Shown here piece by piece: positions 1-64,000 of a stretch of 64,000 nt of DNA. Positions within the stretch are counted from its first letter, which is position 1; each line of letters starts with the position of its first letter. Where the stretch lies: NCBI GenBank assembly GCA_000004985.1, contig GG738894.1; one strand, written 5' to 3'. Under the pieces are notes generated by a model. It saw nothing but the letters and a program-made list of their open reading frames with translations. It was not told the DNA's origin and searched no databases. The translations under genes and the position numbers were made by a program. The DNA is from Naegleria gruberi. Its lineage: Eukaryota.

Positions 1-804
1 AAGGAACATATTCAAACCTGCAGTGAAAGATAATCTTGAAGTTAAGATTCTCTATCATTAAAGCAGTTTCTCTTCAATGGTAATAACAATAAGTTTTAGA
101 TTCAGAAAAGATTCGTCAATAATTGAAATCTAATCTTGTATCTACTCTTTGATTAATTTGAATGGAGTCCAACATTATGAACAATTCACCTCAAAGAAGG
201 TTCAAGTTCGTGACATTTCTTCAGCTAAGGAAATTCTACTTGAAAATGCTCATTATGCCTTAACTATGGATATGGCTCAATAATAGATCCAAACAATTCG
301 ATTTGAGTTACGATTGGTCTCAGATATCATAGTTAAGTATTATTAGAATGTTTTTACTTCCCCCTATCTAGAGGTAAGTGATATTTCAATCAGGCTCCAA
401 GCTGATTTATGTAACATTCTGGATTATTCAACATTTTATTGATCGATGCTCGACAGAGGAGGAAATCCTGACATTCTAATTGAAGGCGTAGCTGCTTAGC
501 ATTGAAAGATAAATCGGTCTGCAGTAGAGTTTCATCAATTATTATTAATGAAATTTCTCTCGAAAGTTAGATGGGGAATCCAATTAAGCATCGCATCTTT
601 GATTAATTAGAGAAGAGGTTAAGGAACTAACCTTATGGTAATCTAATTGAGGATTCATTCATCTCCCAAACTTTCCGTAGATTCGTCACAGTGCGCAAGT
701 TTGTAATCTAAAAAATATTTTGACAGAGAAAAAACCTCAAATCTAATAGAAATCAGTAAGTAGAAAGTTAACATTTGTTACTTATTCTTCAGCAGGGGTC
801 GGTC

Positions 805-1164
805 ATGTTAAATTCTATCATTAAGGAACAACTTGATAGTCTCAGTATCACTGGTGTAGATAATAACGAACTTTCGTATATGGTAGAGAATGGAGCTAAA
901 TTCACCACTTCCATCGTTACTGCCATGAAAAGAGGAAATGAGGCACAAATTCAGAAGGAGGTTAATGATTTTTTGGCCACCACAGACAAAGCAATTGTAG
1001 AGATTTTCCTTTCCTTATCCTGTCGGTATCAACTTGAGAAAGATGAGCTTGAAAAAGACTTATTCACCAATATCACCCCTCAAGAGTTTAGCAGAAATAT
1101 TAAAGCAATTCCTAAACCTCAAATCTTAAAGAGATATTCAGCTTTAATAAGGCTCCATTCCTAA
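805..1164 (+). CDS. hypothetical protein (119 aa from the first ATG; the ORF track begins at an upstream alternative start, 775)
   Basis: Open frame 775..1164 with its first ATG at 805. No recognisable domain; charged, helical composition. Confidence 0.2.
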   Translation: MLNSIIKEQLDSLSITGVDNNELSYMVENGAKFTTSIVTAMKRGNEAQIQKEVNDFLATTDKAIVEIFLSLSCRYQLEKDELEKDLFTNITPQEFSRNIKAIPKPQILKRYSALIRLHS

Positions 1165-1292
1165 ATGTAATGAGAAAATTAATAGAAACTCATCGAATTG
1201 CATCGGAGAAGCAAGAGTTGGAAGCAAAGGAAGTAAGAAAGTTACTTTTCGCGGAGCAGGGTGTTCAACAAAAAACTGCAAAAAAATCAATG

Positions 1293-1333
1293 ATTTATCC
1301 AACAATACACCAATAAATTCGGAAATTATGAGC
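1293..1333. repeat. 41-bp dispersed repeat unit B, copy 1 (atttatccaacaatacaccaataaattcggaaattatgagc)
   Basis: Exact 41-nt match to 1842..1882. Confidence 0.7.
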
Positions 1334-1719
1334 TTTATTCTACTACACGCACGTAATAGATTATTTTCAACACTGAACAACCACAAAACCAATTTCTACT
1401 AATCTATTACCCTTGAAATACTAGCAAACCGAATAATGGTTGACAAGATGAAAAACTTGAAAATTAATTTTCAAGAAAATCTTGCCTAATTGTAATAGAA
1501 TCAATTCCATTACAATTACCTCGTCCAATACTACAACCATTATTCAAACACCCACAGAGTCTTTGACACTCCAAAAAATCCCCTCACCAACCCTAGAACC
1601 CAATTCTATGTTGGCCTATTGAGCGCAGATTTTTAAGCACCACAAAGTCCTTGATAACACACCACTAATAAAATAACAATAAAGACGTATCAAAAGAATT
1701 AATATACTCACCGAGTGTT

Positions 1720-1735
1720 GGGGTGGGTGGTGGGG
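1720..1735 (+). other. G-quadruplex-forming motif GGGGTGGGTGGTGGGG
   Basis: Four G-runs separated by single T residues. It sits immediately 5' of repeat A copy 1 and is an outlier in otherwise AT-rich DNA. Confidence 0.4.
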
Positions 1736-1882
1736 AATCAAAGTATTAAGCTTGCTCAATGTTGAAAATTTTTTAGACAAATTTTCCTATTTCTTGGTGT
1801 ATTGTTTACAATAAACTTTAGTGAGTTGAATACTCACTCCAATTTATCCAACAATACACCAATAAATTCGGAAATTATGAGC
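1735..1882. repeat. composite repeat: unit A (108 bp, 1735..1842) followed directly by unit B (41 bp, 1842..1882)
   Basis: Unit A is identical to 2712..2819. Unit B is identical to 1293..1333. Unit A contains a small hairpin, gtgagt-tgaata-ctcac. Confidence 0.7.
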
Positions 1883-2711
1883 CCATACTAGCAACCTAAT
1901 TCTTTTGATACGTGATTGGCTAAAACTTAATCACAAACTCAACTATCTAGATAAACCATACAAGCTAATTCTTCCATATAAATGGAGAATGTGCCTTAAA
2001 GGAGCCTGAATCAATGCATTAGCTTAAATCAAAACATCACCTCTCTGGAGAACATCAAGCCAATGATTACTAATCGTGATGAATAAATAGGTTTCGCTGT
2101 GAATGGATCATTAAGGGTATTCAATTTTGGAGGTCAACAGGAATATTAATAACATGTGGAAGTGGAGGTGTGTGTTCAAGATTATATGCTTGGCTGATAA
2201 TATTCTCAAATTTAAAACATCTAGCCCATAACCCATTATGTCCAATATATTCGGAAGGATTGATTGAAGCCCTGAATCCTTTGTTAGCAATCAAGTTACT
2301 GTTATTAGGTGAGATGGAGACTTGCTGGTTCATCAGTCTTAAGGTTCATGAATTTCATAAAAGACTAGAGAACCTAAGGTGGAAGTGATGAGTCGTCTCC
2401 ACTTATTCCGAAGTAAGTATTCTTGGGAAATAATCTTATCTACTTGCGTATGGTTGAACTCTATCCTTTAGCGTTCACTTTTGCAACCATCAAGAAAAAG
2501 GATACTTGTTGTTGTGTATCACCTTGACTATATGAGCTTTCCGAAGAAGAACAACCGTTTTGAAAGTGTTAATGTGTTCTGTTGACTTAACAATTATTAT
2601 AAACAGTGTCCGAATGTTGAAGATGAAGGAACCGGATGTCTGGTCGGAAGAGAATTGGTGCTAGGTTTATCGTGCTGTTTCTTGCTCTGGTTGAAAAAAA
2701 TTACTCTCCTT

Positions 2712-2819
2712 GAATCAAAGTATTAAGCTTGCTCAATGTTGAAAATTTTTTAGACAAATTTTCCTATTTCTTGGTGTATTGTTTACAATAAACTTTAGTG
2801 AGTTGAATACTCACTCCAA
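2712..2819. repeat. 108-bp dispersed repeat unit A, copy 2
   Basis: 108-nt match to 1735..1842, identical on visual comparison (gaatcaaagtattaagcttgctcaatg...gagttgaatactcactccaa). It lies directly upstream of the open frame of gene 2921..3703. Confidence 0.7.
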
Positions 2820-2920
2820 AGAACAAAAAAAGGGCTGCTAAAAAGGAGAAGAAGAAAGAAAGTGTTCTGAATGCAACGATAATTCTTCAAAATGTAAAGT
2901 CTCAAGATAAGGAAGAAGGT

Positions 2921-3703
2921 TTGAATGAAACAACTTCCACATCTCCTCGCTCGCCTATTGAAAACATCAGTCCCGATATAACAAACGATGCTCAGTACAA
3001 TGCTATTGTTAATGCTAAAGATCTAAGGGAAAGTATTAAAATATTAACTTTTACGATGATTGAGATGAAAACAGACGTGCAAAGAGATATGAAAAGTATG
3101 AAGAAAGATATTGCAGAAATCAAAGTGGAAATTACAGAAATCAAAAAAGATATGTATAGCTTGAATAGAAATGTGGGCTGCCTTTACGAAGGCCAAGTGA
3201 AAGCAGAATTTGAGAAGAATTTTCAAGTTGAGTCTCCAAAGATTTTAGAATATGACAAGTTTTCAACTAGATTTGCTGAAGTGTATTCCCAAAATGGTTA
3301 CCTTAATGAATTGGTGAAGAAATTGATAATAGGAAATGTTTTGAGCAAGGAAGAAAAAAGAAAGTTGACCTTGAAAACCTTCAAAGTTGAGCTTAATTTT
3401 GTTCTAACCGACAACTCAAACTCCACAAAAGTCCAAATCATTGAAGCAACCATGTCCTCATTCTCAAATCCTAACAAGTTAATATGTAAATTAGTACAAT
3501 TGGAACGTCAAGTATTGTTTTATAAAGCTTGTTACCCATCTCATACAGTCACTAAAATTGGATTAGTTTCACCATCCGATTTGGATTCAGATATGGTAAA
3601 GGATGCACTTGATAAATACCCAGGATTGGTAGTTGTTAAATCATTTTTAGATGAGGGTAATTTTGAAACTATTAGATTGGGTAATAAGCCAGAGATTTTT
3701 TAA
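2921..3703 (+). CDS. hypothetical coiled-coil protein; 5' end unresolved
   Basis: 260-codon ORF. The same frame stays open upstream to about 2806, encoding a K/E-rich stretch with no ATG, so a spliced 5' exon or an internal Met start is likely. The N-terminal half is predicted coiled coil. Confidence 0.35.
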   Translation: MNETTSTSPRSPIENISPDITNDAQYNAIVNAKDLRESIKILTFTMIEMKTDVQRDMKSMKKDIAEIKVEITEIKKDMYSLNRNVGCLYEGQVKAEFEKNFQVESPKILEYDKFSTRFAEVYSQNGYLNELVKKLIIGNVLSKEEKRKLTLKTFKVELNFVLTDNSNSTKVQIIEATMSSFSNPNKLICKLVQLERQVLFYKACYPSHTVTKIGLVSPSDLDSDMVKDALDKYPGLVVVKSFLDEGNFETIRLGNKPEIF

Positions 3704-3819
3704 TTTGAAATCCCATGATGTCCAAAAACAAGTAGTTCACTCTGATTGTTTCGTATTGTTATATTTATCAAGTTAGAATTGAAATAAATCAACTCTTCAA
3801 ATTGGTATATGTGCAAATG

Positions 3820-3955
3820 ATTGAGTAGGGTGGAATTATTCCCTCATTAACTTTTTAATATTTAAGTATTATTTGAAAAGCCATTAAAAAGGAATTGGAT
3901 TTGTGACAGTTATTAAGGAGTTGATCATTAATATTCAATTCCCAAAACAAATGAA
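3820..3955. repeat. conserved ~130-bp element, copy 1 (orphan copy)
   Basis: Matches 10528..10655 in the stretch attgagtagggtgga...cattaaaaaggaattggatttgtgacagttattaaggagttgatcattaatatt. The 3' part is identical for more than 50 nt; a 12-nt indel lies in the 5' part. This copy ends in ATG-AAC-TAG, an aborted ORF. Confidence 0.6.
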
Positions 3956-4008
3956 CTAGATTGGAAATATATGCAAACCAATAAATTTATTTGTAGTGAT
4001 AATTCATT

Positions 4009-7000
4009 TCAAATAATGGAGTTTATTTCTTCAGTCTTGACGATTGCTCCCACATGATACTTATTGTCCAATAAATAAGTCTGAAGAATTCCCTTTCCTT
4101 TTACTGCGATACTACGCTCCTCAAATGTGAATTCTAAATCAAAAACTCTTTCATATGTTTTTCTTGACAGTTGAATTCTTCCAGGTAAACTAGTGCTTTC
4201 CATCCTACTTGCTGTAGTTATGGAAAGAAAATAAGAAAATCATTAAATAATTATTACCACACTTCAAACTTACCTGTGTTGATATTGTCTCCCCAAAGAT
4301 CGTATGCAAACTTCTTCTTTCCAATCACTCCAGCTGTTACACTTCCTGTGTGTATACCTATTCTAATATTTATCTGTTTTTCAACAGGCTTTCTTGAAGT
4401 AATGTTGTAGTTACGAATAACATTGAAACAATCAATGGAAAATCTAAGAATTCTCTCTGGATGATTAATGTCAACATTGTTTAACCCTGCACAACAAAAG
4501 TAAGAATCACCAATGGTTTTGATTTTTTCCACATTATATTTGTCAGTCAAACCATCAAATCCATCAACCACACAATTCAGTAATTGCACTAACTCTGTAT
4601 GTGTTAATTGTGAGGTCAATGCAGTGAATTCAACCATATCACTAAAGAAACAGGTGACATCTGGGTGTTTCTCCGCAATAAGAGATGCTCCAGCCAAAAG
4701 TTGACGAGCTACAGAGCTAGGTAGAATATTAAGAAGCATATTTTCCGATTTCTTCTTTTCTTCGTTTAGTAATAAAATTGCCTTCTTCTCTAAGGTGGAT
4801 TCTTTGATGAAAAATAATGTAATGTGTTTGTTTTCAAAGAATGTTACATAGATATTGACTGTTGCAGGGAAAGTCTTTTGATTTTTTCTGACACACTCAA
4901 GTTCAAAAGTTTCTCCTTTAGGGCAGGTTTTTGTTACTTGTTTTTTGATGGATTCGACTTCGTTCTTAACCAAAGTTTGGTGTTCTCTTGTGAATATTTT
5001 AATAGGTTTACCAATAACATCTTCGAGTTGATAACCAAACATTCTTTGAGCTGAAGGATTGAAAATATCCACTAGCATTGTATCATTACATGTAATTACA
5101 CCATCAACAAATGTGTTAAGAATTGTCACTAGTTTTGCATCTCGCTCTGACGTGACACCATTGTTGGTAAATAATTTGGATGGGTTTTCATTAGGTAGTG
5201 TTTTAAATAATGCAAAGTTTTTAAGTTTCTCGTTGAACACCAAAGTATCTATCGATAGGTAATCGAACATGATTCTCATTTGTTGTTCTGCATTAGCATA
5301 TTCACGGAAAATGTAATACATCGAACAAATCGAGCAAGTGACAAGTACAAAGCCAATTACAAAACTCGCTATCACATAATTAATATTTGGTACAGAGGCA
5401 TCAACAGCGAAAATATTTGCAAAATCAATCAATTTCATCGATGACAAGTTAAAAAGAAATAAAATCTTAAGTAAGGAAGTAATATGTTCCTTGATAGTCA
5501 CTGGTTGAAATAAAATTGTCTGGGCCAATAAATTTTGTTTCAACAATATTTGTGTTGATAATAATATATGTGTTAGCATTGTATCTATTCCAATGCCACA
5601 AGTGCTGTTAAAATGAGTGTCAGTTTCTGGAATGGTACAATTTGGATCGCCCTTAATCAAGTGGTCTGTACCGGGAAACATGCCTGCAACTACTGATTCA
5701 AAGGGTTTTGTAGTTGATCCGAATAAACACCAATCCCAATTCCTTTGAAGATTTGCTGCCTCTTGATAATATTGAAGAGTCATATTTAAAGCTTCATCCT
5801 CTGTTATCAATGGTATATCGTCAACATTTCTATAATAAGCATATAGTTCAGTACTGTAAAATGCTACATTTTGCAGATGCTTGGTAGTTTCAAATACGTC
5901 TTGTACATTTACAAAGGATTCAACCGAATAATGGGTATTGTCAAACAAGCCACATACGAATACTGCCGTACACACTCCAACTGTTAAAAATATTACTATT
6001 ATCAAAATGGGGAAACATATCTTATGTTTGAGAGGATCTACTTTTCCTGCATGAGTAATCACTTCTTGTGGTTGTTGTTCGCATAATGTGTGGTATATTT
6101 CACCAACTTCTGGTTTAGAGACACACTCTTTCAGTAGCTTGACATGATTTTTCAATCTAGAGAAAGTGAATCTTGAATATATCAAATATAATACACACAC
6201 TATTAACAAGCAAGGTAACACGGCTGCTGTGTAAATGATTAAAACATTCCTCGAATTCAATGCCTCATCTATATGAACTTGTGTGTAAGAATGACAAAAT
6301 AAAGAATATGCCTGTGTAAGGGTATTTTGATTTCTATAAAGAAACATGAACATAAAGGATGTGTAGGTTTGTAGTAAAGCTTCACTTGTTTCTGACAAGA
6401 AGCGATTTGCCAATAGTTTTAAAATCTTATTGATTTGAGAGAGTGGGTACTTGTTTGACTCAGTCAGGTTATATAAACCTCCTCCTGGTATTACAGTTGG
6501 AATTACTAATGAATAGTGGAAATCAGTAAATTGAGAGTAGATTTGAGGTGAAAACTTTGAGGCAAAAGCAACGTTTTCTAAATTGACTATCGATTGTGTG
6601 AAATATTCGACATGCTGTTTGTATTTATCCATGTCAAAATAAATATCATTCGTCCAATTATGTTCGATGGTGATATTTGATTGCATCCAGTGGTCAATAA
6701 TCTGATACCCTCTTCCTGAAAGTAATAAGTTAGTGACACAGGGTATTGTGGCACATGCCTCCTTAGAATGTAGCAAATTGCTTGTTGCTTGATTGGAATA
6801 AATCAGTGACAGCAAGAATGGAGTGATGAGAGCAACCAAGAACAGTATGCAAAAGCCAACAAATAGTATGATAAAAACAGTTCGGCGTGTTGGAGTTGCA
6901 AGAGCATTGCTATAAATCATCTTTCTTGTTTGTGGATCCAGTGTTTCAAATTCTTCTAACGTTTGCTCCTCATTTTCTCTCCCATCAGTGGTAATTTCAG

Positions 7001-8900
7001 ACACAGAAGATTCACCTTCAGCTTTTTTAGTGGATCTGTTGCATTCATTTTCTTCGAGTAAGTTTGCTTTGTTAAAATTCTCATTTGATAATTCTGGATT
7101 TGCTTTAAATGATACCAAATATTGTGCATATATTCTTAGTGCTGTTTTGTCTTGACTATAAAAAGGAACAAGGTTGTTAAATATACAGTCACACTCGGCA
7201 ACTAGCTTGGAGCTTCTAAAAATGACTCTTTCAATTTTTTCCATAATAATACTTTCTTTCAGAAACTCTTTCCAAAAATCCTTATGAAGAGCATAAAGTT
7301 CTTCGGTTTTTCTCCGAATTTTAGACAGTATTAATACCAGTTCTGACTTGGAATCATCTTCACAAAGATACGCCTCAATTTCCTTCTTCTTTTGGCACAA
7401 TGAATACGAAGAAACAAAATTTGCATACTTTGGTGTCATATTTTTTGTTAAAATTGAAAAAGCCAATGTACGTTCACCCTTCGTTTGATATGCCATTATT
7501 GATGCTGATACTAAGGGCAACCTCATACTGCTGTTTAAATCTTGTAAGGTTGCCTTGATAAATGCTATTATCCCTGAATGATACTTGCTTCGTTTAGGTC
7601 CTTTCATCATTTCAAACTTTAAAAAAAGACCCAATAGGTAAACAATTCTATCATCTTGGAGATTTAAGTTTTTTGAGACTGTATATGTTCCAGTGTCTGG
7701 TTCTTCTTTAAAAAACTTGTTCTTAAATTTATACATATTGTATCTTGTATAACATTCCATTGTCACACATCCAATTAAAGCCATCAATAGCATCAACCCC
7801 AGAGTAGCTGAAAACAATATTATTCCAAGAGTGTTATCGTTGGTCACATTGACAAAATATGTCACAAGACCAGATACACTTGTGGCCAGTCTACAGAAAA
7901 TGATACCACTAATAACAGTATTTTCAAATCTTCTTAGCATTGGTATTGTTTGAAAAACAAGTATTATCAATAGTAGAGTCGAAATTATGTGTACAATAGA
8001 TCTTAAATATGCCGTGTACGGAGGAATTAGATGATGAATGACAATCCCAACAACATTGCACAACGGAATAGTGGCCTGAAAGATAATATTGTCATTTAGC
8101 ATTGGGGAGTTGCTTAATGGATGAGAATTTGGTAGAATCAATATTGATAGACCAAGTACAATTATAAAAACAACTATTGAAAGCAATGATAATATCATCA
8201 GAGGAATGTTGATAGAATCGAAACAAGGGGAACCTGGGAATCGATTCAACACCATTCCATTAGGTGCCCGACTAAATGGAATAACTACAGCAAGTGGTTC
8301 AGGTTGCGTCAAGCCATAACTGCAGTCTACAAAGGAAGTTAACACGTATGTGACAGGTGCCGAGATCAATAAACAAGTGTAACATAGAATATGTACCACT
8401 TTTTTCAGGAGCTTCCTCCTGCTACTTACTCTTTTCACAGCAGTATTAGCCAAAATAAAACAGCACACAATTGCCACAATAGTGATCATAAAAAATACAG
8501 CAAGACCAAGGTTAGCATAATATGGAAATGTCCATGATGCAAGAGTTATTGGAAAGTTCAAAACTTTGATGATCCAACTAGCCCATACTCCAAATCTGAA
8601 AGACACTGGATTTAGTAACGGTATCCATACAAAACACCAAAACAATACAAGCTGTACGATGAGTTGCTTAAGAAACTCAATGGTTCCTTTTCTAATTTTG
8701 TTTGCCTGCATTGCAAACAAGAAGATAAAAAACTCATTCGCTATGGCAGACCCAAACTCTGATGATAGAGTAGAGCTCTGGCAAGTAATAGATGTAGAAA
8801 ATCCGTTTTGTTTTTTTTCATCCTTGTTTGTGTCCTTAGTTTTGTTTGGTTTCTCAATACTGATGGCTCCATTATGCTGAAGTCTTATATAGCCTTGCAT
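4009..8900 (-). CDS. multi-pass-membrane, PAS-containing class III adenylate/guanylate cyclase, paralog 1 (~1580 aa)
   Basis: Structure on the minus strand is join(4274..8900, 4009..4211). The intron 4212..4273 (GTAAGT...CAG, phase 1) rebuilds the canonical motif ...FAYDLWGDNINT|ASRMESTS...GRIQLS. There are two blocks of about 6 TM helices, then a PAS-like segment and a C-terminal cyclase catalytic domain with motifs FFSDMVEFT, IKTIGDSYF, RIGIHTG and ASRMES. The ATG at 8900 was chosen by comparison with paralog 20528..25928, although the ORF stays open to 9149. Confidence 0.8.
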
Positions 8901-8989
8901 TTCGATTTCAAACTTTGCATTGTCTAATTCAACTTCTTGTCTCAAATCATTTGGTATGAGATTATTATCCACATTGTTAATATTCAACT

Positions 8990-10211
8990 TTGGGTCTCTT
9001 CTGCTGTACATGAGCATGTAAGCATTTGTGGAATCGCCAATAATCTCATCATTTCCATACATGGATTCTATTTGAGATTTATCAATTTCATCAATATAAT
9101 TATCATTAAATTTAAACCATTTCCCTGAATGGAACGATCTTATTAACACAAAGTAATGCTTTAAAAAAGGTCACTAAAAAGCTAGCTATTTTACATACCC
9201 CTGTAAGTGCATCTCCAGAATGAATGATAACACTATAAAGATCAAATAAATGTTGCTGATCATCTACATATTTTGACATGTCCAACACAAAGGGAAAGGT
9301 AACTTTGTTTCCAAGCTAATACTACAATTACATTAATATGAACAAGTTCATACTTACCTTGACAGGAGTATTTGTTTGATAATCAACCCTCTTGAGTTGA
9401 AGTGTTAAAATGTAGGGAAGATGAGCCAATTTTAAATTCTTGACCGCATCTATTTTCTTATTTCCAAGCTCCTCACAACACCATTGATTATCTCCCTTCA
9501 TTTCCTCAGATTTTAAAAAACTTTCAATGGCCTCCTCGACACTGGACACATCCCGAATAGCCAATTGCAAATCCATAAAACTGTCCACTTTGGTGGTTTG
9601 ATATACTTCACCACTTTGTTTCTTCTCATCCACAGACTCGATATGATCTATTACAGTGCCACAAAACAGGTCGCTGAAGGATACATTGCTATCGTTATTG
9701 TAATTTTTTTGTGGTGGTGATGAATCAGTTTCTTTAGAATGGGATCCGTCAGTCAGCACGTCGAACAAGATCCTAAACACTTCATGAATATCGTGTTGAA
9801 CTTTTAAATCTGATGCTTGCCAGCCTAAGCATAGAAAAATTTTCGCACACGAATCAATCATATTATGTGTTGATAATGAAATCTAAGGACAATCGAAAAC
9901 TTACCAAATGAATTTGTTAACTGTGTGGTGTCCACTGAGTTTCTCTTTGATAAAGTCAAATAGGCAAACAAGCGTTGCAATTGATAAGGGACGCAATGGT
10001 CCTGGTCAGGATCATGCTCAGGATCGTACCTCCATTTGAAAACCAACTCACGAAATTTTGGTGTGTGATGCAGAGATTGTAGTAGAGAATTTAAATAACA
10101 TGTGGTTCCATTATTGGTGAGGCCAACAAAATGCTCTTCCTCTTGTGCACTACAAGATTGACGCCAGTTGGTGTTGGATGGTCCACTTGATGTTTCGTGG
10201 TTGTACTGCAT
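8990..10211 (-). CDS. USP7-like ubiquitin carboxyl-terminal hydrolase catalytic domain (no MATH domain); 3' end unresolved
   Basis: Exons on the minus strand: 9905..10211 (ATG at 10211; Cys box GLTNNGTTCYLNSLLQSL), 9358..9824 (SFGWQASDLKVQHDIHEVFRILFDVL ... LPYILTLQLKRVDY), 9199..9315 (LYSVIIHSGDALTG) and from 9158 downward (HYFVLIRSFHSGKWFKFNDNYIDEI...STNAYMLMYSRR). Introns are 9825..9904, 9316..9357 and 9159..9198, all with GTAAGT or GTATGT donors. The frame has no stop after the last USP motif and runs straight into the cyclase ORF. Confidence 0.65.
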
Positions 10212-10527
10212 GGTGATGTAAATTGTACTTTGTTTAAGTGGCGTTCCTCCTATTTTAATTGAAATTGAGACTTTAGTGTGACAAATTTATTATCTAATCT
10301 ATTTTGGTAAAATTGTAAAAATAGTAATTAGACTTCCGTAAAAAGTTGCGTCTTTTTGAAGGTACAAAATACTTTCACGGTAAACACTGCTTGGAACACA
10401 AAATCTGAGCAACACTCAAACTGTTTTCAAACAATTCTTCCAAGGTAAACTGCAAACAAACCAACTGCCGCTTAGTGCAAACTCTTAAATTGATTAAATC
10501 TCTGGTTCCAAAAACCAAATGTTTTCC

Positions 10528-10655
10528 ATTGAGTAGGGTGGAAATCATTCCCTCGTTTAATTGTTAATTATTTGAAAGGGCATTAAAAAGGAATTGGATT
10601 TGTGACAGTTATTAAGGAGTTGATCATTAATATTAAATTCCAAAAAAAATGAAAC
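10528..10655. promoter_or_regulatory. conserved ~130-bp element, copy 2, forming the 5' leader/promoter of the F-box gene
   Basis: Near-identical to 3820..3955. It ends at the ATG at 10649. Confidence 0.5.
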
Positions 10656-11664
10656 GACAACAAACCTGCGCTAATCCAGAAGAAAAAAGCGAAAAACGCT
10701 CCAAACACAACGATCAAGCGAAAATTGTAACCTTGCAGATGGATGAGGCTTTGGCGGGAAAAAATTCTAGCCTCTTATTCAGTAAGAAGACGAAGAATAT
10801 TGAAATGACAATTCATTTGAACGGAATGGAGTGTCATGAAGGGATACTTTCCACCATATTTGATTTTCTGGATGTGAAAGATTTGCAATTTATTAAATCA
10901 GTATCATGGAAATGTTATGAATTGGTGCTTGCTGATAATTCAAGATATGCACAGAGAATGAGGGAGGAGTTTCCAATATATTGTAAAAGATTGGAGTATT
11001 TGAATGAGTTTGCTGAAGGTTTGATGATAAAGTGGCTGAAGAGGAGATTTGTGAAAAGACATGGCGAGAGATTATTATGGTAGATTGTGGAGAAATCAAA
11101 CGGGAATCATGAGAAGGTTGTTGAAATTATTGTGAATTATGGATTGTTTGATCTTATTGAAATATTATCTGATGAGTTTCTAAATGCTAGACTTGCATTA
11201 TATGAATGTGGAAAGAAGATAGATGAGTTTGAAAGTCTCTTTGAAGGTAAGCTATTTAATTGTGTTTGCCATCCCTAAAATGTGTACAGATGATTATGGC
11301 CTGTTTGCAATAAGTGAAATCATTTCACAGGGGGAGGAGTTCTATAAAAAGGTTATTGCTAAACCTGAGCTTGGTAAATCAGCACTTCGATACGGATATG
11401 AGGAATACATGTATTGTTTCCATTCTCTCTATTACATTCCAACTCAAAACTATATTGCAGAAAACGAAATTCAGTACGAAAGAAGAAAACAAAAAACCAT
11501 CAAAGCACTTATTGAAGGGTATGATGTTTTTAAGAATTTCAATCCTATCTATTGTTAGGTGGTTTCCAATAACAGGTTGTTTCTTTAATATTATTCCATT
11601 GTACAACAACTTGATTTCCAAGAGTTTAACCAAAAAGAACAAAACCTCAACAACAAATTCCTAA
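10649..11664 (+). CDS. F-box domain protein (multi-exon; an in-frame TAG at 11081..11083 interrupts the frame)
   Basis: Exon 1 is 10649..11080 and carries the F-box-like motif HEGILSTIFDFLDVKDLQFIKSVSWKCYELV. The same frame continues after the TAG at 11084..11246 with no ATG. Further exons are 11290..11518 and 11559..11664, with introns GTAAGC..ACAG and GTATGA..TTAG. Phases are consistent with the ORF-track frames. Confidence 0.45.
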
Positions 11665-11973
11665 AATACTCATTAAGAAATGTTTCATCATCTTTGATGG
11701 TTGCAAACTTTCTGTAGTCTGAAACCAATCAATTAAAGGATTTTTATTAGAATTGAAACAATTACAAGTGAGAGGAAAGTATCGAATGAGGATTTTAGAT
11801 ATTCTCCAGAAAGAATCTAAAAAACGGAGCAAGACAATCCGTTCCAGACTATTTTTACAATCGGAACGGAAAAGTATCTCGGAGACGGAGTCATTTTTCA
11901 CTTCAATTAAACAGTGGACAACCAACACAATCACTTGCCGTATACACACTGGTTTCCCTCTTTCAACCTATAA

Positions 11974-13154
<1,181 letters not shown>

Positions 13155-13537
13155 ATTTCACACCTGTGTATTGAAATAAATTTTGTAAATATATTTTAAA
13201 AAACTCAAAGCTAATTAATATTGTAAACACAAATTCAATCGTATTTTGCCCATCTCTCTAAAAAGCCGATTCCTTGAACCAAGAATCCAATTTTGCCTCC
13301 TCAATTTATATAAGGCACTGTAATATTTCATTTTTCTTCTTCTAACATTTTGTAATGATGCCAATTAATTTCGCCGCCTGCTATTCCACCTCTTGACTTG
13401 GCCAAGGTTTGCACCGACAACACACATTTTTCAAGTTCACCTTTAAATAGCATTTGGCAAACATCACAAGATTTCAAAAAAAAAATATCAACACCCTCAC
13501 TTGTAGTACATACTTTTAGTATAATTTTAAAACAAAG

Positions 13538-14245
13538 ATGATCTTTAGACAATTATTCTCTGCTGATACTTGCACAATGACTTTTATTTTGGGATGCGAA
13601 CAAACTGGACAAGCTGCCATTGTTGATCCTGTCATTGAAGAATGCGAAAGAGATGCCAAGTTGGCTAAGGAATTGGGATTGACTATTACACATATTTTGG
13701 ATACTCACGTTCATGCTGACCATATTACTGGTGGTATTGCCTTGAAGAAACACTTCCCACAAGCTACTCATGTTTATAGTATGCATTCCGGAGTTACTTT
13801 CACTACAGGATTGACTTTGGCCAAGGAAGGTGATGTTATTCAAGTTGGTTCTCTCAAGATTCACGTTTTGGAAACTCCAGGACACACCAATGGTTGTTTG
13901 ACCTATTATACCGATGATAAGAAGATGGTTTTCACTGGTGATGCCTTGTTCATCAGAGGATGCGGAAGATGTGATTTCCAACAAGGATCTGCCTCCAAAT
14001 TGTATGATTCCATCATGAAGATTTATTCTACATTGCCTGATGATTGTTTGGTCTATCCTGGTCACGACTATAAGGGCATGATGTTCTCCAGCATTGGTGA
14101 TGAAAAGAAGAATAATCCAAGAATTTTCGCAACTCAAACTCGTGAAGGATTCTGTGAAATTATGAATAACTTAAAGTTGCCAAATCCTAGATATCTTGAT
14201 GTTGCTTTGCCAGCTAACTTGTTGGGTGGTGTCAAGACTAATTAA
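13538..14245 (+). CDS. ETHE1: ETHE1-type persulfide (sulfur) dioxygenase, metallo-beta-lactamase fold
   Basis: 235 aa. Near-colinear with human ETHE1: FRQLF...TFILGC, HTHVHADHITG, FTGDALFIRGCGRCDFQQGSA, YPGHDY, NPR...LPNPRYLDVALPANLLGGV. Confidence 0.9.
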   Translation: MIFRQLFSADTCTMTFILGCEQTGQAAIVDPVIEECERDAKLAKELGLTITHILDTHVHADHITGGIALKKHFPQATHVYSMHSGVTFTTGLTLAKEGDVIQVGSLKIHVLETPGHTNGCLTYYTDDKKMVFTGDALFIRGCGRCDFQQGSASKLYDSIMKIYSTLPDDCLVYPGHDYKGMMFSSIGDEKKNNPRIFATQTREGFCEIMNNLKLPNPRYLDVALPANLLGGVKTN

Positions 14246-14491
14246 TTATTTCCGTCATCATCAAATAATTATTATCTATATTTTAAATAATTGTGATGAG
14301 AATATATTTTGATTGTCCGACTTGCTAAAAACAATATGTACATAGAGAAAATAAATTTTGAATTTAAAAATCTTTTTAATTTACAAAATAATAATACAAT
14401 TTGATAAATTCCAAATCTTTCAAAATATTTACATATATAATATTTCAATAATAATTATATTAAAATTTTCCATTACTTCATCATAAAATTA

Positions 14492-15025
14492 TTACTGTCT
14501 TTTAACAACAGTTTTTGGTCTTTTACTACCTCCCATCAAGGCAGAATTCGACACTGATACCAAATCTTCCCTCTTCCTAAACGAATCAAATCGTTCTCGT
14601 TGTTCCTGTTGATTTTTCCTCTTCAAAAAAGCCTTCACCAAATTACGTTGTCTCGTCAGCTGTTCTGCTTGTTCCGTCAGCAAATCTGCAGCATCGGAGG
14701 CTGAAGCAGAATTGGCGCCATCTCCGCCACCACCACGTCTCTTCTTCTTATTATTGAGCGAAAATTCCAACATATCGATACGACGATTTCGCGCCTCAAT
14801 ATCCATCTCGAGTTGTTGAATGTACATGAGCATGTGATGGAATCGTTGTTGGAGTATCGAGTTGTGTGAGGAGAGTGAATCGTCCCATTTTTCAAATTTC
14901 ATATTGGAGAGAGGATGCGATTCGAGGGCGGCAACTTTTTGTTTTAGAGTTTCACATTCGATTTCTTTCAGCATGAGACGAATGTGGAGAGGTGAGGTGA
15001 GGTCCAAGGGCAGTATTGAAGACAT
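14492..15025 (-). CDS. hypothetical coiled-coil protein (177 aa)
   Basis: Complete ORF starting at an ATG. Heptad-rich with a basic C-terminus; no known domain. Confidence 0.35.
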   Translation of the reverse strand: MSSILPLDLTSPLHIRLMLKEIECETLKQKVAALESHPLSNMKFEKWDDSLSSHNSILQQRFHHMLMYIQQLEMDIEARNRRIDMLEFSLNNKKKRRGGGGDGANSASASDAADLLTEQAEQLTRQRNLVKAFLKRKNQQEQRERFDSFRKREDLVSVSNSALMGGSKRPKTVVKRQ

Positions 15026-15303
15026 TTTTTTTTGATGAATTATTTGAATGACATGTTTGACATGATCTGTTCTTTTTGTTTTGAGGATTCGTATTTGAAA
15101 GGTTTAGAATAGCAGTTCTATAGAAATATTTTCAAAGTAATTTCATTATCTGTTATATTCAATGTATTGTAATATAAAGATTTAATGTATTGAAAGCAAA
15201 GAAATATTTTATTCTAATTGTTTCGAATAGGAATACATCTATTTTCACATCAAATTTCCATTAAAAAAAAATTCAAAAGTTTGCACGGACTTGTCCAAGC
15301 AAC

Positions 15304-17998
15304 ATGTCCTCATCGAATAACAATAGCAAAACAATACGTTTCTTTTCGGATACCAATTCGAATACACTTATCAGAAACTCACCATCCAACAATACAAACT
15401 TAAAGGACAACTCTAATCCCATCCTCTCCATCACCACCACCACAACTCCCAACAACAACAAATCCACCACTCAATCTCCTCACCATTTAGACTTTCAACT
15501 TTCTCCAAGTACTTTACAAAACACTCGCAAATTCTCCCTCAACAAGGATATATTAATTTCCATGATCAATAATTCATCTACATCTGCTACATCTCCATCC
15601 TCTTCATCTATAAATTCTCCTTCATCATCTTCATCATCATCACAACAATTAAATAATAATTTTTCATCATCAAATAATTTATTCAATTCCGTTGATCCGG
15701 ATTCGAGGAGGCGGAGTAGTGGCGGAGAAAATATTAATATCGGTAGTGGTAATGGTAGTGGTAATAATAATGCGAGTGTTAATAGTTTGGGAGGTGCAGG
15801 GAATAATTCAGTTCTCTTTTTGAATTTGGACGAAAGATTGGCCATGCAAACACAGAATGAATTGAATTCTTCGAGACCGATCAATCATCAGAGGAATAGA
15901 CATAAGGGATCTGGTGGTATTTCTGAATATTCATTTACGGTGGATGATTTGATATTGCCAAATAGTGATATATCATCACCTAGATTGGCAATTTCAAGTA
16001 ATTTAAATTCGAATATTGTTTCTTCTAATGTTTCGAATGCGAAGAGTCCAACTCCTCATTCAAAATCAAATTCAACGACTACAGCTACCTTTGTACCATA
16101 TATTTCTCCTTTAAATACTTCGAATAGTTTGGAAAGTAATGAATTGGGAACTACAGAATTTGTCAATTTGGATCTCACTTCAATTTTACCTCATGGAAAA
16201 TTATTGAGATTCTTCCTTGTGAATAATCAGGACTATTTCACAGACACTGTCCAATTGAGAAAACACAGCCCCGTCATTGCTCAGGAAATTGATTTCCAGC
16301 AACGATTGAATGAATTTGAAAATCAAAACACTGGATTCTTTTCAGATATTTCCATTAGATTTGTACCGAGTGGAAGAGAGATTCGTGCCCATAAATTCAT
16401 TCTCTCCATGTATAGTCCCGTGTTGGCTACACTGTTTAGTTCGAGATGGAAGGAAACTCATGATAATGTCATTGAGGTTTTGACTGAAGTTAGTAATCAG
16501 AGTGGTGGTGGTGTAAATTTTGAGGAGGTTGACGATGAGCAATTATTTGTGGAAATGATTCTCTGCATGTATAGTGGTCAGATTTATCAAGTGGAGCAAC
16601 ATTTAATTGTTCCATTGTTGGAGTTATCTGACAAGTATCAATTTACAGAATTGTCGAGAGCTTGTGAGGAGTATTTGAGAGTTCACTTGAATGAACACAA
16701 TTGCATTTCATTGCTCTATCTTGCCAATGGAATTTCCATTGAGAATACTCTTCAATCCTCTGCAAATACGAGACTTTCCATTTCATCAACAACTGGAAGC
16801 AAGTATTCAAAGGGAAAGTTTGATCGATTGAAAGAGAGAGCACTCGCCTACATTGATACACATTTCGAGTTGGTTTCCAAGACCAAGGCATTCCTCTTTT
16901 TAGATGTTAACATGTTGATTTTCCTCCTTAATCGTGGTGAGCTCAGAGTTGATTCTGAGGATGTCATTCTCAGTGCCATTTTAAATTGGTGTGATGGTGA
17001 TCTGTGCAATAGGAGAGAACTCTTATTCTCAACTCTATTGGAACATGTTCGATTGTACCACCTCTCTCCCAATCGATTGGCTCATTTGGGTGAAGTATTG
17101 GAAAGGTACACTGGAACATTGGAGAATTCCTCTCTCATGATGCCATGGATGAATAGAATCATGCAAGCCATGTCCTATCAAATGTCTCACACTCTCGGTT
17201 TCCAACTCTCTCAGAGTATGCAACAGAAAATTGCACTCGAATGTCCTCCAAGAAAGAGAGCTACTCAAGATATTACAAGAATTTCAAATTTATTATCACA
17301 GGAGCAATTTTTACAAATTGCAGAGTGGATTAATGAGCAAGGAAAGCAAGGATTGATGAAGGATGTTTCTGAAAGGTTTGTTTCCATTTTCCCACTCTAA
17401 TTGATTAATTTTCTAATAATTTTTTGTAAATATATACTTCACACATTTTACAAATATTTCACACAAATACAATCTCAAACTAATCAGAGAATGGCTACTT
17501 CTCTACAGAGGAACAAGGGATGGTTTTCAAGGTAAAGCTTTCCATGCCAAATGTGATGGAAAAGGTCCAACTTTTTGTGTCATTAAAACAGATAAGGGAT
17601 TTCTATTTGGAGGATTCACATCCAAGAGTTGGCACAGTAACAACACTGATGAGAGTGACGAATGTGCATTTTTATATTCTCTCTACAATCCCTATCTGAA
17701 CAACAAAATGACAAGATTTAAAATCAAACCTGGAATGTCAGCTGCCATTGGATGTTATGCAAACTTTGGAGTAATTTTTGGTGGAGGAAGAGATTTAATT
17801 CTCTATTCTGAAAGTAATATTAACAATTCGAGTCATTGTGAATTCTTTGGCCACACTTATCAATTACCAAATTTAGCAGGAGTTTGCTATGGATCTCTGA
17901 AGAGTAAAACCTTCTTCAATGGAACTGAACAGTTTAGAGTGAATGATTGTGAAGTTTTTGGATTAGTTCCATCCTCAAATAAATTCCTTACCAAGTAA
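15304..17998 (+). CDS. BTB/POZ-BACK protein spliced to a C-terminal TLDc domain
   Basis: Exon 1 is 15304..17375. It has an S/N-rich N-terminus, a BTB domain (REIRAHKFILSMYSPVLATLFSSRW...) and a BACK-like region. The proposed intron 17376..17487 has a GTTTGT donor and a CAG acceptor (phase 2). Exon 2 is 17488..17998 and encodes a TLDc domain (EWLLLYRGTRDGFQGKAFHAKCDGKGPTFCVIKTDKGFLFGGFTSKSW...AFLYSL...FGGGRDLILY). That frame has no ATG of its own; it opens only at 17420. Confidence 0.55.
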
Positions 17999-18115
17999 TA
18001 CTTGTCCTATTTCACATTGAGAATCTTTTTGCATTTCACACACAAGTCAATCGACAGTTAGCTCCATAACAATAACATTTAAATGAGCACACTAACTTGT
18101 TTATAATATTTTGGG

Positions 18116-18550
18116 TTAAACGATTTCACAACAGGTTTTTCTTTCAAATTCTAACAATTCCAATTTTACTTGTTGCAATTCGTCTAAATCTTCCGAATCT
18201 TGAACAGTTTCCACAAAATGTCTATCAATAGATAACAAGACATTCTTCACCTCTTGAAACTTATCGGAGTAATATTGAATTTGATCTTGTTGTTCTCTTG
18301 TTGGATTTTCAACTTTGATTAACATTAGTTTTTCTAGACGAAAGTCAATTAAAGCAATTTTCTTTTCCGTAATTTCTTGATTAGAATACTTGGTTGGTTG
18401 TTGATAGTGATGAGCTGGTTCCTGCAGACCGGTATCTTCGAAAAAGCTTGGAGGACCATAAGGAACAAGTTGTCTGTAGAAAGATGGCATTTTTTTGAGT
18501 TTAGAATAGTTCGTTTCGTGTTCATGATCATTTTTTGTTAGGTGGCCCAA
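18116..18550 (-). CDS. hypothetical protein (144 aa)
   Basis: Complete ORF; acidic and helical C-terminal half; no recognised domain. Confidence 0.3.
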   Translation of the reverse strand: MGHLTKNDHEHETNYSKLKKMPSFYRQLVPYGPPSFFEDTGLQEPAHHYQQPTKYSNQEITEKKIALIDFRLEKLMLIKVENPTREQQDQIQYYSDKFQEVKNVLLSIDRHFVETVQDSEDLDELQQVKLELLEFERKTCCEIV

Positions 18551-18740
18551 AGGTAATGTGAGAAAAACTTTTTACCATGTGAGAATAAAAGTTAATGAGA
18601 AAGCTGTTCAAAGATCTTTCAATTTTTATGTTTAGCAACCTAACAAAAAATGATCTGACGTCATTAATGATAAATTCAAAATTTATTTACAAGATTATTT
18701 ACAAATATTTCATCACAAAAGAAGGTTTCTACTAATGAGA

Positions 18741-19628
18741 TTACTTTTTCATATCCAAAAGGACAAATTCAGTCATTGAATTCACTCCCTCAATGAATAA
18801 TTCCTCTTCAGTGGATGAATCTGAATGAATGAAACAACCATCTCCTTCTTTCAATGTTACAATTTCTTGATTGTTTCCATGAGAAAGTTTGATTGAAATT
18901 GGGTTTTCTAAATTTGGTGATTTGAATAGTTTCATTTTCAGATAATTGGAAATGAAAGGGTTAGCTTTACGAAGTAAAGAAGAAAACAAACCATTTAGTT
19001 TAGAATCTTCAACTGAAGATGATCCAATTCTACTCATAATTGGAACGTGAATATAAATTTGACGACCAGGTTGCAAAGTATGATTGACTTTCTTTCCAGA
19101 TTCCAATAAACTTGAAAGTACATAAATATCTTGATCAATTCCAATAAATTCTTCACTCAATTTGGCACTTTCGTTTGGAACAATCATTAAACGCAATTGA
19201 TTCAGTTTTTGTTCTGGTGTGAAATCTTTCGTTTGATAATTTGGTTTCGAATTGAAATTTCGAGGTTTCACCCAAATTTGTAAGAATTTGACATGCTCAT
19301 TCTTATCCCTATTAAACTCACTGTGATAAACTCCACTTCCAGCTGAAGTAAACTGAACTGAACCCTTCTTACAAACTTCTGTATTTCCCATAGAATCTGA
19401 ATGAGTCAAATTTCCAGACAAGATATACGAAAATATTTCATAATTCTGATGAGGATGCATTGGAAATCCGCTTGATGGCTCCACTGTATCTTCATTCAAT
19501 ACTCTCAATGGTCCGAATTGAGTAAACTTTTGATTTCGATAGCTTGAAAAGGAAAATGTGTGGTAGGTATCAAGCCAGCCTTCATCATAGTGTCCTCTTT
19601 CTTCTGATGGTCTAATTTCAAATTTCAT
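18741..19628 (-). CDS. pirin (bicupin) family protein
   Basis: 295 aa. Matches pirin: RGHYDEGWLDTYHTFSF, FGPLRVLNEDTVEPSSGFPMHPHQNYEIFSYILSGNLTHSDSMGN, GSVQFTSAGSGVYHSEFN. Confidence 0.85.
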   Translation of the reverse strand: MKFEIRPSEERGHYDEGWLDTYHTFSFSSYRNQKFTQFGPLRVLNEDTVEPSSGFPMHPHQNYEIFSYILSGNLTHSDSMGNTEVCKKGSVQFTSAGSGVYHSEFNRDKNEHVKFLQIWVKPRNFNSKPNYQTKDFTPEQKLNQLRLMIVPNESAKLSEEFIGIDQDIYVLSSLLESGKKVNHTLQPGRQIYIHVPIMSRIGSSSVEDSKLNGLFSSLLRKANPFISNYLKMKLFKSPNLENPISIKLSHGNNQEIVTLKEGDGCFIHSDSSTEEELFIEGVNSMTEFVLLDMKK

Positions 19629-20527
19629 TTTTCTTGTTATTTGGCGCGTGTGTTGTTGTTTGTTTTTTTTTGATTTGAAAAATTGAAAAGTTTGTTGGCG
19701 GGAAAGATAAAGAAAATTGTGAGCGCAAGAACTTGCTGGTTAGTGCGCACGGTTTTTGTTGTGCCAATTCCGTTGGTTTTTTATGGGCAAATTGCTGCAC
19801 TTTACAACCTTGTTCACGGAAAAGGGAGTTTTAGTACCAGTTACGGATTCGAAGTACTTGAATGTTGCAAACATGTTGGTTACAAAAAATGGTCCTTAGA
19901 TTGTACTTATGAATGCCTTAATGGATCACTCACATTTTGGAAACAACAATCCTAAAAATCTGGTGGCTATTAATTTTTTTAAATGGTTTTCTATTTTTCT
20001 TTTTTGAATTACTTTTTTTTAAGGATATGGATATGGAGATTGATCAATTAATAGGAGCACTAAGCTTACTTTCCTTGAGTTTAACACTTTTTATGGGGTA
20101 AGAAAGTGCAGGGGTTCGCAATCTGAAGTCAAATTTCTAAAATATCTTGTATTCATCGATAAAGAGGCAAACCCTTATTTCTCAAAAACCCACATTACTT
20201 TTCTCTCAAAGAAAAAACAAATTATCGAGTTTCACATTGGATATTTAAGGTAAATCACCGAGGACTGCCTGTGATTCTCTGCCTTAATTAGAGGTTAAAA
20301 TTTCCAAATAGAGGCACTGGAATGACTCTCCTTAATGAGATACACAACATGAATCACTAACAAACTTTGCTTTAACAACCCTCAAAAAACATAAGCAACT
20401 CTTCATCATCAACCACAACAACAAATTTTGAACTGTTTAAAATTTCTAACCAACATTAATATTAAGGAACATCAAAATCTACAACAGCCATTTAAAAGAA
20501 CAGTAGATTTATATAAAACACAAGAAA

Positions 20528-23500
20528 ATGCAAGCCTCATCTAGTGGACAATTTGAATCCGATGGAGAGGGTTCTGATTTTTTGACAAATAACAATAATA
20601 TTAATGGTGGAGGTGGAGGAACCAATGGTGCTCCCTTAGCAAATCCACAACAAGCAATGAGTAATGTCGGAACGAGTAGTGTTGGTTCGACAGTTTCAAC
20701 TAATACCGATTCTAATCTTTCAAAGAATGTTGTGTCCATGTTTAGAGATCAATTCATTGGATTTATGATATCATTCAATGCAAAAGTATCGAGAATTTCC
20801 AAGCTAAAGTATGGTATCCTTAATATTTTGATATATGTGTACTTGTGGTACGTTACAATGGTACTCTCCTCTTGTCCTTCAAGAATTGATGAAGAAACAT
20901 CTGCATCTGCATCATCATCTTCAACAACATCTTCCTCACATCACTACTTGTGGGGAGAAATACCAGGTTGGATTCATAGAGCCTTATTCTATCCCATAAA
21001 TTTTGGCGTAGAACATTACCCTTACGAGCTAACATTGACAATATCTGCGCTATATCTGCTTGCTGAGGTTATTTGCATTGGACTCTTAGTTCTCTTTCAA
21101 GTGGCCAAGAATAAGGGAAGCAAATGGAGTGAAAAGATTAATTCAATTGCTTCCAAACTGATACTTTTCCTTATTGTGACTTCACATTTTGCATTGTGGA
21201 TTCATACAGTACCTATGGCACCACTCGAATCAATACCACTAGGACACGGTTCATCAACAATAACGAGTAGTTCATCATCATCAAAAACATCTTCTTCAGC
21301 AGAGGAGGACACTTATCTTTACTATTATCCTTCTCTTTCAATTAGTTCAACAGTGAATATTATTTTCATAGTGATTGGTGCACTTGGTGTGGTTTGCAAT
21401 GTTGGAGTGACACTGTTGGGATTCATTCTCACTGCAGAAACTGTTCCACCAATGAAGAAATATTCCTTATTTTCAATTGATAGAGTGGAGCCAACAGCTG
21501 TTCTTCTTTTCACAAATCAATTGAGTGTAATTGTTACTGTTATTGTAACTTCTCATTTGGCAGTCGTGTCGAGTGCATTCAAGATTGTAATCTCTGGAAT
21601 ATGCTTGATTTTCTTCATGAACAAAATACCCCACTACAGAAAGTGGGAGAATTCTTTAATGGTGGGAGTAATGTTTGGAAAGACTTTGGGAAGTATTGGA
21701 CCTCTTGTTTCTGATCTAATAGTCTCGGGCGAAACAAATGCAACTACTCTTGGAGGAGCACTAACTGGTGTCACTATTGGATTGCAAGTAATTGGATTCA
21801 TTATAGGATTCATTGGATTTTACATTTATCTAAGCATGATAACTAGGTCTGTTCGTAAATTCTTATTATCAGAATTTGAGGATAAGAAGAAGGATAAAAT
21901 AGGAGCACAACAAGCATTTGCCTATTTTGAAGAGAATAAGAATATGAAGAAGCTGTCACTCTATATCAAATTATCAATGGGAGAAAATGGTTCTGCAAAC
22001 TTTAATGTGGCCACTCGATTTGTGAGGAATATTGGTGTTTCCAGAAGTATGACCAATGTGGATTTCCTCATTACAGCAGCCATATTCTCTGCATTCCATC
22101 CGGATGTAGATGACCAATTTACATGCATTGCCAATGCCATTCATTTACTTCAGAGAGCTCAAAAACAACATCCATCACTCTCGTTCAAGTACATGATCAT
22201 GTTAAGGCATAAGGAAATTGAGGAGAATATGAATACCATATCTGCTATTAATATTGAATTGAGACAAATGTTACAGACATTGGATAAGAAACAACACTTG
22301 TTACAATATTTCCATAGAGAATTTTACAAGGAACTTTTGAATGAACATCCTTCATTGTCCAAGATGGAAAATATCAATAGAACTATATCCATTATAGTTC
22401 AGGATTGTGATCTCAAGTTTAGAAATTTACTAGTCTCCCATCCTAATGATAAAACCCTATTGAGATCGTACGCCTGTTACTTGGAAACTTGTAGGTGGGA
22501 GAAGGAGCTAGCAGCTGAATACTATGATGATGCCAATCAAATTGAGGAAGAAGAGGCAAGAAAACACCATCATAAGAAGGCAAAGAATAACTTTATGAGT
22601 AGTGACTTTTCAAAGAGAAGAGCCATTCCAACAGCATCAAACAAAGTCGTACCAATATCCAATATGGCTGCTAATTTCGATCGTAAAATTAATGCCTCAC
22701 TGGATTTTGATGTTGTGGAGAAATCGTTAGATCATAAACATGATGAAGAAAATTGGGAATCAGTATCAAATGCAGAGGAGTTATCTAAGAAGGAAGACTT
22801 GTTCAGAATTGCAATCAACACTGAGGATGACCATACTTTTACCAAAATTTGGTTTTCCATATTCACCATGTTCTCTATCATTGTCATTTCTGTAATTATT
22901 GGTTTTGGAATGGGCCAGCTCAAGATTACAACAGACAGAGTTTCACTGCAAGAGAAGGTTTGCTCACTGAGTGGAATTCCTTACCTCATTGTTTCACAAT
23001 TAAGATCAGTGCAGTCCATCTATAGATTCTCTTCCTCTTCGTGGGAGCAAACTCTCAAGGTACCACTGGTTGCAAATATAGCAAAGAATCAATTAAGCAT
23101 GTTGATGGAGAAGGTACAACATGTCAAAGATGCCTCAAACAATGGTGAATTTGTTCCCGAAGTTGTTGAAATGTACAATGAAGTTCGTTGGACGAATATC
23201 ATTCCTATTAAACAACAAACAGAGGAAACAAGCATTCCATTGTACCATAAAGTGAACGGATCGATTGCAGAGTTTGTCGAATCCATGTTGACACAAGCTC
23301 ATGAACTTGAGAAACAGTTTGATAATTTACATGTATTGAATGTTACCATGTCAAATTATAACTTTTTATACTAGTAAGTTTTATATCCTTCATTGAATTC
23401 TCTATAACGTGAAATAGTTATTTGGGAAGAACTGAAATGACAGAAGCTTTTGACTATTTTTGTTCTACCTTCATCAAGAGTTCAGAAAGCACAGAAATAG

Positions 23501-25928
23501 AAGGTCAAAAAGAGTTTTACATTCTCTGTGGTGTTTTGATGGGTACCTATGCTCTACTTGCTTTGATTTATGTAATTGTTTTGAGAACTCAGCTTTTACA
23601 AACATTGAGAATTATTAGATGTATATTCAAGAAGATTCCAAAAGAAGAAAGTGGCAAAATTTTTCATCGTTTTGATAAGAAACTCTATGATGAAATACAT
23701 AAGGAAAATAGAACAGTGTTGACACCTAAGAATCTCTTCCTTGTCACTACCATTTTGATTATTTTGATAACATTCCTTGTGTGTATATTGATCATTATTG
23801 ATTTCGAACAGGGATCACAAGAAATTATGTCCACAATGGTGACAGTCTCATCGCTAAATGATGTTATTACCATTTCTTCAAAGGTTACCTTTACGTTGAA
23901 TGAGTTAATCACAAAAAGTATAATCATGAATGAAAACTGGATTGATTTGAGAGATAGAAACTTGGAAGATTTGAAACAAGCTGCCATAGCATGGAGAGAC
24001 ATTACCATTGGTGGCAGTGAAAATAATTTCAAGCCAACAGTGTTTGGTATTTTACCTGAAATTGATGACTTGTTGGATGGAACCTGCAGCAATAAGACAT
24101 TCCAGGTGTCTGAACCTCTCAATTACACAACAGTCATGTCAGAATTGAGTTGCAGAGGAATGGATCAATTGTTGAATATATTTATGGATAGATCCTATGA
24201 ATTGAGTCAAGATTTTTATTCTAATTACTATGATAAGGAAAGTGCTATGGAGTTGTACTTTACTTACATTTATTTCCTCTCTGTAACTTTCTCAGACAAG
24301 TTATTGGACTTGATAAGTGTGTATGTGAATTTCGCAAAGCATCCAGAAGTTGCCTTAGCAGCGGCATCGACTTCTGTTGGTTTGATATTAATTATCATGT
24401 TGAGCTACTTTGCCTATTCAAATATTTCATCCTATTGGATGGAAAAGCAAAATTTAAGAAGTTTGTTAAATTATATTAATTGGGAATTGATTGAACAAAT
24501 AGACGATTTGAAGCAGTATGCAGTTTCACATAGAATTAAGGAAAATACCTATCAAAGTTTGGAAAAGGTTTCTAGCAAAATTTCCAAGTTCAATGTTTTC
24601 AAATTTGAAGATGGTGACGATGAAGAATCCAACGATCCATTGGCCATGACCAAATCTATTCTATTGGCTGCAGCTGATGGCAGTATCGTTTGTAGTTCAA
24701 ATGGCTCTATTACAATTTTTAATCCAGCAGCTGAAGACATGTTTGGTTTGAAAGGAAGCGAAGTCATGGGAACACACATCACTGATCTATTCTCCATTCA
24801 AGATCAACCTAAAATTGCAAATTTGCTCAAATCCATGAATAGTTCACTAAGTGCCTTCTCTGAAACATTCGAAGCAACAGCTATCCGAAAGAACAAGACA
24901 ATCTTCTCTGTGAAACTCTCAATGAGTGTTTGTATCTTTATGAAGAAGGCCATTGTTTCATGTTTCGTCAAGGATATTACCCCAGAGAAGAAACAAAATG
25001 CTCTCATTGCTGAAGAAAAGAAGAAGAGTGAAGATTTATTATTGAATATTTTACCACTTCCAGTCGCAAATCGATTAAAACAAGGTGAAACATTCATTGC
25101 TGAAAAGTTTACAGATGTCACTGTATTCTTTTCTGATATGGTTGGATTTACCAAAATGTCATCAGGAATGGAACCAGATCAATTGGTTAAAATGTTGAAT
25201 ACCATCGTTAATGAATTTGACAAGCTGACAGAAAAGTATTCCATTGACAAGATTAAAACTATTGGAGACGCCTATTTTAGTGTAGGTGGTTTGCATGCTT
25301 CCAAATCAAGTGATCACCCAGAAAGAATGTTAAGAGTAAGTTGTAATAAGTTTACAAAAAAACGCAATATTCACACAAAACATAGTTCTCAATTGATATC
25401 TTTTTCTTTTTGAACAAATTCAACACAGAGACCAACAACAAGATTAACCTAAGAGTTGGCCTTCATACTGGTGGTTGTGTGGGTGGTGTAATTGGCAGTA
25501 AAAAGTTTGCCTATGATTTGTGGGGTGATACCATTAATACTGCCTCGAGAATGGAATCTACATCCATTGCTGGAAGAATTCAATTATCCAGATCTACCTA
25601 TGAGGTAAGTTTCTTTCTAAAAAGATTACAAGATTATTTCTAATACTATTTTCACCTCAATGTTTAGAGAGTTTTTGATTTGGATTTCCAATTTGAAGAA
25701 AGAGATGGAATTGAAGTAAAAGGAAAAGGATTAATGAAAACCTATCTAGTCCATCAAAAACACCATCCAATTGCTTTTGAAGAAGAACACGAAATGACTC
25801 CAATTATTATTGAACCACAAACTTGTCATCCTCCATTATTGGAATCAAACAACATGTCAACACCACTTCTTGAGGAACATTTGGAAAACAATGATGAAAC
25901 CCTAGAGTATACCATTGTCCAACACTAA
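20528..25928 (+). CDS. multi-pass-membrane, PAS-containing class III adenylate/guanylate cyclase, paralog 2 (~1730 aa, 4 exons)
   Basis: join(20528..23373, 23418..25335, 25431..25604, 25668..25928). Introns: GTAAGT..ATAG, GTAAGT..AGAG and GTAAGT..TTTAG; phases were checked against the ORF-track frames. Domain order is TM block, TM block, PAS-like, cyclase. Cyclase motifs: FFSDMVGFT, IKTIGDAYF, LRVGLHTGG, FAYDLWGDTINTASRMESTSIAGRIQLS. The 19-24 aa helix between HPER and the RVG motif is missing when compared with paralog 1. Confidence 0.75.
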
Positions 25929-26002
25929 GAAAAACCCACAATAAAATTCCATTCCTCAAACCATAGGGATGGAGTCATGTCATTATTCACCCATCAAAAA
26001 AA

Positions 26003-27808
26003 ATGTATCATCATCACAACAGTAGTAGCAGTGGATATGATAATGATAAATCCACAACACCCATTCCCATTGGAGGTGGCAACAACAGCAAATCTCCATC
26101 ATCGTCATCATTAAAATCCTCACCACCAACCTTTTCCTCCTCTCCCAATACTTCAACTTTTCATTCCATAAGTAAAAATCAAGCATCAGCAGTTCCTTCA
26201 ACATTGGTTTTTACTAGAAATTCATCGACAGTATCACCTTCTAGTCCTATTAGTGCTAGTTATAGTGGTGCAAGTGGACAGGTTCATTTTCAATCATCAA
26301 ATTTAACATCAAATGTGACAAGTGAAAGGAAGACTACCATGTTTCATTTTGGAAGAAAGAAATCAGTATTGAAGGCTACTCCGATTATATCACCTCTTTT
26401 GTTACCAACTCCTGATCAATCTAATAATTCGTTTAGTTTAGGTTCGAATAATGCCTTGACAAGTACAAGTAGTGGAATGTCTTCACAAGGATCTACTGGA
26501 AATTTGGAAAGTGTTGGGCAATCATTATTGGAAAATTCTACAATGGCTACTTTTGCTTCATGGGAAGAAGTTAATGGATCCATGCTCAATTCATTCGATT
26601 CATTTTCTTCAGTTTCGTCCAATTCAGGAAGTTTCGATTCAAATTACGAAGAAAGTTCGGAACCTTCTAAAAGATCAAGTGTTGGGAAATCTAGAAAATT
26701 CACAACATTTATTTCGAAAATATTTGGAAAGAATCAAGAAAATGCAATTCAATCAACCTCTCCAAAATCGAATAGAAGCAAAGCCAAGTTTCTCAATTCT
26801 CTATCCGAAACTGATGATTTTTTCAGGGATAGTGCAATGGGAATTGAACCAAGTCCTTCACCATCAACCAGTTCAGGAAGTTTGAAAGGCCACCATGCAG
26901 CATCCAATTCACTAGAGCAACAAGATAGATCATTTACAGATTTGGACACCAAACAAAAATCAATGTTTAATGGATGGTTCCAAGAGAAGGCCTCCATTTT
27001 GGAAGATTTATTCGACAAGGAGGGCTGCGTGTATTTTTACAAGAATCAAATCAAACCAGGTCAGAATAAGAAGAGATCTTCCACCACTCTTAATCTCAGT
27101 TCGAATAGTTCAAGTAGTAATGAAGGAAATGACGATGATGGAAATGGTGATCTCTCCAGGGAGGAAGATGTTTTTGTTGAGAGATTTTTTAGTTGTAAGA
27201 ATTCGGCCATTACAATTTTCGAGAAGGGAACTAAGGATTCTCCTGTCAAGCATTCATTCTCATGGAATCAGAATGTTACATTTAGTTTGGTTCCTACTGA
27301 AAAATCATTTGATACAGTTGTTGCCAAGTCGATTAAGAAAGCCACACGATACAACAGGTCACAATATTTCCTATTTGAAATTAGAGTGGAACAGGGTGAT
27401 AATTTCTATGTGATGGATCCACTCATTCTTGTTGGATTAGTCAGAACTAAAGAGGAACGTGATGATTGGGCTGATTTATTCGAAATTTACTCAATTTACT
27501 CATCACTCAATGTGTTAACAGAGGACGATTTCACACTCTCATCAACCATGACAAGAGAGGAAACTCTTCGTGATTATTTCATTCAGGAATATGAACTTTT
27601 CGATGAATATCAAAATGAAGTGAGAGAACAAGGTGAAAATCAACAAAATTTCAATAACAGAGGAGAAACTGTAATGGACCCTCGATTGTCAACTATTGAA
27701 AATCCATTCGAAGAGACAAATGCATTCCAGAGAGAAATGGAAAAGTCATATACTTTTTTGATTCAATCATTTGATCCATATCTAGCAATTAATTCTCAGT
27801 CTCAATAA
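26003..27808 (+). CDS. Ser-rich hypothetical protein with a C-terminal PH-like segment (601 aa)
   Basis: Complete ORF with a long S/T/N low-complexity N-terminus. The region ITIFEKGTKDSPVKHSFSWNQNVTFSLV...FLFEIRVEQGDNFYVMDPLILVGLVRTKEERDDWADLFE resembles a PH/GRAM-type beta-sandwich with a C-terminal helix. This is a weak call. Confidence 0.4.
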   Translation: MYHHHNSSSSGYDNDKSTTPIPIGGGNNSKSPSSSSLKSSPPTFSSSPNTSTFHSISKNQASAVPSTLVFTRNSSTVSPSSPISASYSGASGQVHFQSSNLTSNVTSERKTTMFHFGRKKSVLKATPIISPLLLPTPDQSNNSFSLGSNNALTSTSSGMSSQGSTGNLESVGQSLLENSTMATFASWEEVNGSMLNSFDSFSSVSSNSGSFDSNYEESSEPSKRSSVGKSRKFTTFISKIFGKNQENAIQSTSPKSNRSKAKFLNSLSETDDFFRDSAMGIEPSPSPSTSSGSLKGHHAASNSLEQQDRSFTDLDTKQKSMFNGWFQEKASILEDLFDKEGCVYFYKNQIKPGQNKKRSSTTLNLSSNSSSSNEGNDDDGNGDLSREEDVFVERFFSCKNSAITIFEKGTKDSPVKHSFSWNQNVTFSLVPTEKSFDTVVAKSIKKATRYNRSQYFLFEIRVEQGDNFYVMDPLILVGLVRTKEERDDWADLFEIYSIYSSLNVLTEDDFTLSSTMTREETLRDYFIQEYELFDEYQNEVREQGENQQNFNNRGETVMDPRLSTIENPFEETNAFQREMEKSYTFLIQSFDPYLAINSQSQ

Positions 27809-27873
27809 ATGTGTACAATAAATTTAATTTACAAGAGTATGAGTGATATTGAATTACATTGAAAAATAATTGT

Positions 27874-30120
27874 TTAATTGGCTGATTTCAAATCAAATAG
27901 TTCAATAATATCTTCCATTTTGGATCCCTTATTGGCAACCAAAACGTCAGTGACAGAGACGAGTACCTTAATTGGTACTGATTCACCATACTGATCACAA
28001 ATTGCATCCATGAACAGATCGAGATCTTGTTTGCTAGTGAAAATAGGTTCGCCAGCAATACTTTCAATGACATCCTTAATGTTATCAACTCCTTTAACAT
28101 TTGGTACTCTCAATACTCTGTCAAATTGCTCAACCAAATCCAAATCTTGCAAAGAGCTACTCATTGAACTGGTACCAATGATCAATAATTTACGTCCCTT
28201 TGGTGGAGGTGTTCTGATACAGGTCATTAAAGTTTGAAGTACGAGATTAGAAAATCTTGGGCCAATTCTTACCAATTGAATTAATCTTTCCACATTATCC
28301 AAAATAATGACACTCTTATCTGAACGGTAAGAATCTTGGAAAGCATCTGAAATGTATTGACATTGCTCATATTCTGAAATCATTTTGATCATTTTGCTTG
28401 GTGAGACAACCTTGACAAATGGGAATTTAGTTTCCAATGCCAAACTTGCAGCAAGGGCAGTCAAACCACTTTTTCTAGAACCAGTCAATAAAACACTGGA
28501 GAGGAATGTATTTTCACCCTTATCAATTTGCTTCATAATGAGTGAACATTTTTCTTTCAGTTTTTCAAATTCTAATCCATGAGTAATAATTCCCTTTCCA
28601 ACAAATGACTTCAAGTCATCCTCGTCAACACTAAACGATGGTTTTGATTCAAGGAGAGCTCTATTAAAATCTTCCATTGTAACTTTGAGCAATTCAGAAA
28701 ATTCCTTGATATTCTTAGTTTCGACTTTCTGATTTTTAACGTCGATTCCTCTCGACATGGCAAATGATCTGGCACTTGCAACAAGACCCATAATATCAGA
28801 ACCTGTATAATTCTTTGTTCTCTCAACAATACTTGCAAAGTCTACATCACTCGACAGGAACTTGTTCTCTTGCAATTTTTGGGTGTGAATTTTCAAGATT
28901 TGCATTCTTCCTTCTTCGTTTGGAAGTCCAATTTCAATCTGTACATCAAATCTTCCCTTACGAAGAAGAGCTGGATCAATCAAATCCAAACGATTGGTCA
29001 TGCCAATAATTAAAAAATTGTTTGGAGTATCAACACCATCAATCATAGAAAGCAATTGATTGACCACATTATCTCTGACACCAGTATTGTCTCCAGCATT
29101 ACCTCTTTTTTTACAAATTGCATCAATTTCATCCATGATAATCAAGTGCAAACATTGAGTTTTTCCATTACTATCTTTCCAATCTTGAATTGCTTCAGCA
29201 AATAATTGTCTGATTTTCTTCTCAGATCCACCAACAAAAGAATCGAAAATTTCTGGACCATTGACAACTTCCTTCGTTTTACAATTCAATACTTGGCCAA
29301 TTTTCTTTGCAATCAAGGTTTTACCAGTTCCAGGTGGACCATAGAGAAGAACACCCTTAGTGTGCATTGCTCCCATTTTCTCAGCAACTTCTGGTGGATA
29401 AGCTCTCGAGGCAAATGCTCTTCTGAAGAGAACATTTAATTGTTTTTCTAAACCACCAATTCCCAAAGTGTTGAATGTGAAATCTGCATTGAATAGATCA
29501 GGTTGTTCCTCCTTCATTTCTTCTTCACTCAAATTGAGATTTCCAATTCTAATATCATCATTCAATTGAGTTGGAAGAGCATTAATATCATATGGTACAT
29601 TAGAGAATTTCATAATATTCTTTCCTGAAGACAATTTGAAATAAATAGTTGTCAAATCATCAATCTTGACTCTCTGTTTCGAGGTACAAACTGCCTTTGC
29701 TTGTACAAATTCTCCATTCATAACAAACAGTATCGATTGACCATAGGTCAATATATGAGCATTAAATGCCTTCTTTACAATACTAATCATTTCAACAATA
29801 TCTACAACTTTTCTATCGACAATTCTTTCATCCACAAACTTGATCTCAAAAACCACATGTCTCTCCTCCTCACAATTAATCACCGATAAATCATCAAATA
29901 CTTTAAATTCATGCTTTTCTCCCAATTCAACACCTGCCTGACTTCTCATAAACTTATTCAATCCAATTTCACCTTTTTGTATGGTCGGATAGGTTGAAAC
30001 TCTCGTAACCAAATTACCACAAATTAAATAGGATTGATGACCAATATCATCGGGGTGAAGATAGGCCAAATTGGAAAATTGTAAGTGTTTCACTGGTGTA
30101 CTAGCAATAGTAAACTTCAT
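27874..30120 (-). CDS. NSF: vesicle-fusing ATPase NSF/Sec18 (two AAA+ domains)
   Basis: 748 aa. It has an NSF N-domain, a D1 AAA module (GVLLYGPPGTGKTLIAKKIG, DEIDAI, NRLDLIDPALLRKGRFD) and a D2 module (VLLTGSRKSGLTALAASLA). Confidence 0.9.
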   Translation of the reverse strand: MKFTIASTPVKHLQFSNLAYLHPDDIGHQSYLICGNLVTRVSTYPTIQKGEIGLNKFMRSQAGVELGEKHEFKVFDDLSVINCEEERHVVFEIKFVDERIVDRKVVDIVEMISIVKKAFNAHILTYGQSILFVMNGEFVQAKAVCTSKQRVKIDDLTTIYFKLSSGKNIMKFSNVPYDINALPTQLNDDIRIGNLNLSEEEMKEEQPDLFNADFTFNTLGIGGLEKQLNVLFRRAFASRAYPPEVAEKMGAMHTKGVLLYGPPGTGKTLIAKKIGQVLNCKTKEVVNGPEIFDSFVGGSEKKIRQLFAEAIQDWKDSNGKTQCLHLIIMDEIDAICKKRGNAGDNTGVRDNVVNQLLSMIDGVDTPNNFLIIGMTNRLDLIDPALLRKGRFDVQIEIGLPNEEGRMQILKIHTQKLQENKFLSSDVDFASIVERTKNYTGSDIMGLVASARSFAMSRGIDVKNQKVETKNIKEFSELLKVTMEDFNRALLESKPSFSVDEDDLKSFVGKGIITHGLEFEKLKEKCSLIMKQIDKGENTFLSSVLLTGSRKSGLTALAASLALETKFPFVKVVSPSKMIKMISEYEQCQYISDAFQDSYRSDKSVIILDNVERLIQLVRIGPRFSNLVLQTLMTCIRTPPPKGRKLLIIGTSSMSSSLQDLDLVEQFDRVLRVPNVKGVDNIKDVIESIAGEPIFTSKQDLDLFMDAICDQYGESVPIKVLVSVTDVLVANKGSKMEDIIELFDLKSAN

Positions 30121-30419
30121 CTTGAATTATTATCGCTCTCTATTTCAATTAATAATAAAACAATTGATCGTTGTTCTCTCCTTTTTTTTATGTTGAAAAT
30201 ATGAACTTTTTTGAGTGTTCTTTAAATAGGTTTTAAAGTTATCTAAAAACAAATTGATGACGCAAATTCAAACACTCTCAACGGATACCATGACGTACTT
30301 GCCACTTCAATAGTAAAAACAGATTTAACCTATTCCATTCAAATGATTTGTTTTTGAATAAGGTTGTTTTTTGGAGGAGGTTTTATGAATTGGAATTTTT
30401 TTTGTAATACTTATAAAAA

Positions 30420-31424
30420 ATGCATCAAGATGTTTGGAGGGAAGTTTTTCAATTTTTGGAACCGATTGATTTGGTGAGTTCAATGTTGGCTATTGTAGAA
30501 GAATCAATTGTTACGTTTGAGAGTATTGCTTTGGGAGATTGTAGAGTTTCATTCCGATATATTGATCACAATGATGATTGGTCAGAAAATCAATTAAATT
30601 CTGAATATTGTTTGGATTATGTTAGAATATTGGGAAATGTAAATTATATTGTTAATTTATATTTATTAAAATTGGGAATTAAATTGGGAAATTTTGATAG
30701 TCAATCGAATGTTGAATCGATACTTGATAGTTATCAATTTAGTTTATTGGAATTTTATAGAAAAAGTTTACTTCAAGTTGAATTTCCACCATTTGAACCA
30801 ACTACACCAGATAAAGCATATGTATTGAAATATGTTACAATTGGAGATAGGTCAATTGGAAAGAAAACTTTACAAATGTATTTGAGGGATGGAAAATTTG
30901 ATCCTCACCCACCAATTGGAGTTGATTTCTGTATCAAGAGGTGTGCTCTAAAAGGAGGACCAAATATTAAACATCAAATATGGAATGCTTCAGATATGAG
31001 ACAAGAATCAAAGCCAGAACTTATTCAAAAACTTAGTCGATATGGATTTTCATTCCTCTTTTGCTTCTCAATGGAAAATGAGGAAACCTTCAAAGTGATG
31101 GAACAGTGGATTGAACCTCTTAGGAACCTTGATATTTCAAAAAGATTGGGTTTAATCATTGGCTTTCATCCATTCATTAAGAACGAAACAAAACAACACT
31201 TGACTCGATTGGAAGCTGTGAAAAAATCTTGGCAATTTGAAAAATCATTATTTCTCGAAATTGACACTGCCAAGAACCAGAATATATATGCTCTTGTTTG
31301 GTTCCTTCAGATAAAGTATACATACTTTAAACCTCCTTCGACAATGTATTATGTAGCACCTGAAAATATTACAAAGCAACAAGAAGAAGAGCCTGTTAAA
31401 AAGTCATTCTGTATTATACAATAA
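30420..31424 (+). CDS. F-box-like N-terminus + Rab/Ras-like small GTPase domain with degenerate G3/G4 motifs (probable pseudo-GTPase)
   Basis: 334 aa. The N-terminus MHQDVWREVFQFLEPIDLVS is F-box-like. G1 is intact (KYVTIGDRSIGKKT). Switch I IGVDF is present but the conserved T is replaced by P. G3 WDTAGQ is replaced by WNASDM. The NKxD motif is replaced by FHPF. The segment YGFSFLFCFSMENEETFKVMEQWIEPLRN aligns with the Rab region YRGAHGIIVVYDVTDQESF..VKQWL. Confidence 0.45.
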   Translation: MHQDVWREVFQFLEPIDLVSSMLAIVEESIVTFESIALGDCRVSFRYIDHNDDWSENQLNSEYCLDYVRILGNVNYIVNLYLLKLGIKLGNFDSQSNVESILDSYQFSLLEFYRKSLLQVEFPPFEPTTPDKAYVLKYVTIGDRSIGKKTLQMYLRDGKFDPHPPIGVDFCIKRCALKGGPNIKHQIWNASDMRQESKPELIQKLSRYGFSFLFCFSMENEETFKVMEQWIEPLRNLDISKRLGLIIGFHPFIKNETKQHLTRLEAVKKSWQFEKSLFLEIDTAKNQNIYALVWFLQIKYTYFKPPSTMYYVAPENITKQQEEEPVKKSFCIIQ

Positions 31425-31768
31425 GGAAAATTTAATGATACTATTTGGATATCAATTGGATATTTTCAAAGATAATTTCATTTTCACTGTAGTTGTCAAT
31501 TTGTGAAAAATTGTAAACTCTGTCTTTGTGCACCTTTACAAAACATTAAATGGATTACACTTTAAAATCAATATAACTGGATTGTATGAAGGAAATGCCA
31601 TTGATTTTAAAGTGTAATCCATTCGCATCCATCATCACTTTCCAAATCCGTTTATTCCATCCACAAATTCTCATTCCTTATTCGTCAACTCTTTACCGTA
31701 GTGTTTTTAAAAGAAAATAAATTTGGGCGCGCTTTTTGAAAAATCTTTTTTTTTCAAATCCAAAAAAA

Positions 31769-33411
31769 ATGGCAAAACAATCGCATCATCACGAAGAGGT
31801 GGATTATGGCTCGGCGTTGGATAGAACAACTTCGCCGCTTGAGGAGGAGAAGAATCACAATAATAATACTATGAATGATGAAGAAGAAAAACACTTGTCG
31901 AGTAATGCATCGGCGTTGATTAATATTATTAAAGCAAATATTGGATCGGGTATTTTGGGTATGCCCTATGCATTTCGTTGTGCTGGATATTGGCTTGGAA
32001 CATTTAGTATTGTGATTATCATGTTGATTGTTGTGCATTGTACGATTTTATTGGTCGATAGTAAGAGGTATTTGAATAAGATTATAAAGAAGAAACGAAG
32101 GAATGGTGATGATTCGGAAAAGGAATTGGCCACATTTAATGATTTGGGTTATGCTGCTTTTGGAAGATTTGCTACAGTGATTATTACCTTCTTTTTATTT
32201 GTAACACAATTGGGATTTTGTTGTGCTGTAGGTTGACTAATTTCACACATTTTCACACTGAAAAGTACTTAACGTTTGTTTCATCAAATCTGATGAACAT
32301 TTTTGGAACACCAACAACACTAGGTTGGAAGGCTTTATTTATTTTCTTGACAGGTTTGGCTGTATTTCCATTCTCTTGCATTCGTAATTTGAAATACTTG
32401 TCACCTGTGAGTATCATTTCTGAAATTTTGATTACACTCGGTGTGGGTATTGTTCTCTATTTTGCAATTTTCAAATTGGCTACTGAGCCATTCCCTGGCT
32501 TGTATAGAAATTTACAACCATACAATATTGAACAATTCCCAACATTTTTTGGTATTTGTTTATTTGCTTTTGAAGGAGTGTATGTATTTTCATTAGTTAT
32601 TTCATTATATTTATTCCATTTTGTTTGATTATTTATTGAATTAAATTTCGAAATTACTGAAATACATTTAAAAATATATAGAGGACTTGTCTTACCAATT
32701 GAAACAAACATGAGAAATAAGAAGGCATATCCAATGTTATTATTCGTTGGTATGATTATCATTTGTGCTGCCATGACATTGCTTGGTATTGTTGGTTATT
32801 TGAGTTATGGTATGGGAGTTAACAGTTTAATTACATTCAATTTGCCAACAACTGGTGCTCTTCCTCTTGTCATCAAAATTTTCCTCATGATTTCTCTCGT
32901 TTTCACGTATCCAATTCAATTGTTCCCTCTCTCACAAATGTTAGACAATGCTTTGCAAGGAGTAATCAAGAAAATTAAGGAGAGAAGAAATCCAGAAGAA
33001 AACGAAACACTCGTTTCTCACGATTTAAATCAAGAAGAAAACTCTATCAATCACAACAAATCTCACAATGAAAATGTTATGCAAAAAAAGGAAACTAATA
33101 TCTTTAAATTATTGATCAAGTCCTGCCTCTCACCAACATTCCATGCTGAAAATGTTATCAGATTTACAATGGTTATGGCTACTGTTGCCTTCTCTGCATT
33201 CATTCCTTCATTTGGTGACTTTTTGGGTTTGATTGGTGGTTTTGGTGGTACTACATTGGCCCTTGTATTGCCATGTTGCATTCATATGAAGGTAATGTGG
33301 AAACATTTGAGTTGGAGTGTCAAGGCAAAGGACATTATTCTCATTGTTTTTGGTTTGTTTGCAACGGTTTTTCCACATATATTTCATTTAGAGATCTTGT
33401 TACCCATTTAG
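31769..33411 (+). CDS. amino acid/auxin permease (AAAP, Aa_trans) family transporter (3 exons, ~500 aa)
   Basis: join(31769..32227, 32266..32579, 32682..33411). Introns are 38 bp (GTAGGT..AAAAG) and 102 bp (GTATGT..TATAG). Splicing restores the AAAP motifs SNASALINIIKANIGSGILGMPYAF, GFCCA|YLTF and FAFEG|VGLVLPIE. About 11 TM helices. Confidence 0.8.
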
Positions 33412-33500
33412 AAAATGGTGAATAAATTTTGTCTCCTTATTTTCTTTCAATTATTACAATTCAAAATATTTAATTCCTAGCAATCTAGTTTTATTCTTCT

Positions 33501-34871
33501 CTAGTACTCTGGTTTAGTCTTCCTGAAAAGCATGATATATTTCACCTTCTTCATTAAAATATACTCAACTTCCAATTCTTCTGGCAATCCAGATTCAGAA
33601 AAATTGTAAGGCACCTTCAATGCCACACATTGAACTCCATCTTCGAGTAAAAGTTGTTTGGAGAATGTCTTGACACTGATTGGTGTGAGGTTCTCTTGAA
33701 TCATGTACAAGTCATCAATAAAATCGTGCAATGAATAATCTTGATTTCCCCAAGGAGGATCAAAAAAGACAAATGTTTCAGGCATCTTGTCTCCCAAGTT
33801 TCCTCTCTCCTTTTGCCACCAATCAATAAAATTACCTGAAATTACATTACAAGTGACACAGTCTCTATCATACTTTTTCTCCTCATTTTCAAACAAGTTA
33901 ATATTGTATCGTGCATCGTTGCATCTTCTTTCATCTAGTTCAATCATGGTTACTGTTTTTCTGTGGAGACGTTTGGACCAGAAATATCTTAAAAATCCAA
34001 TAATATTTCCTCCCAAGCCACCAGTTCCATCAACCAAGTGATTTGGATAGAAACCAGTTTTCTGTTTTATCATTTCATTCATGAGGGAGGCAATTTCAAA
34101 GGCATCATTAAAAGGAGTAAGATAGGAAAGTGCCAACTCTGAATCAAATCTCACCTTATTGACCAAATGTTTAGGGAAGAAACCATACATGTTTTCTGAA
34201 TATTTTCTAAACTTGTAGTGATTTTCCAATGTTCTTGGTAGTTCAGGATTTGATTTTGGTTTTGAGGTAGATTTTGCTTCCTTTTCTTCTTCTGTTTGCT
34301 TCTTTTTTACAATGTTTAGTGATTTTTTCACGTGTCTAATAGTTTCCTCCAAAGTTTGATTTGCAACAATGTAGTGAGTATCCTTTGAACTCATTGTGGA
34401 TAATTTTTGTTTTTCCAATTCAAGGACTTTGAGTGCTGCCTTTAACTGTATTTGTAAATTCTTAATTTCATTCATTAGAGTGGCAGAAGAGGCAGTAGTG
34501 AGAGTTGGTGATTCAATTGATTCTTCCTGTTTTTTTCTAGTGTTAGTATTTACAAGAATGCTTGTCAATGGATTATTATCATTTTGTACTGTTGATGATT
34601 GATTAGGATAATTTACATGAACAGGAGTGGAAGTGGTGGTATTGATATCATTATTTAACATGGAATTTTGTGGGAAAAGTTGGGAGAGGAAGTGTGATTG
34701 TTGTGGTTGTTCTACACTAGCAGTAGTATTCACCATGGTATTCGATTGTTCGGTTGGCTCGTTGAAAAAGCTCTTTTCAATATCATCAACAGAACACATG
34801 CCCATCATTGGTGGATAGCCCATCATCATGCCATGAGGAGGCCACATACCCGATGATGGATTATTCATCAT
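33501..34871 (-). CDS. TGS1: trimethylguanosine synthase (TGS1)-like RNA cap guanine-N2 methyltransferase
   Basis: 456 aa. Low-complexity M/P/N/Q-rich N-terminus. C-terminal methyltransferase with motif I LVDGTGGLGGNIIGF, the acidic loop IELDERRCNDARYNINLF and motif IV VFFDPPWGNQDY. All align with human TGS1 (VVDAFCGVGGNTIQF / IDIDPVKIALARNNAEVY / VFLSPPWGGPDY). Confidence 0.7.
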   Translation of the reverse strand: MMNNPSSGMWPPHGMMMGYPPMMGMCSVDDIEKSFFNEPTEQSNTMVNTTASVEQPQQSHFLSQLFPQNSMLNNDINTTTSTPVHVNYPNQSSTVQNDNNPLTSILVNTNTRKKQEESIESPTLTTASSATLMNEIKNLQIQLKAALKVLELEKQKLSTMSSKDTHYIVANQTLEETIRHVKKSLNIVKKKQTEEEKEAKSTSKPKSNPELPRTLENHYKFRKYSENMYGFFPKHLVNKVRFDSELALSYLTPFNDAFEIASLMNEMIKQKTGFYPNHLVDGTGGLGGNIIGFLRYFWSKRLHRKTVTMIELDERRCNDARYNINLFENEEKKYDRDCVTCNVISGNFIDWWQKERGNLGDKMPETFVFFDPPWGNQDYSLHDFIDDLYMIQENLTPISVKTFSKQLLLEDGVQCVALKVPYNFSESGLPEELEVEYILMKKVKYIMLFRKTKPEY

Positions 34872-35398
34872 CCATTGATGATGATAAAATTGATTTTCCT
34901 GTTGTTGTTGTTGTGGTTGTTGATTAGAGGCTTCATGTTGTTGTTGTTAGGAAACCACGAAGATGACGAATTATTTCCACTATTAATTGCTACATCACCA
35001 TGATGAGCCAATTCACCTCCATTATTATTAACATTTCCAAAATTATTAAACATCATCATTAAATTAGAATTATTAAATTGTTGTTGTTGTGGAGGTGGAG
35101 GCGGTTGATGATTCCACCACATGTTATTATTATTATTCGGAGGAGGAGGAGCCATCATCATCATCATTGAATTATTATTATTCATTGATCCTTGATATAA
35201 TCTAGGTGATAGATTGGTCGTTGTATTATTGTTGTTGCTAATATTATTCATCATTAATAATTTACTTCCTTGTTGATTATTATTATTCTGGGATGATGAA
35301 GTGGTAGTCTTTAATAGATGAGTGGTGGTGAGATCGGCACCAGAGGGTGTCAACATTGATTGTTGTTGTTGCTGAAGCTGCTGATGGGGAGGAAACAT
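34868..35398 (-). CDS. N/Q/P/M-rich low-complexity ORF directly upstream of TGS1 and overlapping it out of frame (doubtful)
   Basis: 176-codon ORF encoded largely by (GTT)n/(AAC)n microsatellite. It ends 4 nt into the TGS1 ORF in a different frame. It could be a 5' extension of TGS1 after a frameshift, or a repeat artefact. Confidence 0.2.
   Translation of the reverse strand: MFPPHQQLQQQQQSMLTPSGADLTTTHLLKTTTSSSQNNNNQQGSKLLMMNNISNNNNTTTNLSPRLYQGSMNNNNSMMMMMAPPPPNNNNNMWWNHQPPPPPQQQQFNNSNLMMMFNNFGNVNNNGGELAHHGDVAINSGNNSSSSWFPNNNNMKPLINNHNNNNRKINFIIING
34885..35110. repeat. GTT/GTTGTG microsatellite-rich tract (poly-N/Q when read on the minus strand)
   Basis: Runs of gttgttgttgttgtggttgttg / tgttgttgttgttag / ttgttgttgttgtggaggtggaggcgg are visible in the sequence. 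Confidence 0.5.
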
Positions 35399-35552
35399 TT
35401 TTAATATTAGATTTTCTTGATCATCAAAATTTTAATTTATTAAAAACAATAAAATGTAACGGAAATCTCATTTTTGGCAATTCCTTAAGATAATAAAAAA
35501 AACAGAGTTTCATCTTTTTTATTATCAATTGCTTGATAGGAATTTGAGAAAG

Positions 35553-35849
35553 ATGGGAAATACAGTTTCAACGGATGAACAATTGATAGCTGTTTCAAAG
35601 GAATCCTTACAGTCGGTTGCTAATGTAAAATCAGAGGAAGTCTTCAAGGTTCCTGGCTTTTTTACTTCGGAGCCTGAAGAAGGTTTTCCAAACATTGATG
35701 GTTTCAGGCCGACCATGTATTACTTGTTGGATGAGGAGAGTGGTTACAAGCATTGTATTTTGGAGAAATATCATCAGAAGAGGATGAGGAAAATAGATAT
35801 TATTATATTGTTAGATTATTTACGGAGAGGAAGATGGATCAACATGTGA
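35553..35849 (+). CDS. small ORF with an N-myristoylation-type start (MGNTVSTDEQ...); possibly the first exon of a longer gene
   Basis: ATG at 35553 followed by G2 and S/T6. A second, more protein-like E-rich frame (35735..35950) overlaps it. It could connect through short introns to the gene at 36073..37112. Confidence 0.2.
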   Translation: MGNTVSTDEQLIAVSKESLQSVANVKSEEVFKVPGFFTSEPEEGFPNIDGFRPTMYYLLDEESGYKHCILEKYHQKRMRKIDIIILLDYLRRGRWINM

Positions 35850-36072
35850 GAGAAAGACTTGAAGAGGAAGAGAAGGCAGCAAAGGAATTTCCATCATTGA
35901 TGCAGAAAGTGGAGATTCATAATGCTACTTTGAAATTGTATGTAAATTAGTAATTATTTAATATTGAATAATTTTCAATTTAAATATAATTGATGATGCA
36001 ATTCTCGATAATAGTGGAGAAGAAAAGAAGGCAGCCCTTTTTAAGGTTGGAAGTGATGAGGGAAATTCATTC

Positions 36073-37112
36073 ATGTCTCTTTTTGGTTTGAATGGATCTA
36101 ATTTGAATTATTATATGAGGGTTAGATTGGTCAGTTCTGCAATTTTGAATGTTGTCAAGTTGTTTGAATTGAGTGAGAGAAAGTATTGCTTCCATCCTAT
36201 CGATATTTCACACGTTGCTATTCAGGAGAATTTGAATATGAGATTTTTCGATTGTCTTCATGTTATTGCTTATCAGAATGATAGAGGTAGGTGTTTGATT
36301 GTTGGATATTAATTTTCACACATTTTCAGAATCAATTTTCAACCTAGGATTGAGGACTGTTTGTAAAATAGGAGTTTGTATATTGACATTTAATGAAGCT
36401 CTTTATAATAAGGACATATTCTTTGAGGAATGGCTTTCCAATCCAAATACTGTAAGTTATTTGATTTGGATTCGTTGCAATAACATTACTGTTATCAATT
36501 GACCTACCATCAATCAAGACAATTCCTGTATTTTCAACCCTATTTAAAAAAGTATTATTGGATAATAATTTCAAATTGGATGATATTAAAAGCGAGTTGA
36601 GCATATTGGAAATATTAAGCAAACGAACAATTGATCCATCAGTTGTTAATTCTGAAAATTTCAAAGATTTAATAACAATGTATGGAAGCTTATTGTCTCA
36701 TCGTCAGTCAGATCCTTTCCATGACACATTAATGCAATATCTCACTCAATTAATTTCTATAACAGCCCAAAATCATAAGGAAGATCTGTTACAATGTAAC
36801 GAAAATTCATTCTTGTGTACATTATTATTGAATTCAATCTTTAAGAGAGATCTCACAAATAATGCCACCAATGTTTCTGATCAAATCAAAGCACTTTCAA
36901 ACATTTTCAGAGGTGTTTATTCAGAAAAGCCAGAACTCATTGAAATGATTTCTACTGCATTGAAAAATTCCAAAAAGACTATCAGTAATGATCTCGGAGT
37001 GTCAAGAATAATTCTCGATGCTAAACTGTTTATAGAGCTATTATTTTCATCAAATGGGCATGCTATTTCAGAGGAAGAAGTGGACAGTATATCTAAATGG
37101 ATGTTTGCTTAA
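36073..37112 (+). CDS. hypothetical protein (3 exons)
   Basis: join(36073..36289, 36333..36457, 36525..37112). Introns are GTAGGT..TTTCAG and GTAAGT..ATCAAG. Phases are consistent with the three ORF-track frames (36073, 36299 and 36558). No recognised domain. The 5' end may extend upstream (see 35553). Confidence 0.4.
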
Positions 37113-37424
37113 TGATGAAAATTGTTTTCAACGTTTTAACTGCATTCACCAAATAGAAAACCTTTGTGTGTGAACGACTAATTACCAGTGGAATCACATG
37201 ACTAAAAGCACACATGAACAATAATAGCTAGTGAACATGTTACAGCTTATTAGTTGTTAAATAATATTGTAATACTAAGAATCTCATTCTTTTTAAGGAA
37301 AAGAGCATGAAAAAGTCGCCGATTCAAACAGCATTTCTCCTTATTAAACGCAGTCCATATTCCATTTCATCCATTCTATATTTAAATACCAATTTGTGAT
37401 TCTTTCTTTTTACAATACAAAAAA

Positions 37425-37835
37425 ATGTCCAAAATACTTCCACCATTCACATTAGAAACTGCCCAAAAGAAAGTTAAACTTGCACAAGATAATTGGAATT
37501 CAAAAGATCCAGAACGCATTGCTCTCGCCTACACTGAAGATTGTGAATGGAGAAATAGAAATGAATTCATTAAGGGAAGAACTGATATTAAAAAATTCCT
37601 TAAAAAAAAGTATGCCAAAGAATTAGATTACAAATTGGAAAAATATTTATTTGCATTTATGGATAACAAAATTTCAGTTCATTTTCAATATGAATATCAC
37701 AATGAAAATGGACAATGGTTCCGAGCTTATGGAAATGAGAATTGGGAATTTGATTGGGAATCGGGATTAATGATGAAGAGAGATGCAAGTATTAATGATC
37801 TTGCAATTCAAGAATCCGAAAGGAAATTTAAATAA
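37425..37835 (+). CDS. DUF1348 family protein (NTF2-like fold), bacterial-type
   Basis: 136 aa, intronless. Near-colinear with bacterial DUF1348 proteins as I recall their consensus (not searched): [47 protein letters not shown]...[49 protein letters not shown]...[14 protein letters not shown]. Confidence 0.8.
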
Positions 37836-37870
37836 ATCTATTGAAGTATAATTATCCAATCCTAAAAATA

Positions 37871-40800
37871 TTAAATACTGATATTTTCAGCAGTTGGTGA
37901 AGAACAACTGTCATCATTTCCACTCAACATTTGAATCTTTCTCTTCATTAAATTATTGTGTTCCATCAGATCTAACAAGTGACGATTCAATTTTTCACCA
38001 GGTACAACTGTTGTTCGAGGTGTGATTGGAGAGGTGGTTATAATTGGTTCTTCTGGAGTATCGTGTAATTGTGAAAGTGTACTCTCAATTGATTCAATGG
38101 TTGTCTCTTGTGATATTTCTGGTTCAGGTAGAACTGCAGTTCTGAAAGTGAGAAGTGGAGAAGCAACACGAATATCCAATAATTGCATACTCATTCTCAA
38201 CAATTCAGTTTCGTACGATTTCATCTTGGTTCTCAAATTAGTTGTTTGAATGTCCTTCAATTCTGAAAGCTCTTCTGATAATTCCTTAAATTGATTTCCA
38301 AATTGATTCTCCACTATTTGGAATGCATCCTTATCTCCCTTATCTGCCAATAAATTTCTAAAAGTCTCTAGGAGAGACTGTAATTTGAATATTGTCATGT
38401 CAATCTCTTTGGTTTTTTGTTGAATATCATTTCTGAACTTGTCCTTCAATGAACTCAATTTGGAGTATAATACATTAACCAAAGATGATTCATTGGTTGG
38501 AAATTCTGAGGCATCTACTGAATTTGAATTCGATGGTGAAGTAGCTTCTTCCATCGTTGAGGAGGTAGTTGTTGGAGTTGTTGCTACTGTAGGACTGGAT
38601 GTGGCCTTTGAGTTTAGAACAGGGAATGAATTTTGACGTTTCAAATCCTTAAATCTTCTCTCCTTCAATGAATTTGGAATAACCAAAAACAAGGTTGTGT
38701 TCTTGAGACCTGACTTGGCAGTGACACAATTGTCCAATCTCTGAACCAGTGATTCAATAGTATTAGTATCTGGAGGCAATGTATTATTTTGCTTTTCAAT
38801 TGCCAAATTTTCCATTACTTGAGCTTCTGCTAGTGTCTGACCTCCCTGTGCATATTGAGCTATCATTGAGGCTCTCCTGATGGCTTGCAGTGTTGAGTCG
38901 GTGAACTTTTTAGAACGAGCAGAGATACCCATTCGACAACGAAGTCCTCTAAATAAGAGTTTGATATTATTCTTCTGATAGGTGCAAATTCCTTCGAGTG
39001 AGAGAAGAGAATCTGGCCAATCGGCATCCATCATTTTAGTTTGAACTAGGAGTGAGAATTTGAGAGCTTGTCTCGCAGTTTCAAATCCACACACTACTGA
39101 ATCACTCACAATATTGTGGAATTCATCATGTTTCACAGCAGGTGTAGTGTCCATTCCCATATTTTCCTTGAGACATCTCCTCAAAACATCAAAATAGATT
39201 GAAACACTCTTGGTAATGTCCTCGTGTGGAATACTCCACAATTGATTACATCCTTGCAAGTCACAATACACAAAATATTTCAATCTCTCCTCAATGTCAA
39301 AGAATTTAGTTTCGTGAGAAGCATTGAGTGAAACTTCTGGAATGGACATTTTACAATATCCCTCCTTTTCAGCTTCTATAATTTCCAAAATAGAGTACAA
39401 ATCTTCCATATCCTTCTTTACGTGTTCAATTTCTTCCCTAACTGTTGCTTGTTGCATTTTCAATGAATCTTCGAGTTGTTTAATTTTCATGTCCAATTTT
39501 TCTTGTTGAATGGAGGTGGCCAATGAATTCTCAGAGAAGGGTTTCGTTGGAGAATAGGGAACCGAATTGGAATTATTCATCACAGAGAGGTTATTATTCG
39601 ATGAGAACTTTTTAACCATCAGTGGTGAAATGGTAATGGTATTGTTACCTCCACTATTCTTTCGAGGAGGAGATTCTGGAGGCAATTGTGGAAAGACAAT
39701 TTGAGGAGGCGTATTTTCAGAATCGATTCGAGCCGATCCATTGAAAGATCTTGCAGATTTGATTGAAATTGGTGCAGAGGAAACTGAATCATTGCTTCGT
39801 GTCGTAGTTTGTCCATTCACCAACGAGTCAGGAACCAAATAACTCTCATTCTCATCAATTAAAAAGAAGGTGTCATATTTTGGAGCTGTTGGTACAGTTT
39901 TAGAGGTTTGCCTCTCTCGTGTTGAAATACTATCGGTAAGCCACATTGAACTGATTTGCATTCTCAATTTGGCTGTCAATACTAGAGGTGAATTTGATGG
40001 AGCTTCAATTGACAATTTAACTGGAACGAGAATGGTTCTACTCATTGAACCCACTCCACAATAAATCATATGTGGAGGAGTTACAAAATCTGTCAAATTC
40101 AACTTGACAAAACCACTTCTCTTATCACTTGTAATTCTTCCACTGCCACTACTTTTCAATTCTCTAATTTCCAAAACGAGGGGTTTATCTTCCAATAACG
40201 ATTGCATATTCTTGACATAGAATGGTAAAAATGGATCTTCTTGTGAACCACTTCCAGATCCTGAACCATTATTCGAATTTAACATGTTAATTATTTCAGT
40301 TAATGGTTTTTCCTTCTTTGGTTTAAAATCACACACAAAATCATATTCATAATCCTTAAAATCTGCCAAATAAATAATGGAATTCTTTTTAGAGTTTGGT
40401 GAATTTTGATTTGTCGAGTTTGGATTTGTCGATGGAGACATGGATCGACTCCAACACGTATTAATATAATCATAATCTTCAAAAATTGCATCATTGGAAC
40501 ATGTTTTTGAAATGACATTTGCTGGTTCAGTTGCTCCACCAATTACGAAACTATTCGATCCACTTCTACTAAAAAGTGATGAAATACTTGATTCTTCCTC
40601 ATTATTTTGCAATACTTTCCAATGAATGGAATATCTGGATTGTAACAATTTCATTAGGGCATTAGAAACTGCAATCGATTCAGAATCTTCTGAACGTTGA
40701 GAAGCACTTGAAATTCCACTATTTGTACTTCTGGAAGTTTCATTTCCATTTTGTGGTTCATTATTACTGTAATTGTGGAACATTTTGTGTCCTAGTGTGT

Positions 40801-41137
40801 GAATTGAAACATTTCCACTATTATTATTACCAAAAGATGATGAACGTCCCAAATTGGAGTTTCCACCACTTTCGTTTACTTTTTCTAATGATGATGCAAG
40901 TGTCATTAAATCAAAATCTTCCAATGCGAATATATGAATGTTAAATAGACATTTTAATTGTGTAGGATCACTATTATTCGAATTTGATTTAATGGCTGCA
41001 GTAACTTTGCTGTTGGAACGGGCACGTGGCAGGTTAGAGGTTGATGATGAAGATGATGATGGTTTCATATGTCGTTGAACATCGAGACGTCCTTCGTTGG
41101 CGTCGTTTATACTGCCGAATCTAAATAATCTCTTCAT
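37871..41137 (-). CDS. large S/N-rich coiled-coil protein with a divergent class III nucleotide-cyclase homology domain (CHD)
   Basis: 1088 aa, starting at the ATG at 41137. The mid region FVYCDLQGCNQLW...VSDSVVCGF...LRCRMGISAR...TDSTLQAIRRASMIAQYAQGGQTL follows the CHD motif order (FxFxDIxGFT ... GDxxM ... RIGIHxG ... NxAARxxxxAxxGQIL), but catalytic positions are substituted. The N-terminal part is C2-like; there are long coiled coils. Confidence 0.45.
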   Translation of the reverse strand: MKRLFRFGSINDANEGRLDVQRHMKPSSSSSSTSNLPRARSNSKVTAAIKSNSNNSDPTQLKCLFNIHIFALEDFDLMTLASSLEKVNESGGNSNLGRSSSFGNNNSGNVSIHTLGHKMFHNYSNNEPQNGNETSRSTNSGISSASQRSEDSESIAVSNALMKLLQSRYSIHWKVLQNNEEESSISSLFSRSGSNSFVIGGATEPANVISKTCSNDAIFEDYDYINTCWSRSMSPSTNPNSTNQNSPNSKKNSIIYLADFKDYEYDFVCDFKPKKEKPLTEIINMLNSNNGSGSGSGSQEDPFLPFYVKNMQSLLEDKPLVLEIRELKSSGSGRITSDKRSGFVKLNLTDFVTPPHMIYCGVGSMSRTILVPVKLSIEAPSNSPLVLTAKLRMQISSMWLTDSISTRERQTSKTVPTAPKYDTFFLIDENESYLVPDSLVNGQTTTRSNDSVSSAPISIKSARSFNGSARIDSENTPPQIVFPQLPPESPPRKNSGGNNTITISPLMVKKFSSNNNLSVMNNSNSVPYSPTKPFSENSLATSIQQEKLDMKIKQLEDSLKMQQATVREEIEHVKKDMEDLYSILEIIEAEKEGYCKMSIPEVSLNASHETKFFDIEERLKYFVYCDLQGCNQLWSIPHEDITKSVSIYFDVLRRCLKENMGMDTTPAVKHDEFHNIVSDSVVCGFETARQALKFSLLVQTKMMDADWPDSLLSLEGICTYQKNNIKLLFRGLRCRMGISARSKKFTDSTLQAIRRASMIAQYAQGGQTLAEAQVMENLAIEKQNNTLPPDTNTIESLVQRLDNCVTAKSGLKNTTLFLVIPNSLKERRFKDLKRQNSFPVLNSKATSSPTVATTPTTTSSTMEEATSPSNSNSVDASEFPTNESSLVNVLYSKLSSLKDKFRNDIQQKTKEIDMTIFKLQSLLETFRNLLADKGDKDAFQIVENQFGNQFKELSEELSELKDIQTTNLRTKMKSYETELLRMSMQLLDIRVASPLLTFRTAVLPEPEISQETTIESIESTLSQLHDTPEEPIITTSPITPRTTVVPGEKLNRHLLDLMEHNNLMKRKIQMLSGNDDSCSSPTAENISI

Positions 41138-42078
41138 TGTTTCAAAGTTTCGTATTGTTTCGAATAGAGTCTGGAGAAAGTGGTTTTGTAATTTTTGTTA
41201 TAATTGATGATGATGTGATGATAACAAACCTCTCACAGGAAAATTGACTCACAAATCCGCTTGATGATTATTCGAAACTAACTGATTGTTGCCGAAAGAT
41301 GAGTGAGGGATCTTTTTTTGAGAGGGAAAATCGTCTTATTGCTCTAACGCCGGTCACTTGTCAACTCTGCAAGGTTATCAATCTTGGCTGAAAATTGACG
41401 AACCATTCAAATGTACTAAAGAAAAGGAAGTTTCTTACAATAAATACAAAAATTTGATGAGAAGAAGAACATTTCATAAATTTAAATGACGATCATTTTA
41501 ATGGTTTGGAGAAAATTCTACCATTAATTCAGATCTTTGGTAAGGGATTAATTCAGAGTCAGGTTTTTCTTCAATATTTCAAAAACAATGCAAAATTTAT
41601 TCATCTCATTGCAACTTACATTTTGACGATGAGTTTAGATATGAACAAGTTCTCAAATTCGAATGAGAAGAAAACAACACAACATTATATCCTATACGAA
41701 AGCTCCTCATCACTCGAGATTCACAAAAATTGGATTCATTAATCCCAAATCCACCTTCTTGAAACTCATTTATTCAACAAAATGCTAATTTCCTAATAAT
41801 AATACTATAGTATTTTTGAAATCTGACTTCAAATTATGAATCCTCACATTGACATTCCCCTTAAGGTGGCAGCATTCTCAAAATCATGTTGAAATGATAA
41901 AGAACGAAGTGGTTCAATAAATTATTTTGGATTTGACAGCAAAATACTAATTATTATTATTGTCTTTCAAATGTTTTTGAAGAATGAAGATTTCACCACC
42001 AGTATAGATAGAAGTTTTGGATTTTGGTGATGAATAATCATCCAGTCATTATTCGTATAGGATAACACAACAAAAAAA

Positions 42079-43464
42079 ATGAAACTAAACCTCATACTAT
42101 TCCTGTCCCTGATCATTTTCTCATTTCTCTTCCTTGTGGTCTTTTATTTTCAATATCAACATCAAATACGGATAGAGAGTGATTACACACTCCGATTAGT
42201 TGAAAAACAAGTTTCGAATATAAAACCAACGAACAAACTAAATGCACGAGTATTTCCGATAACTTTTATGAGTGCAGATTTGGAGAATTTATTTTTATCT
42301 CGAATATTGAAATCTAATTGTCAAGTTTTCTTGGCTTCATACTATAGTTTTAATTCTTTAGGTGGAATTCTTCCAACTTTTATTGGAAAGGAGAAGAAAA
42401 GTTACATTTATGGTAAGTAATGAGATTAAATTTTTAAATTCAAATATTTATTCGAAAAATTTCTCCTTTATTTTCAATTTTATTAACAAATTAATAATAA
42501 TCCATATTTGTACAACTTTCGAATAGGTCACGGTAAAAAATATTACATTTTGGAACAATTTCTGAATAGCAAATCTTCATCCTATATCAAAGATGATGAT
42601 TTCATCTTCTTTGCTGATGGAATGGATGTAATGTTTTATGATAATTTACAAAGAGCTGTGGAAATTTATATTTCCTATTTGAGATTGGAAGGATTTGATG
42701 TGGAGAGAGATAGAGAAAAGGATTGGCCGATATTGTTCAATGCTGAGAAGAATAGACATCCATTTCCAAGAAATTTCTATCAATTTATTAAGGTAAGATT
42801 TTGAGAAATTTAATTTTGGAATTTTACAAATTTGGAAATTTAATTTTTTCAGAATTTGGATATTAAAATTTTAATTGAGAAATATGTTCGTCAACAAAAT
42901 TATCCAAAGAAGCCATATTGTGCTCCATCCACTTTCAACTTTATTAATTCTGGAGTTTATATTGCAAGGAAACGAGATGTCAAAAGTTACTTGAGAACAA
43001 TATTTGAAAAAATTGTAAAGGATCCAAAATTCCTCGATAATGACGATCAAGGAATAGCCCATTATGTACACATATCCAATTCATATCATCCAGTCTACCC
43101 AATCATGACTGATTGTAATCTTGCTCTCTCAATAACTACCTTCAACTCGTGTGAAATCTTCAGATCCAATGATGGAGCCACTTGTCAAGTTGCAGATCCA
43201 ATTAATGGAGCAAGACCCATTTCAATTCATAGTGCAGGATTGGGATGCAAACAATTTTGCCCCTGTCTCTCCACTAGTGTGAATCAAAGTCCATTATCGA
43301 ATTCAATCACTTCTACTGATTTACATGATTTGAAAAAGGATTTTGGAGTAATTGTCTATGATAGTGATCATGATTCGATAACCATTCGGCCAGTATTGGA
43401 ATTTTGTGGAAAGGAGACATTGTTTAATATCGAACAAGATAAGTGCGTCTATAAGAATTATTGA
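42079..43464 (+). CDS. type II membrane protein, nucleotide-diphospho-sugar transferase-like (putative glycosyltransferase; 3 exons, ~403 aa)
   Basis: join(42079..42412, 42527..42792, 42853..43464). Introns are GTAAGT..AATAG (114 bp) and GTAAGA..TTTCAG (60 bp), with phases consistent with the ORF-track frames. It has an N-terminal signal-anchor helix, a DxD-like FFADGMDVMF segment and NSGVYIARKRDV (compare NSG(F/V)..R in GT-A enzymes). The family assignment is tentative. Confidence 0.45.
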
Positions 43465-43612
43465 TTTGGTTTAAAAAAATTCTCAATACTATTTAAGGGG
43501 AGAAAAAAACAATTATGAAAATTCAAAAGGTCAATAAGTTTATTTTGTAAATTTACAATCCAAATAATAAAATACTAGGTATTTTTAAAAACTCAATAAC
43601 AAACATTCATAA

Positions 43613-44512
43613 TTATTGAATGAATCTATTCAAGGTACGATAAAGCCAATATTCAACCAATGAAGTTGTACATTGAGGTAAAGTCAAGATGGCACTCTTA
43701 ACATAGGTTGACAAGTAGTGATCCTTCTTTGGCTTACTCTTCAACAAGAGTTGCTTGGAATAAATTTCAAGTGGTAAACAAGCCAAACGACCAACAACCA
43801 TTCCAAGAGTTTCAACAAGTACTTCCTTAGCTCTATGATCTGAAGAATCATGATTATTGACAGCTTCATCACTAACATTACCCAGACTTGCATCATTTCC
43901 CAATATCATTTGACTAATACCCAAACTAATTGAATGAACAAGGAATGAATGAGCTACATGAATTGCAAAACCTTGCCAATAAGTGGTATTATCACCATCT
44001 TCAACCTTAATCACTTCACATGAACGACCTCTCTTTGTAACTAATCTACTCTCCTGATCCAACAAGATGTAGTACAATGGGAATGTTGAGGCAGAAATGA
44101 TGGCATGTTCCAATGGTTTATATGAAGACAAAGGTACCCAAGTTTGTCTATTCATCAAGGATGTGAAAAAGATGTGACCCAATTGATACAAGACCAACTT
44201 ATTCATCAATGGTCTTTCAAAGTATTGAGACAAACGTTTCTGGAATGTGGAGGATTGAGATGCTTCCTCATCCTCACGATCTGGTGTATCACTTATGGCT
44301 ATGAGAGTCTTTTGGACACTGAATGGAGCATACAAGGCAATACGAGAGAGTGAGAGGGAGAATACTCCCATACCACCATGTTTGATAACCTTGTAGAGTT
44401 TGTTATTGGAGCCGTGTGAGGTGCTCAATGTCTTGCCATGGACAACAACTTCAGGTGGAGAAGTGATGGTTGTACGAGTGGTTGTGGTGGTAATTCTTGT
44501 TTGTTCGACCAT
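43613..44512 (-). CDS. hypothetical membrane protein with six hydrophobic segments (weak, mitochondrial-carrier-like size and topology)
   Basis: 299 aa from the ATG at 44512. Six predicted TM helices in three pairs. The Px[DE]xx[KR] carrier signatures are poorly conserved (PLEIYSKQLLLK). Confidence 0.3.
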   Translation of the reverse strand: MVEQTRITTTTTRTTITSPPEVVVHGKTLSTSHGSNNKLYKVIKHGGMGVFSLSLSRIALYAPFSVQKTLIAISDTPDREDEEASQSSTFQKRLSQYFERPLMNKLVLYQLGHIFFTSLMNRQTWVPLSSYKPLEHAIISASTFPLYYILLDQESRLVTKRGRSCEVIKVEDGDNTTYWQGFAIHVAHSFLVHSISLGISQMILGNDASLGNVSDEAVNNHDSSDHRAKEVLVETLGMVVGRLACLPLEIYSKQLLLKSKPKKDHYLSTYVKSAILTLPQCTTSLVEYWLYRTLNRFIQ

Positions 44513-44966
44513 TCTCTCTTGTTTGTTTACTACTATTAGTTAAATTGTAATCAATGATGAATCTAAAGAATTGTTTGTTATCAATGTGACGATGACCAAT
44601 GTAATCAGAAAAGTGTAATTATGCTGATGAACTTGTTCCGAGATGCTGATGATCAAGTGATGAATTTTTTAATAGATTGGTTTCAGTTGGAGAAGGATTA
44701 CTTTTGCAGCTTCTTCTTAAAGCAAACAACCAAAAGAATTAATTATCTTTAAAGAGAATTACTCTAAAAGATTATTTTCAATTCAATCAATATTCGACAC
44801 AGGGATATAATAACTGTCGTAATCACATTGAACAATAGCTTAATCGGAGATTGTAAGCTTGGACATGAACGTAAAAGAAAATGATTGTTATTAGTAATTG
44901 AACAGATAAAGAACTTTCAAATTAAAATAAGTTTTTTTGTTTATATATTTAAATCAGATTGGGCAC

Positions 44967-45743
44967 TTATTGATCCATACCCCATTCAGCAGTTTGACCA
45001 CCTTCACCTTCGTATTCTTCAGCTTCTTCAGTAGTTTCAGCAGCAACAACAGCTTGAACCTTGGTTTCTTGAGATTCCTTAGCTTCTCTTTCTTCCTTCT
45101 TTTCATCGAGATCTCTGTGCAAGAACAAGTCTGGCTTGACATCCCATTCCTTCTTTCTGGAGACAACACCCTTCAATCTCAAAACTTCTCTAGCCAACAT
45201 CCAGTACATCAAAGCAATGGAGTTCTTGTTCTTGTTATTGACTGGGATAGCAATATCGACGAACTTGAGTGGAGAATCAGTATCAGCGAAAGCAATAACT
45301 GGAATGTTAGCCTTGGAAGCTTCCTTGATAGCTTGATAATCGCTTCTTGGGTCAGAAACGATCAAGACTCTTGGTTCCATGAACTTAGCTTGGACTTGAT
45401 TGGTGAAAGTACCTGGAGTGAATTTACCAGCCAAATAGTTAGCACCAGTGTAAGAACCGAACTTGAGGACAGCTCTATGACCGTATTGCTTGCTTGAGAT
45501 AGCACAGATATCCTTTGGATTTTCAATGGTAACAAGGACTCTAGCAGCGAGCAACAACTTTTCGTGGGTCTTAGCAACGTTGATGACGTGAGTACCGTCC
45601 TTTTGGGATCTACCGTGGACATACTTTTGCATATCAGTTTCCAAATTCTTGGTACCCTTGTGGCATTCACAAGCCAACATTTGTTGGACATCAGTTGGAG
45701 TCAAGTCCAAGATGTTACTCTTTGCGTTCTTGGTCAAGGACAT
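44967..45743 (-). CDS. RPSA: 40S ribosomal protein SA (uS2, laminin-receptor type)
   Basis: 258 aa. Colinear with eukaryotic RPSA: [81 protein letters not shown]. Acidic C-terminal tail. Confidence 0.95.
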
Positions 45744-46516
45744 TTCTATGAGAGTTAAAACACTTTATTCAATGGTCGAGATAACTTACTGTAAGAGCTT
45801 GATTATTTTTTTTTCAACAAGTTTTTTAATTTTTTGGGGTTGAGTATGTTTTACAATGAAAACTCTGCTGATGCATTTTTACCACTCAAAAGCTTCTCTA
45901 AGCAACTAAAAATTCTTAAAGCCAAAACAACAACAGAATTTGAAGCCTTCATATCAGAGTAAATGGATCAACAAAATGTAATCATTACATTGGTAGTGAT
46001 TTATTGAACATCAATAATAATTTCATCATCATGAATAGTAATTTTTAATCTCATCACCCATGTTCCAACAACAATAATCATAAAAACACGGAAAGGAGAA
46101 CAAAATATGAAATTAATTGATTGATTGGGAATTAATACTTATTCATCATCATTATTCATCATTAGACAATCAATTATTATTATTATTATCGGAATAATTC
46201 AGATCGTCTCAACTCATCAATACGTTTTCTCTGGATACAAAACCTCAACAGAAACAAGTAATAGAAATTGAATAACAAAATATTCATTGCACAATGAATC
46301 AAAACAATCATCATCTAGAGACAAATTGAGTGAAATCCATGTCATCTCAAAACCATCAGTGGAAGGAAATTTCGCTTCAACCCCAATGCACTACCAACAA
46401 ATTTTGGAAATTTTCTAATTCAATTCCCCACAATACATTATTCGAAATGAATCATCACCAAGGCAACATATTGAGGCACAATCACATTCTTCTCTTCATT
46501 TACTTTTTCAAACAAA

Positions 46517-48334
46517 ATGTTTCAACAGACTCCTCACGATCAACAGAGCAAGAATTGTTACCCATTACTTGTACCAGGTAACGCCAAAAAGAATAGTTTA
46601 CAACACCAGCAATTAGGTGGTTCAAATGGTTCATCCTCTTCATCAACAACTACAAATATTGGCGCCTCAACTGCCAAATCAATTGGCATGCACACTAATG
46701 AAAAGATTTCAAATCAAAGTTTTGGAATGGATCATGTTTCTAACAATGGTAGCAGTAGTAATATTATTGGTGGTGTTTCTTCTACAATGCCACGTGGTAA
46801 CAGTGGCATGAATACTGCTCAATCCTCATATACATCTACCACCCCATTCAATCAAGAAACACTTCCAAGACCCATTGCAACTTTTGAGAAAACAGCACCA
46901 ATCAATTTGAGAGAATTTACTAATGTGGGTGGATACCCATTAGGTCCAAGCAATATGAACCCGTCATCTTTAAGAAATGCATCATCAACAGCTTCCACCA
47001 ATTTATTGAGTAATCTATCCACAACAATACCATCAGCTCCAAGCACTATGGGAAACGCCATCATTTCAATTCCTCCTCAACAAGAGCAACAACAAAATCG
47101 CCAACCAGAACACAATTCTGAACATGGTCCAAAATTGCATTTCTGTAAGAAGCAACTCAAAGAACAAACATGTGCAGAGTTGCATTCAGAGCCAGAATTC
47201 AGAGTCAATGACAAGACCAAACATCCACCTAACACCTTATTCAATGTATCAATTAAGGATGTCTTGACAATTACTGGCTATTTCCTCAATGATTGCGAAA
47301 TGTTCCTTCGATTGGATAATGGATCACAACATGGCTCACCTGTGGGAAGTTGTTTTTTCAAACCAACTACCATGGTGGGTGACAGCTCTAATAGATTATT
47401 TCGTGCCAAAATTGATATCCCTCCATCCCTCAATACAAAAAAGGGAAATACATCCTCTCGTGTTGGTTTTGTAGAGATTTATGATTCGAATAATAAGATG
47501 ATTGCTGTGAGTGATAAGGTAAGGTTTTTATTTTCGACTTGTTCTCTTATTAATACTATTTCACACATTTTGATCACTATTTAACAACAGTTTTGGATAA
47601 GAAGTAGATCGAGAAATCAAATGATCAAAGATGAATCCACAAAGAAGAGAATTCGAATGAACCAGAAGGGTGAAAGTCAAAAGCAACAAAAGGTTTTCCA
47701 CGACTATTCACCAACCTCACCACAATCAGAAACCAATTCCAATCCAGAAAATCAAGAGGAAGAGCTGATTGAGAATGTTCCATCATCAAAGAAGGTACTG
47801 GCATCAGTCCCTCAACTCCAACATCCAGGTCAGTATGCTAATCCCCTATCGGGCGCCCCATCTACTGCACTTGTACAAGCAGGACTTGGTGGCATAGGAT
47901 TTAATTATGATCAAAGAAAGCAATCAATTGCACCTCCTATGACTTCCTTCTCCACTGCCACCACTAGTTTATTACAACAGCAACAACAGGTGGCCAATGA
48001 TTTTTCACTTGGAAATATGACAGATTTTTGGAACACTGCAAGAAACACCACACCAGATTTTCCACAAAATTCTTCCTTCAGTTTTCTTGATAGAGAAATG
48101 AGTAATGCAAGCAATAGTAGAGCTCCAACCACCTCCAACTTACTTACACCTTCCTCTTGGGCCTCGAGCAATAGTCAACAAGGAGAGCCATTGAAAACAT
48201 TGGAAAATCTCGTCAAAAATCAACAACAGAGAATTGAAGAATTGAGTTGTCTCATCGCCAACAATGCAAAACTCATTCACACACTACAAATGCACGTTCT
48301 TTCACTTACCAACCCAATAAACAGTGAACCTTAA
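46517..48334 (+). CDS. S/Q/N-rich hypothetical protein with a central beta-rich, possibly DNA-binding-like, domain (2 exons)
   Basis: join(46517..47518, 47591..48334). The intron GTAAGG...AACAG is 72 bp, phase 0, and both frames are in the ORF track. The conserved-looking block is HPPNTLFNVSIKDVLTITGYFLNDCEMFLRLDNGS...RLFRAKIDIPPS...VGFVEIYDSNNKMIAVSDK|FWIRSR. It has a Q-rich C-terminus with a coiled coil. Confidence 0.45.
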
Positions 48335-48831
48335 CACAAGAGAACATGCAACCCAACCGTAACAACTGTAAAATAAAACACCTTTTAAAAAGCGGCCCCG
48401 CATAACTGTGGAGTAAAATCCACTCACCGTAGGATGTACAAATTGTTAATTCGTTACTGCATTCCCAAAGTCTCTCCTACCAACTCCGTAATTTTTCAAG
48501 TTACAACTCCCACTATTTCATCTATGATAAACTCCTTTTGGCTTGATACCCCCAACGCGAATAGAATTAAAACATTGAAATTCTCCAACTAACTCTCACA
48601 ATTTCAAAAAAAAACACACAAGCTTCCCGCCCAAGGAATCAAAACGAGAATCACATTACACTCTCAATTATTGGCAAAGAAGATACTACCAGTAAGAAGA
48701 AAATATCTTTTAAAAGTATCTGCTACAATCGAACAAGTTCAATAATTGCTTTTTGCATTGGGAACAATTAAATCCTCAAATTCTCCTTCCGATCAAAACT
48801 CCTAGATTTCTCCCAACAAACACTCATAAAC

Positions 48832-51024
48832 ATGATAAGGAAGAACTCTAATTTATCATCATCATCATCTTCATGGCTATGCATTAGCATGTTGATCATG
48901 ATGCTAACTCTCGTATTCACCTCTCAACATGTCCTCTCACTCATGAACACAACCACAGTTGTCAGTGGTGAATATCCTGCCTCTGTACAGACAGGCACGA
49001 TGAATATCTATTGGAAGTTCCATAATAAGGTTACAGGCTTGCTTCAAGATGACGATCTTATTGAAATTGCAATTGTTGCCAAGACAAAGGGTTGGTTGGC
49101 TATTGGTTTGGATTTTAACAAGACTGGTATGACACAAGCTGATTGTTACATTGGTTTTTATGATCAGACAAATTCAAGACCAGTTCTCTATGATTTTTGG
49201 TTACCTGGAAAGTCAATTCCAAAGAATGATTCACTTTTTTTAGGTCAAGATGACATTTTACAATTGACTGGTTCATTAAAAGATGGAACCACTACTTTGA
49301 AATTCTTGAGAAAGATTGATACTGGTGATATTCATGCTGATCACCCAATTAGAAATAGAACTATTGGTGTTAGTTATGCTTTCAATATTAACACAATTGA
49401 TGTCACTCAGAAACACACTACTCATGGCGATTTTTTCATTAATTTCGTCACACAAAAAGGTGCATTGAATTTGGCACCTGCTCCATTGATTCAATTCCAC
49501 ATTATTGCAACTGCATCTGTTGCCATTTTGATGGCTGCTATTGGTTTGTCTTATACTTTCATTTCAATGAAGGAGAAGAATCGTGTAATTAGTTTAGTTT
49601 TCCACACCAAGTTTACAGGTTTGATCAAGAACCCAATTCTCGGTTCCATTTTCAATCCAATTTTGGAGTTGACCATTGGTGAAATTACTCTCATCTTGTT
49701 CCATCTCATGCTTACTGCTGTGTGGTTCTGTTTTGGATTTTTCAACAGTACTTCAGCAAACGTTGGTAAAGGATTTGCCTATGCCATTATTATCAATTTG
49801 ACTGCTACCATCTTGCCAATTACTAGATATTCTGCATTTGTCTTTGTTTTTGGTATTTCATTTGAAAGAGCTGTCAAGTATCACAAATGGGTTGCTAGAT
49901 TAACTCTTCTTATTGCTACTATTCACGGTATTTTGATGACTGTTCACTTGGCAGACAATGGAAGTCTTGGTAACATTCTTACTGCATCAGCAAATGATTA
50001 CATCTTATTTGGATTAATTGCTTGGATTGCCATGGTCATTATGACTATCTTTGCTTTGGAACCAATTCGTAGAAAGTTCTGGGAATTGTTCAAGGTAATT
50101 CACATTATTCTTGCCCCAGTTGTCCTCGTCATGTCTTCAATCCACGCCAAAGGTTGGGAAAGAACTCTCCCAGTTCTTGGTATTGCCATGGGTTTATTAG
50201 TTATTGATCATTTGCTCAGAATTATCTTTGGTTATATCATGCCAACTAAGGTTATCAAGATGGAATATGAGGAAAAGACTGGAATTACTACAATGGTATT
50301 TGAAAAGCCAACTATTAGTATGTGGTATATGGAAAGTTTGGGAATGGGCAAGTTTGTCTATGTCTACATTCCAGGTGTTAGTTTCTTCCAATCTCATCCA
50401 TTCACTATCAGTAGTTATTCTAAATTAGATAGTTCTATTGAATTCACATGTCATGTTAAGAATTTAGGAAGGGGTTGGACAAAGAAATTGGCAGATTTTG
50501 CCATGAAGAGAAAATACTCTGCTGCCTCAATCTTTGCCAGAGTTGAAGGTCCATACGGTAAATTATCAGTTGATTTGAATACCTATTCTACTGTTGTATT
50601 GATTGCTGGTGGTATTGGTGTTACTCCAATTAATGCAATCTACAATGAAATTACAAGTAATAAGGTTAATGCTTCCAAGCAAAATATCTATGTTTTGTGG
50701 ACCATGAAGGATGAACACATGATACAATTATTCCCTAATTTGACTCAACCATCTTCTCAAGTCAAACAAAGCTTTTATATTACTGGTGAAAATCATAAGC
50801 AAGTTAACGAATCAGATACCAGCTATCAATATCATTACAATATGAGACCAAACTTTGGTAAATTCTTCCACATGGTTTCTGAAACTGTTGGATCAGATAA
50901 TAGTGTTGCTGTAGTTGTTTGTGGACCAACTCAAATGAATGTTGATGTTTATAATGCTGCAAGAAGAGTTGGAAGGGAAGAGAGAGTTAATTTCCATGTT
51001 CACAGAGAAACCTTTGAATTGTAA
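48832..51024 (+). CDS. DOMON domain + ferric reductase/NADPH-oxidase-type transmembrane flavocytochrome
   Basis: 730 aa. Signal peptide, then a DOMON-like beta-sandwich (YWKFHNKVTGLL...IEIAIVAKTKGWLAIGLDFNKTGMTQADCYIGFY...TTTLKFLRKIDTGD). After that comes a ferric-reductase TM domain with heme-His motifs (HKWVARLTLLIATIHGIL; ...VIHIILAPVVLVMSSIHAK), the FAD-binding HPFTISS and the NAD(P)-binding motifs GPYG and IAGGIGVTP. Confidence 0.8.
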   Translation: MIRKNSNLSSSSSSWLCISMLIMMLTLVFTSQHVLSLMNTTTVVSGEYPASVQTGTMNIYWKFHNKVTGLLQDDDLIEIAIVAKTKGWLAIGLDFNKTGMTQADCYIGFYDQTNSRPVLYDFWLPGKSIPKNDSLFLGQDDILQLTGSLKDGTTTLKFLRKIDTGDIHADHPIRNRTIGVSYAFNINTIDVTQKHTTHGDFFINFVTQKGALNLAPAPLIQFHIIATASVAILMAAIGLSYTFISMKEKNRVISLVFHTKFTGLIKNPILGSIFNPILELTIGEITLILFHLMLTAVWFCFGFFNSTSANVGKGFAYAIIINLTATILPITRYSAFVFVFGISFERAVKYHKWVARLTLLIATIHGILMTVHLADNGSLGNILTASANDYILFGLIAWIAMVIMTIFALEPIRRKFWELFKVIHIILAPVVLVMSSIHAKGWERTLPVLGIAMGLLVIDHLLRIIFGYIMPTKVIKMEYEEKTGITTMVFEKPTISMWYMESLGMGKFVYVYIPGVSFFQSHPFTISSYSKLDSSIEFTCHVKNLGRGWTKKLADFAMKRKYSAASIFARVEGPYGKLSVDLNTYSTVVLIAGGIGVTPINAIYNEITSNKVNASKQNIYVLWTMKDEHMIQLFPNLTQPSSQVKQSFYITGENHKQVNESDTSYQYHYNMRPNFGKFFHMVSETVGSDNSVAVVVCGPTQMNVDVYNAARRVGREERVNFHVHRETFEL

Positions 51025-51082
51025 AAAGTCTTTCAACTTGAAATAAATTCCTATTTTATTCGAATACGAATGATTTATTTTT

Positions 51083-54000
51083 TTACCAATAGGCAGTAGT
51101 TACAGAGCTTACCATGACAGGATAACCAATTGGCACGTCCATACATGAATTGCAAATATTTCTCAATGTATAGGTCATGTTCTGAATGGATCCTCTTTCA
51201 GCTTCCTCAACACCCAAATATAAAAGTTCGTGTTGTTGAGAGGACCACAGGGCTCTGACACCCTCTCTATTCATCTTGACAATATTAAACTCGATATCTC
51301 TCATAGACAACATGAGAATATAATAATCAACACCACCCTTATCCTGAACCTTCTTACGAAGAGAGAATAATTCTGCAGCTTCCTCAGCCATAATACTTTC
51401 TCTCCATTTTGGATCTGATTCGTGTGTAATGACCATATCATACTTGATAAGGGTAGAGACAACATCTGGCAGATCTACATCTTCAGCTGCGAACTTGGAT
51501 TGATACAATGATAGAGACATACCAATAGCTGGCTTGATACAATGATCAAGAATGGACAAATCTCCAAAGACCCATTCATCATTGGTACTTGTAATTCTGT
51601 AATCACCAACAAACAATTGGTGAACTTTTTGAATGAAAGTTCTCAATGAATTGGCAGAGTTGCTTCCATCGAATGAGGCAAGAGCTCTTCTGGCTGTCAA
51701 ACTGGCAAGATAGGCCAATTTTTGAATATTGAGCTTCTTATTTTCATCATAATTACTATTCTTCTCCTTCATTCTCTCATCAATAAAGTAATCAATGAAA
51801 GGTGTATAGATTTGGACAAACTTTTTAAACGAAACACCTCCCAAACCAATTTCTGTGTCATAATCTGGATCAAACTTTTCAGAAAACATTGGATCAAAAT
51901 CTGCCTTTCTATCAGTAATTCTAGTGAAAGCTTCAAGGAATGGGGAAGCATCACCAATCCAAGAATCCAATTGTTGAGCATGAATAACATAGAATAGAAC
52001 TGCTCTCACATAGAGAACAATCACTTCCTTTCTTTCATCATTGGAAGACATTAAATTTTCAACCTTATTTTCCAACATGTTATAGGTCCTCAATTTGACT
52101 CCAGTTTGAATAACTTGCCAAGTGTGCATTCTCAATGTGATCATATCCTTGGCAGAGAGAAGGGAAACCTTTGGAGCTCCTGGGAAGCAAGGCTCCTCAC
52201 ATGCAGAAAATCCAGGCATTCCCTCTTGATCTCTATTGATACGAGAGAGAATGGCACGTTGTTCTTCTTCCTGACAAATTGTTCCCTTAAATTCGAGACC
52301 TCTAATTTGATAGGACACTACACCATTACCAACTTCAATAATGTGAACAATGGCTGTCAAGTTATCATTAATAAACATGAAAATATCACCTTGTTCAAAT
52401 GGTCCTAATTGTCCCTTTCTCATAATTTCAGACATTCTAGTTCTGAGAGCATTGACCAAATGTTCATAAAAGATGGAATTCAAATTGTTGGTAGTATGTT
52501 GATCCATGGCACCTCCACCAAGTGTTTGACCAAGAGTTTGATTAGAAACATCTCTTCTCTTGGATCTATAGTCCTTCTCCCAGAATTTGGCTCCTCTACT
52601 ATAGCCCAGGAACCACAATGCACCACCAATTAAAGGATACATTGGTGAATTGGAAAGAACTGAATAAATTAATTGGACAAAGAAGAATTGTGAGAATGGA
52701 ATACCTAGAGGTTGCATTACAATGTGGAATCCTGATGCCCAAGAAAGAGGAGTACTGTAAACAATGATAAAACCTAGTTTGAGGAAAATTTCCTTGAACT
52801 TTTGCATCACATAGGTAAAAACGAAAAAGTCAACCAATAAACCCTCTGAAATATTTGCAGCATCAACATGTGAAATAAGTACACTGAAGAAGAGAGCTGT
52901 AGTCAATCTACTTGGTTCAGCAAATGCACATCTAATGAGTTTGATGCCACAAATTGAAGCAATGGTGACAGAAATACCTGGCTTACATTTGGTATTCAAA
53001 TGGAGAACAGTTGAAGAAATTCCAGAAATGATAATGACAATGTGGAAGATCAACTCAATCCATTGTATGAAATAGTAAACAATTTCATACCAAAGCCATT
53101 TCTTATCACCAATAAATTTGAATGATTTTTGATTGTTGGCCAAAATTGGATGTCTGAAAAATGTGAATGGATGATGTTTTGTTAAATGTGGATAAATATA
53201 ATATAACATGAATCCAATAAATACGTTGAGAGCTGTCAAAACATAGAGAAGGTATGGATTACCTCTCTGGAATGCGTCCCACAATTGTGGAATTAAAACA
53301 ATTACAAAAATACCCAAAGCAATTGCAAAATCAATTGCAATTCTGGTTATTGGATTAACTCCAGAAATGTTCAAATCCAACTCTTGAGTCTTTCTCTTTC
53401 TAATTTCATCCTTTGATTTGGCACTTCTCAATTTCTTTGGAATGTAATTGTCCCAATAACCTCCAAATATGTCCTCAATAATTGAGGTGTAGAATCTGTG
53501 ATTGGATGGCATTCTACTCAATAAAAATCCAGCAGAAACCAACACGGCGCTGAAAATGGCAGAATAATAATCGCTCTGCCAAGTTGCATTGAAGGCACTT
53601 GTGTATCCAACTCCAATCAGAGTACCAATTGCAATAATGGCTCCAATAATTTGAATGACAACTCCTGTCAATGCGACAGCACCACTTGCTCCAAACAAGT
53701 GCATGTTAATTTGTTCACAACAAACAAAAACAAATGTTGCTGTCTGTGGCAATACACCAAATAAGAAAATTACAGGGAAACACATAATTATATACAATGC
53801 AATATCTCTTGCAGAAATAAATATAATACCAAAATGCAAATTTACACCATAAATTACAACTCTGATTTTTTAAAAGAAGAATTAAATCATTAAGAAGAAT
53901 ATTCCAATAAATTTGACAATTTCAACTTACATTGGCTCTGGAACTCGTGTTAAAACTCCACAAATCAAGGCAATAGTTCCAAAAAATAATACATAAAAAG

Positions 54001-55210
54001 CACGAGAATAGACAGTTCCCTTTGAGTAGTGGAATGGAGAATTGGCTTCAGGTTGAGGACTCTTCAACATGGAGAAGTGAGCTTGAGCAAGGGCGAGAAT
54101 CATGAAAACAATGCTTGCCCAATTTCTGTCCAAGAGTGCCATCAATCTCAACCCCATCCAAGCAACACCAAAAGCCATAAGAGGAGAACCAATCAATTCA
54201 AGTTTAGGATAAGAATCTCTATCAAATAAATATTCTAAAGTTCTACGGTCAAAGAATAAATTATAAACTTTTCCAAACATGACAATTTTGTAATTGTCAT
54301 CCATAACAGCACTGCTATTACCTGCTACTGCTGCAGGAGTAGTCAATTGTTGTTGAGAAACATTCACTGGATTAATGGCAGAAGCAGGTGGTGCATCATT
54401 ACTCGATGAAGCACGATTTCCACTATTATCAGAAGAGGATGGATTGGACTTTCCTTCCTTCTCTTTCATAATTCTATTATATTCATCGACATTGACTGCC
54501 ATTTCATACGAATGAACTTCTCCAAACTCATCAACGTATTCAAAGATGGCTGTTCTCATCTCTGGTTGTCCAGAATTTTCATCAGATGGTCCATCATATT
54601 GTGGAATGGATGGTGAGCTAGCTGCTGATGTCGATGGTGATGATGCTGGTGAATTGACTCTTGGTGATTCAACAGATTCCTTCTCTTCCACAGTGACAAT
54701 GACATCATCTGTCGAAGCAACTCCTCCATCATTATTCACAACAGCAGCATCCTTACTAGTTGTCGTTGATGAGGATGATGACGAAGAGGAGGATGAGGAA
54801 TCTCCATCATTATTCTCTCCATTCATTGCTCCATTCTCCTGTTGCTTCTTTTCCACATCATCTTGAACAATGACTAAATTATTGTCATTGTCATTATGAG
54901 CAGCAGCAGAAGAACCATTGTTATTACTATGATCATTATGATATTCAATGGTAGGTTCATCAGCAATGATTGGTTTGCTTTCATCAACGTTACTTGATAA
55001 AACACTTGTATTCATATTTGGAGCATTGTCTGCCTTGTTGTTGTCATTGGTTGTTGGAATGTTTCTGCCGACTAATCCTTTGGAGTGAGTATCAAAGTAG
55101 TGATGAAAGTAGGAATTGAATGATTTGATGGAGAGGAAGAAGAGAAAGATGATGGAAGCATAGATAATCTCGGCAAATAGATTTCCAAAGCCAAATACCT
55201 AATTATGTAT
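51083..55210 (-). CDS. Pecanex-like large multi-pass membrane protein (5' exons unresolved)
   Basis: ORF 51083..53839 (918 aa) joins ORF 53927..55015 through the intron 53840..53927 (GTAAGT...ATCAG, phase 2), which restores ...TRVPEP|I|VVIYGVNLHFG. The 55015 frame stays open for about 60 hydrophobic codons upstream of its Met, back to a TAG|GTATTTGG acceptor-like site near 55200, so further 5' exons are likely. There are 12 or more TM helices and a C-terminal globular region. The Pecanex assignment is from memory of family motifs and is tentative. Confidence 0.4.
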
Positions 55211-56262
55211 ATAATTAATATTTGTTGATGATGAAAATGATGATGATACAGGAAGGAAGAATATAGAGTTTGATTATTATCCATACACAATAGAGGGTAA
55301 TTGTTAAACAATTCGTCGTCAAATGATGAAAATTTTGTAGTACAAGACGAGTGGAGAATAATTTCGAATACAATTTGATGAAAATATTGATAGAAAGCAT
55401 GAACAATAAATGATCGGAATCAAAGGATCCATTCATGTTGTAAATTATCATTATCAATGATGATTCAGATCACAATTAAAATTCATGAACAAATGAATTT
55501 TAATAATTGTTGTTCAATTAGAGTTATTATTAATAGATGCATAATCAATAATGATGATGATATTAGTATAAATACAACAATATGATGATGGTGATGACTC
55601 CCAAAATTCATTTCAATCAACAACCTACCAATATGAAAAACAATGGAAATAATATAAAGAATGAATAAATTAGAAAATGGATCAGGTTCACAACAAAGTA
55701 TGCCGAATATTCATAGTACAATCCTCCTGTCAGAGTGTAGATGAATTGTCTCAGGAAGAATGCAAGTTGTGTCTTGACCATTTTTTATATGTGAATTGGA
55801 ACTTGTGAAGGAAGTTATGGCACTGAAGAATAACTTTGATGTTTGTCGTGGTTGTCAATTTGCGGATGTTTTAATTGGATAACCTTGTTTGTTTTTTAAA
55901 TAGTTGGTGGTGTTGTTTATTGATGAAAATTCAGTTCAAACATGAGAATGGATAACATGTCATAATGAGCAAATTAGATGATGAACAACATTGAAATTAT
56001 ATTGTTTGAAAGTGAGTTTTCACTTGGTCACCAAATTTCTCCAGTAACTTTAAATTAATTTGTATTTTATTATTTTGTGAATTTAAAACAATGAAATGTC
56101 AGTGAAAATTTTTGGAATTGAGGTCACTTATTAAGCATATCAAAATATTCACTTTATTTTGTAATTTAAATCAATCAGAAACAAATACATTCCTCATATT
56201 CAATCAGAATTCAACAAAAAATGACATCTCACCAGTACGACATTATCGACAAGGACAACAAC

Positions 56263-56559
56263 TTAAAAGCGACTCAACAACAATGGAAAATTAATCACAA
56301 AATACATCAAAGGTACGATATTTCCCAAAATTAAAGTTGGAAGCAACCATGCCAAAGTCACAACCAAAGAACCTTCATTAAGATAAATAATAAAATTGAA
56401 AAGCAACAATCCAATATACAAATCCATCACAACTTGCCTTCCCCATTGTAAACTCATTACTGTTTTAAAAGAGCGCCAAAAAGATTCGACTCTACAGGCA
56501 TGGAGGGTGAACATGGAAAATCCCAATAGTATCAACAAGGCAATCCATTGAATCATCAC
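56263..56559 (-). CDS. small three-TM membrane protein (98 aa), hypothetical
   Basis: ATG at 56559. Three hydrophobic helices. The overlapping upstream ORF 56492..56917 is N-rich and probably non-coding. Confidence 0.3.
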   Translation of the reverse strand: MMIQWIALLILLGFSMFTLHACRVESFWRSFKTVMSLQWGRQVVMDLYIGLLLFNFIIYLNEGSLVVTLAWLLPTLILGNIVPLMYFVINFPLLLSRF

Positions 56560-57667
56560 GTGGGATTGTGTAGTGCTTTTTTTTGTTAATTTTCAGTTTG
56601 ATATTTCTGTTGGAAAGATTATAATGAGTGATATATGTCTGAATAACATCAAATTGAAGAGGCCACTGAAAAATTATTGTGTTGACAAGGAGGTTTCGTT
56701 CAAAATAAAGGAGTTTGTTTATTACTAAACAAGTATTACTTGAATTGCAGCCGATTGTGAATTGTTTACTATTAGTAAGGTTAATGAGGCTGAAACAAGT
56801 TTCCAGGTTGACTGGGAACGTTGGCAAGATCCCAAGCTGTTTGATAACAATCAGTGCTTGGTTTGATTCTGTATCCTCGTTTATCTTTGAGATCAGTAGA
56901 AGTGTTCCAAGTAACAACTACCGACATAATGCGAAGGTGCAGTAGATATCATTGCACCAGTCAGTCAAGGATTATTTTCTAAGGCCTTCTGTGATGGCTC
57001 CAATGAGTGGAAAATTTCACTAAATTTCATTTTATAAATTTAGCTTAATTAAAATTCACATTAACCCAAATTACACAATTATATCACTAATTGCCTGCAA
57101 GTAACTATGTAATATGGCTTACAAGCTGAAATACAATACAGTTGATGATTGTGTAGTTATTGTCCAATGATAGTGTAGAATCCCAGGCCTTGGTTGTTTG
57201 AATCCTTGTTCATTCTCCGTAAACTACATTACTACTCAAATATAATAACTATTATTTCTTCTCGTTGTTGTTGGTGTATTAGCATTAGCCAAACACCATA
57301 TTGTTGTTCATCAATTCTACTTTTCGTGTTTACACCATGTTGATGAAGTAAAATATATATTCACGATGAGAAAATAAGGTTTGTTTTCCAAATTTTAAAA
57401 ACGTATTTTCTATCAAAGTAACTTTTGTCTATATTCCGTATAACATCTTGTATTAAAATATAATATTAATTTTAAAATTCATAGAAAACCATGATGAGGA
57501 CAGAGGAAGGATGAAGGGAAAATTAGCACTTGAATGAGAGACTGTACTGTTGCTTCCAAATTTTTATGTATTGCTTTAAAATTTGGCTCCAAATTTTTTA
57601 TTGTAAAAAGCTAATAGTCTCGTTGACAAAAATTATTTAGAATTTTGTTGAAAAAAAAACTCACAAG

Positions 57668-57823
57668 ATGCCAGCCAATAAGACTTTGACAAAGAAGATC
57701 AAGCTCGCCAAGAAGATGAAGCAAAACAGACCAATTCCATATTGGATCCGTTTCAGAACTGGTAACACCATCAGATATAACGCTAAGAGAAGACACTGGA
57801 GAAGAACCAAGTTGAACTTGTAA
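57668..57823 (+). CDS. RPL39: 60S ribosomal protein L39 (eL39)
   Basis: 51 aa, [51 protein letters not shown], near-identical to eL39 across eukaryotes. Intronless here. Confidence 0.9.
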
Positions 57824-58149
57824 ATTTAGTTTTCTGCTTTACCAATAAACTTTATTTAAATTTAAAAAGTAGAGCCTTTTTAATAGTAGAACATCAACAA
57901 CAACATCAGCTACAACAATTACTAGTATGGTCTATTTACTGTGATAGAGTACTTCATTCTAGTATCTTCCAAACCTTCTTATCTGTGTCGTTTTTGCATC
58001 ATTATTTTATTTGGTAGGAGCCAACAAGGCTTATTATCTCTTATGATGTTATGAACATTAACTCCCAACAACACAAATTCTTACACTCAACACATCATGC
58101 TTAGGTACCCACCTAATTATCATGAAATAACAATGAACACAAGCAAAAA

Positions 58150-59652
58150 ATGTCTCAAGACGAATTAACAACCATATCTTCCTACACTCCATCTCCAAAT
58201 TCTGAGATGGATGTCTGTGATAATCCACTCTCCACTCGTTATGCTAGCAAGGAAATGACCTTTAACTTTTCTCCAAAGAAGAAATTCTCTACGTGGCGTG
58301 AGTTGTGGTATGCTCTTGCTATTGAAGAACAAACTCTCGGATTGGAACAAATCACTCAAGAACAATTGAAGGAAATGAGAGAACATTTGGTGATTCAAGA
58401 TGAGGAGATTACTCTTGCTGCCAATTATGAAAAAAAGTTTAGACATGATGTAATGTCTCATGTTCATGCCTTTGGAGATGTTTGTCCGAGTGCTAGACCA
58501 ATTATTCACTTGGGAGCTACTAGTTGTTATGTTGGTGATAATACTGATCTTATTCAAATGAGAGATGGTATGAAGATTATTCAATCGAAATTGTTGCGTG
58601 TCATGCAGTTAATGAAGAGTTTTTGTTTAAAGTATAAGGATTTACCATGTTTGGGATTTACTCATTTCCAACCTGCTCAATTGACTACTGTTGGAAAGAG
58701 AGCTACTTTGTGGTTGCAAGATTTCTTACTCGATCACGAACAATTAATTCACCAATTGGAAAATTTACCTTTCAGAGGTGTTAAGGGTACAACTGGTACT
58801 CAAGGATCTTTCCTCCATTTATTCAATGGAGATCATGAAAAGGTTAAGGAATTGGATAGAAAAGTTACCAAGAGAATGGGTTTCTCCAAATCTATTCCAG
58901 TAAGTGGACAAACCTATACAAGAAAGATTGATTTCCAAGTTTTGAGTGTCTTGTCTCAAATCAGTCAATCTGCTCACAAGTTTGCCACTGATATTCGTCT
59001 CTTGATGAGTATGAAGGAAATTGATGAACCATTCGAAAAGAATCAAATTGGTTCAAGTGCTATGGCCTATAAGAGAAATCCAATGAGATGTGAAAGAATT
59101 TGCTCACTGAGTAGATTTGTCATGTCACTCCTCTCCAACACTGCTCACACTCACGCCAATCAATGGTTTGAAAGAACTCTTGATGATAGTGCCAATAGAA
59201 GATTATCCATTGCTCAAGCTTTCCTTGGTGTTGATGGTATTTTGAATATTGTTGCCAATGTTTGTGATGGTTTGGTTGTTTGGCCTTTGGTCATTGAAAA
59301 ACATACTATGGCTGAACTTCCATTCATGGCCACTGAAAATATCTTGATGGCTGCTGTTAAGGCAGGAGGTGATAGACAAGTTTTGCATGAAGTGATCAGA
59401 GTTCACTCATTGGAAGCTGCTAGACGTGTCAAGGAAGAGGGCGCTGAGAATGATTTGTTTACCAGATTGGTCAATGATGAGGCATTCAAATCAGTCATCT
59501 CTGTAGATAAGATTAAGGAAATGATGGATGCCAAGTTGTACATTGGACGATCAAATGTGCAAACTGAAGAATTTATTGGGAATGAAATTGATCCAGTTTT
59601 GAATGAATATAAGGATTTGATTCCAACCCAAGATTATCAACTCAAAGTTTAA
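58150..59652 (+). CDS. ADSL: adenylosuccinate lyase (purine biosynthesis)
   Basis: 500 aa, colinear with human ADSL: RYASKEMTFNFS...TWRELW, RHDVMSHVHAFG, IHLGATSCYVGDNTDLI, LGFTHFQPAQLTTVGKR, RGVKGTTGTQGSF, SGQTYTRK, GSSAMAYKRNPMR, WFERTLDDSANRR, ELPFMATENILMA. Confidence 0.95.
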   Translation: MSQDELTTISSYTPSPNSEMDVCDNPLSTRYASKEMTFNFSPKKKFSTWRELWYALAIEEQTLGLEQITQEQLKEMREHLVIQDEEITLAANYEKKFRHDVMSHVHAFGDVCPSARPIIHLGATSCYVGDNTDLIQMRDGMKIIQSKLLRVMQLMKSFCLKYKDLPCLGFTHFQPAQLTTVGKRATLWLQDFLLDHEQLIHQLENLPFRGVKGTTGTQGSFLHLFNGDHEKVKELDRKVTKRMGFSKSIPVSGQTYTRKIDFQVLSVLSQISQSAHKFATDIRLLMSMKEIDEPFEKNQIGSSAMAYKRNPMRCERICSLSRFVMSLLSNTAHTHANQWFERTLDDSANRRLSIAQAFLGVDGILNIVANVCDGLVVWPLVIEKHTMAELPFMATENILMAAVKAGGDRQVLHEVIRVHSLEAARRVKEEGAENDLFTRLVNDEAFKSVISVDKIKEMMDAKLYIGRSNVQTEEFIGNEIDPVLNEYKDLIPTQDYQLKV

Positions 59653-59764
59653 TTTTAACAATTTTGTAAATAGGAAGATAAAGTGATTTTTAAATTATTT
59701 CTCTATTCTTTAGTTACTTAAATAAGAATATCATATTTTAAAGAAGATTACTAGTTCAAGCTTT

Positions 59765-62128
59765 TTATCTATACAAATTATACTGAGACAAGACATCTCT
59801 CATTTGTTGCTGTTGCTTCTTTGAAATGTGTTTGACAGAGGTCTTGTGCTTGTGTCCTCGTGAACCATTACCATGACCTCCTCTACTTTCCTTATGTTGA
59901 GCCTTTTCTTTTCTTTCAAGGGAGACTGTTTGCTTTAGTGCTTCCTCAATGAGATTTCTACAAATTTCTTGATACTCGAAAGAACGTTCTCTTTCCTTGA
60001 ATGGTTCCAATCTGTACGACAGCCAAGAGTAGACATTCAAACACTTGTACATTACTTCAAGTTCCTTCAATTTGATTAAAGTATTGATTGGCTTCATTGT
60101 ATTTGGATTTGGTAACAGGAGTGGCACATCCTTTCCTTCAGAGTACAACTTGGCCCACTTGAATGCCATATCCTTACACAGAGATTCATCTGGATCTATT
60201 GGTGACTTGACAAATATCATTCTCTCTGCAGTTGTCAAATTTTCAATTGGGTGAATGATATTGGCAATATCTTTCTTTTCCTCAATTTCACACATAAAGT
60301 ATTTACCCTTATTGACCTGAGTAATTTCATAGAACTTGGCAAGAATGGTACTCAATCTAACTCGGTGATTTTCATTATCAAATTGTCGGGAGAAGTGATC
60401 AATTTGTTCATCAGTTGGGAATAGGCCAGCTCTCAAAGCCTCTTCCTCCAAAGTTGGATCGTATGAAAATGCTTGATGAATAACCTTACAATCTCCATTA
60501 CGGAAAGAAGTAACTTCACCCTCCTCGAATGCACTGTTAAATCTACCAGCTCTACCTCCAATTTGTTTGATTTCGTGTGGTGTGAGGGTTCTCACTTCCT
60601 TACCATCAAACTTTTCAGTGGCACTAAAGATAACACGTCTAATATTCAAATTCAAACCCATTCCAATAGCATCGGTAGCAACGAGAACATCATATGGAGA
60701 TCTTTCATGATTAAACAAGGCAGCTTGAATAATTCTGGTTTGAGGTGGTAATCCTCCATAGACAACACAAACTCTCAAATTGGTTGATTTTTCAATTTCA
60801 TTCTTCATTCTAAAAACTTCCTTTCTCGAGAAACAAACAATACAATCACCCTTTTCCAAATCATTGAATGATTTAAGTGTTGCTTGTTTGGTAATGTTCA
60901 ACTTGGTCAATCTGTTATATTCCTTAACTTCCAATTCATCACCAGTATCTTGACACAATTTTTCAATTAATTTCAAAACTCTACCTTCACCACAGAGGTG
61001 AACTTCATTGGCTCTAACACCCAAGAGAGCCTTCGTCCATGACCAACCTCTATCTGGATCAGTAATGAGCTGAATTTCATCAATGACAGCAACATCAATC
61101 TCCGAACTAATGTCTGCCATTTCTGTGGTTGAGCAAGTGTGAGTAGCATTTTCAACTTCAATCTTAAAGTCACCTGTTATGAGTTGGCAGGTTGACAGAG
61201 GATTATCTCCTGAAGTCAATTTGACATAGGCCTCTGTAGCGAGCAATCTCAATGGTGCACAATAAATACCAGTCTTGGCATTTCTCAATGCTTGGAATGC
61301 ACTATATGTCTTACCACTGTTTGTTGGACCAATGTGGAATATGATTTTTCTCTTCTTGAGACGAGTCAAAGGGTACAATTGATGAGGTTCAGTCAAATCA
61401 GCAATTTTAAGAATTCGCTCCTCCTCAATCTGATCTTCTAAATCTTTGAGATACAAGCTCCACATTAAATCTTCTGCTTTCCCATCTCTTTGAGCCATCT
61501 TGAAGGCCTTTTTAATCTTGGTTCTCATATCATTATTCGTCTCGAAAGTATGTAAAAAGTTATATCTGAAAGATGAAATTGTAGATTCCCAATCTTCTTC
61601 ATCCTCAATACCTAGTGTCTTTGCAGATTCAATTCTCTCAGAATTTCGTGACATGTTTGCAATCACTTGATCTAAAAACTCCAAATTAATGAGTCCTCTC
61701 TCAACAGTTTCCAGAGAATAATGTGATGGTTCTTTAAAATCGAGTAAATCAGTAATTTCCTCATTTCTTTCTTTCACTTTTTTAGTTGCCTTGTTTGGAT
61801 TAAAACTAATTGAAAATTTGTTATTCATCATTTCATTCGAAATGCAATTATTATTCACGAGAAGTAACTTTTTACTACTCCTCATTCCTACAAGACTCTT
61901 TCCTCCATTAATATTATTATTAGTACTTTTAGAATTTTCAAATAATTGTCCCTTTTGCATCATCTTTGAACAAGTCATCTTTCCATATGAATTACTATTA
62001 TTATTATTGCCATGCACACCACAACCAACCAAAGCATTAGCAGCACTAACCCGAATCTTTCCGTTGCTTATGCTGTTGTTGTTCATTGTCGACAATAGCG
62101 GTTTGATTAAAAGCCATTGTTTGAACAT
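59765..62128 (-). CDS. SUV3: ATP-dependent RNA helicase SUV3 (SUPV3L1), mitochondrial degradosome helicase
   Basis: 787 aa. N/S-rich presequence, helicase motif I IFHIGPTNSGKTYSAFQ, DEIQ and other SUV3-specific blocks (YCAPLRLLATE; VCVVYGGLPPQTR; LVATDAIGMGLNLNIRRVIF; QIGGRAGRF). Confidence 0.9.
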   Translation of the reverse strand: MFKQWLLIKPLLSTMNNNSISNGKIRVSAANALVGCGVHGNNNNSNSYGKMTCSKMMQKGQLFENSKSTNNNINGGKSLVGMRSSKKLLLVNNNCISNEMMNNKFSISFNPNKATKKVKERNEEITDLLDFKEPSHYSLETVERGLINLEFLDQVIANMSRNSERIESAKTLGIEDEEDWESTISSFRYNFLHTFETNNDMRTKIKKAFKMAQRDGKAEDLMWSLYLKDLEDQIEEERILKIADLTEPHQLYPLTRLKKRKIIFHIGPTNSGKTYSAFQALRNAKTGIYCAPLRLLATEAYVKLTSGDNPLSTCQLITGDFKIEVENATHTCSTTEMADISSEIDVAVIDEIQLITDPDRGWSWTKALLGVRANEVHLCGEGRVLKLIEKLCQDTGDELEVKEYNRLTKLNITKQATLKSFNDLEKGDCIVCFSRKEVFRMKNEIEKSTNLRVCVVYGGLPPQTRIIQAALFNHERSPYDVLVATDAIGMGLNLNIRRVIFSATEKFDGKEVRTLTPHEIKQIGGRAGRFNSAFEEGEVTSFRNGDCKVIHQAFSYDPTLEEEALRAGLFPTDEQIDHFSRQFDNENHRVRLSTILAKFYEITQVNKGKYFMCEIEEKKDIANIIHPIENLTTAERMIFVKSPIDPDESLCKDMAFKWAKLYSEGKDVPLLLPNPNTMKPINTLIKLKELEVMYKCLNVYSWLSYRLEPFKERERSFEYQEICRNLIEEALKQTVSLERKEKAQHKESRGGHGNGSRGHKHKTSVKHISKKQQQQMRDVLSQYNLYR

Positions 62129-62864
62129 TTTTTTGATTTTGATTTGAAGAAATCGAAAAGATTGGTGAAAATTGTTTCAATCGTGAATTGAATGAAATAT
62201 TTACATCAAGTCTTGATGATAGAAATTGGATAAGGAATTGATAAGGGTAATCATTAGTGTGTGTGATGGATTGAAAGAAACCTTCCTTGGAAAGCAAAAA
62301 TAGATTCTCAAAGAATTAGTATTCGAGAAAATAATTACACTTCATTCTACAACAATAACAGCAACATTATCTTCCAGTTGTACAACTTTAAAGCAGATCA
62401 TTGCAAAGGCCTTCATTGTTGTCAAACAATAACTTCATCAATTGGAGTAATCCACGTTGTGCTGGAAAAAAATAAGCTTTTCTAAAAATTGTGGAAAGAG
62501 AGAAAAAGCCTTCGCTGTTGTAAGATCACCTGCCACTGCTACATAGCTTCATCATTTGTTTGCAAAGTAGAAGGCTCTCTTGTCAAGAATAACATAGTAG
62601 TTGTGTTTCTAGATTGGATAATTTTTTGATAAAACAAAAGGAGGAACACATTCTCAAGGGGTTGTTGTTGAATACAATTGGAACACTATTCTTTACGAGA
62701 CAATTCTACTATAATTTTTGTAATTAGGAAGACTAGAATACTTTGTTTTACTCACTTGCTTTTTGTATTATAGTAGCATTTGGACAGGAATTAAATTTTG
62801 GAGTGAACATCCTTCTTCTTCTTCAGTTAACTACATCATCACTGCTGAAGAACCATCTTCTTGA

Positions 62865-64000
62865 ATGGAAATGAATGGAAAGAATTCTTCTTCTTCCTCT
62901 TCTAATGGGTCTTCTCTTTCATCTAAAACCCACTGTAAACATTTTCAGAAATTACTTGTTGAACAACCTGCAAATCCAACCTCAGCCTATGATGAGTATG
63001 GTGAATTGAGTATGGATAATAGCCTGGCAACGTATTTAAATTCTTCCCGTACTAGTTCGACTTTATCACAACTTTCGAGATGCAACTGTTGCACCAATCA
63101 CTTCTCATTGAAGGATGAGAATGTCATGTGCACTGCTTGTTTTCACATATTCACACTTCACACCTTCAGTGAAGGCAAACAAGAAAGAGAGAGCACTTCT
63201 TGCCCTCAATGTAAAAATGATATCACCTTCCACCTCACTTATAAGGAGTTCTTTTGTTTGGAGTGTTTTGATTTTGTAACTCTGGAACATGACTCTTTGA
63301 AATACGTTCTTCTTCCCTCACTCTTTTCCTCATCCATCATGAACAATTCATCGGATAAGCAGAGTGAAAAGAAGAGAAAAATTTCCCACAATACTAGTAG
63401 GGAAACTACCGAGAAAACAAATAAGGATTTTAATTTGGAATCATCCATCAAGACAATGCTCAAGAGTTCTGTAAATACACGAGAAAACTCATTATTGGGC
63501 CTTAGAGGAATGGTAAATTTAGGAAACACTTGTTTCATGAACTGTATATTACAAACACTTTCACATATTATTCCATTGAGAAATTACTTCCTCTCTGGAA
63601 CAACAGTTTTGAAAATAGAATCAGAAATTGAGAATAATCCCGAATACAGCTCAGAATATGATCTGAAAACCTACCTGTCCATAAGTAAGGCTGTCAGGAA
63701 TATGTACACTGAAATGTATAACCCATCCAATAGCACGACAGCTATCAAGAGCAAAAAGAGATCGAGTAATGGTAAGAGAAAATCAGATGGAGATGAAGTA
63801 ATCGAGGAAACTGTCTTTCCATTCGTTCCAGATCAATTTCTCTATCTCATTTGGAATGCTGCAGGAAATTTGGCTGGCTATCAACAACAGGATGCTCACG
63901 AATTTTATATCACTCTCCTCTCCTTCCTCATGCCTGTAAAATTACCAAATAATCAGAGTAATACCATTCAGGAATTATTTACTGGTCAAGTTCAATCAGA
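62865..64000 (+). CDS. USP22/UBP8-like ubiquitin C-terminal hydrolase with an N-terminal UBP-type zinc finger (partial; continues past the window end)
   Basis: The frame is open from the ATG at 62865 to the end of the window. The ORF track omits it because no stop falls within the window. It has a Cys/His-rich ZnF-UBP (CNCCTNH...CTACFHIF...CPQCKND...CLECFDF), then the Cys box GLRGMVNLGNTCFMNCILQTLSHI and the QQDAHEFYITLLSFL box. Confidence 0.7.
   Translation, partial: MEMNGKNSSSSSSNGSSLSSKTHCKHFQKLLVEQPANPTSAYDEYGELSMDNSLATYLNSSRTSSTLSQLSRCNCCTNHFSLKDENVMCTACFHIFTLHTFSEGKQERESTSCPQCKNDITFHLTYKEFFCLECFDFVTLEHDSLKYVLLPSLFSSSIMNNSSDKQSEKKRKISHNTSRETTEKTNKDFNLESSIKTMLKSSVNTRENSLLGLRGMVNLGNTCFMNCILQTLSHIIPLRNYFLSGTTVLKIESEIENNPEYSSEYDLKTYLSISKAVRNMYTEMYNPSNSTTAIKSKKRSSNGKRKSDGDEVIEETVFPFVPDQFLYLIWNAAGNLAGYQQQDAHEFYITLLSFLMPVKLPNNQSNTIQELFTGQVQS

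Follow-up and report, generated by a model that had tools for sequence, protein, structure and literature searches.

The 64-kb window considered here (the whole stretch of DNA that was analyzed, 64,000 nucleotides), which derives from a Naegleria-like heterolobosean, carries two copies of an element of about 130 bp, 6.7 kb apart and in the same orientation, with a gene of the opposite strand between them and an F-box gene immediately to the right of the second copy (Table 1). The ORF to the left of copy 1 has neither a Pfam domain nor a homologue at E≤1e-8. The gene between the copies, for which our own exon model is 10211-9905, 9824-9358, 9315-9195, 9124-4274, and 4211-4009, encodes UCH, TPR_TmcB, PAS, and Guanylate_cyc domains; for the cyclase, matches at 26-28% identity include no close orthologue, and the fusion of a truncated USP47-like fragment to the cyclase is a further rearrangement at this locus. 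The F-box protein, whose Pfam F-box match is weak (17.9 bits), is 48% identical over 99% of its length to N. gruberi NAEGRDRAFT_69112, which we read as its orthologue; N. gruberi alone was returned in the homologue search, and scanning metagenomes with the protein as guide confirmed 0 loci of F-box relatives.

Table 1. Features at the repeat locus (positions in the 64-kb window).
Feature	Position	Strand	Remarks
Orphan ORF	2921..3703	+	Stop codon 3701-3703 bounds the spacer with copy 1; AATAAA at 3784-3789
Direct repeat, left member	3782..3817	+	Probable target-site duplication; best-conserved part 3801-3817, ATTGGTATATGTGCAAA
Copy 1, putative orphan ectopic leader copy	3820..3955	+	Between two convergent gene ends
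Core, copy 1	3882..3935	+	Exact 54 nt
Direct repeat, right member	3945..3977	+	Best-conserved part 3960-3977, ATTGGAAATATATGCAAA
Chimeric USP47-like fragment + TM/TPR/PAS/cyclase gene	4009..10211	-	Between the two copies
Copy 2, native leader of the F-box gene	10528..10653	+	Runs into ATG 10649-10651
Core, copy 2	10581..10634	+	Exact 54 nt
F-box gene	10649..11558	+	Intron 11247-11289; in-frame TAG 11081-11083

Aligned by blastn, the two copies are 84.7% identical over 137 columns (E 1.5e-36), and the same pairing was recovered by MAFFT and a repeat search. All 12 differences among 125 aligned positions lie outside the 54-nt core, where they occupy a hairpin loop and A/T runs; an identical run of this length would be expected with P=0.014 if 12 differences were placed uniformly. 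Even when up to 3 mismatches are allowed, the core matches the 64-kb window only twice (0 matches expected from shuffles), and there is no third copy of the ~130-bp element in the window. Since the whole window contains only three repeat families, the element is not generic repeat background. The preliminary description, which placed the two copies at these positions and noted a shared stretch identical for more than 50 nt, is confirmed. The limits of the homology are abrupt on both sides, the downstream one falling within a few bases of the ATG (downstream P~1; upstream, in whole-flank tests, P 0.05-0.36).

A structured RNA gene, one of the identities first suggested in the form of an snRNA-like gene, is not supported. 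A search of the whole window with Rfam 15 at gathering thresholds gave 0 matches, and at E≤10 the two copies reached only 13-18 bits versus thresholds of 48-60 bits; Rfam/Infernal reportedly recovers U1-U6, 5S, and tRNAs in Naegleria (PMC6831594). ARAGORN found no tRNA-like region in the element; the two copies, on either strand, fold no better than shuffled controls (z of -0.21, +0.80, -0.66, and +0.05); and RNAalifold found 0 pairs changed on both sides, a comparison of two sequences only and so of low power. The element does resemble spliceosomal snRNA and spliced-leader genes in its size of ~130 nt and in an Sm-site-like AUUUGUG noticed by eye, but it differs from them in having no Rfam match at E≤10 and no stable or covarying structure, and we rejected the spliced-leader idea because the splice-donor-like AAG|GUAUUA exists in copy 1 alone.

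Copy 2 sits in its native context. It runs straight into the ATG at 10649, as had been claimed, and this ATG is a genuine start of the F-box gene because the MKR with which the protein begins is common to the N. gruberi orthologue. Judged by its continuity with a conserved start codon, copy 2 is the gene's own 5′ leader (proximal upstream region and/or 5′UTR). A search for a generic promoter motif in the core found none: its k-mers show no enrichment ahead of 20 other genes, and the A-rich CAAAAAA/AAACAAA beside the ATG is the only context common to other upstream regions.

Copy 1 ends in ATG-AAC-TAG at 3951-3959 on the + strand and is followed by no + strand ORF, just as the preliminary description had it. 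It is also bracketed by a direct repeat, the short form of which (3801-3817/3960-3977) matches at 15/18 positions (P=0.004-0.009) and the long form (3782-3817/3945-3977) at 27/37 columns (P=0.0037; 0.009 against an AT-rich and 0.002 against an A-rich background). Across test designs P ranges from 0.002 to 0.03, several comparisons having been tried, and the repeat is short and diverged, and lies in A/T-rich DNA, in which chance matches of 10-11/13 are common. The bracketing is confined to copy 1, whereas the flanks of copy 2 hold no significant direct repeat (P=0.40; P=0.22), an apparent repeat-like pair there having been set aside at P=0.22. The first ~11 nt of the right member overlap the end of the homology between the copies, and the right junction of copy 1 reads as donor-type ATG followed by target-type AACT, a microhomology junction. 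A block matching at 13/14 positions (3791-3804 versus 10480-10492), with P=0.007 when the search space is kept small, hints that homology with the copy 2 locus may run on upstream through the proposed target duplication; an upstream extension of the copy 1 homology is unsupported by the whole-flank tests, and the short flank blocks are not recurrent motifs.

The spacer that holds copy 1 is oversized: it measures 305 bp from stop to stop, versus 58, 65, 89, 112, and 148 bp for five other convergent gene pairs in the window. Subtraction of the insert and one member of the direct repeat leaves ~145 bp, and the excess is about the length of the insert. The gap from copy 1 to the stop codon of the conserved cyclase exon is 53 nt.

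We suggest, at a probability of about one in two, that copy 1 arose in a single ectopic duplication of ~135 nt of the F-box leader, its insertion duplicating the target, and that no second gene was ever attached to it. Specifically, i) the copied segment would start near -121 and stop at the first bases of the F-box start codon, and its destination, 6.7 kb away, would be the small gap separating the 3′ ends of two convergent genes; ii) the donor was probably the F-box locus or its paralogue, because copy 2 abuts the conserved start and the homology includes the ATG; iii) ~18-35 nt of target would have been duplicated on either side of the insert, and because the direct repeat brackets copy 1 in a convergent spacer, a ~135-nt insertion is a better description than a decayed gene copy; iv) at the right junction, donor and target would resemble each other across A-rich sequence, and such microhomology suggests that the copy arose by templated insertion or a repair-type event or, less likely, that a short leader transcript was retroposed with the A-run as priming site; and v) the predicted pre-insertion site would read ...CAAATTGGTATATGTGCAAACCAATAAATTTATT... 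between ORF 2921-3703 and the cyclase 3′ end. The combination expected of a templated duplication is found here, namely a donor in native, conserved context and a second copy that alone is bracketed by duplicated target. Copy 1 itself would most probably have no function; at most, it could be an orphan promoter directed antisense into the cyclase 3′ end.

Among known systems, the templated (filler-DNA) insertions and micro segmental duplications that arise by double-strand break repair or replication template switching offer a parallel in several respects: a ~135-nt copy, with sharp ends and unchanged orientation, of a nearby sequence 6.7 kb distant; junction microhomology; target duplication; and no coding capacity. 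They differ in that the 18-35 nt of duplicated target exceeds typical end-joining footprints and in that a neutral scar would not be expected to keep a 54-nt core unchanged. Indeed, a neutral relic should show changes in the core, and since there are none, this counts against an inert relic; that the core is identical amid ~16% divergence in the flanks and the flanking repeat is mildly unexpected, and calls for constraint, gene conversion, or luck.

The best-surviving alternative, although an unlikely one, is that the element belongs to a dispersed or mobile family of low copy number, either SINE- or MITE-like or derived from a small transcript by retroposition; copy 1 would then be a transposition with target-site duplication and copy 2 an older insertion that now serves as the F-box leader. 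A discrete unit of ~130 bp with sharp ends in two unrelated contexts is what such a family would produce, the direct repeat around copy 1 is as long as those that accompany LINE-mediated retroposition, the element is A-rich at its 3′ end, and Naegleria genomes reportedly contain LINEs (1.85% in N. fowleri; PMC6831594). But there are only two copies in 64 kb; an exact search with a 22-mer of the core found 0 occurrences in metagenome and viral collections; copy 2 has no significant flanking repeat; the homology takes in the F-box ATG, which is ancestral; and the element has no terminal inverted repeats, no tRNA-like part, and no Rfam match to 5S, 7SL, tRNA, or other Pol III-type small RNAs. Like copy 1, LINE-mediated retrocopies (SINEs and small-RNA or mRNA retro-pseudogenes) are A-rich at the 3′ end and flanked by direct repeats of some 15-20 nt; unlike them, the element has no poly(A) tail, no family of copies in the window, and no internal Pol III promoter, and whereas such retrocopies normally keep the 3′ end, copy 1 corresponds to the 5′ end region of a gene. 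We also discarded an LTR pair or solo LTR: two direct repeats do bracket a 6.6-kb segment, but its interior is a host-type USP-cyclase gene on the opposite strand with no gag/pol, and the repeats are only ~130 bp long and 85% identical, one of them carrying a conserved host start codon.

Slightly less probable again is the insertion of the entire 6.6-kb USP-cyclase block (3956-10527) into an array formed by ORF 2921-3703, the leader, and the F-box gene, the two copies then being a ~130-bp target duplication. A single complete minus-strand gene, flanks included, fits exactly between the direct repeats, that gene is chimeric and evidently rearranged, and in N. gruberi the nearest USP relative sits on a scaffold of 602,266 bp and the F-box orthologue on another, of 396,977 bp, a comparison that is weak because the USP match may be a paralogue. 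A target duplication of 130 bp would however be unusual, the direct repeat around copy 1 alone would be left unexplained, and the cyclase has no close orthologue that would point to its ancestral location.

It is also conceivable, though we consider it improbable, that selection keeps the 54-nt core at both sites, either as a cis-regulatory block specific to the gene or as a small RNA without structure, in which case copy 1 would act as an orphan promoter or a boundary at the cyclase 3′ end. The USP-cyclase gene would then bear the element at both its 5′ and 3′ flanks, for example as an antisense orphan promoter or a paired boundary element, copied and kept by selection. Such constraint would account for an identical core beside a remainder and a flanking repeat diverged by ~16% (P=0.014), and for the confinement of variable positions to the hairpin loop and A/T runs. 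Against it stand the Rfam result, folding energies equal to those of shuffled controls (z -0.7 to +0.8), the 0 compensatory pairs, and the k-mer comparison with 20 other upstream regions; moreover, the differences cluster in low-complexity runs prone to slippage, and short-tract gene conversion across 6.7 kb would yield the same pattern.

Least probable of all is the model of the preliminary description, a promoter/5′UTR module duplicated along with a second gene that was later lost: copy 1 does retain the ATG and two to three more F-box coding bases, but no leftover F-box coding similarity continues 3′ of it (P~1), only 53 nt are available before the conserved cyclase stop codon, and the flanking repeat and spacer arithmetic suit an insert of ~135 nt. 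A duplicated leader module thus survives from that model, with copy 2 as the F-box leader and copy 1 as its orphan duplicate, and the lost target gene does not.

We wish to stress that, if copy 1 is an ectopic leader duplicate, it would be the kind of trace that small-scale duplication routinely leaves in a compact protist genome, and should not be annotated as a gene, a member of a promoter family, or a noncoding RNA; it would nonetheless supply one datable case of the scattering of a promoter or leader fragment, beside the USP-cyclase fusion. It looks like an ordinary by-product of genome rearrangement rather than a new RNA gene or transposon family, and would gain greater interest only if the core were functional at the orphan site or a family existed genome-wide. 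The literature yielded nothing on Naegleria promoters or on this element, only general genome statistics. Interleaved 100%-identical repeats at 1293-2819 are, like the USP-cyclase fusion, a sign of other rearrangement at this locus and speak for the ectopic-duplicate reading.

Two same-strand copies of an element of about 130 bp share an exact 54-nt core in the window, which we read as routine small-scale copying of a gene's leader rather than a novel kind of element: copy 2 would be the native leader of an F-box gene, and copy 1 a templated ectopic copy of about 135 nt which, with a target duplication, came to lie between two gene ends (probability roughly 0.5). The copies match at 84.7% over 137 columns (blastn, E 1.5e-36), confirming the two stretches and long identical core of the preliminary description; equally correct were its observations that copy 2 continues into the F-box ATG, and that copy 1 terminates in ATG-AAC-TAG with no + strand ORF downstream.

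Coordinates of the duplicated leader and neighboring features in the window
Feature	Coordinates	Strand	Remark
Copy 1	3820-3955	+	orphan
Core, copy 1	3882-3935	+	54 nt
ATG-AAC-TAG	3951-3959	+	end of copy 1
Copy 2	10528-10653	+	leader
Core, copy 2	10581-10634	+	54 nt
Flanking repeat, short form	3801-3817 / 3960-3977		15/18
Flanking repeat, long form	3782-3817 / 3945-3977		27/37 columns
Upstream block	3791-3804 / 10480-10492		13/14
Orphan ORF	2921-3703	+	260 codons
USP-cyclase gene	4009-10211	-	chimeric
Stop of final cyclase exon	4009-4011	-	
F-box gene	10649-11558	+	ATG at 10649
In-frame TAG	11081-11083	+	in F-box frame
Direct repeat A	1293-1333 / 1842-1882		41 nt, 100% identical
Direct repeat B	1735-1842 / 2712-2819		108 nt, 100% identical

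The USP-like gene on the minus strand (start at 10211) and the F-box gene are divergent, with a 437-bp spacer between their starts, and copy 2 takes up the ~121 bp of it nearest the F-box ATG. The window is eukaryotic and gene-dense, with ~34-35% GC and short GT-AG introns. Only one relative of the F-box protein was detected, NAEGRDRAFT_69112 of N. gruberi (48% identity across 99% of the F-box protein), whose N-terminus is likewise MKR, indicating that the ATG is ancestral; a protein-guided metagenome scan found no environmental relatives. The F-box frame is broken by a TAG where the orthologue has Trp (ERLFWWIVEASN in N. gruberi vs ERLLW*IVEKSN in the window), and past it is still open and conserved. 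TAG is a stop codon in use here, since it ends 3 of the 28 long ORFs in the window (TAA terminates 23), and the one here is explained by a nonsense mutation of very recent origin (TGG>TAG), by sequencing error, or by read-through.

Copy 1 sits in a 305-bp spacer between two convergent stops, those of the orphan ORF and the final cyclase exon. The ORF, whose N-terminal half is coiled-coil-like, matches no Pfam domain and yielded no homologues at a cutoff of E<=1e-8, and the lack of an in-frame ATG near its start suggests that an upstream exon is probably part of the true gene model. Stop-to-stop spacers of five other convergent pairs in the window (8 of the 10 ORFs with Pfam domains) measure 58-148 bp; the copy-1 spacer, less the insert and one repeat, comes to ~145 bp. 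Homology to the copy-2 locus ends abruptly, with none downstream of copy 1 (P~1) and no significant whole-flank match upstream (P 0.05-0.36).

A diverged direct repeat brackets copy 1 (ATTGG-TATATGTGCAAA vs ATTGGAAATATATGCAAA), with P 0.004-0.009 for the short form against geometry-matched window positions, 0.0037 for the long form (0.009 when the background is AT-rich, 0.002 when it is A-rich), and 0.016-0.028 in a larger search space; at copy 2 no flanking direct repeat was significant (P 0.22-0.40). The right-hand repeat shares the last ~11 nt of homology between the copies. At this junction copy 1 reads AAACAAATG followed by AACT, in which the G of ATG is donor-type; the left repeat, AAATAAATCAACT, identifies AACT as target-type, placing the join within a stretch of donor/target resemblance. 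The DNA here is A/T-rich, with a dot plot full of 10-11/13 chance matches, and the 13/14 upstream block, which overlaps the flanking repeat and is as improbable (P=0.007), is not a recurrent motif and is unsupported in whole-flank comparison; the duplicated unit may be somewhat longer than 136 nt. A target duplication around copy 1 is probable, not proven. Such a copy would have arisen by template switching during repair or replication or, less likely, from a short leader transcript reverse-transcribed by priming on an A-run.

That the element is a low-copy mobile family is unlikely: i) allowing <=3 mismatches, the core has only 2 matches in the window and 0 in shuffled sequence; ii) blastn (word size 7) found no third copy there, and the entire 64 kb holds three repeat families only; and iii) an exact 22-mer core query had 0 matches in metagenome and viral collections. 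A search of the Naegleria literature gave general genome statistics, and nothing on promoters or this element. Slightly less likely still is a ~130-bp target duplication from insertion of the whole USP-cyclase block; the copies are indeed positioned as direct repeats flanking that one minus-strand gene, but the repeat around copy 1 is left unexplained.

We also doubt that a functional core has been maintained at both sites. Across its 54 nt the core shows 0 differences, a run with P=0.014, vs ~16% of positions in the rest of the repeat and flanking repeat. This identity is suggestive only, since the differences cluster in A/T runs prone to slippage and the core could also have been homogenized by short-tract gene conversion. 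No core k-mer is enriched upstream of 20 other genes in the window, which argues that the core is gene-specific, not a general promoter motif; the only enriched k-mers present in the element are the ATG-adjacent, A-rich CAAAAAA/AAACAAA. The feature gains interest only if the orphan core is active or a family is found. Window-wide, start codons (e.g. 15025-, 19628-, 26003+, 62128-) are preceded by a strongly enriched A-rich, G-poor context, TCAAAAAA occurring in 8/20 upstream regions vs 0.44 expected. By eye, the core holds a TGATCA palindrome and, on its minus strand, a 14-codon ATG-to-TAA ORF (MINSLITVTNPIPF), both uninformative so far because they are identical in the copies by construction.

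The duplicated leader module of the preliminary description stands, with copy 2 native and its ATG ancestral; a second gene duplicated with the module and then lost is very improbable, homology being absent downstream of copy 1. An snRNA-like or other non-coding RNA gene found no support: Rfam gave 0 matches over the whole window at gathering thresholds and chance matches of 13-18 bits on each copy (Infernal/Rfam reportedly recovers U1-U6, 5S and tRNAs in Naegleria; PMC6831594), ARAGORN found no tRNA-like part, minimum free energies on both strands equaled shuffled controls (z -0.66 to +0.80), and consensus folds, built from two sequences only, held 0 compensatory pairs.

The intervening minus-strand gene joins a truncated USP47-like domain in frame to a multi-TM/TPR_TmcB/PAS/class III cyclase. 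Over its N-terminal ~395 residues it matches residues 82-474 of an N. gruberi USP47-like peptidase (1,139 aa) at 48% identity. Missing from this segment are the catalytic His box (where N. gruberi has HSGTSSGGHYYAYIKSFSSDKW, the window gene has HSGDALTGVW-KW) and the entire C-terminal two-thirds of the peptidase; ~55 residues on, with no stop between, homology to Naegleria TM/TPR_TmcB/PAS/cyclase proteins begins. Best matches of both parts are N. lovaniensis, N. fowleri, and N. gruberi proteins, the closest cyclase relatives being only 26-28% identical and lacking a USP domain; these matches point to a Naegleria-like heterolobosean as the source of the DNA. The N. gruberi scaffold that carries the USP relative is not the one with the F-box orthologue. 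At 1293-2819, direct repeats A and B interleave as A-X-BA-Y-B, B abutting A at 1842, a layout reminiscent of tyrosine-recombinase retroelements (Ngaro/PAT-like), whose direct repeats are split. However, neither X (401 nt) nor Y (829 nt) contains a long ORF or Pfam domain, and local rearrangement of recent date or misassembly could also have produced the arrangement. The chimeric gene, the separate scaffolds, and the interleaved perfect repeats show that this locus has undergone small ectopic duplications in the past.

Follow-up and report, generated by a model that had tools for sequence, protein, structure and literature searches.

The 64 kb stretch of Naegleria gruberi DNA analysed here (referred to as the window) raises a question on its minus strand: the exons of a ubiquitin-specific protease (USP) run in the same frame into a receptor-type cyclase, so that the two are either parts of one fused protein or the products of overlapping genes. 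The first-pass annotation considered both readings and leaned slightly towards two genes; the evidence favours a fusion. Judging from the sequence, it is probable that 10211-4009 (minus strand) is one five-exon fusion gene encoding a protein of 1992 residues.

The spliced coding sequence is 5979 nt long and ends with a TGA at 4011-4009 on the minus strand. M1 is the earliest ATG past an in-frame stop at 10289-10287, and all four introns are canonical (GT..AG) and 40-80 nt long; splicing them out recovers conserved motifs in every case. The exons and introns are as follows.

9905..10211, minus strand: exon 1, with M1 (10211-10209), the Cys box GLTNNGTTCYLNS, the oxyanion-hole N33 and the catalytic C38 (10100-10098)
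9825..9904, minus strand: intron 1, 80 nt, GTAAGT..TAG; its removal regains the conserved SFGW motif
9358..9824, minus strand: exon 2, the middle portion of the USP domain
9316..9357, minus strand: intron 2, 42 nt, GTAAGT..TAG; splicing joins ...PVK to LGNKVTFPF, colinear with USP47
9199..9315, minus strand: exon 3, extending to the start of the His box (HSGDALTG)
9159..9198, minus strand: intron 3, 40 nt, GTATGT..AAG; splicing unites ...ALTG with HYFVLIRS to give the His box
4274..9158, minus strand: exon 4, 1628 codons with no stops, containing the end of the USP domain, the linker, 12 transmembrane (TM) segments, a TmcB-type TPR domain, a PAS domain and most of the cyclase domain
4212..4273, minus strand: intron 4, 62 nt, GT..AG, which splits the cyclase domain
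4009..4211, minus strand: exon 5, the final exon, ending at the TGA

As first proposed, the USP exons (10211-9905, 9824-9358, 9315-9199 and from 9158 onwards) continue without a stop into the cyclase: the minus-strand frame from 9170 to 4257 comprises 1638 codons and no stops, and the remaining two frames of exon 4 contain 120 and 134 stops. The earlier reading took the cyclase down to 4274, which is indeed where exon 4 ends, but it did not include the further 3′ intron and the last exon. Its description of the cyclase as '1.6-kb-plus' was too short, the cyclase part being approximately 4.9 kb; 1.6 k residues was probably meant.

The protease part consists of a single recognisable domain.

9006..10127, minus strand: USP (peptidase C19) catalytic domain, Pfam UCH, residues 29-348, interrupted by introns 1-3

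On the spliced protein, Pfam UCH (PF00443) matches over model positions 1-254 of 254 with 185 bits (cutoff 23.9), positions 1-85 falling in exon 1; the score is comparable to the 198 bits obtained with the same profile for the USP47 of N. gruberi. The catalytic residues are C38, H298 (9158-9156) and N315/D316 (9107-9102), and together with the oxyanion-hole N33 they occupy invariant columns in an alignment of 24 USP47 sequences. The AlphaFold model has a pLDDT of about 90 over most of residues 31-390, and a Foldseek comparison of this predicted model with the PDB returned USP47 (8itn) and USP7 entries with E values of about 1e-30 and target-normalised TM-scores of 0.78-0.88. The domain had been described as USP7-like, a label that we would change: in a sequence search of the PDB the USP47 catalytic domain 8itn scored best, with 225 bits against 151 bits for USP7, and the best 120 database matches listed were all USP47 or USP47-like. 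By these comparisons the protease part is USP47-like, with USP7 second closest, and it is a predicted deubiquitinase with intact catalytic residues, presumably active.

The USP part is nevertheless not the USP47 of the species. Its identity is 50% to the full-length USP47 that N. gruberi itself encodes (hit label P0003) and 50-53% to heterolobosean USP47s in general. Neighbour-joining makes it the sister of the entire Willaertia and Naegleria USP47 clade, with 100% support for the group, 99.5% bootstrap for the exclusion of the USP part and 0% for its joining the N. gruberi USP47; its branch is longer than those of the USP47s. The 50% identity and the branching outside the Naegleria and Willaertia clade argue for a USP47 paralogue that is old or has evolved fast, and against an assembly chimera or a fresh pseudogene. 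Members of the USP47 orthologue group have a long C-terminal region (total length about 1100-1400 residues) and branch with the USP47 of their species, and the USP part does neither; a separate, canonical full-length USP47 is present in N. gruberi. The absent C-terminal part amounts to approximately 700-800 residues, which in other USP47s contain PF19718, PF25985 and ubiquitin-like domains, and tblastn with six USP47s detected no USP47 C-terminal homology in the whole window. An arrangement in which the cyclase is nested inside a USP47 intron was rejected on this ground, and also because the introns here are only 40-80 nt long. The Willaertia USP47 has no introns, and the USP part has three.

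The USP part keeps 78% of the family-conserved columns, the lowest of 15 sequences (85-98% for the 14 other USP47s), which could reflect relaxed constraint; the changes at these columns are mostly conservative. With its frame, three spliceable introns, catalytic residues, UCH match and fold all retained, it is a maintained gene rather than debris. Because it has been kept intact as an old paralogue, it must be translated, and the sole frame available for this enters the cyclase.

The remainder of the protein contains the following features.

8685..8768, minus strand: conserved cytosolic N-terminal motif LSSEFGSAIANEFFIFLFAMQANKIRKG, residues 428-455, including M447 (8711-8709) and aligned with N. 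fowleri and environmental relatives
7746..8684, minus strand: first membrane block, residues 456-768, with seven strong segments and one weaker one by hydropathy, giving 8 TM
7044..7328, minus strand: TmcB-type TPR domain, residues 908-1002, Pfam PF25474, 37.6 bits (cutoff 27)
5304..6893, minus strand: second membrane block, TM9-TM12 by hydropathy, at residues 1053-1087, 1266-1299, 1337-1371 and 1551-1582
4803..5105, minus strand: PAS domain, residues 1649-1749, Pfam PAS_9 50.7 bits and PAS 28.1 bits
4063..4676, minus strand: class III nucleotidyl cyclase domain, residues 1792-1975, split by intron 4 (4273-4212)

This order (N-terminal motif, 8 TM, TPR_TmcB, 4 TM, PAS, cyclase) is that of the Naegleria family of TmcB-TPR/PAS cyclases, with the qualification that the total of 12 TM segments depends on one weaker hydrophobic segment at residues ~655-675. 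The second membrane block has two large loops, predicted to be external, with Cys residues and N-x-T/S sites. Pfam Guanylate_cyc (PF00211) matches with 125 bits (cutoff 21.9), model positions 3-132 lying in exon 4 and 136-182 in exon 5, and the metal-binding Asp pair and the transition-state Asn/Arg motifs can be recognised by eye in FSDMVEF, KTIGDSYF and NTASRMES. Profile and motifs agree in identifying the C-terminal part as a predicted class III cyclase. There is a strong positive charge both in the tail ahead of TM1 and in the TM2-TM3 loop, and positive-inside charges can be read from the sequence in KIRKG before TM1, KRVSSRRKLLKK after TM2 and MLRRFEN after TM6. The N-terminus, with the USP domain, is thus predicted to be cytosolic, and the 8+4 arrangement of segments would place both ends of the protein in the cytosol.

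The junction between the two parts was examined for a gene boundary. The conserved C-terminal USP motif and the methionine that had been pointed out at about 8990 and 8900 are both present: the motif is STNAYMLMYSRR at 9032-8997 on the minus strand, and the methionine (8900-8898) is residue 384. Beyond the motif lie two further features.

8874..8951, minus strand: USP47-derived post-catalytic helix, residues 367-392, identified from tblastn, alignment and AlphaFold (pLDDT ~81-95)
8787..8870, minus strand: junction linker GAISIEKPNKTKDTNKDEKKQNGFSTSI, residues 394-421, K/N/D-rich and predicted to be disordered

When six USP47s were compared with the DNA by tblastn, the matches extended to 8895, 8841 or 8823. 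Homology to USP47 ends at residues 385-403 and homology to the cyclase family begins at about residues 417-428, with residues 404-416 matching neither parent family. The fusion is favoured because this leaves no room for a gene boundary between the two. From the USP domain to the conserved cyclase N-terminal motif, M384 is the only ATG in frame; it aligns with L, V or I in USP47 orthologues and lies inside the AlphaFold helix 367-392, and does not look like an ancestral cyclase start. The only other in-frame ATG of the junction stretch is M447, and a start there would cut the conserved family motif. The interval 9045-8640 contains no GTAAG or GTATG donor, and the interval 9160-8500 no AATAAA. 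The locus therefore has the frame structure of a single gene, in that the upstream part has no stop and the downstream part no independent start; the first-pass annotation had rightly remarked that, were there two genes, the USP gene would have no terminator.

We consider it unlikely that the locus makes two products in such a way that an internal promoter in the last USP exon gives a cyclase-only mRNA starting at M384 (1609 residues), with the full-length fusion minor or absent and the USP exons serving mainly as upstream sequence or as the source of an unstable non-stop transcript. With a start at M384 the tail ahead of TM1 would be about 72 residues long, inside the family range of 14-190, and paralog 2, elsewhere in the window, begins at an ATG of its own and lacks a USP. 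The roughly 100 residues that precede the first TM of paralog 2 had been used as an argument for two genes, but carry little weight given the variation in family tails. Same-strand genes here lie as close as 75 nt, which makes an internal promoter conceivable, and other sequenced heteroloboseans are without the fusion. Against this, M384 sits in a helix derived from USP47, and a stopless USP could be a functional protein only as a fusion, yet it has stayed intact through a long divergence. The composition of the junction is also coding-like, with a GC content of 35% compared to 27-31% in flanking spacers, and codon scores favour the fused frame to about 8770 and are weak or inconclusive beyond it; neither measure is decisive alone.

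It is very improbable that the continuity is an artefact, in which a base-calling error or a chimeric join masks a USP stop and a cyclase start. An A8 homopolymer (8818-8811) falls exactly in the linker, and a change of +/-1 in it makes the USP frame stop near 8741 or 8734. Moreover, a non-coding spacer the size of the 14-44 unmatched codons would have a 2-15% chance of being both stop-free and in frame. The structural argument is stronger than this chance figure: the USP frame has no stop of its own, the cyclase motif has no start besides M384, and after such a frameshift the motif at residues 428-455 would be left without any upstream ATG. The identity and tree position described above exclude a chimeric join to the true USP47 of the genome. 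Homopolymer errors are uncommon in Sanger assemblies, which we take the N. gruberi reference to be. Least probable of all is that the USP exons are a functionless remnant of a partial USP47 duplication lying upstream and in frame by chance, as might be suggested by the missing C-terminal region and the low column retention, since at about 50% divergence from every USP47 a neutral fragment of 385 codons should show several stops or frameshifts and damaged splice sites, and it has none, while the N/C/H/N residues, the full-length UCH match, the confident predicted fold and the conservative character of most changes have been preserved.

Returning to the fusion, we looked for the same combination elsewhere. 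An exhaustive HMMER search found no USP domain in approximately 100 cyclases of the family, and no protein joining the USP and cyclase parts was present among 1.8 billion cluster representatives. Metagenome scans with the junction protein and with the family alignment gave no match, and we found no description of a USP-cyclase fusion in the literature. The suggestion that the architecture is unfamiliar among cyclases is borne out by these searches: as far as they reveal, the USP-cyclase domain combination occurs in no other protein. The related genomes, proposed as a check, do not display the same continuity. N. fowleri, N. lovaniensis and Willaertia yielded no such fusion, only a single full-length USP47 apiece; at the locus of the nearest N. 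fowleri cyclase no USP lies upstream and no flanks are shared, and the Willaertia USP47 locus shares only the USP domain with the window, its neighbour not being a cyclase. Cross-species conservation is therefore unusable as support.

The exact 1992-residue and 1609-residue models are absent from the protein collections, which contain no N. gruberi protein from this locus. The neighbouring genes of the window (ADSL, pirin, a BTB protein and a persulfide dioxygenase) are represented there by exact N. gruberi proteins, and some have additional ENA/Logan members. Because the locus is absent and its neighbours are present, its expression may be weak or nil; the fusion gene may be weakly expressed or silent in the conditions sampled. 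The locus is apparently missing from the public N. gruberi proteome, and deserves a curated gene model.

In the predicted protein, residues 1-392 would form a USP47-type catalytic domain with its post-catalytic helix; about 30 disordered linker residues would follow, and then a complete Naegleria-type receptor cyclase. The fusion may have arisen when an old USP47 duplicate shed its C-terminal ubiquitin-like domains and was linked in frame with the 5′ end of a cyclase gene, whose own start was either replaced or absorbed in the process. We infer that this protein is produced at full length and has an active protease whose substrate is the cyclase or its neighbours. The deubiquitinase would then be held at the cytosolic face beside the cytosolic loops of the cyclase, where it could strip ubiquitin in cis from the cyclase or from near neighbours. 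Protected in this way from ubiquitin-dependent endocytosis and degradation, this cyclase would have its residence time at the membrane set by the protease. A deubiquitinase catalytic domain fused to a protein is known to block its ubiquitination and its ubiquitin-dependent MVB sorting (PMC3172180). It is a tentative and somewhat doubtful proposal that the protein works as a bifunctional enzyme, the tethered USP stripping its own cyclase and so setting receptor lifetime, or ubiquitin or substrate binding at the USP domain and PAS-sensed signals each tuning the catalytic output of the other. If true, the ubiquitin system and cAMP/cGMP signalling would be directly hard-wired to each other, in a manner undescribed for any cyclase. 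Natural gene fusions often show which proteins cooperate, and a deubiquitinase carried permanently by a receptor-type cyclase would point to ubiquitin-dependent turnover as a principal step at which such cyclases are controlled.

The closest known relatives of the cyclase part are the TmcB-TPR/PAS cyclases of Naegleria (N. fowleri FDP41_001627, P0133/P0279; N. gruberi NAEGRDRAFT_81665, P0136; and paralog 2 at 20528-25928), with which the fusion is colinear from residue 417; the N-terminal region searched is 36% identical to the best N. fowleri cyclase and 30% to the N. gruberi member. Whereas about 100 relatives have 14-190 low-complexity tail residues and no preceding domain, the fusion adds approximately 400 residues of USP47. 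Cyclases of this kind are greatly expanded in Naegleria, with at least 81 in the genus pangenome (PMC9928731). Compared with USP47 (N. gruberi P0003; PDB 8itn/8itp), the fusion likewise has the Cys box, the His box, the FND motif and the post-catalytic helix, but it is joined to a membrane protein and is without the C-terminal region of about 700-800 residues. A compact USP47 catalytic domain without regulatory ubiquitin-like domains could show what the core is capable of when standing alone.

Membrane-attached deubiquitinases occur in animals: USP30 has an N-terminal TM helix and is located in mitochondria, and USP19 has a C-terminal TM helix and is located in the ER. They have in common with the fusion a USP domain at the cytosolic face of a membrane, with substrates restricted to neighbours; however, they are anchored by just one helix and lack a second enzyme, whereas the fusion has a 12-TM cyclase and a protease of the USP47 type. 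The P-type ATPase-cyclases of protists, exemplified by the cyclase matches P0127 and P0128 with P-type ATPase and Guanylate_cyc Pfam domains, resemble the fusion in joining a class III cyclase to a big, unrelated membrane or enzyme module. In the fusion this partner is a ubiquitin protease and is N-terminal. No cyclase with a ubiquitin-protease partner was found in the protein searches, and we know of no other example. A functional parallel is provided by engineered deubiquitinase fusions, in which the attached catalytic domain keeps the host protein free of ubiquitin (Stringer and Piper, 2011, PMC3172180). Those constructs are artificial and use viral UL36 or yeast domains, whereas the Naegleria fusion is natural and its effect a presumed one; it would be the natural counterpart of this engineered means of making a protein immune to ubiquitination.

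The best-supported interpretation of the minus-strand locus 10211-4009 is a single gene, whose product is a 12-TM TPR/PAS/cyclase with a USP47-type deubiquitinase tethered to its cytosolic N-terminus. The sequence of the window is eukaryotic and AT-rich, at about 34% GC, and its GT..AG introns are short. The frame of the last USP exon is open on the minus strand from 9170 to 4257, giving 1638 codons with no stop; the exon has 120 and 134 stops in its two other frames. With four canonical introns removed, the model has five exons and a coding sequence of 5979 nt (1992 residues):

10211-9905, minus strand, exon 1
9904-9825, minus strand, intron 1 (80 nt)
9824-9358, minus strand, exon 2
9357-9316, minus strand, intron 2 (42 nt)
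9315-9199, minus strand, exon 3
9198-9159, minus strand, intron 3 (40 nt)
9158-4274, minus strand, exon 4
4273-4212, minus strand, intron 4 (62 nt)
4211-4009, minus strand, exon 5, terminated by TGA at 4011-4009

A conserved motif is recovered at every splice (SFG/W, PVK/LGNKVTFPF, ALTG/HY and NT/ASRMES). The model agrees with the first-pass annotation that the USP exons read in frame and without a stop into the cyclase, that the C-terminal USP motif STNAYMLMYSRR (placed at 9032-8997) precedes the junction, and that there is a methionine at 8900, which occupies 8900-8898 and is residue 384 (M384). The cyclase, described there as 1.6-kb-plus and ending at 4274, in fact measures about 4.9 kb and has one further 3' intron and exon.

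A Pfam scan of spliced residues 1-462 matched the full length of the UCH model (positions 1-254 of 254) to residues 29-348, with a score of 185 bits. The best 120 database matches to the protease part are all USP47 or USP47-like. The top ones are single full-length USP47s (1139-1168 aa) from N. fowleri, N. lovaniensis, N. gruberi and Willaertia magna, with 50-53% identity in an alignment limited to about the first third of the query. The closest solved structure is the USP47 catalytic domain 8itn (225 bits), which outscores USP7, the next (151 bits); the protease is therefore USP47-like, and not USP7-like as originally labelled. Invariant columns of a 24-sequence alignment hold N33, C38, H298, N315 and D316. 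AlphaFold predicts most of residues 31-390 with a pLDDT of about 90, and the predicted model has target-normalised TM-scores of 0.78-0.88 against USP47/USP7 catalytic domains. The protein lacks the C-terminal region of USP47 in its entirety, some 700-800 residues: tblastn homology with six USP47s stops at 8895 for four of the six, and otherwise at 8841 or 8823, with none further anywhere in the 64 kb.

The cyclase part contains the Pfam domains TPR_TmcB, PAS_9/PAS and Guanylate_cyc. When 1.8 billion cluster representatives were searched exhaustively with HMMER, a query that started with the last USP exon and extended into the membrane region recovered about 100 relatives, of which those with names are Naegleria cyclases. 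FDP41_001627 of N. fowleri ranks first among them (36% identity). The alignments of the relatives start at positions equivalent to residues 405-440 or so of the fusion, with only 14-190 residues of each relative ahead of this point. These relatives have no N-terminal domain, and no single one matches the USP segment as well as the membrane segment. In a four-sequence alignment, a conserved cytosolic motif lies directly ahead of TM1 (residues 428-455 of the fusion, LSSEFGSAIANEFFIFLFAMQANKIRKG). Hydropathy identifies eleven strong and one weaker hydrophobic segment in an 8+4 layout. Because positive clusters precede TM1 and follow TM2 and TM6, the N-terminus is placed in the cytosol, and the attached USP domain would thus face the cytosol, as needed for it to work.

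Other genes and ORFs of the window are as follows:

12037-12516 and 12582-13154, plus strand, papain-family (cathepsin-like) cysteine protease, seemingly two ORFs from translations only, presumably parted by a short intron
20528-25928, plus strand, paralog 2 (a second TM/TmcB-TPR/PAS/cyclase), several exons
26003-27808, plus strand, ORF for a Ser-rich 601-aa protein, exact sequence absent from the protein collection
37874-41197 and 53930-55198, minus strand, long ORFs with no Pfam match (1108 and 423 codons stop-to-stop)
48772-51021, plus strand, NOX/ferric-reductase-type protein, with N-terminal DOMON, then Ferric_reduct, FAD_binding_8 and NAD_binding_6
51086-53869, minus strand, ORF with a strong pecanex C-terminal domain (294 bits)
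58150-59649, adenylosuccinate lyase, 100% identical over 500 residues to an N. gruberi protein
59768-62176, minus strand, SUV3-type mitochondrial RNA helicase

Three further ORFs are exact N. gruberi proteins encoded on one and the same contig: pirin EFC40196, BTB/BACK protein EFC40122 and persulfide dioxygenase EFC40121. Together with the lyase they identify the window as N. gruberi DNA. Paralog 2 differs from the fused cyclase, with identity across the membrane part of only about 20-27%; it starts at an ATG of its own, about 85 residues ahead of TM1, and none of the matches listed is identical to it. Its stop is only 75 nt from the next same-strand ATG (25928-26003, plus strand); genes on one strand can lie very close together in this genome.

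USP47-derived sequence extends to at least residue 385 and probably to about residue 403, and cyclase-family sequence begins at about residues 417-428. The intervening 14-44 codons encode a K/N/D-rich stretch with predicted disorder. No GTAAG or GTATG donor is present from 9045 to 8640, and no AATAAA or ATTAAA within 9160-8500. Two weak tests are consistent with a coding junction: its GC content is 35%, compared with 27-31% in adjoining spacers, and between about 9130 and 8770 the fused frame is the one favoured by codon scores, which become weak or mixed farther on. Only two in-frame ATGs, M384 and M447, lie between the USP domain and TM1, and the latter falls within the conserved cyclase-family motif. 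A cyclase-only isoform driven by an internal promoter would start at M384, which we consider rather unlikely: USP47 orthologues have L, V or I at the position aligned to M384, and this residue lies within a predicted AlphaFold helix (367-392); it therefore looks like USP47 sequence rather than an old cyclase start.

Sequencing or assembly error is a good deal less probable. The sole plausible site for a frame-changing length error is an A8 homopolymer (8818-8811, minus strand) in the junction linker (codons KDEKKQ). A change of one nucleotide either way would bring the USP frame to a stop near 8741 or 8734, but it would also strip the conserved cyclase motif of any start codon, so that no sensible two-gene model results. 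The USP copy shares only 50% identity with the USP47 of N. gruberi itself, and neighbour-joining on 404 columns with 200 bootstraps makes it sister to the entire Willaertia+Naegleria USP47 clade, with 100% support for the group including it, 99.5% for the clade without it and 0% for its pairing with N. gruberi USP47. This identity and tree position rule out that the copy is a recent duplicate or a part of the canonical gene placed here by mis-assembly. That the USP is a functionless relic is scarcely credible, since it has no stops, frameshifts or broken splice sites, several of which would be expected in a neutral fragment at about 50% protein divergence. It keeps 78% of family-conserved columns, compared with 85-98% in 14 other USP47s, with mostly conservative replacements, a pattern that fits a changed, somewhat relaxed selective regime. 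A domain kept intact must be translated, and the sole available frame continues into the cyclase.

The frame continuity that the first-pass annotation proposed to look for in orthologues is so far found in N. gruberi only, and not in the Willaertia or N. fowleri loci examined; conservation across species therefore cannot be used as support. The Willaertia magna USP47 gene has no introns (3492 nt for 1163 aa; 10001-13492 of locus L001, JBEGDK010000064.1), whereas the USP copy has three introns inside its catalytic domain, and the two loci have nothing else in common. The nearest N. fowleri cyclase locus has no USP upstream and no flanks in common with the window. The annotations of N. fowleri, N. 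lovaniensis and Willaertia contain no additional short USP47-like protein, and two metagenome scans gave no matches. Protein searches of 5.8-billion and 15-billion collections returned no N. gruberi protein from 4009-10211, and the exact 1992-residue model and the 1609-residue model starting at M384 are absent from the larger; the neighbouring EFC40121, EFC40122, EFC40196 and EFC40131 are present. In the public proteome this locus apparently lacks an annotation or has a different gene model.

Both parent families are well known, and that of the Naegleria cyclases is greatly expanded, with at least 81 in the genus pangenome (PMC9928731). As far as the databases and literature searched show, their combination is new, in agreement with the earlier remark that this architecture is not known from described cyclases. 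We suggest that the protease may take ubiquitin off the cyclase, or its neighbours, in cis, which would protect the cyclase from ubiquitin-dependent down-regulation. This proposal is based on the predicted topology and on the experimental precedent of deubiquitinase fusions, in which fusing the catalytic domain to a protein blocked ubiquitination and ubiquitin-dependent sorting of that protein (PMC3172180).

What the first reader, a model, noticed from the sequence alone, without database searches (positions are those of the whole stretch)
37425..37835. Intronless bacterial-type DUF1348 gene embedded among intron-containing eukaryotic genes: a horizontal gene transfer candidate
The 136-aa product is near-colinear with bacterial DUF1348 (NTF2-like) proteins. 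As far as I recall, that family is mainly bacterial, with patchy eukaryotic occurrence. Its base composition and codon usage match the host, and it is flanked by bona fide eukaryotic genes on both sides. Contamination is therefore unlikely; an old, ameliorated transfer is plausible.
Basis: partly seen in the sequence, partly recalled or inferred. Interest (0 to 1): 0.5.

Follow-up and report, generated by a model that had tools for sequence, protein, structure and literature searches.

The report
Bacterial-type DUF1348 gene in Naegleria
A small, intronless gene of a mostly bacterial protein family sits in a Naegleria amoeba chromosome; it was probably taken from bacteria before Naegleria and Willaertia diverged, which is an ordinary event for these amoebae.

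Summary
Window 37425..37835 (+) is one uninterrupted 136-aa ORF that matches Pfam DUF1348 end to end (205.8 bits) and folds like the DUF1348 crystal structure 2imj (TM 0.95). The window is Naegleria nuclear DNA. Codon usage fits the host, a spliceosomal intron was confirmed in another gene of the window, and the gene is under purifying selection (dN/dS 0.07-0.3).

Orthologues with the same derived signatures, including a one-residue insertion, occur in N. fowleri, N. lovaniensis and Willaertia magna on 250-760 kb nuclear contigs. Their tree follows the species tree, so the gene predates the Naegleria/Willaertia split and has been inherited vertically since.

The closest relatives outside the clade are bacterial: Bacteroidota and cyanobacteria (66-73% identity), and a gammaproteobacterial subfamily that shares the derived motifs. 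Other eukaryotic DUF1348 proteins (chytrid, Symbiodiniaceae, red/brown/cryptophyte algae) fall in separate clusters.

My ML regrafting test favours a bacterial sister (RELL about 0.8). It does not reject a chytrid/dinoflagellate sister (about 0.18). Ancient horizontal transfer is therefore the best reading, but the donor is unresolved.

The function is unknown. Fold and bacterial gene context suggest a small-molecule detoxification enzyme. This is an ordinary HGT candidate of low to moderate interest.

The parts
37425..37835 (+). DUF1348 (NTF2-like) coding sequence: 136 codons plus TAA, no intron
   Evidence: ORF. PF07080 full length, 205.8 bits. 2imj E 3.5e-51. AlphaFold model pLDDT 96.3, TM 0.95 to 2imj. 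dN/dS 0.07-0.30 against three relatives.
37755..37757 (+). Codon of the one-residue insertion (W111 in FDWESG) that marks the heterolobosean clade. It lies in the loop between the last two beta strands.
   Evidence: Among 371 DUF1348 sequences the insertion occurs only in the window protein, P0001, P0002 (N. fowleri), P0003, P0432 (Willaertia) and the chytrid P0322. It lies between strands E98-109 and E116-128 of the model.
37113..37424 (+). 5' intergenic region, the presumed promoter and 5' UTR. It is A/T-rich (GC 0.30) with an A-run directly before the ATG and no Shine-Dalgarno motif.
   Evidence: Sequence and GC. No function was tested.
37831..37836 (+). AATAAA hexamer overlapping the stop codon, a possible poly(A) signal
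   Evidence: Read directly from the sequence. This is weak evidence in DNA of 31% GC, and its use in Naegleria is not established.
37836..37870 (.). 35-bp spacer between the stop codons of DUF1348 and the convergent 1088-aa gene
   Evidence: The same arrangement is present in metagenome contig L002, which is 98.9% identical.
37871..41137 (-). Convergent downstream neighbour: 1088-aa Ser/Asn-rich protein with no Pfam domain. It is a host gene, not part of the transferred unit.
   Evidence: It is conserved next to DUF1348 in L002 but not in the N. fowleri or Willaertia loci.

Best explanation
The gene encodes a cytosolic NTF2-like/SnoaL-like protein of the DUF1348 family. A heterolobosean ancestor acquired it from a bacterium before Naegleria and Willaertia diverged. 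The donor lineage is unresolved; the candidates are Bacteroidota-like or a Cellvibrionales/Alteromonadales-like gammaproteobacterium. Since then the gene has been inherited vertically, recoded to each host's composition, moved around the genome, and kept under purifying selection.

How it most likely works (inferred, not shown): a small cone-shaped alpha+beta protein binds a hydrophobic or electrophilic small molecule in a pocket lined by family-invariant Tyr, Asp, Trp, Arg and Glu residues. It carries out acid-base chemistry of the isomerase, cyclase or epoxide-hydrolase type as part of xenobiotic or oxidative-stress detoxification.
For: Shown:
- Full-length DUF1348 match and fold.
- Host-like codon usage. 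In each of three hosts the gene's GC tracks that host's GC.
- Orthologues in N. fowleri, N. lovaniensis and Willaertia on large nuclear contigs, all single-exon.
- Clade-specific signatures: the insertion, ISVHF, K[YF]xxELDY and KRDASIND.
- Both ML trees recover (Willaertia,(window,(P0003,(lovaniensis,fowleri)))). NJ bootstrap is 99% for the Naegleria-type sequences.
- dN/dS 0.07-0.30.

Bacterial origin:
- All top non-heterolobosean hits are bacterial at 66-73% identity. Named eukaryotic representatives are at most about 62% identical.
- A gammaproteobacterial subfamily shares LFxF, VHFxYEYH and RDASIN. P. denitrificans also shares [14 protein letters not shown] and [11 protein letters not shown].
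- ML places the clade beside gammaproteobacteria or Bacteroidota, RELL about 0.82 in total.
- Willaertia keeps bacterial-like residues (E21, LKKELF, YEWHD) where Naegleria resembles the chytrid/P0245 group, so those resemblances arose inside Naegleria.

Function:
- Next-best folds are ketosteroid isomerases, SalBIII and NsrQ, at TM about 0.73.
- The gammaproteobacterial genes sit beside a divergent TetR regulator and GST, glutaredoxin, alpha/beta-hydrolase, DJ-1/PfpI and PNPOx-FNR-2Fe2S genes.
- The fungal DUF1348 protein 71cR is induced under cercosporin toxicity and raised cercosporin resistance when expressed in Neurospora (PMC4608573).
Against: - The placement is not significant. A sister relationship to the chytrid/Symbiodiniaceae/P0245 eukaryote group costs only 6.8 lnL units (KH z 0.47, RELL about 0.18).
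- NJ bootstrap support is weak: 23% or less for any bacterial sister, and 51% for heterolobosean monophyly once Willaertia is included.
- The one-residue insertion, the Cys of DCxWRNR and LFxF are also present in the chytrid.
- The phylogeny used my own ML code with a Gonnet-derived rate matrix, NNI search only, and 128 columns.
- Presence or absence in other Heterolobosea and Discoba was not determined.
- No expression data were found.
- The function is inferred from context in distant bacteria and from one fungal study in which the knockout had no phenotype.
Confidence: 0.62

Rival explanations
1. The heterolobosean gene shares its origin with the chytrid/Symbiodiniaceae/P0245 eukaryote group. 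One bacterial-to-eukaryote transfer would have been followed by eukaryote-to-eukaryote relay, for example between amoebae and fungi or their prey, or by inheritance with many losses. The immediate donor would then have been a eukaryote.
For: The one-residue insertion is found elsewhere only in the chytrid Entophlyctis P0322. LFxF and the DCxWRNR cysteine are shared with the chytrid and Symbiodiniaceae. Regrafting next to this group is not rejected (delta lnL -6.8 to -8.8, summed RELL about 0.18). In Acrasis kona many HGT candidates trace to fungi and other soil eukaryotes (PMC11589745).
Against: ML prefers bacterial neighbours in both data sets. The same 'eukaryote-like' motifs are present in gammaproteobacteria. 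Willaertia retains bacterial-type states at Q21 and LEK, so part of the resemblance is convergent. The insertion lies in a surface hairpin loop where indels recur easily. A position as sister to the chytrid alone has RELL 0.024. Identity to these eukaryotes is 50-62%, against 66-73% to bacteria.
Confidence: 0.18
2. DUF1348 is an ancient eukaryotic gene, present in the last eukaryotic common ancestor or of mitochondrial origin. It would have been inherited vertically into Heterolobosea and lost many times elsewhere, and its high similarity to bacteria would simply reflect very slow evolution.
For: The family is extremely conserved: only 158 clusters at 50% identity score below 1e-30, and more than 50 positions are near-invariant. 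It occurs in several eukaryotic supergroups. Deep branches are unresolved.
Against: Eukaryotic sequences do not form one clade. Joining Heterolobosea to the algal cluster costs at least 67 lnL units with local optimisation, and joining the P0278/P0321 cluster costs about 18. The window protein is as close to Bacteroidota (up to 73%) as to N. fowleri (73%). That is hard to reconcile with a divergence as old as eukaryotes, given that Suv3 is already down to 40% against Acrasis. Pfam counts are about 7:1 bacterial to eukaryotic.
Confidence: 0.1
3. The gene is bacterial contamination or an assembly artefact.
For: It is intronless and up to 73% identical to bacterial proteins.
Against: It lies 35 bp from a host gene, and the same arrangement occurs in an independent metagenome contig. 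It has host codon usage, 31% GC and no Shine-Dalgarno motif. Orthologues occur in three other heterolobosean assemblies.
Confidence: 0.01

Closest known systems
PFL_3262 of Pseudomonas fluorescens (PDB 2imj), the only solved DUF1348 structure
   Same: Same Pfam family and fold: 59% identity, TM 0.95, rmsd 0.6 A over 132 columns. Its function is also uncharacterised.
   Different: The Pseudomonas-type proteins carry a C-terminal tail of about 20-25 residues (HWPLGRRPDDHPGLSELGL) that the Naegleria protein lacks. They also lack the one-residue insertion.
Gammaproteobacterial DUF1348 subfamily (Pseudoalteromonas denitrificans, Alteromonadaceae, Cellvibrionales, Halioglobus; loci L004-L014)
   Same: 136 aa with no tail. 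Shares LFxF, VHFxYEYH and RDASIN; P. denitrificans also shares [14 protein letters not shown] and [11 protein letters not shown]. One of the two best ML sister positions.
   Different: Only 56-67% identical to the window protein and lacks the insertion. Encoded in TetR-regulated operons with GST, Grx, hydrolase, DJ-1 or an oxidoreductase. No trace of that context exists in the Naegleria locus.
Bacteroidota and cyanobacterial DUF1348 (Flavobacterium, Chryseobacterium, Chitinophaga; Pseudanabaena)
   Same: Highest overall identity, 66-73% over 96-99% of the protein, with the same length and C-terminus (...ERKFK). The position beside the Bacteroidota group is statistically tied with the gammaproteobacterial sister position for best ML placement.
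   Different: They have LWxF, RFEYEYH and R[FY]ASIND where the heteroloboseans have LFxF, HFQYEYH and RDASIND.
Cercospora nicotianae 71cR, a fungal DUF1348 protein
   Same: A eukaryotic, cytosolic DUF1348 protein and the only family member I found with experimental data. It is induced under cercosporin toxicity and raised resistance when expressed in Neurospora (PMC4608573).
   Different: Fungal. The knockout had no phenotype.
Ketosteroid isomerase, SnoaL-like cyclases, SalBIII and NsrQ (NTF2-like enzymes)
   Same: Same alpha+beta cone fold, TM about 0.73. Weak SnoaL_2 Pfam match at 27.8 bits.
   Different: Only 13-22% identity. Whether their catalytic residues are conserved was not examined, so the gene is not a member of those families.

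Membership tests
DUF1348 (Pfam PF07080) | Score above the curated gathering threshold, with full-length profile coverage | tested here: met
   205.8 bits against 22.1; profile positions 1-130 of 130.
DUF1348 (Pfam PF07080) | Near-invariant family residues (PPF, WN, WRNR, YGNExWxF and others) | tested here: met
   50 of 53 positions that are at least 93% conserved across 299 sequences are kept. The exceptions are E21Q, W63Y and R82K.
DUF1348 (Pfam PF07080) | Fold of the solved family member 2imj | tested here: met
   Model pLDDT 96.3. TM 0.95 and rmsd 0.6 A to 2imj.
NTF2-like / SnoaL-like superfamily enzymes (KSI, SnoaL, LEH type) | Alpha+beta cone fold | tested here: met
   Foldseek hits to KSI, SalBIII and NsrQ at E about 1e-7 to 1e-6, TM about 0.73.
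NTF2-like / SnoaL-like superfamily enzymes (KSI, SnoaL, LEH type) | Catalytic acid/base residues positioned in the pocket, and demonstrated activity | not tested
   Model coordinates were not inspected, and no biochemistry exists for any DUF1348 protein that I could find.
Bacterium-to-eukaryote horizontal gene transfer | The gene is physically part of a eukaryotic chromosome | tested here: met
Bacterium-to-eukaryote horizontal gene transfer | The recipient clade nests within bacterial sequences with strong statistical support | tested here: inconclusive
   The ML topology nests it among bacteria. RELL is about 0.82 for bacterial positions and about 0.18 for a eukaryote sister, the KH test is not significant, and NJ bootstrap is 23% or less.
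Bacterium-to-eukaryote horizontal gene transfer | Patchy, polyphyletic distribution among eukaryotes | tested here: met
   There are separate clusters for Heterolobosea, chytrid + Symbiodiniaceae + P0245, P0278/P0321, and red/brown/xanthophyte/cryptophyte algae. Joining the algal cluster costs at least 67 lnL units.
Bacterium-to-eukaryote horizontal gene transfer | Absence from the recipient's wider relatives (other Heterolobosea, Euglenozoa, jakobids) | not tested

The most novel reading that the evidence does not exclude
DUF1348 may be a recurrently mobile detoxification gene that has entered eukaryotes at least four times. The heterolobosean copy may have been exchanged between eukaryotes (amoeba and chytrid), with the shared one-residue insertion as a rare marker of that relay rather than a convergence.
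Probability: 0.12. Interest if true: 0.4.

Novelty: new member of a known kind. Interest (0 to 1): 0.25.

Why it matters
This adds one dated example to the large catalogue of bacterial-type metabolic genes in heterolobosean amoebae. Acrasis kona alone has 1,253 phylogenetically supported candidates (PMC11589745). The acquisition predates the Naegleria/Willaertia split.

The case also carries a caution. For a short and very conserved protein, best-hit ranking and shared motifs point to different donors, and a formal test cannot separate them.

The most useful by-product is functional. A conserved TetR-GST/Grx-hydrolase-DJ-1-oxidoreductase neighbourhood in gammaproteobacteria gives a testable detoxification hypothesis for an uncharacterised family that is also present in the pathogen N. 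fowleri.

Tried and rejected
- Exact-sequence look-ups of the window's DUF1348 and of the 1088-aa neighbour found nothing. The source genome's own proteins are therefore not in the collection. The organism was inferred from Suv3 instead.
- Microsynteny between the window and the N. fowleri and Willaertia loci (10 kb each side): none beyond the gene itself.
- A paralogue search in the window found only one copy.
- I first read LFxF, the Cys and RDASIN as eukaryote-specific signatures. I dropped that reading when the same motifs turned up in gammaproteobacteria.
- I suspected that P0410's contig might be eukaryotic because of a split Grx/Pyr_redox gene. Shine-Dalgarno motifs, a TetR gene and operon spacing rule that out.
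- NJ with Kimura distances gave no useful deep support.
- Regrafting with only local branch optimisation overstated support, giving LWR 0.999. Full optimisation removed the effect.
- An exon-chain search for the gene immediately upstream (35.5-37.1 kb) gave no model.
- Literature searches for the orthologues' locus tags and for Naegleria + SnoaL found nothing relevant.
- Cluster look-ups left many backbone sequences unnamed.

Full report
OBSERVATION

Window 37425..37835 (+) is a single ATG-to-TAA ORF of 136 codons. An in-frame stop lies 13 codons upstream of the ATG, so the protein has no room for an N-terminal targeting peptide. It matches Pfam DUF1348 (PF07080) over the whole profile, positions 1-130 of 130, at 205.8 bits against a 22.1-bit cut-off. 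It also matches the only solved family member, P. fluorescens PFL_3262 (PDB 2imj), at E 3.5e-51 with a single one-residue gap.

HOST AND CONTEXT

- Window GC is 0.31-0.38 throughout.
- The other ORFs encode BTB/BACK, Suv3 helicase, PAS-adenylate cyclases with TmcB-type TPRs, a DOMON-ferric-reductase (NOX-like) protein, adenylosuccinate lyase and an AAA ATPase.
- Suv3 is 75% identical to N. lovaniensis, 70% to N. fowleri, 59% to Willaertia magna and 40% to Acrasis kona. A 100% match occurs only in a metagenome.
- The window is therefore nuclear DNA of a Naegleria species whose own proteins are not in the search collection. N. gruberi or a close relative is my inference.
- A 3.3-kb metagenome contig (ERZ929261) is 98.9% identical and carries the same gene pair.
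- A canonical 62-nt intron (GTAAGT...CAG, window 4273..4212, minus strand) splits the cyclase motif GDNINT|ASRMES...KGKG, so spliced genes do occur in the window.
- The two immediate neighbours were not shown to have introns. The downstream 1088-aa gene is one ORF, and I could not model the upstream gene.
- The DUF1348 gene has GC 0.307 and GC3 0.234. Its codon usage fits 16 host ORFs at the 68th percentile.
- There is no Shine-Dalgarno motif upstream, and an AATAAA overlaps the stop codon.
- The convergent neighbour's stop codon is only 35 bp away.

SISTER SPECIES

- Orthologues exist in N. fowleri (P0002, 73% identity, 252-kb contig), N. lovaniensis (P0493, 492-kb contig) and Willaertia magna (P0432, 67%, 757-kb contig). 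Two further metagenomic relatives were found.
- The N. fowleri and Willaertia genes are single exons among eukaryotic neighbours; the N. lovaniensis locus was not examined.
- There is no microsynteny with the window.
- In each host the gene's GC tracks that host's genome.
- All copies share derived characters that are absent or rare among 371 collected DUF1348 sequences: a one-residue insertion (WxFD-x-[ED]SGLM), ISVHF, K[YF]xxELDY and KRDASIND.
- Both ML trees recover (Willaertia,(window,(P0003,(N. lovaniensis,N. fowleri)))), which is the species tree.
- dN/dS is 0.07-0.08 within Naegleria and 0.26-0.30 against Willaertia, with dS saturated.
- The gene is therefore functional, predates the Naegleria/Willaertia split, and has been inherited vertically since.

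WHERE THE CLADE COMES FROM

Similarity ranking:
- Apart from these relatives, every one of the top 120 hits in two searches is bacterial: Pseudanabaena and other cyanobacteria, and Flavobacterium, Chryseobacterium, Chitinophaga and other Bacteroidia, at 64-73% identity.
- That is as close as the window protein is to N. fowleri.
- An exhaustive search of 50%-identity representatives found only 158 clusters below E 1e-30.

Eukaryotic members named among the representatives:
- Symbiodiniaceae (Cladocopium, Fugacium, Symbiodinium)
- the chytrid Entophlyctis
- a sequence from a hornwort transcriptome (P0245)
- the red alga Timspurckia, the cryptophyte Rhodomonas, brown algae and the xanthophyte Tribonema

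Method: no phylogeny program was available, so I wrote NJ-with-bootstrap and ML code. The ML code uses a rate matrix derived from the Gonnet PAM250 matrix, four gamma categories with alpha 0.9, and NNI search.

Topology: in all trees the eukaryotic sequences fall into at least three or four separate clusters among bacterial ones. In the 79-taxon ML tree the heterolobosean clade was sister to P0410 + P0286.

The gammaproteobacterial subfamily:
- P0410's contig is bacterial. It has Shine-Dalgarno motifs, a divergent TetR gene and an operon.
- A scan of species-representative bacterial genomes placed its close relatives in Alteromonadaceae, Cellvibrionales, Halioglobus, Bermanella, Pseudoalteromonas denitrificans and Paraglaciecola.
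- These proteins share LFxF, VHFxYEYH and RDASIN with the heteroloboseans. P. denitrificans also shares [14 protein letters not shown] and [11 protein letters not shown].
- With them added, ML again made the two groups sisters.

STRENGTH OF THE SIGNAL

I regrafted the heterolobosean subtree onto every backbone branch, fully re-optimised branch lengths for the contenders, and ran RELL and KH tests.

| Sister position | lnL | RELL |
|---|---|---|
| Gammaproteobacterial subfamily | -8746.29 | 0.35 |
| Base of, or within, the Bacteroidota group | -8745.24 (best of the six positions) | about 0.47 (summed) |
| Chytrid/Symbiodiniaceae/P0245 eukaryote cluster | -8752.0 to -8754.0 (KH z 0.5-0.65) | about 0.18 (summed) |
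| P0278/P0321 cluster | about 18 units worse than the best | 0.002 |

- Joining the algal cluster costs at least 67 lnL units with local optimisation.
- NJ bootstraps are low: 99% for the four Naegleria-type sequences, 51% once Willaertia is added, and 23% or less for any sister group.
- A bacterial sister is favoured about 4:1 but is not established, and the donor phylum is unresolved.

Characters shared with the chytrid: the insertion, the Cys and LFxF argue for the eukaryote-relay rival. Three points weaken them:
- Two of the three characters also occur in gammaproteobacteria.
- Willaertia retains bacterial-type states (E21, LKKELF, YEWHD) where Naegleria resembles the chytrid/P0245 group.
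- The insertion lies in a surface hairpin loop.

HOW IT PROBABLY WORKS (inference)

- After 2imj, the nearest folds are ketosteroid isomerases, the epoxide-hydrolase/cyclase-like SalBIII and the isomerase NsrQ, at TM about 0.73 and 13-22% identity.
- More than 50 positions are at least 93% conserved family-wide, many of them Tyr, Asp, Trp, Arg or Glu on the sheet.
- In gammaproteobacteria the gene follows a divergent TetR regulator. It is followed by GST, glutaredoxin, alpha/beta-hydrolase, DJ-1/PfpI or a PNPOx-FNR-2Fe2S oxidoreductase.
- The fungal DUF1348 protein 71cR is induced under cercosporin toxicity and increased resistance in Neurospora, although the knockout had no phenotype (PMC4608573).
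- I therefore propose a cytosolic small-molecule isomerase/hydrolase-type detoxification enzyme, with low to moderate confidence.
- The heteroloboseans replace the near-invariant W63 with Y or F, and Naegleria replaces E21 with Q. This may mean altered substrate specificity.

NOVELTY AND VERDICT

The orthologues are already deposited as hypothetical or DUF1348 proteins. HGT is documented on a large scale in Heterolobosea (PMC11589745). I found no paper that discusses this gene. It is a new member of a known kind: a sound but ordinary ancient-HGT candidate whose donor remains unresolved.

Noticed in passing
window 37836-37870: The stop codons of DUF1348 (+) and of the convergent 1088-aa gene (-) are only 35 bp apart, so their 3' UTRs must overlap or be extremely short. 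The arrangement is identical in metagenome contig L002.
   Followed up: partly
window 4212-4273 (-), within the gene at 4254-9149: A canonical 62-nt spliceosomal intron (GTAAGT...CAG) splits the class III cyclase motif GDNINT|ASRMES in a PAS-adenylate cyclase gene. A second ORF with TmcB-type TPR repeats lies at 20528-23374 (+).
   Followed up: yes
loci L004-L013 (gammaproteobacterial genomes): DUF1348 sits in a conserved cluster. A TetR regulator is transcribed divergently upstream. GST, glutaredoxin, alpha/beta-hydrolase, DJ-1/PfpI or a roughly 700-aa PNPOx-FNR-2Fe2S oxidoreductase lie downstream. This is a functional lead for an uncharacterised family.
   Followed up: partly
window 33501-35398 (-): A Q/N-rich ORF (34868..35398) and a Tgs1-like cap guanine-N2 methyltransferase ORF (33501..34871) abut with an ATGA stop/start overlap. 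They are probably one gene interrupted by a frameshift or a short intron.
   Followed up: no
window 37485-37487 and 37611-37613 (codons 21 and 63): The heteroloboseans substitute two positions that are at least 95% invariant across the family. W63 becomes Y or F in all of them. E21 becomes Q in Naegleria only, while Willaertia keeps E.
   Followed up: partly
L002 (ENA ERZ929261) and P0121: Environmental metagenome contigs are 98.9-100% identical to the window, so the same or a nearly identical Naegleria was present in that sample.
   Followed up: partly
window 48832-51024 (+): A 730-aa protein combines an N-terminal DOMON domain with a ferric-reductase/NOX-type transmembrane, FAD-binding and NAD-binding module.
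   Followed up: no
representative proteins P0282, P0296, P0391, P0312, P0328, P0298, P0380, P0322: DUF1348 is present in Symbiodiniaceae, red, brown and xanthophyte algae, a cryptophyte and a chytrid. They fall in at least two further clusters, several with N-terminal extensions that may be targeting peptides. This suggests additional independent acquisitions.
   Followed up: partly
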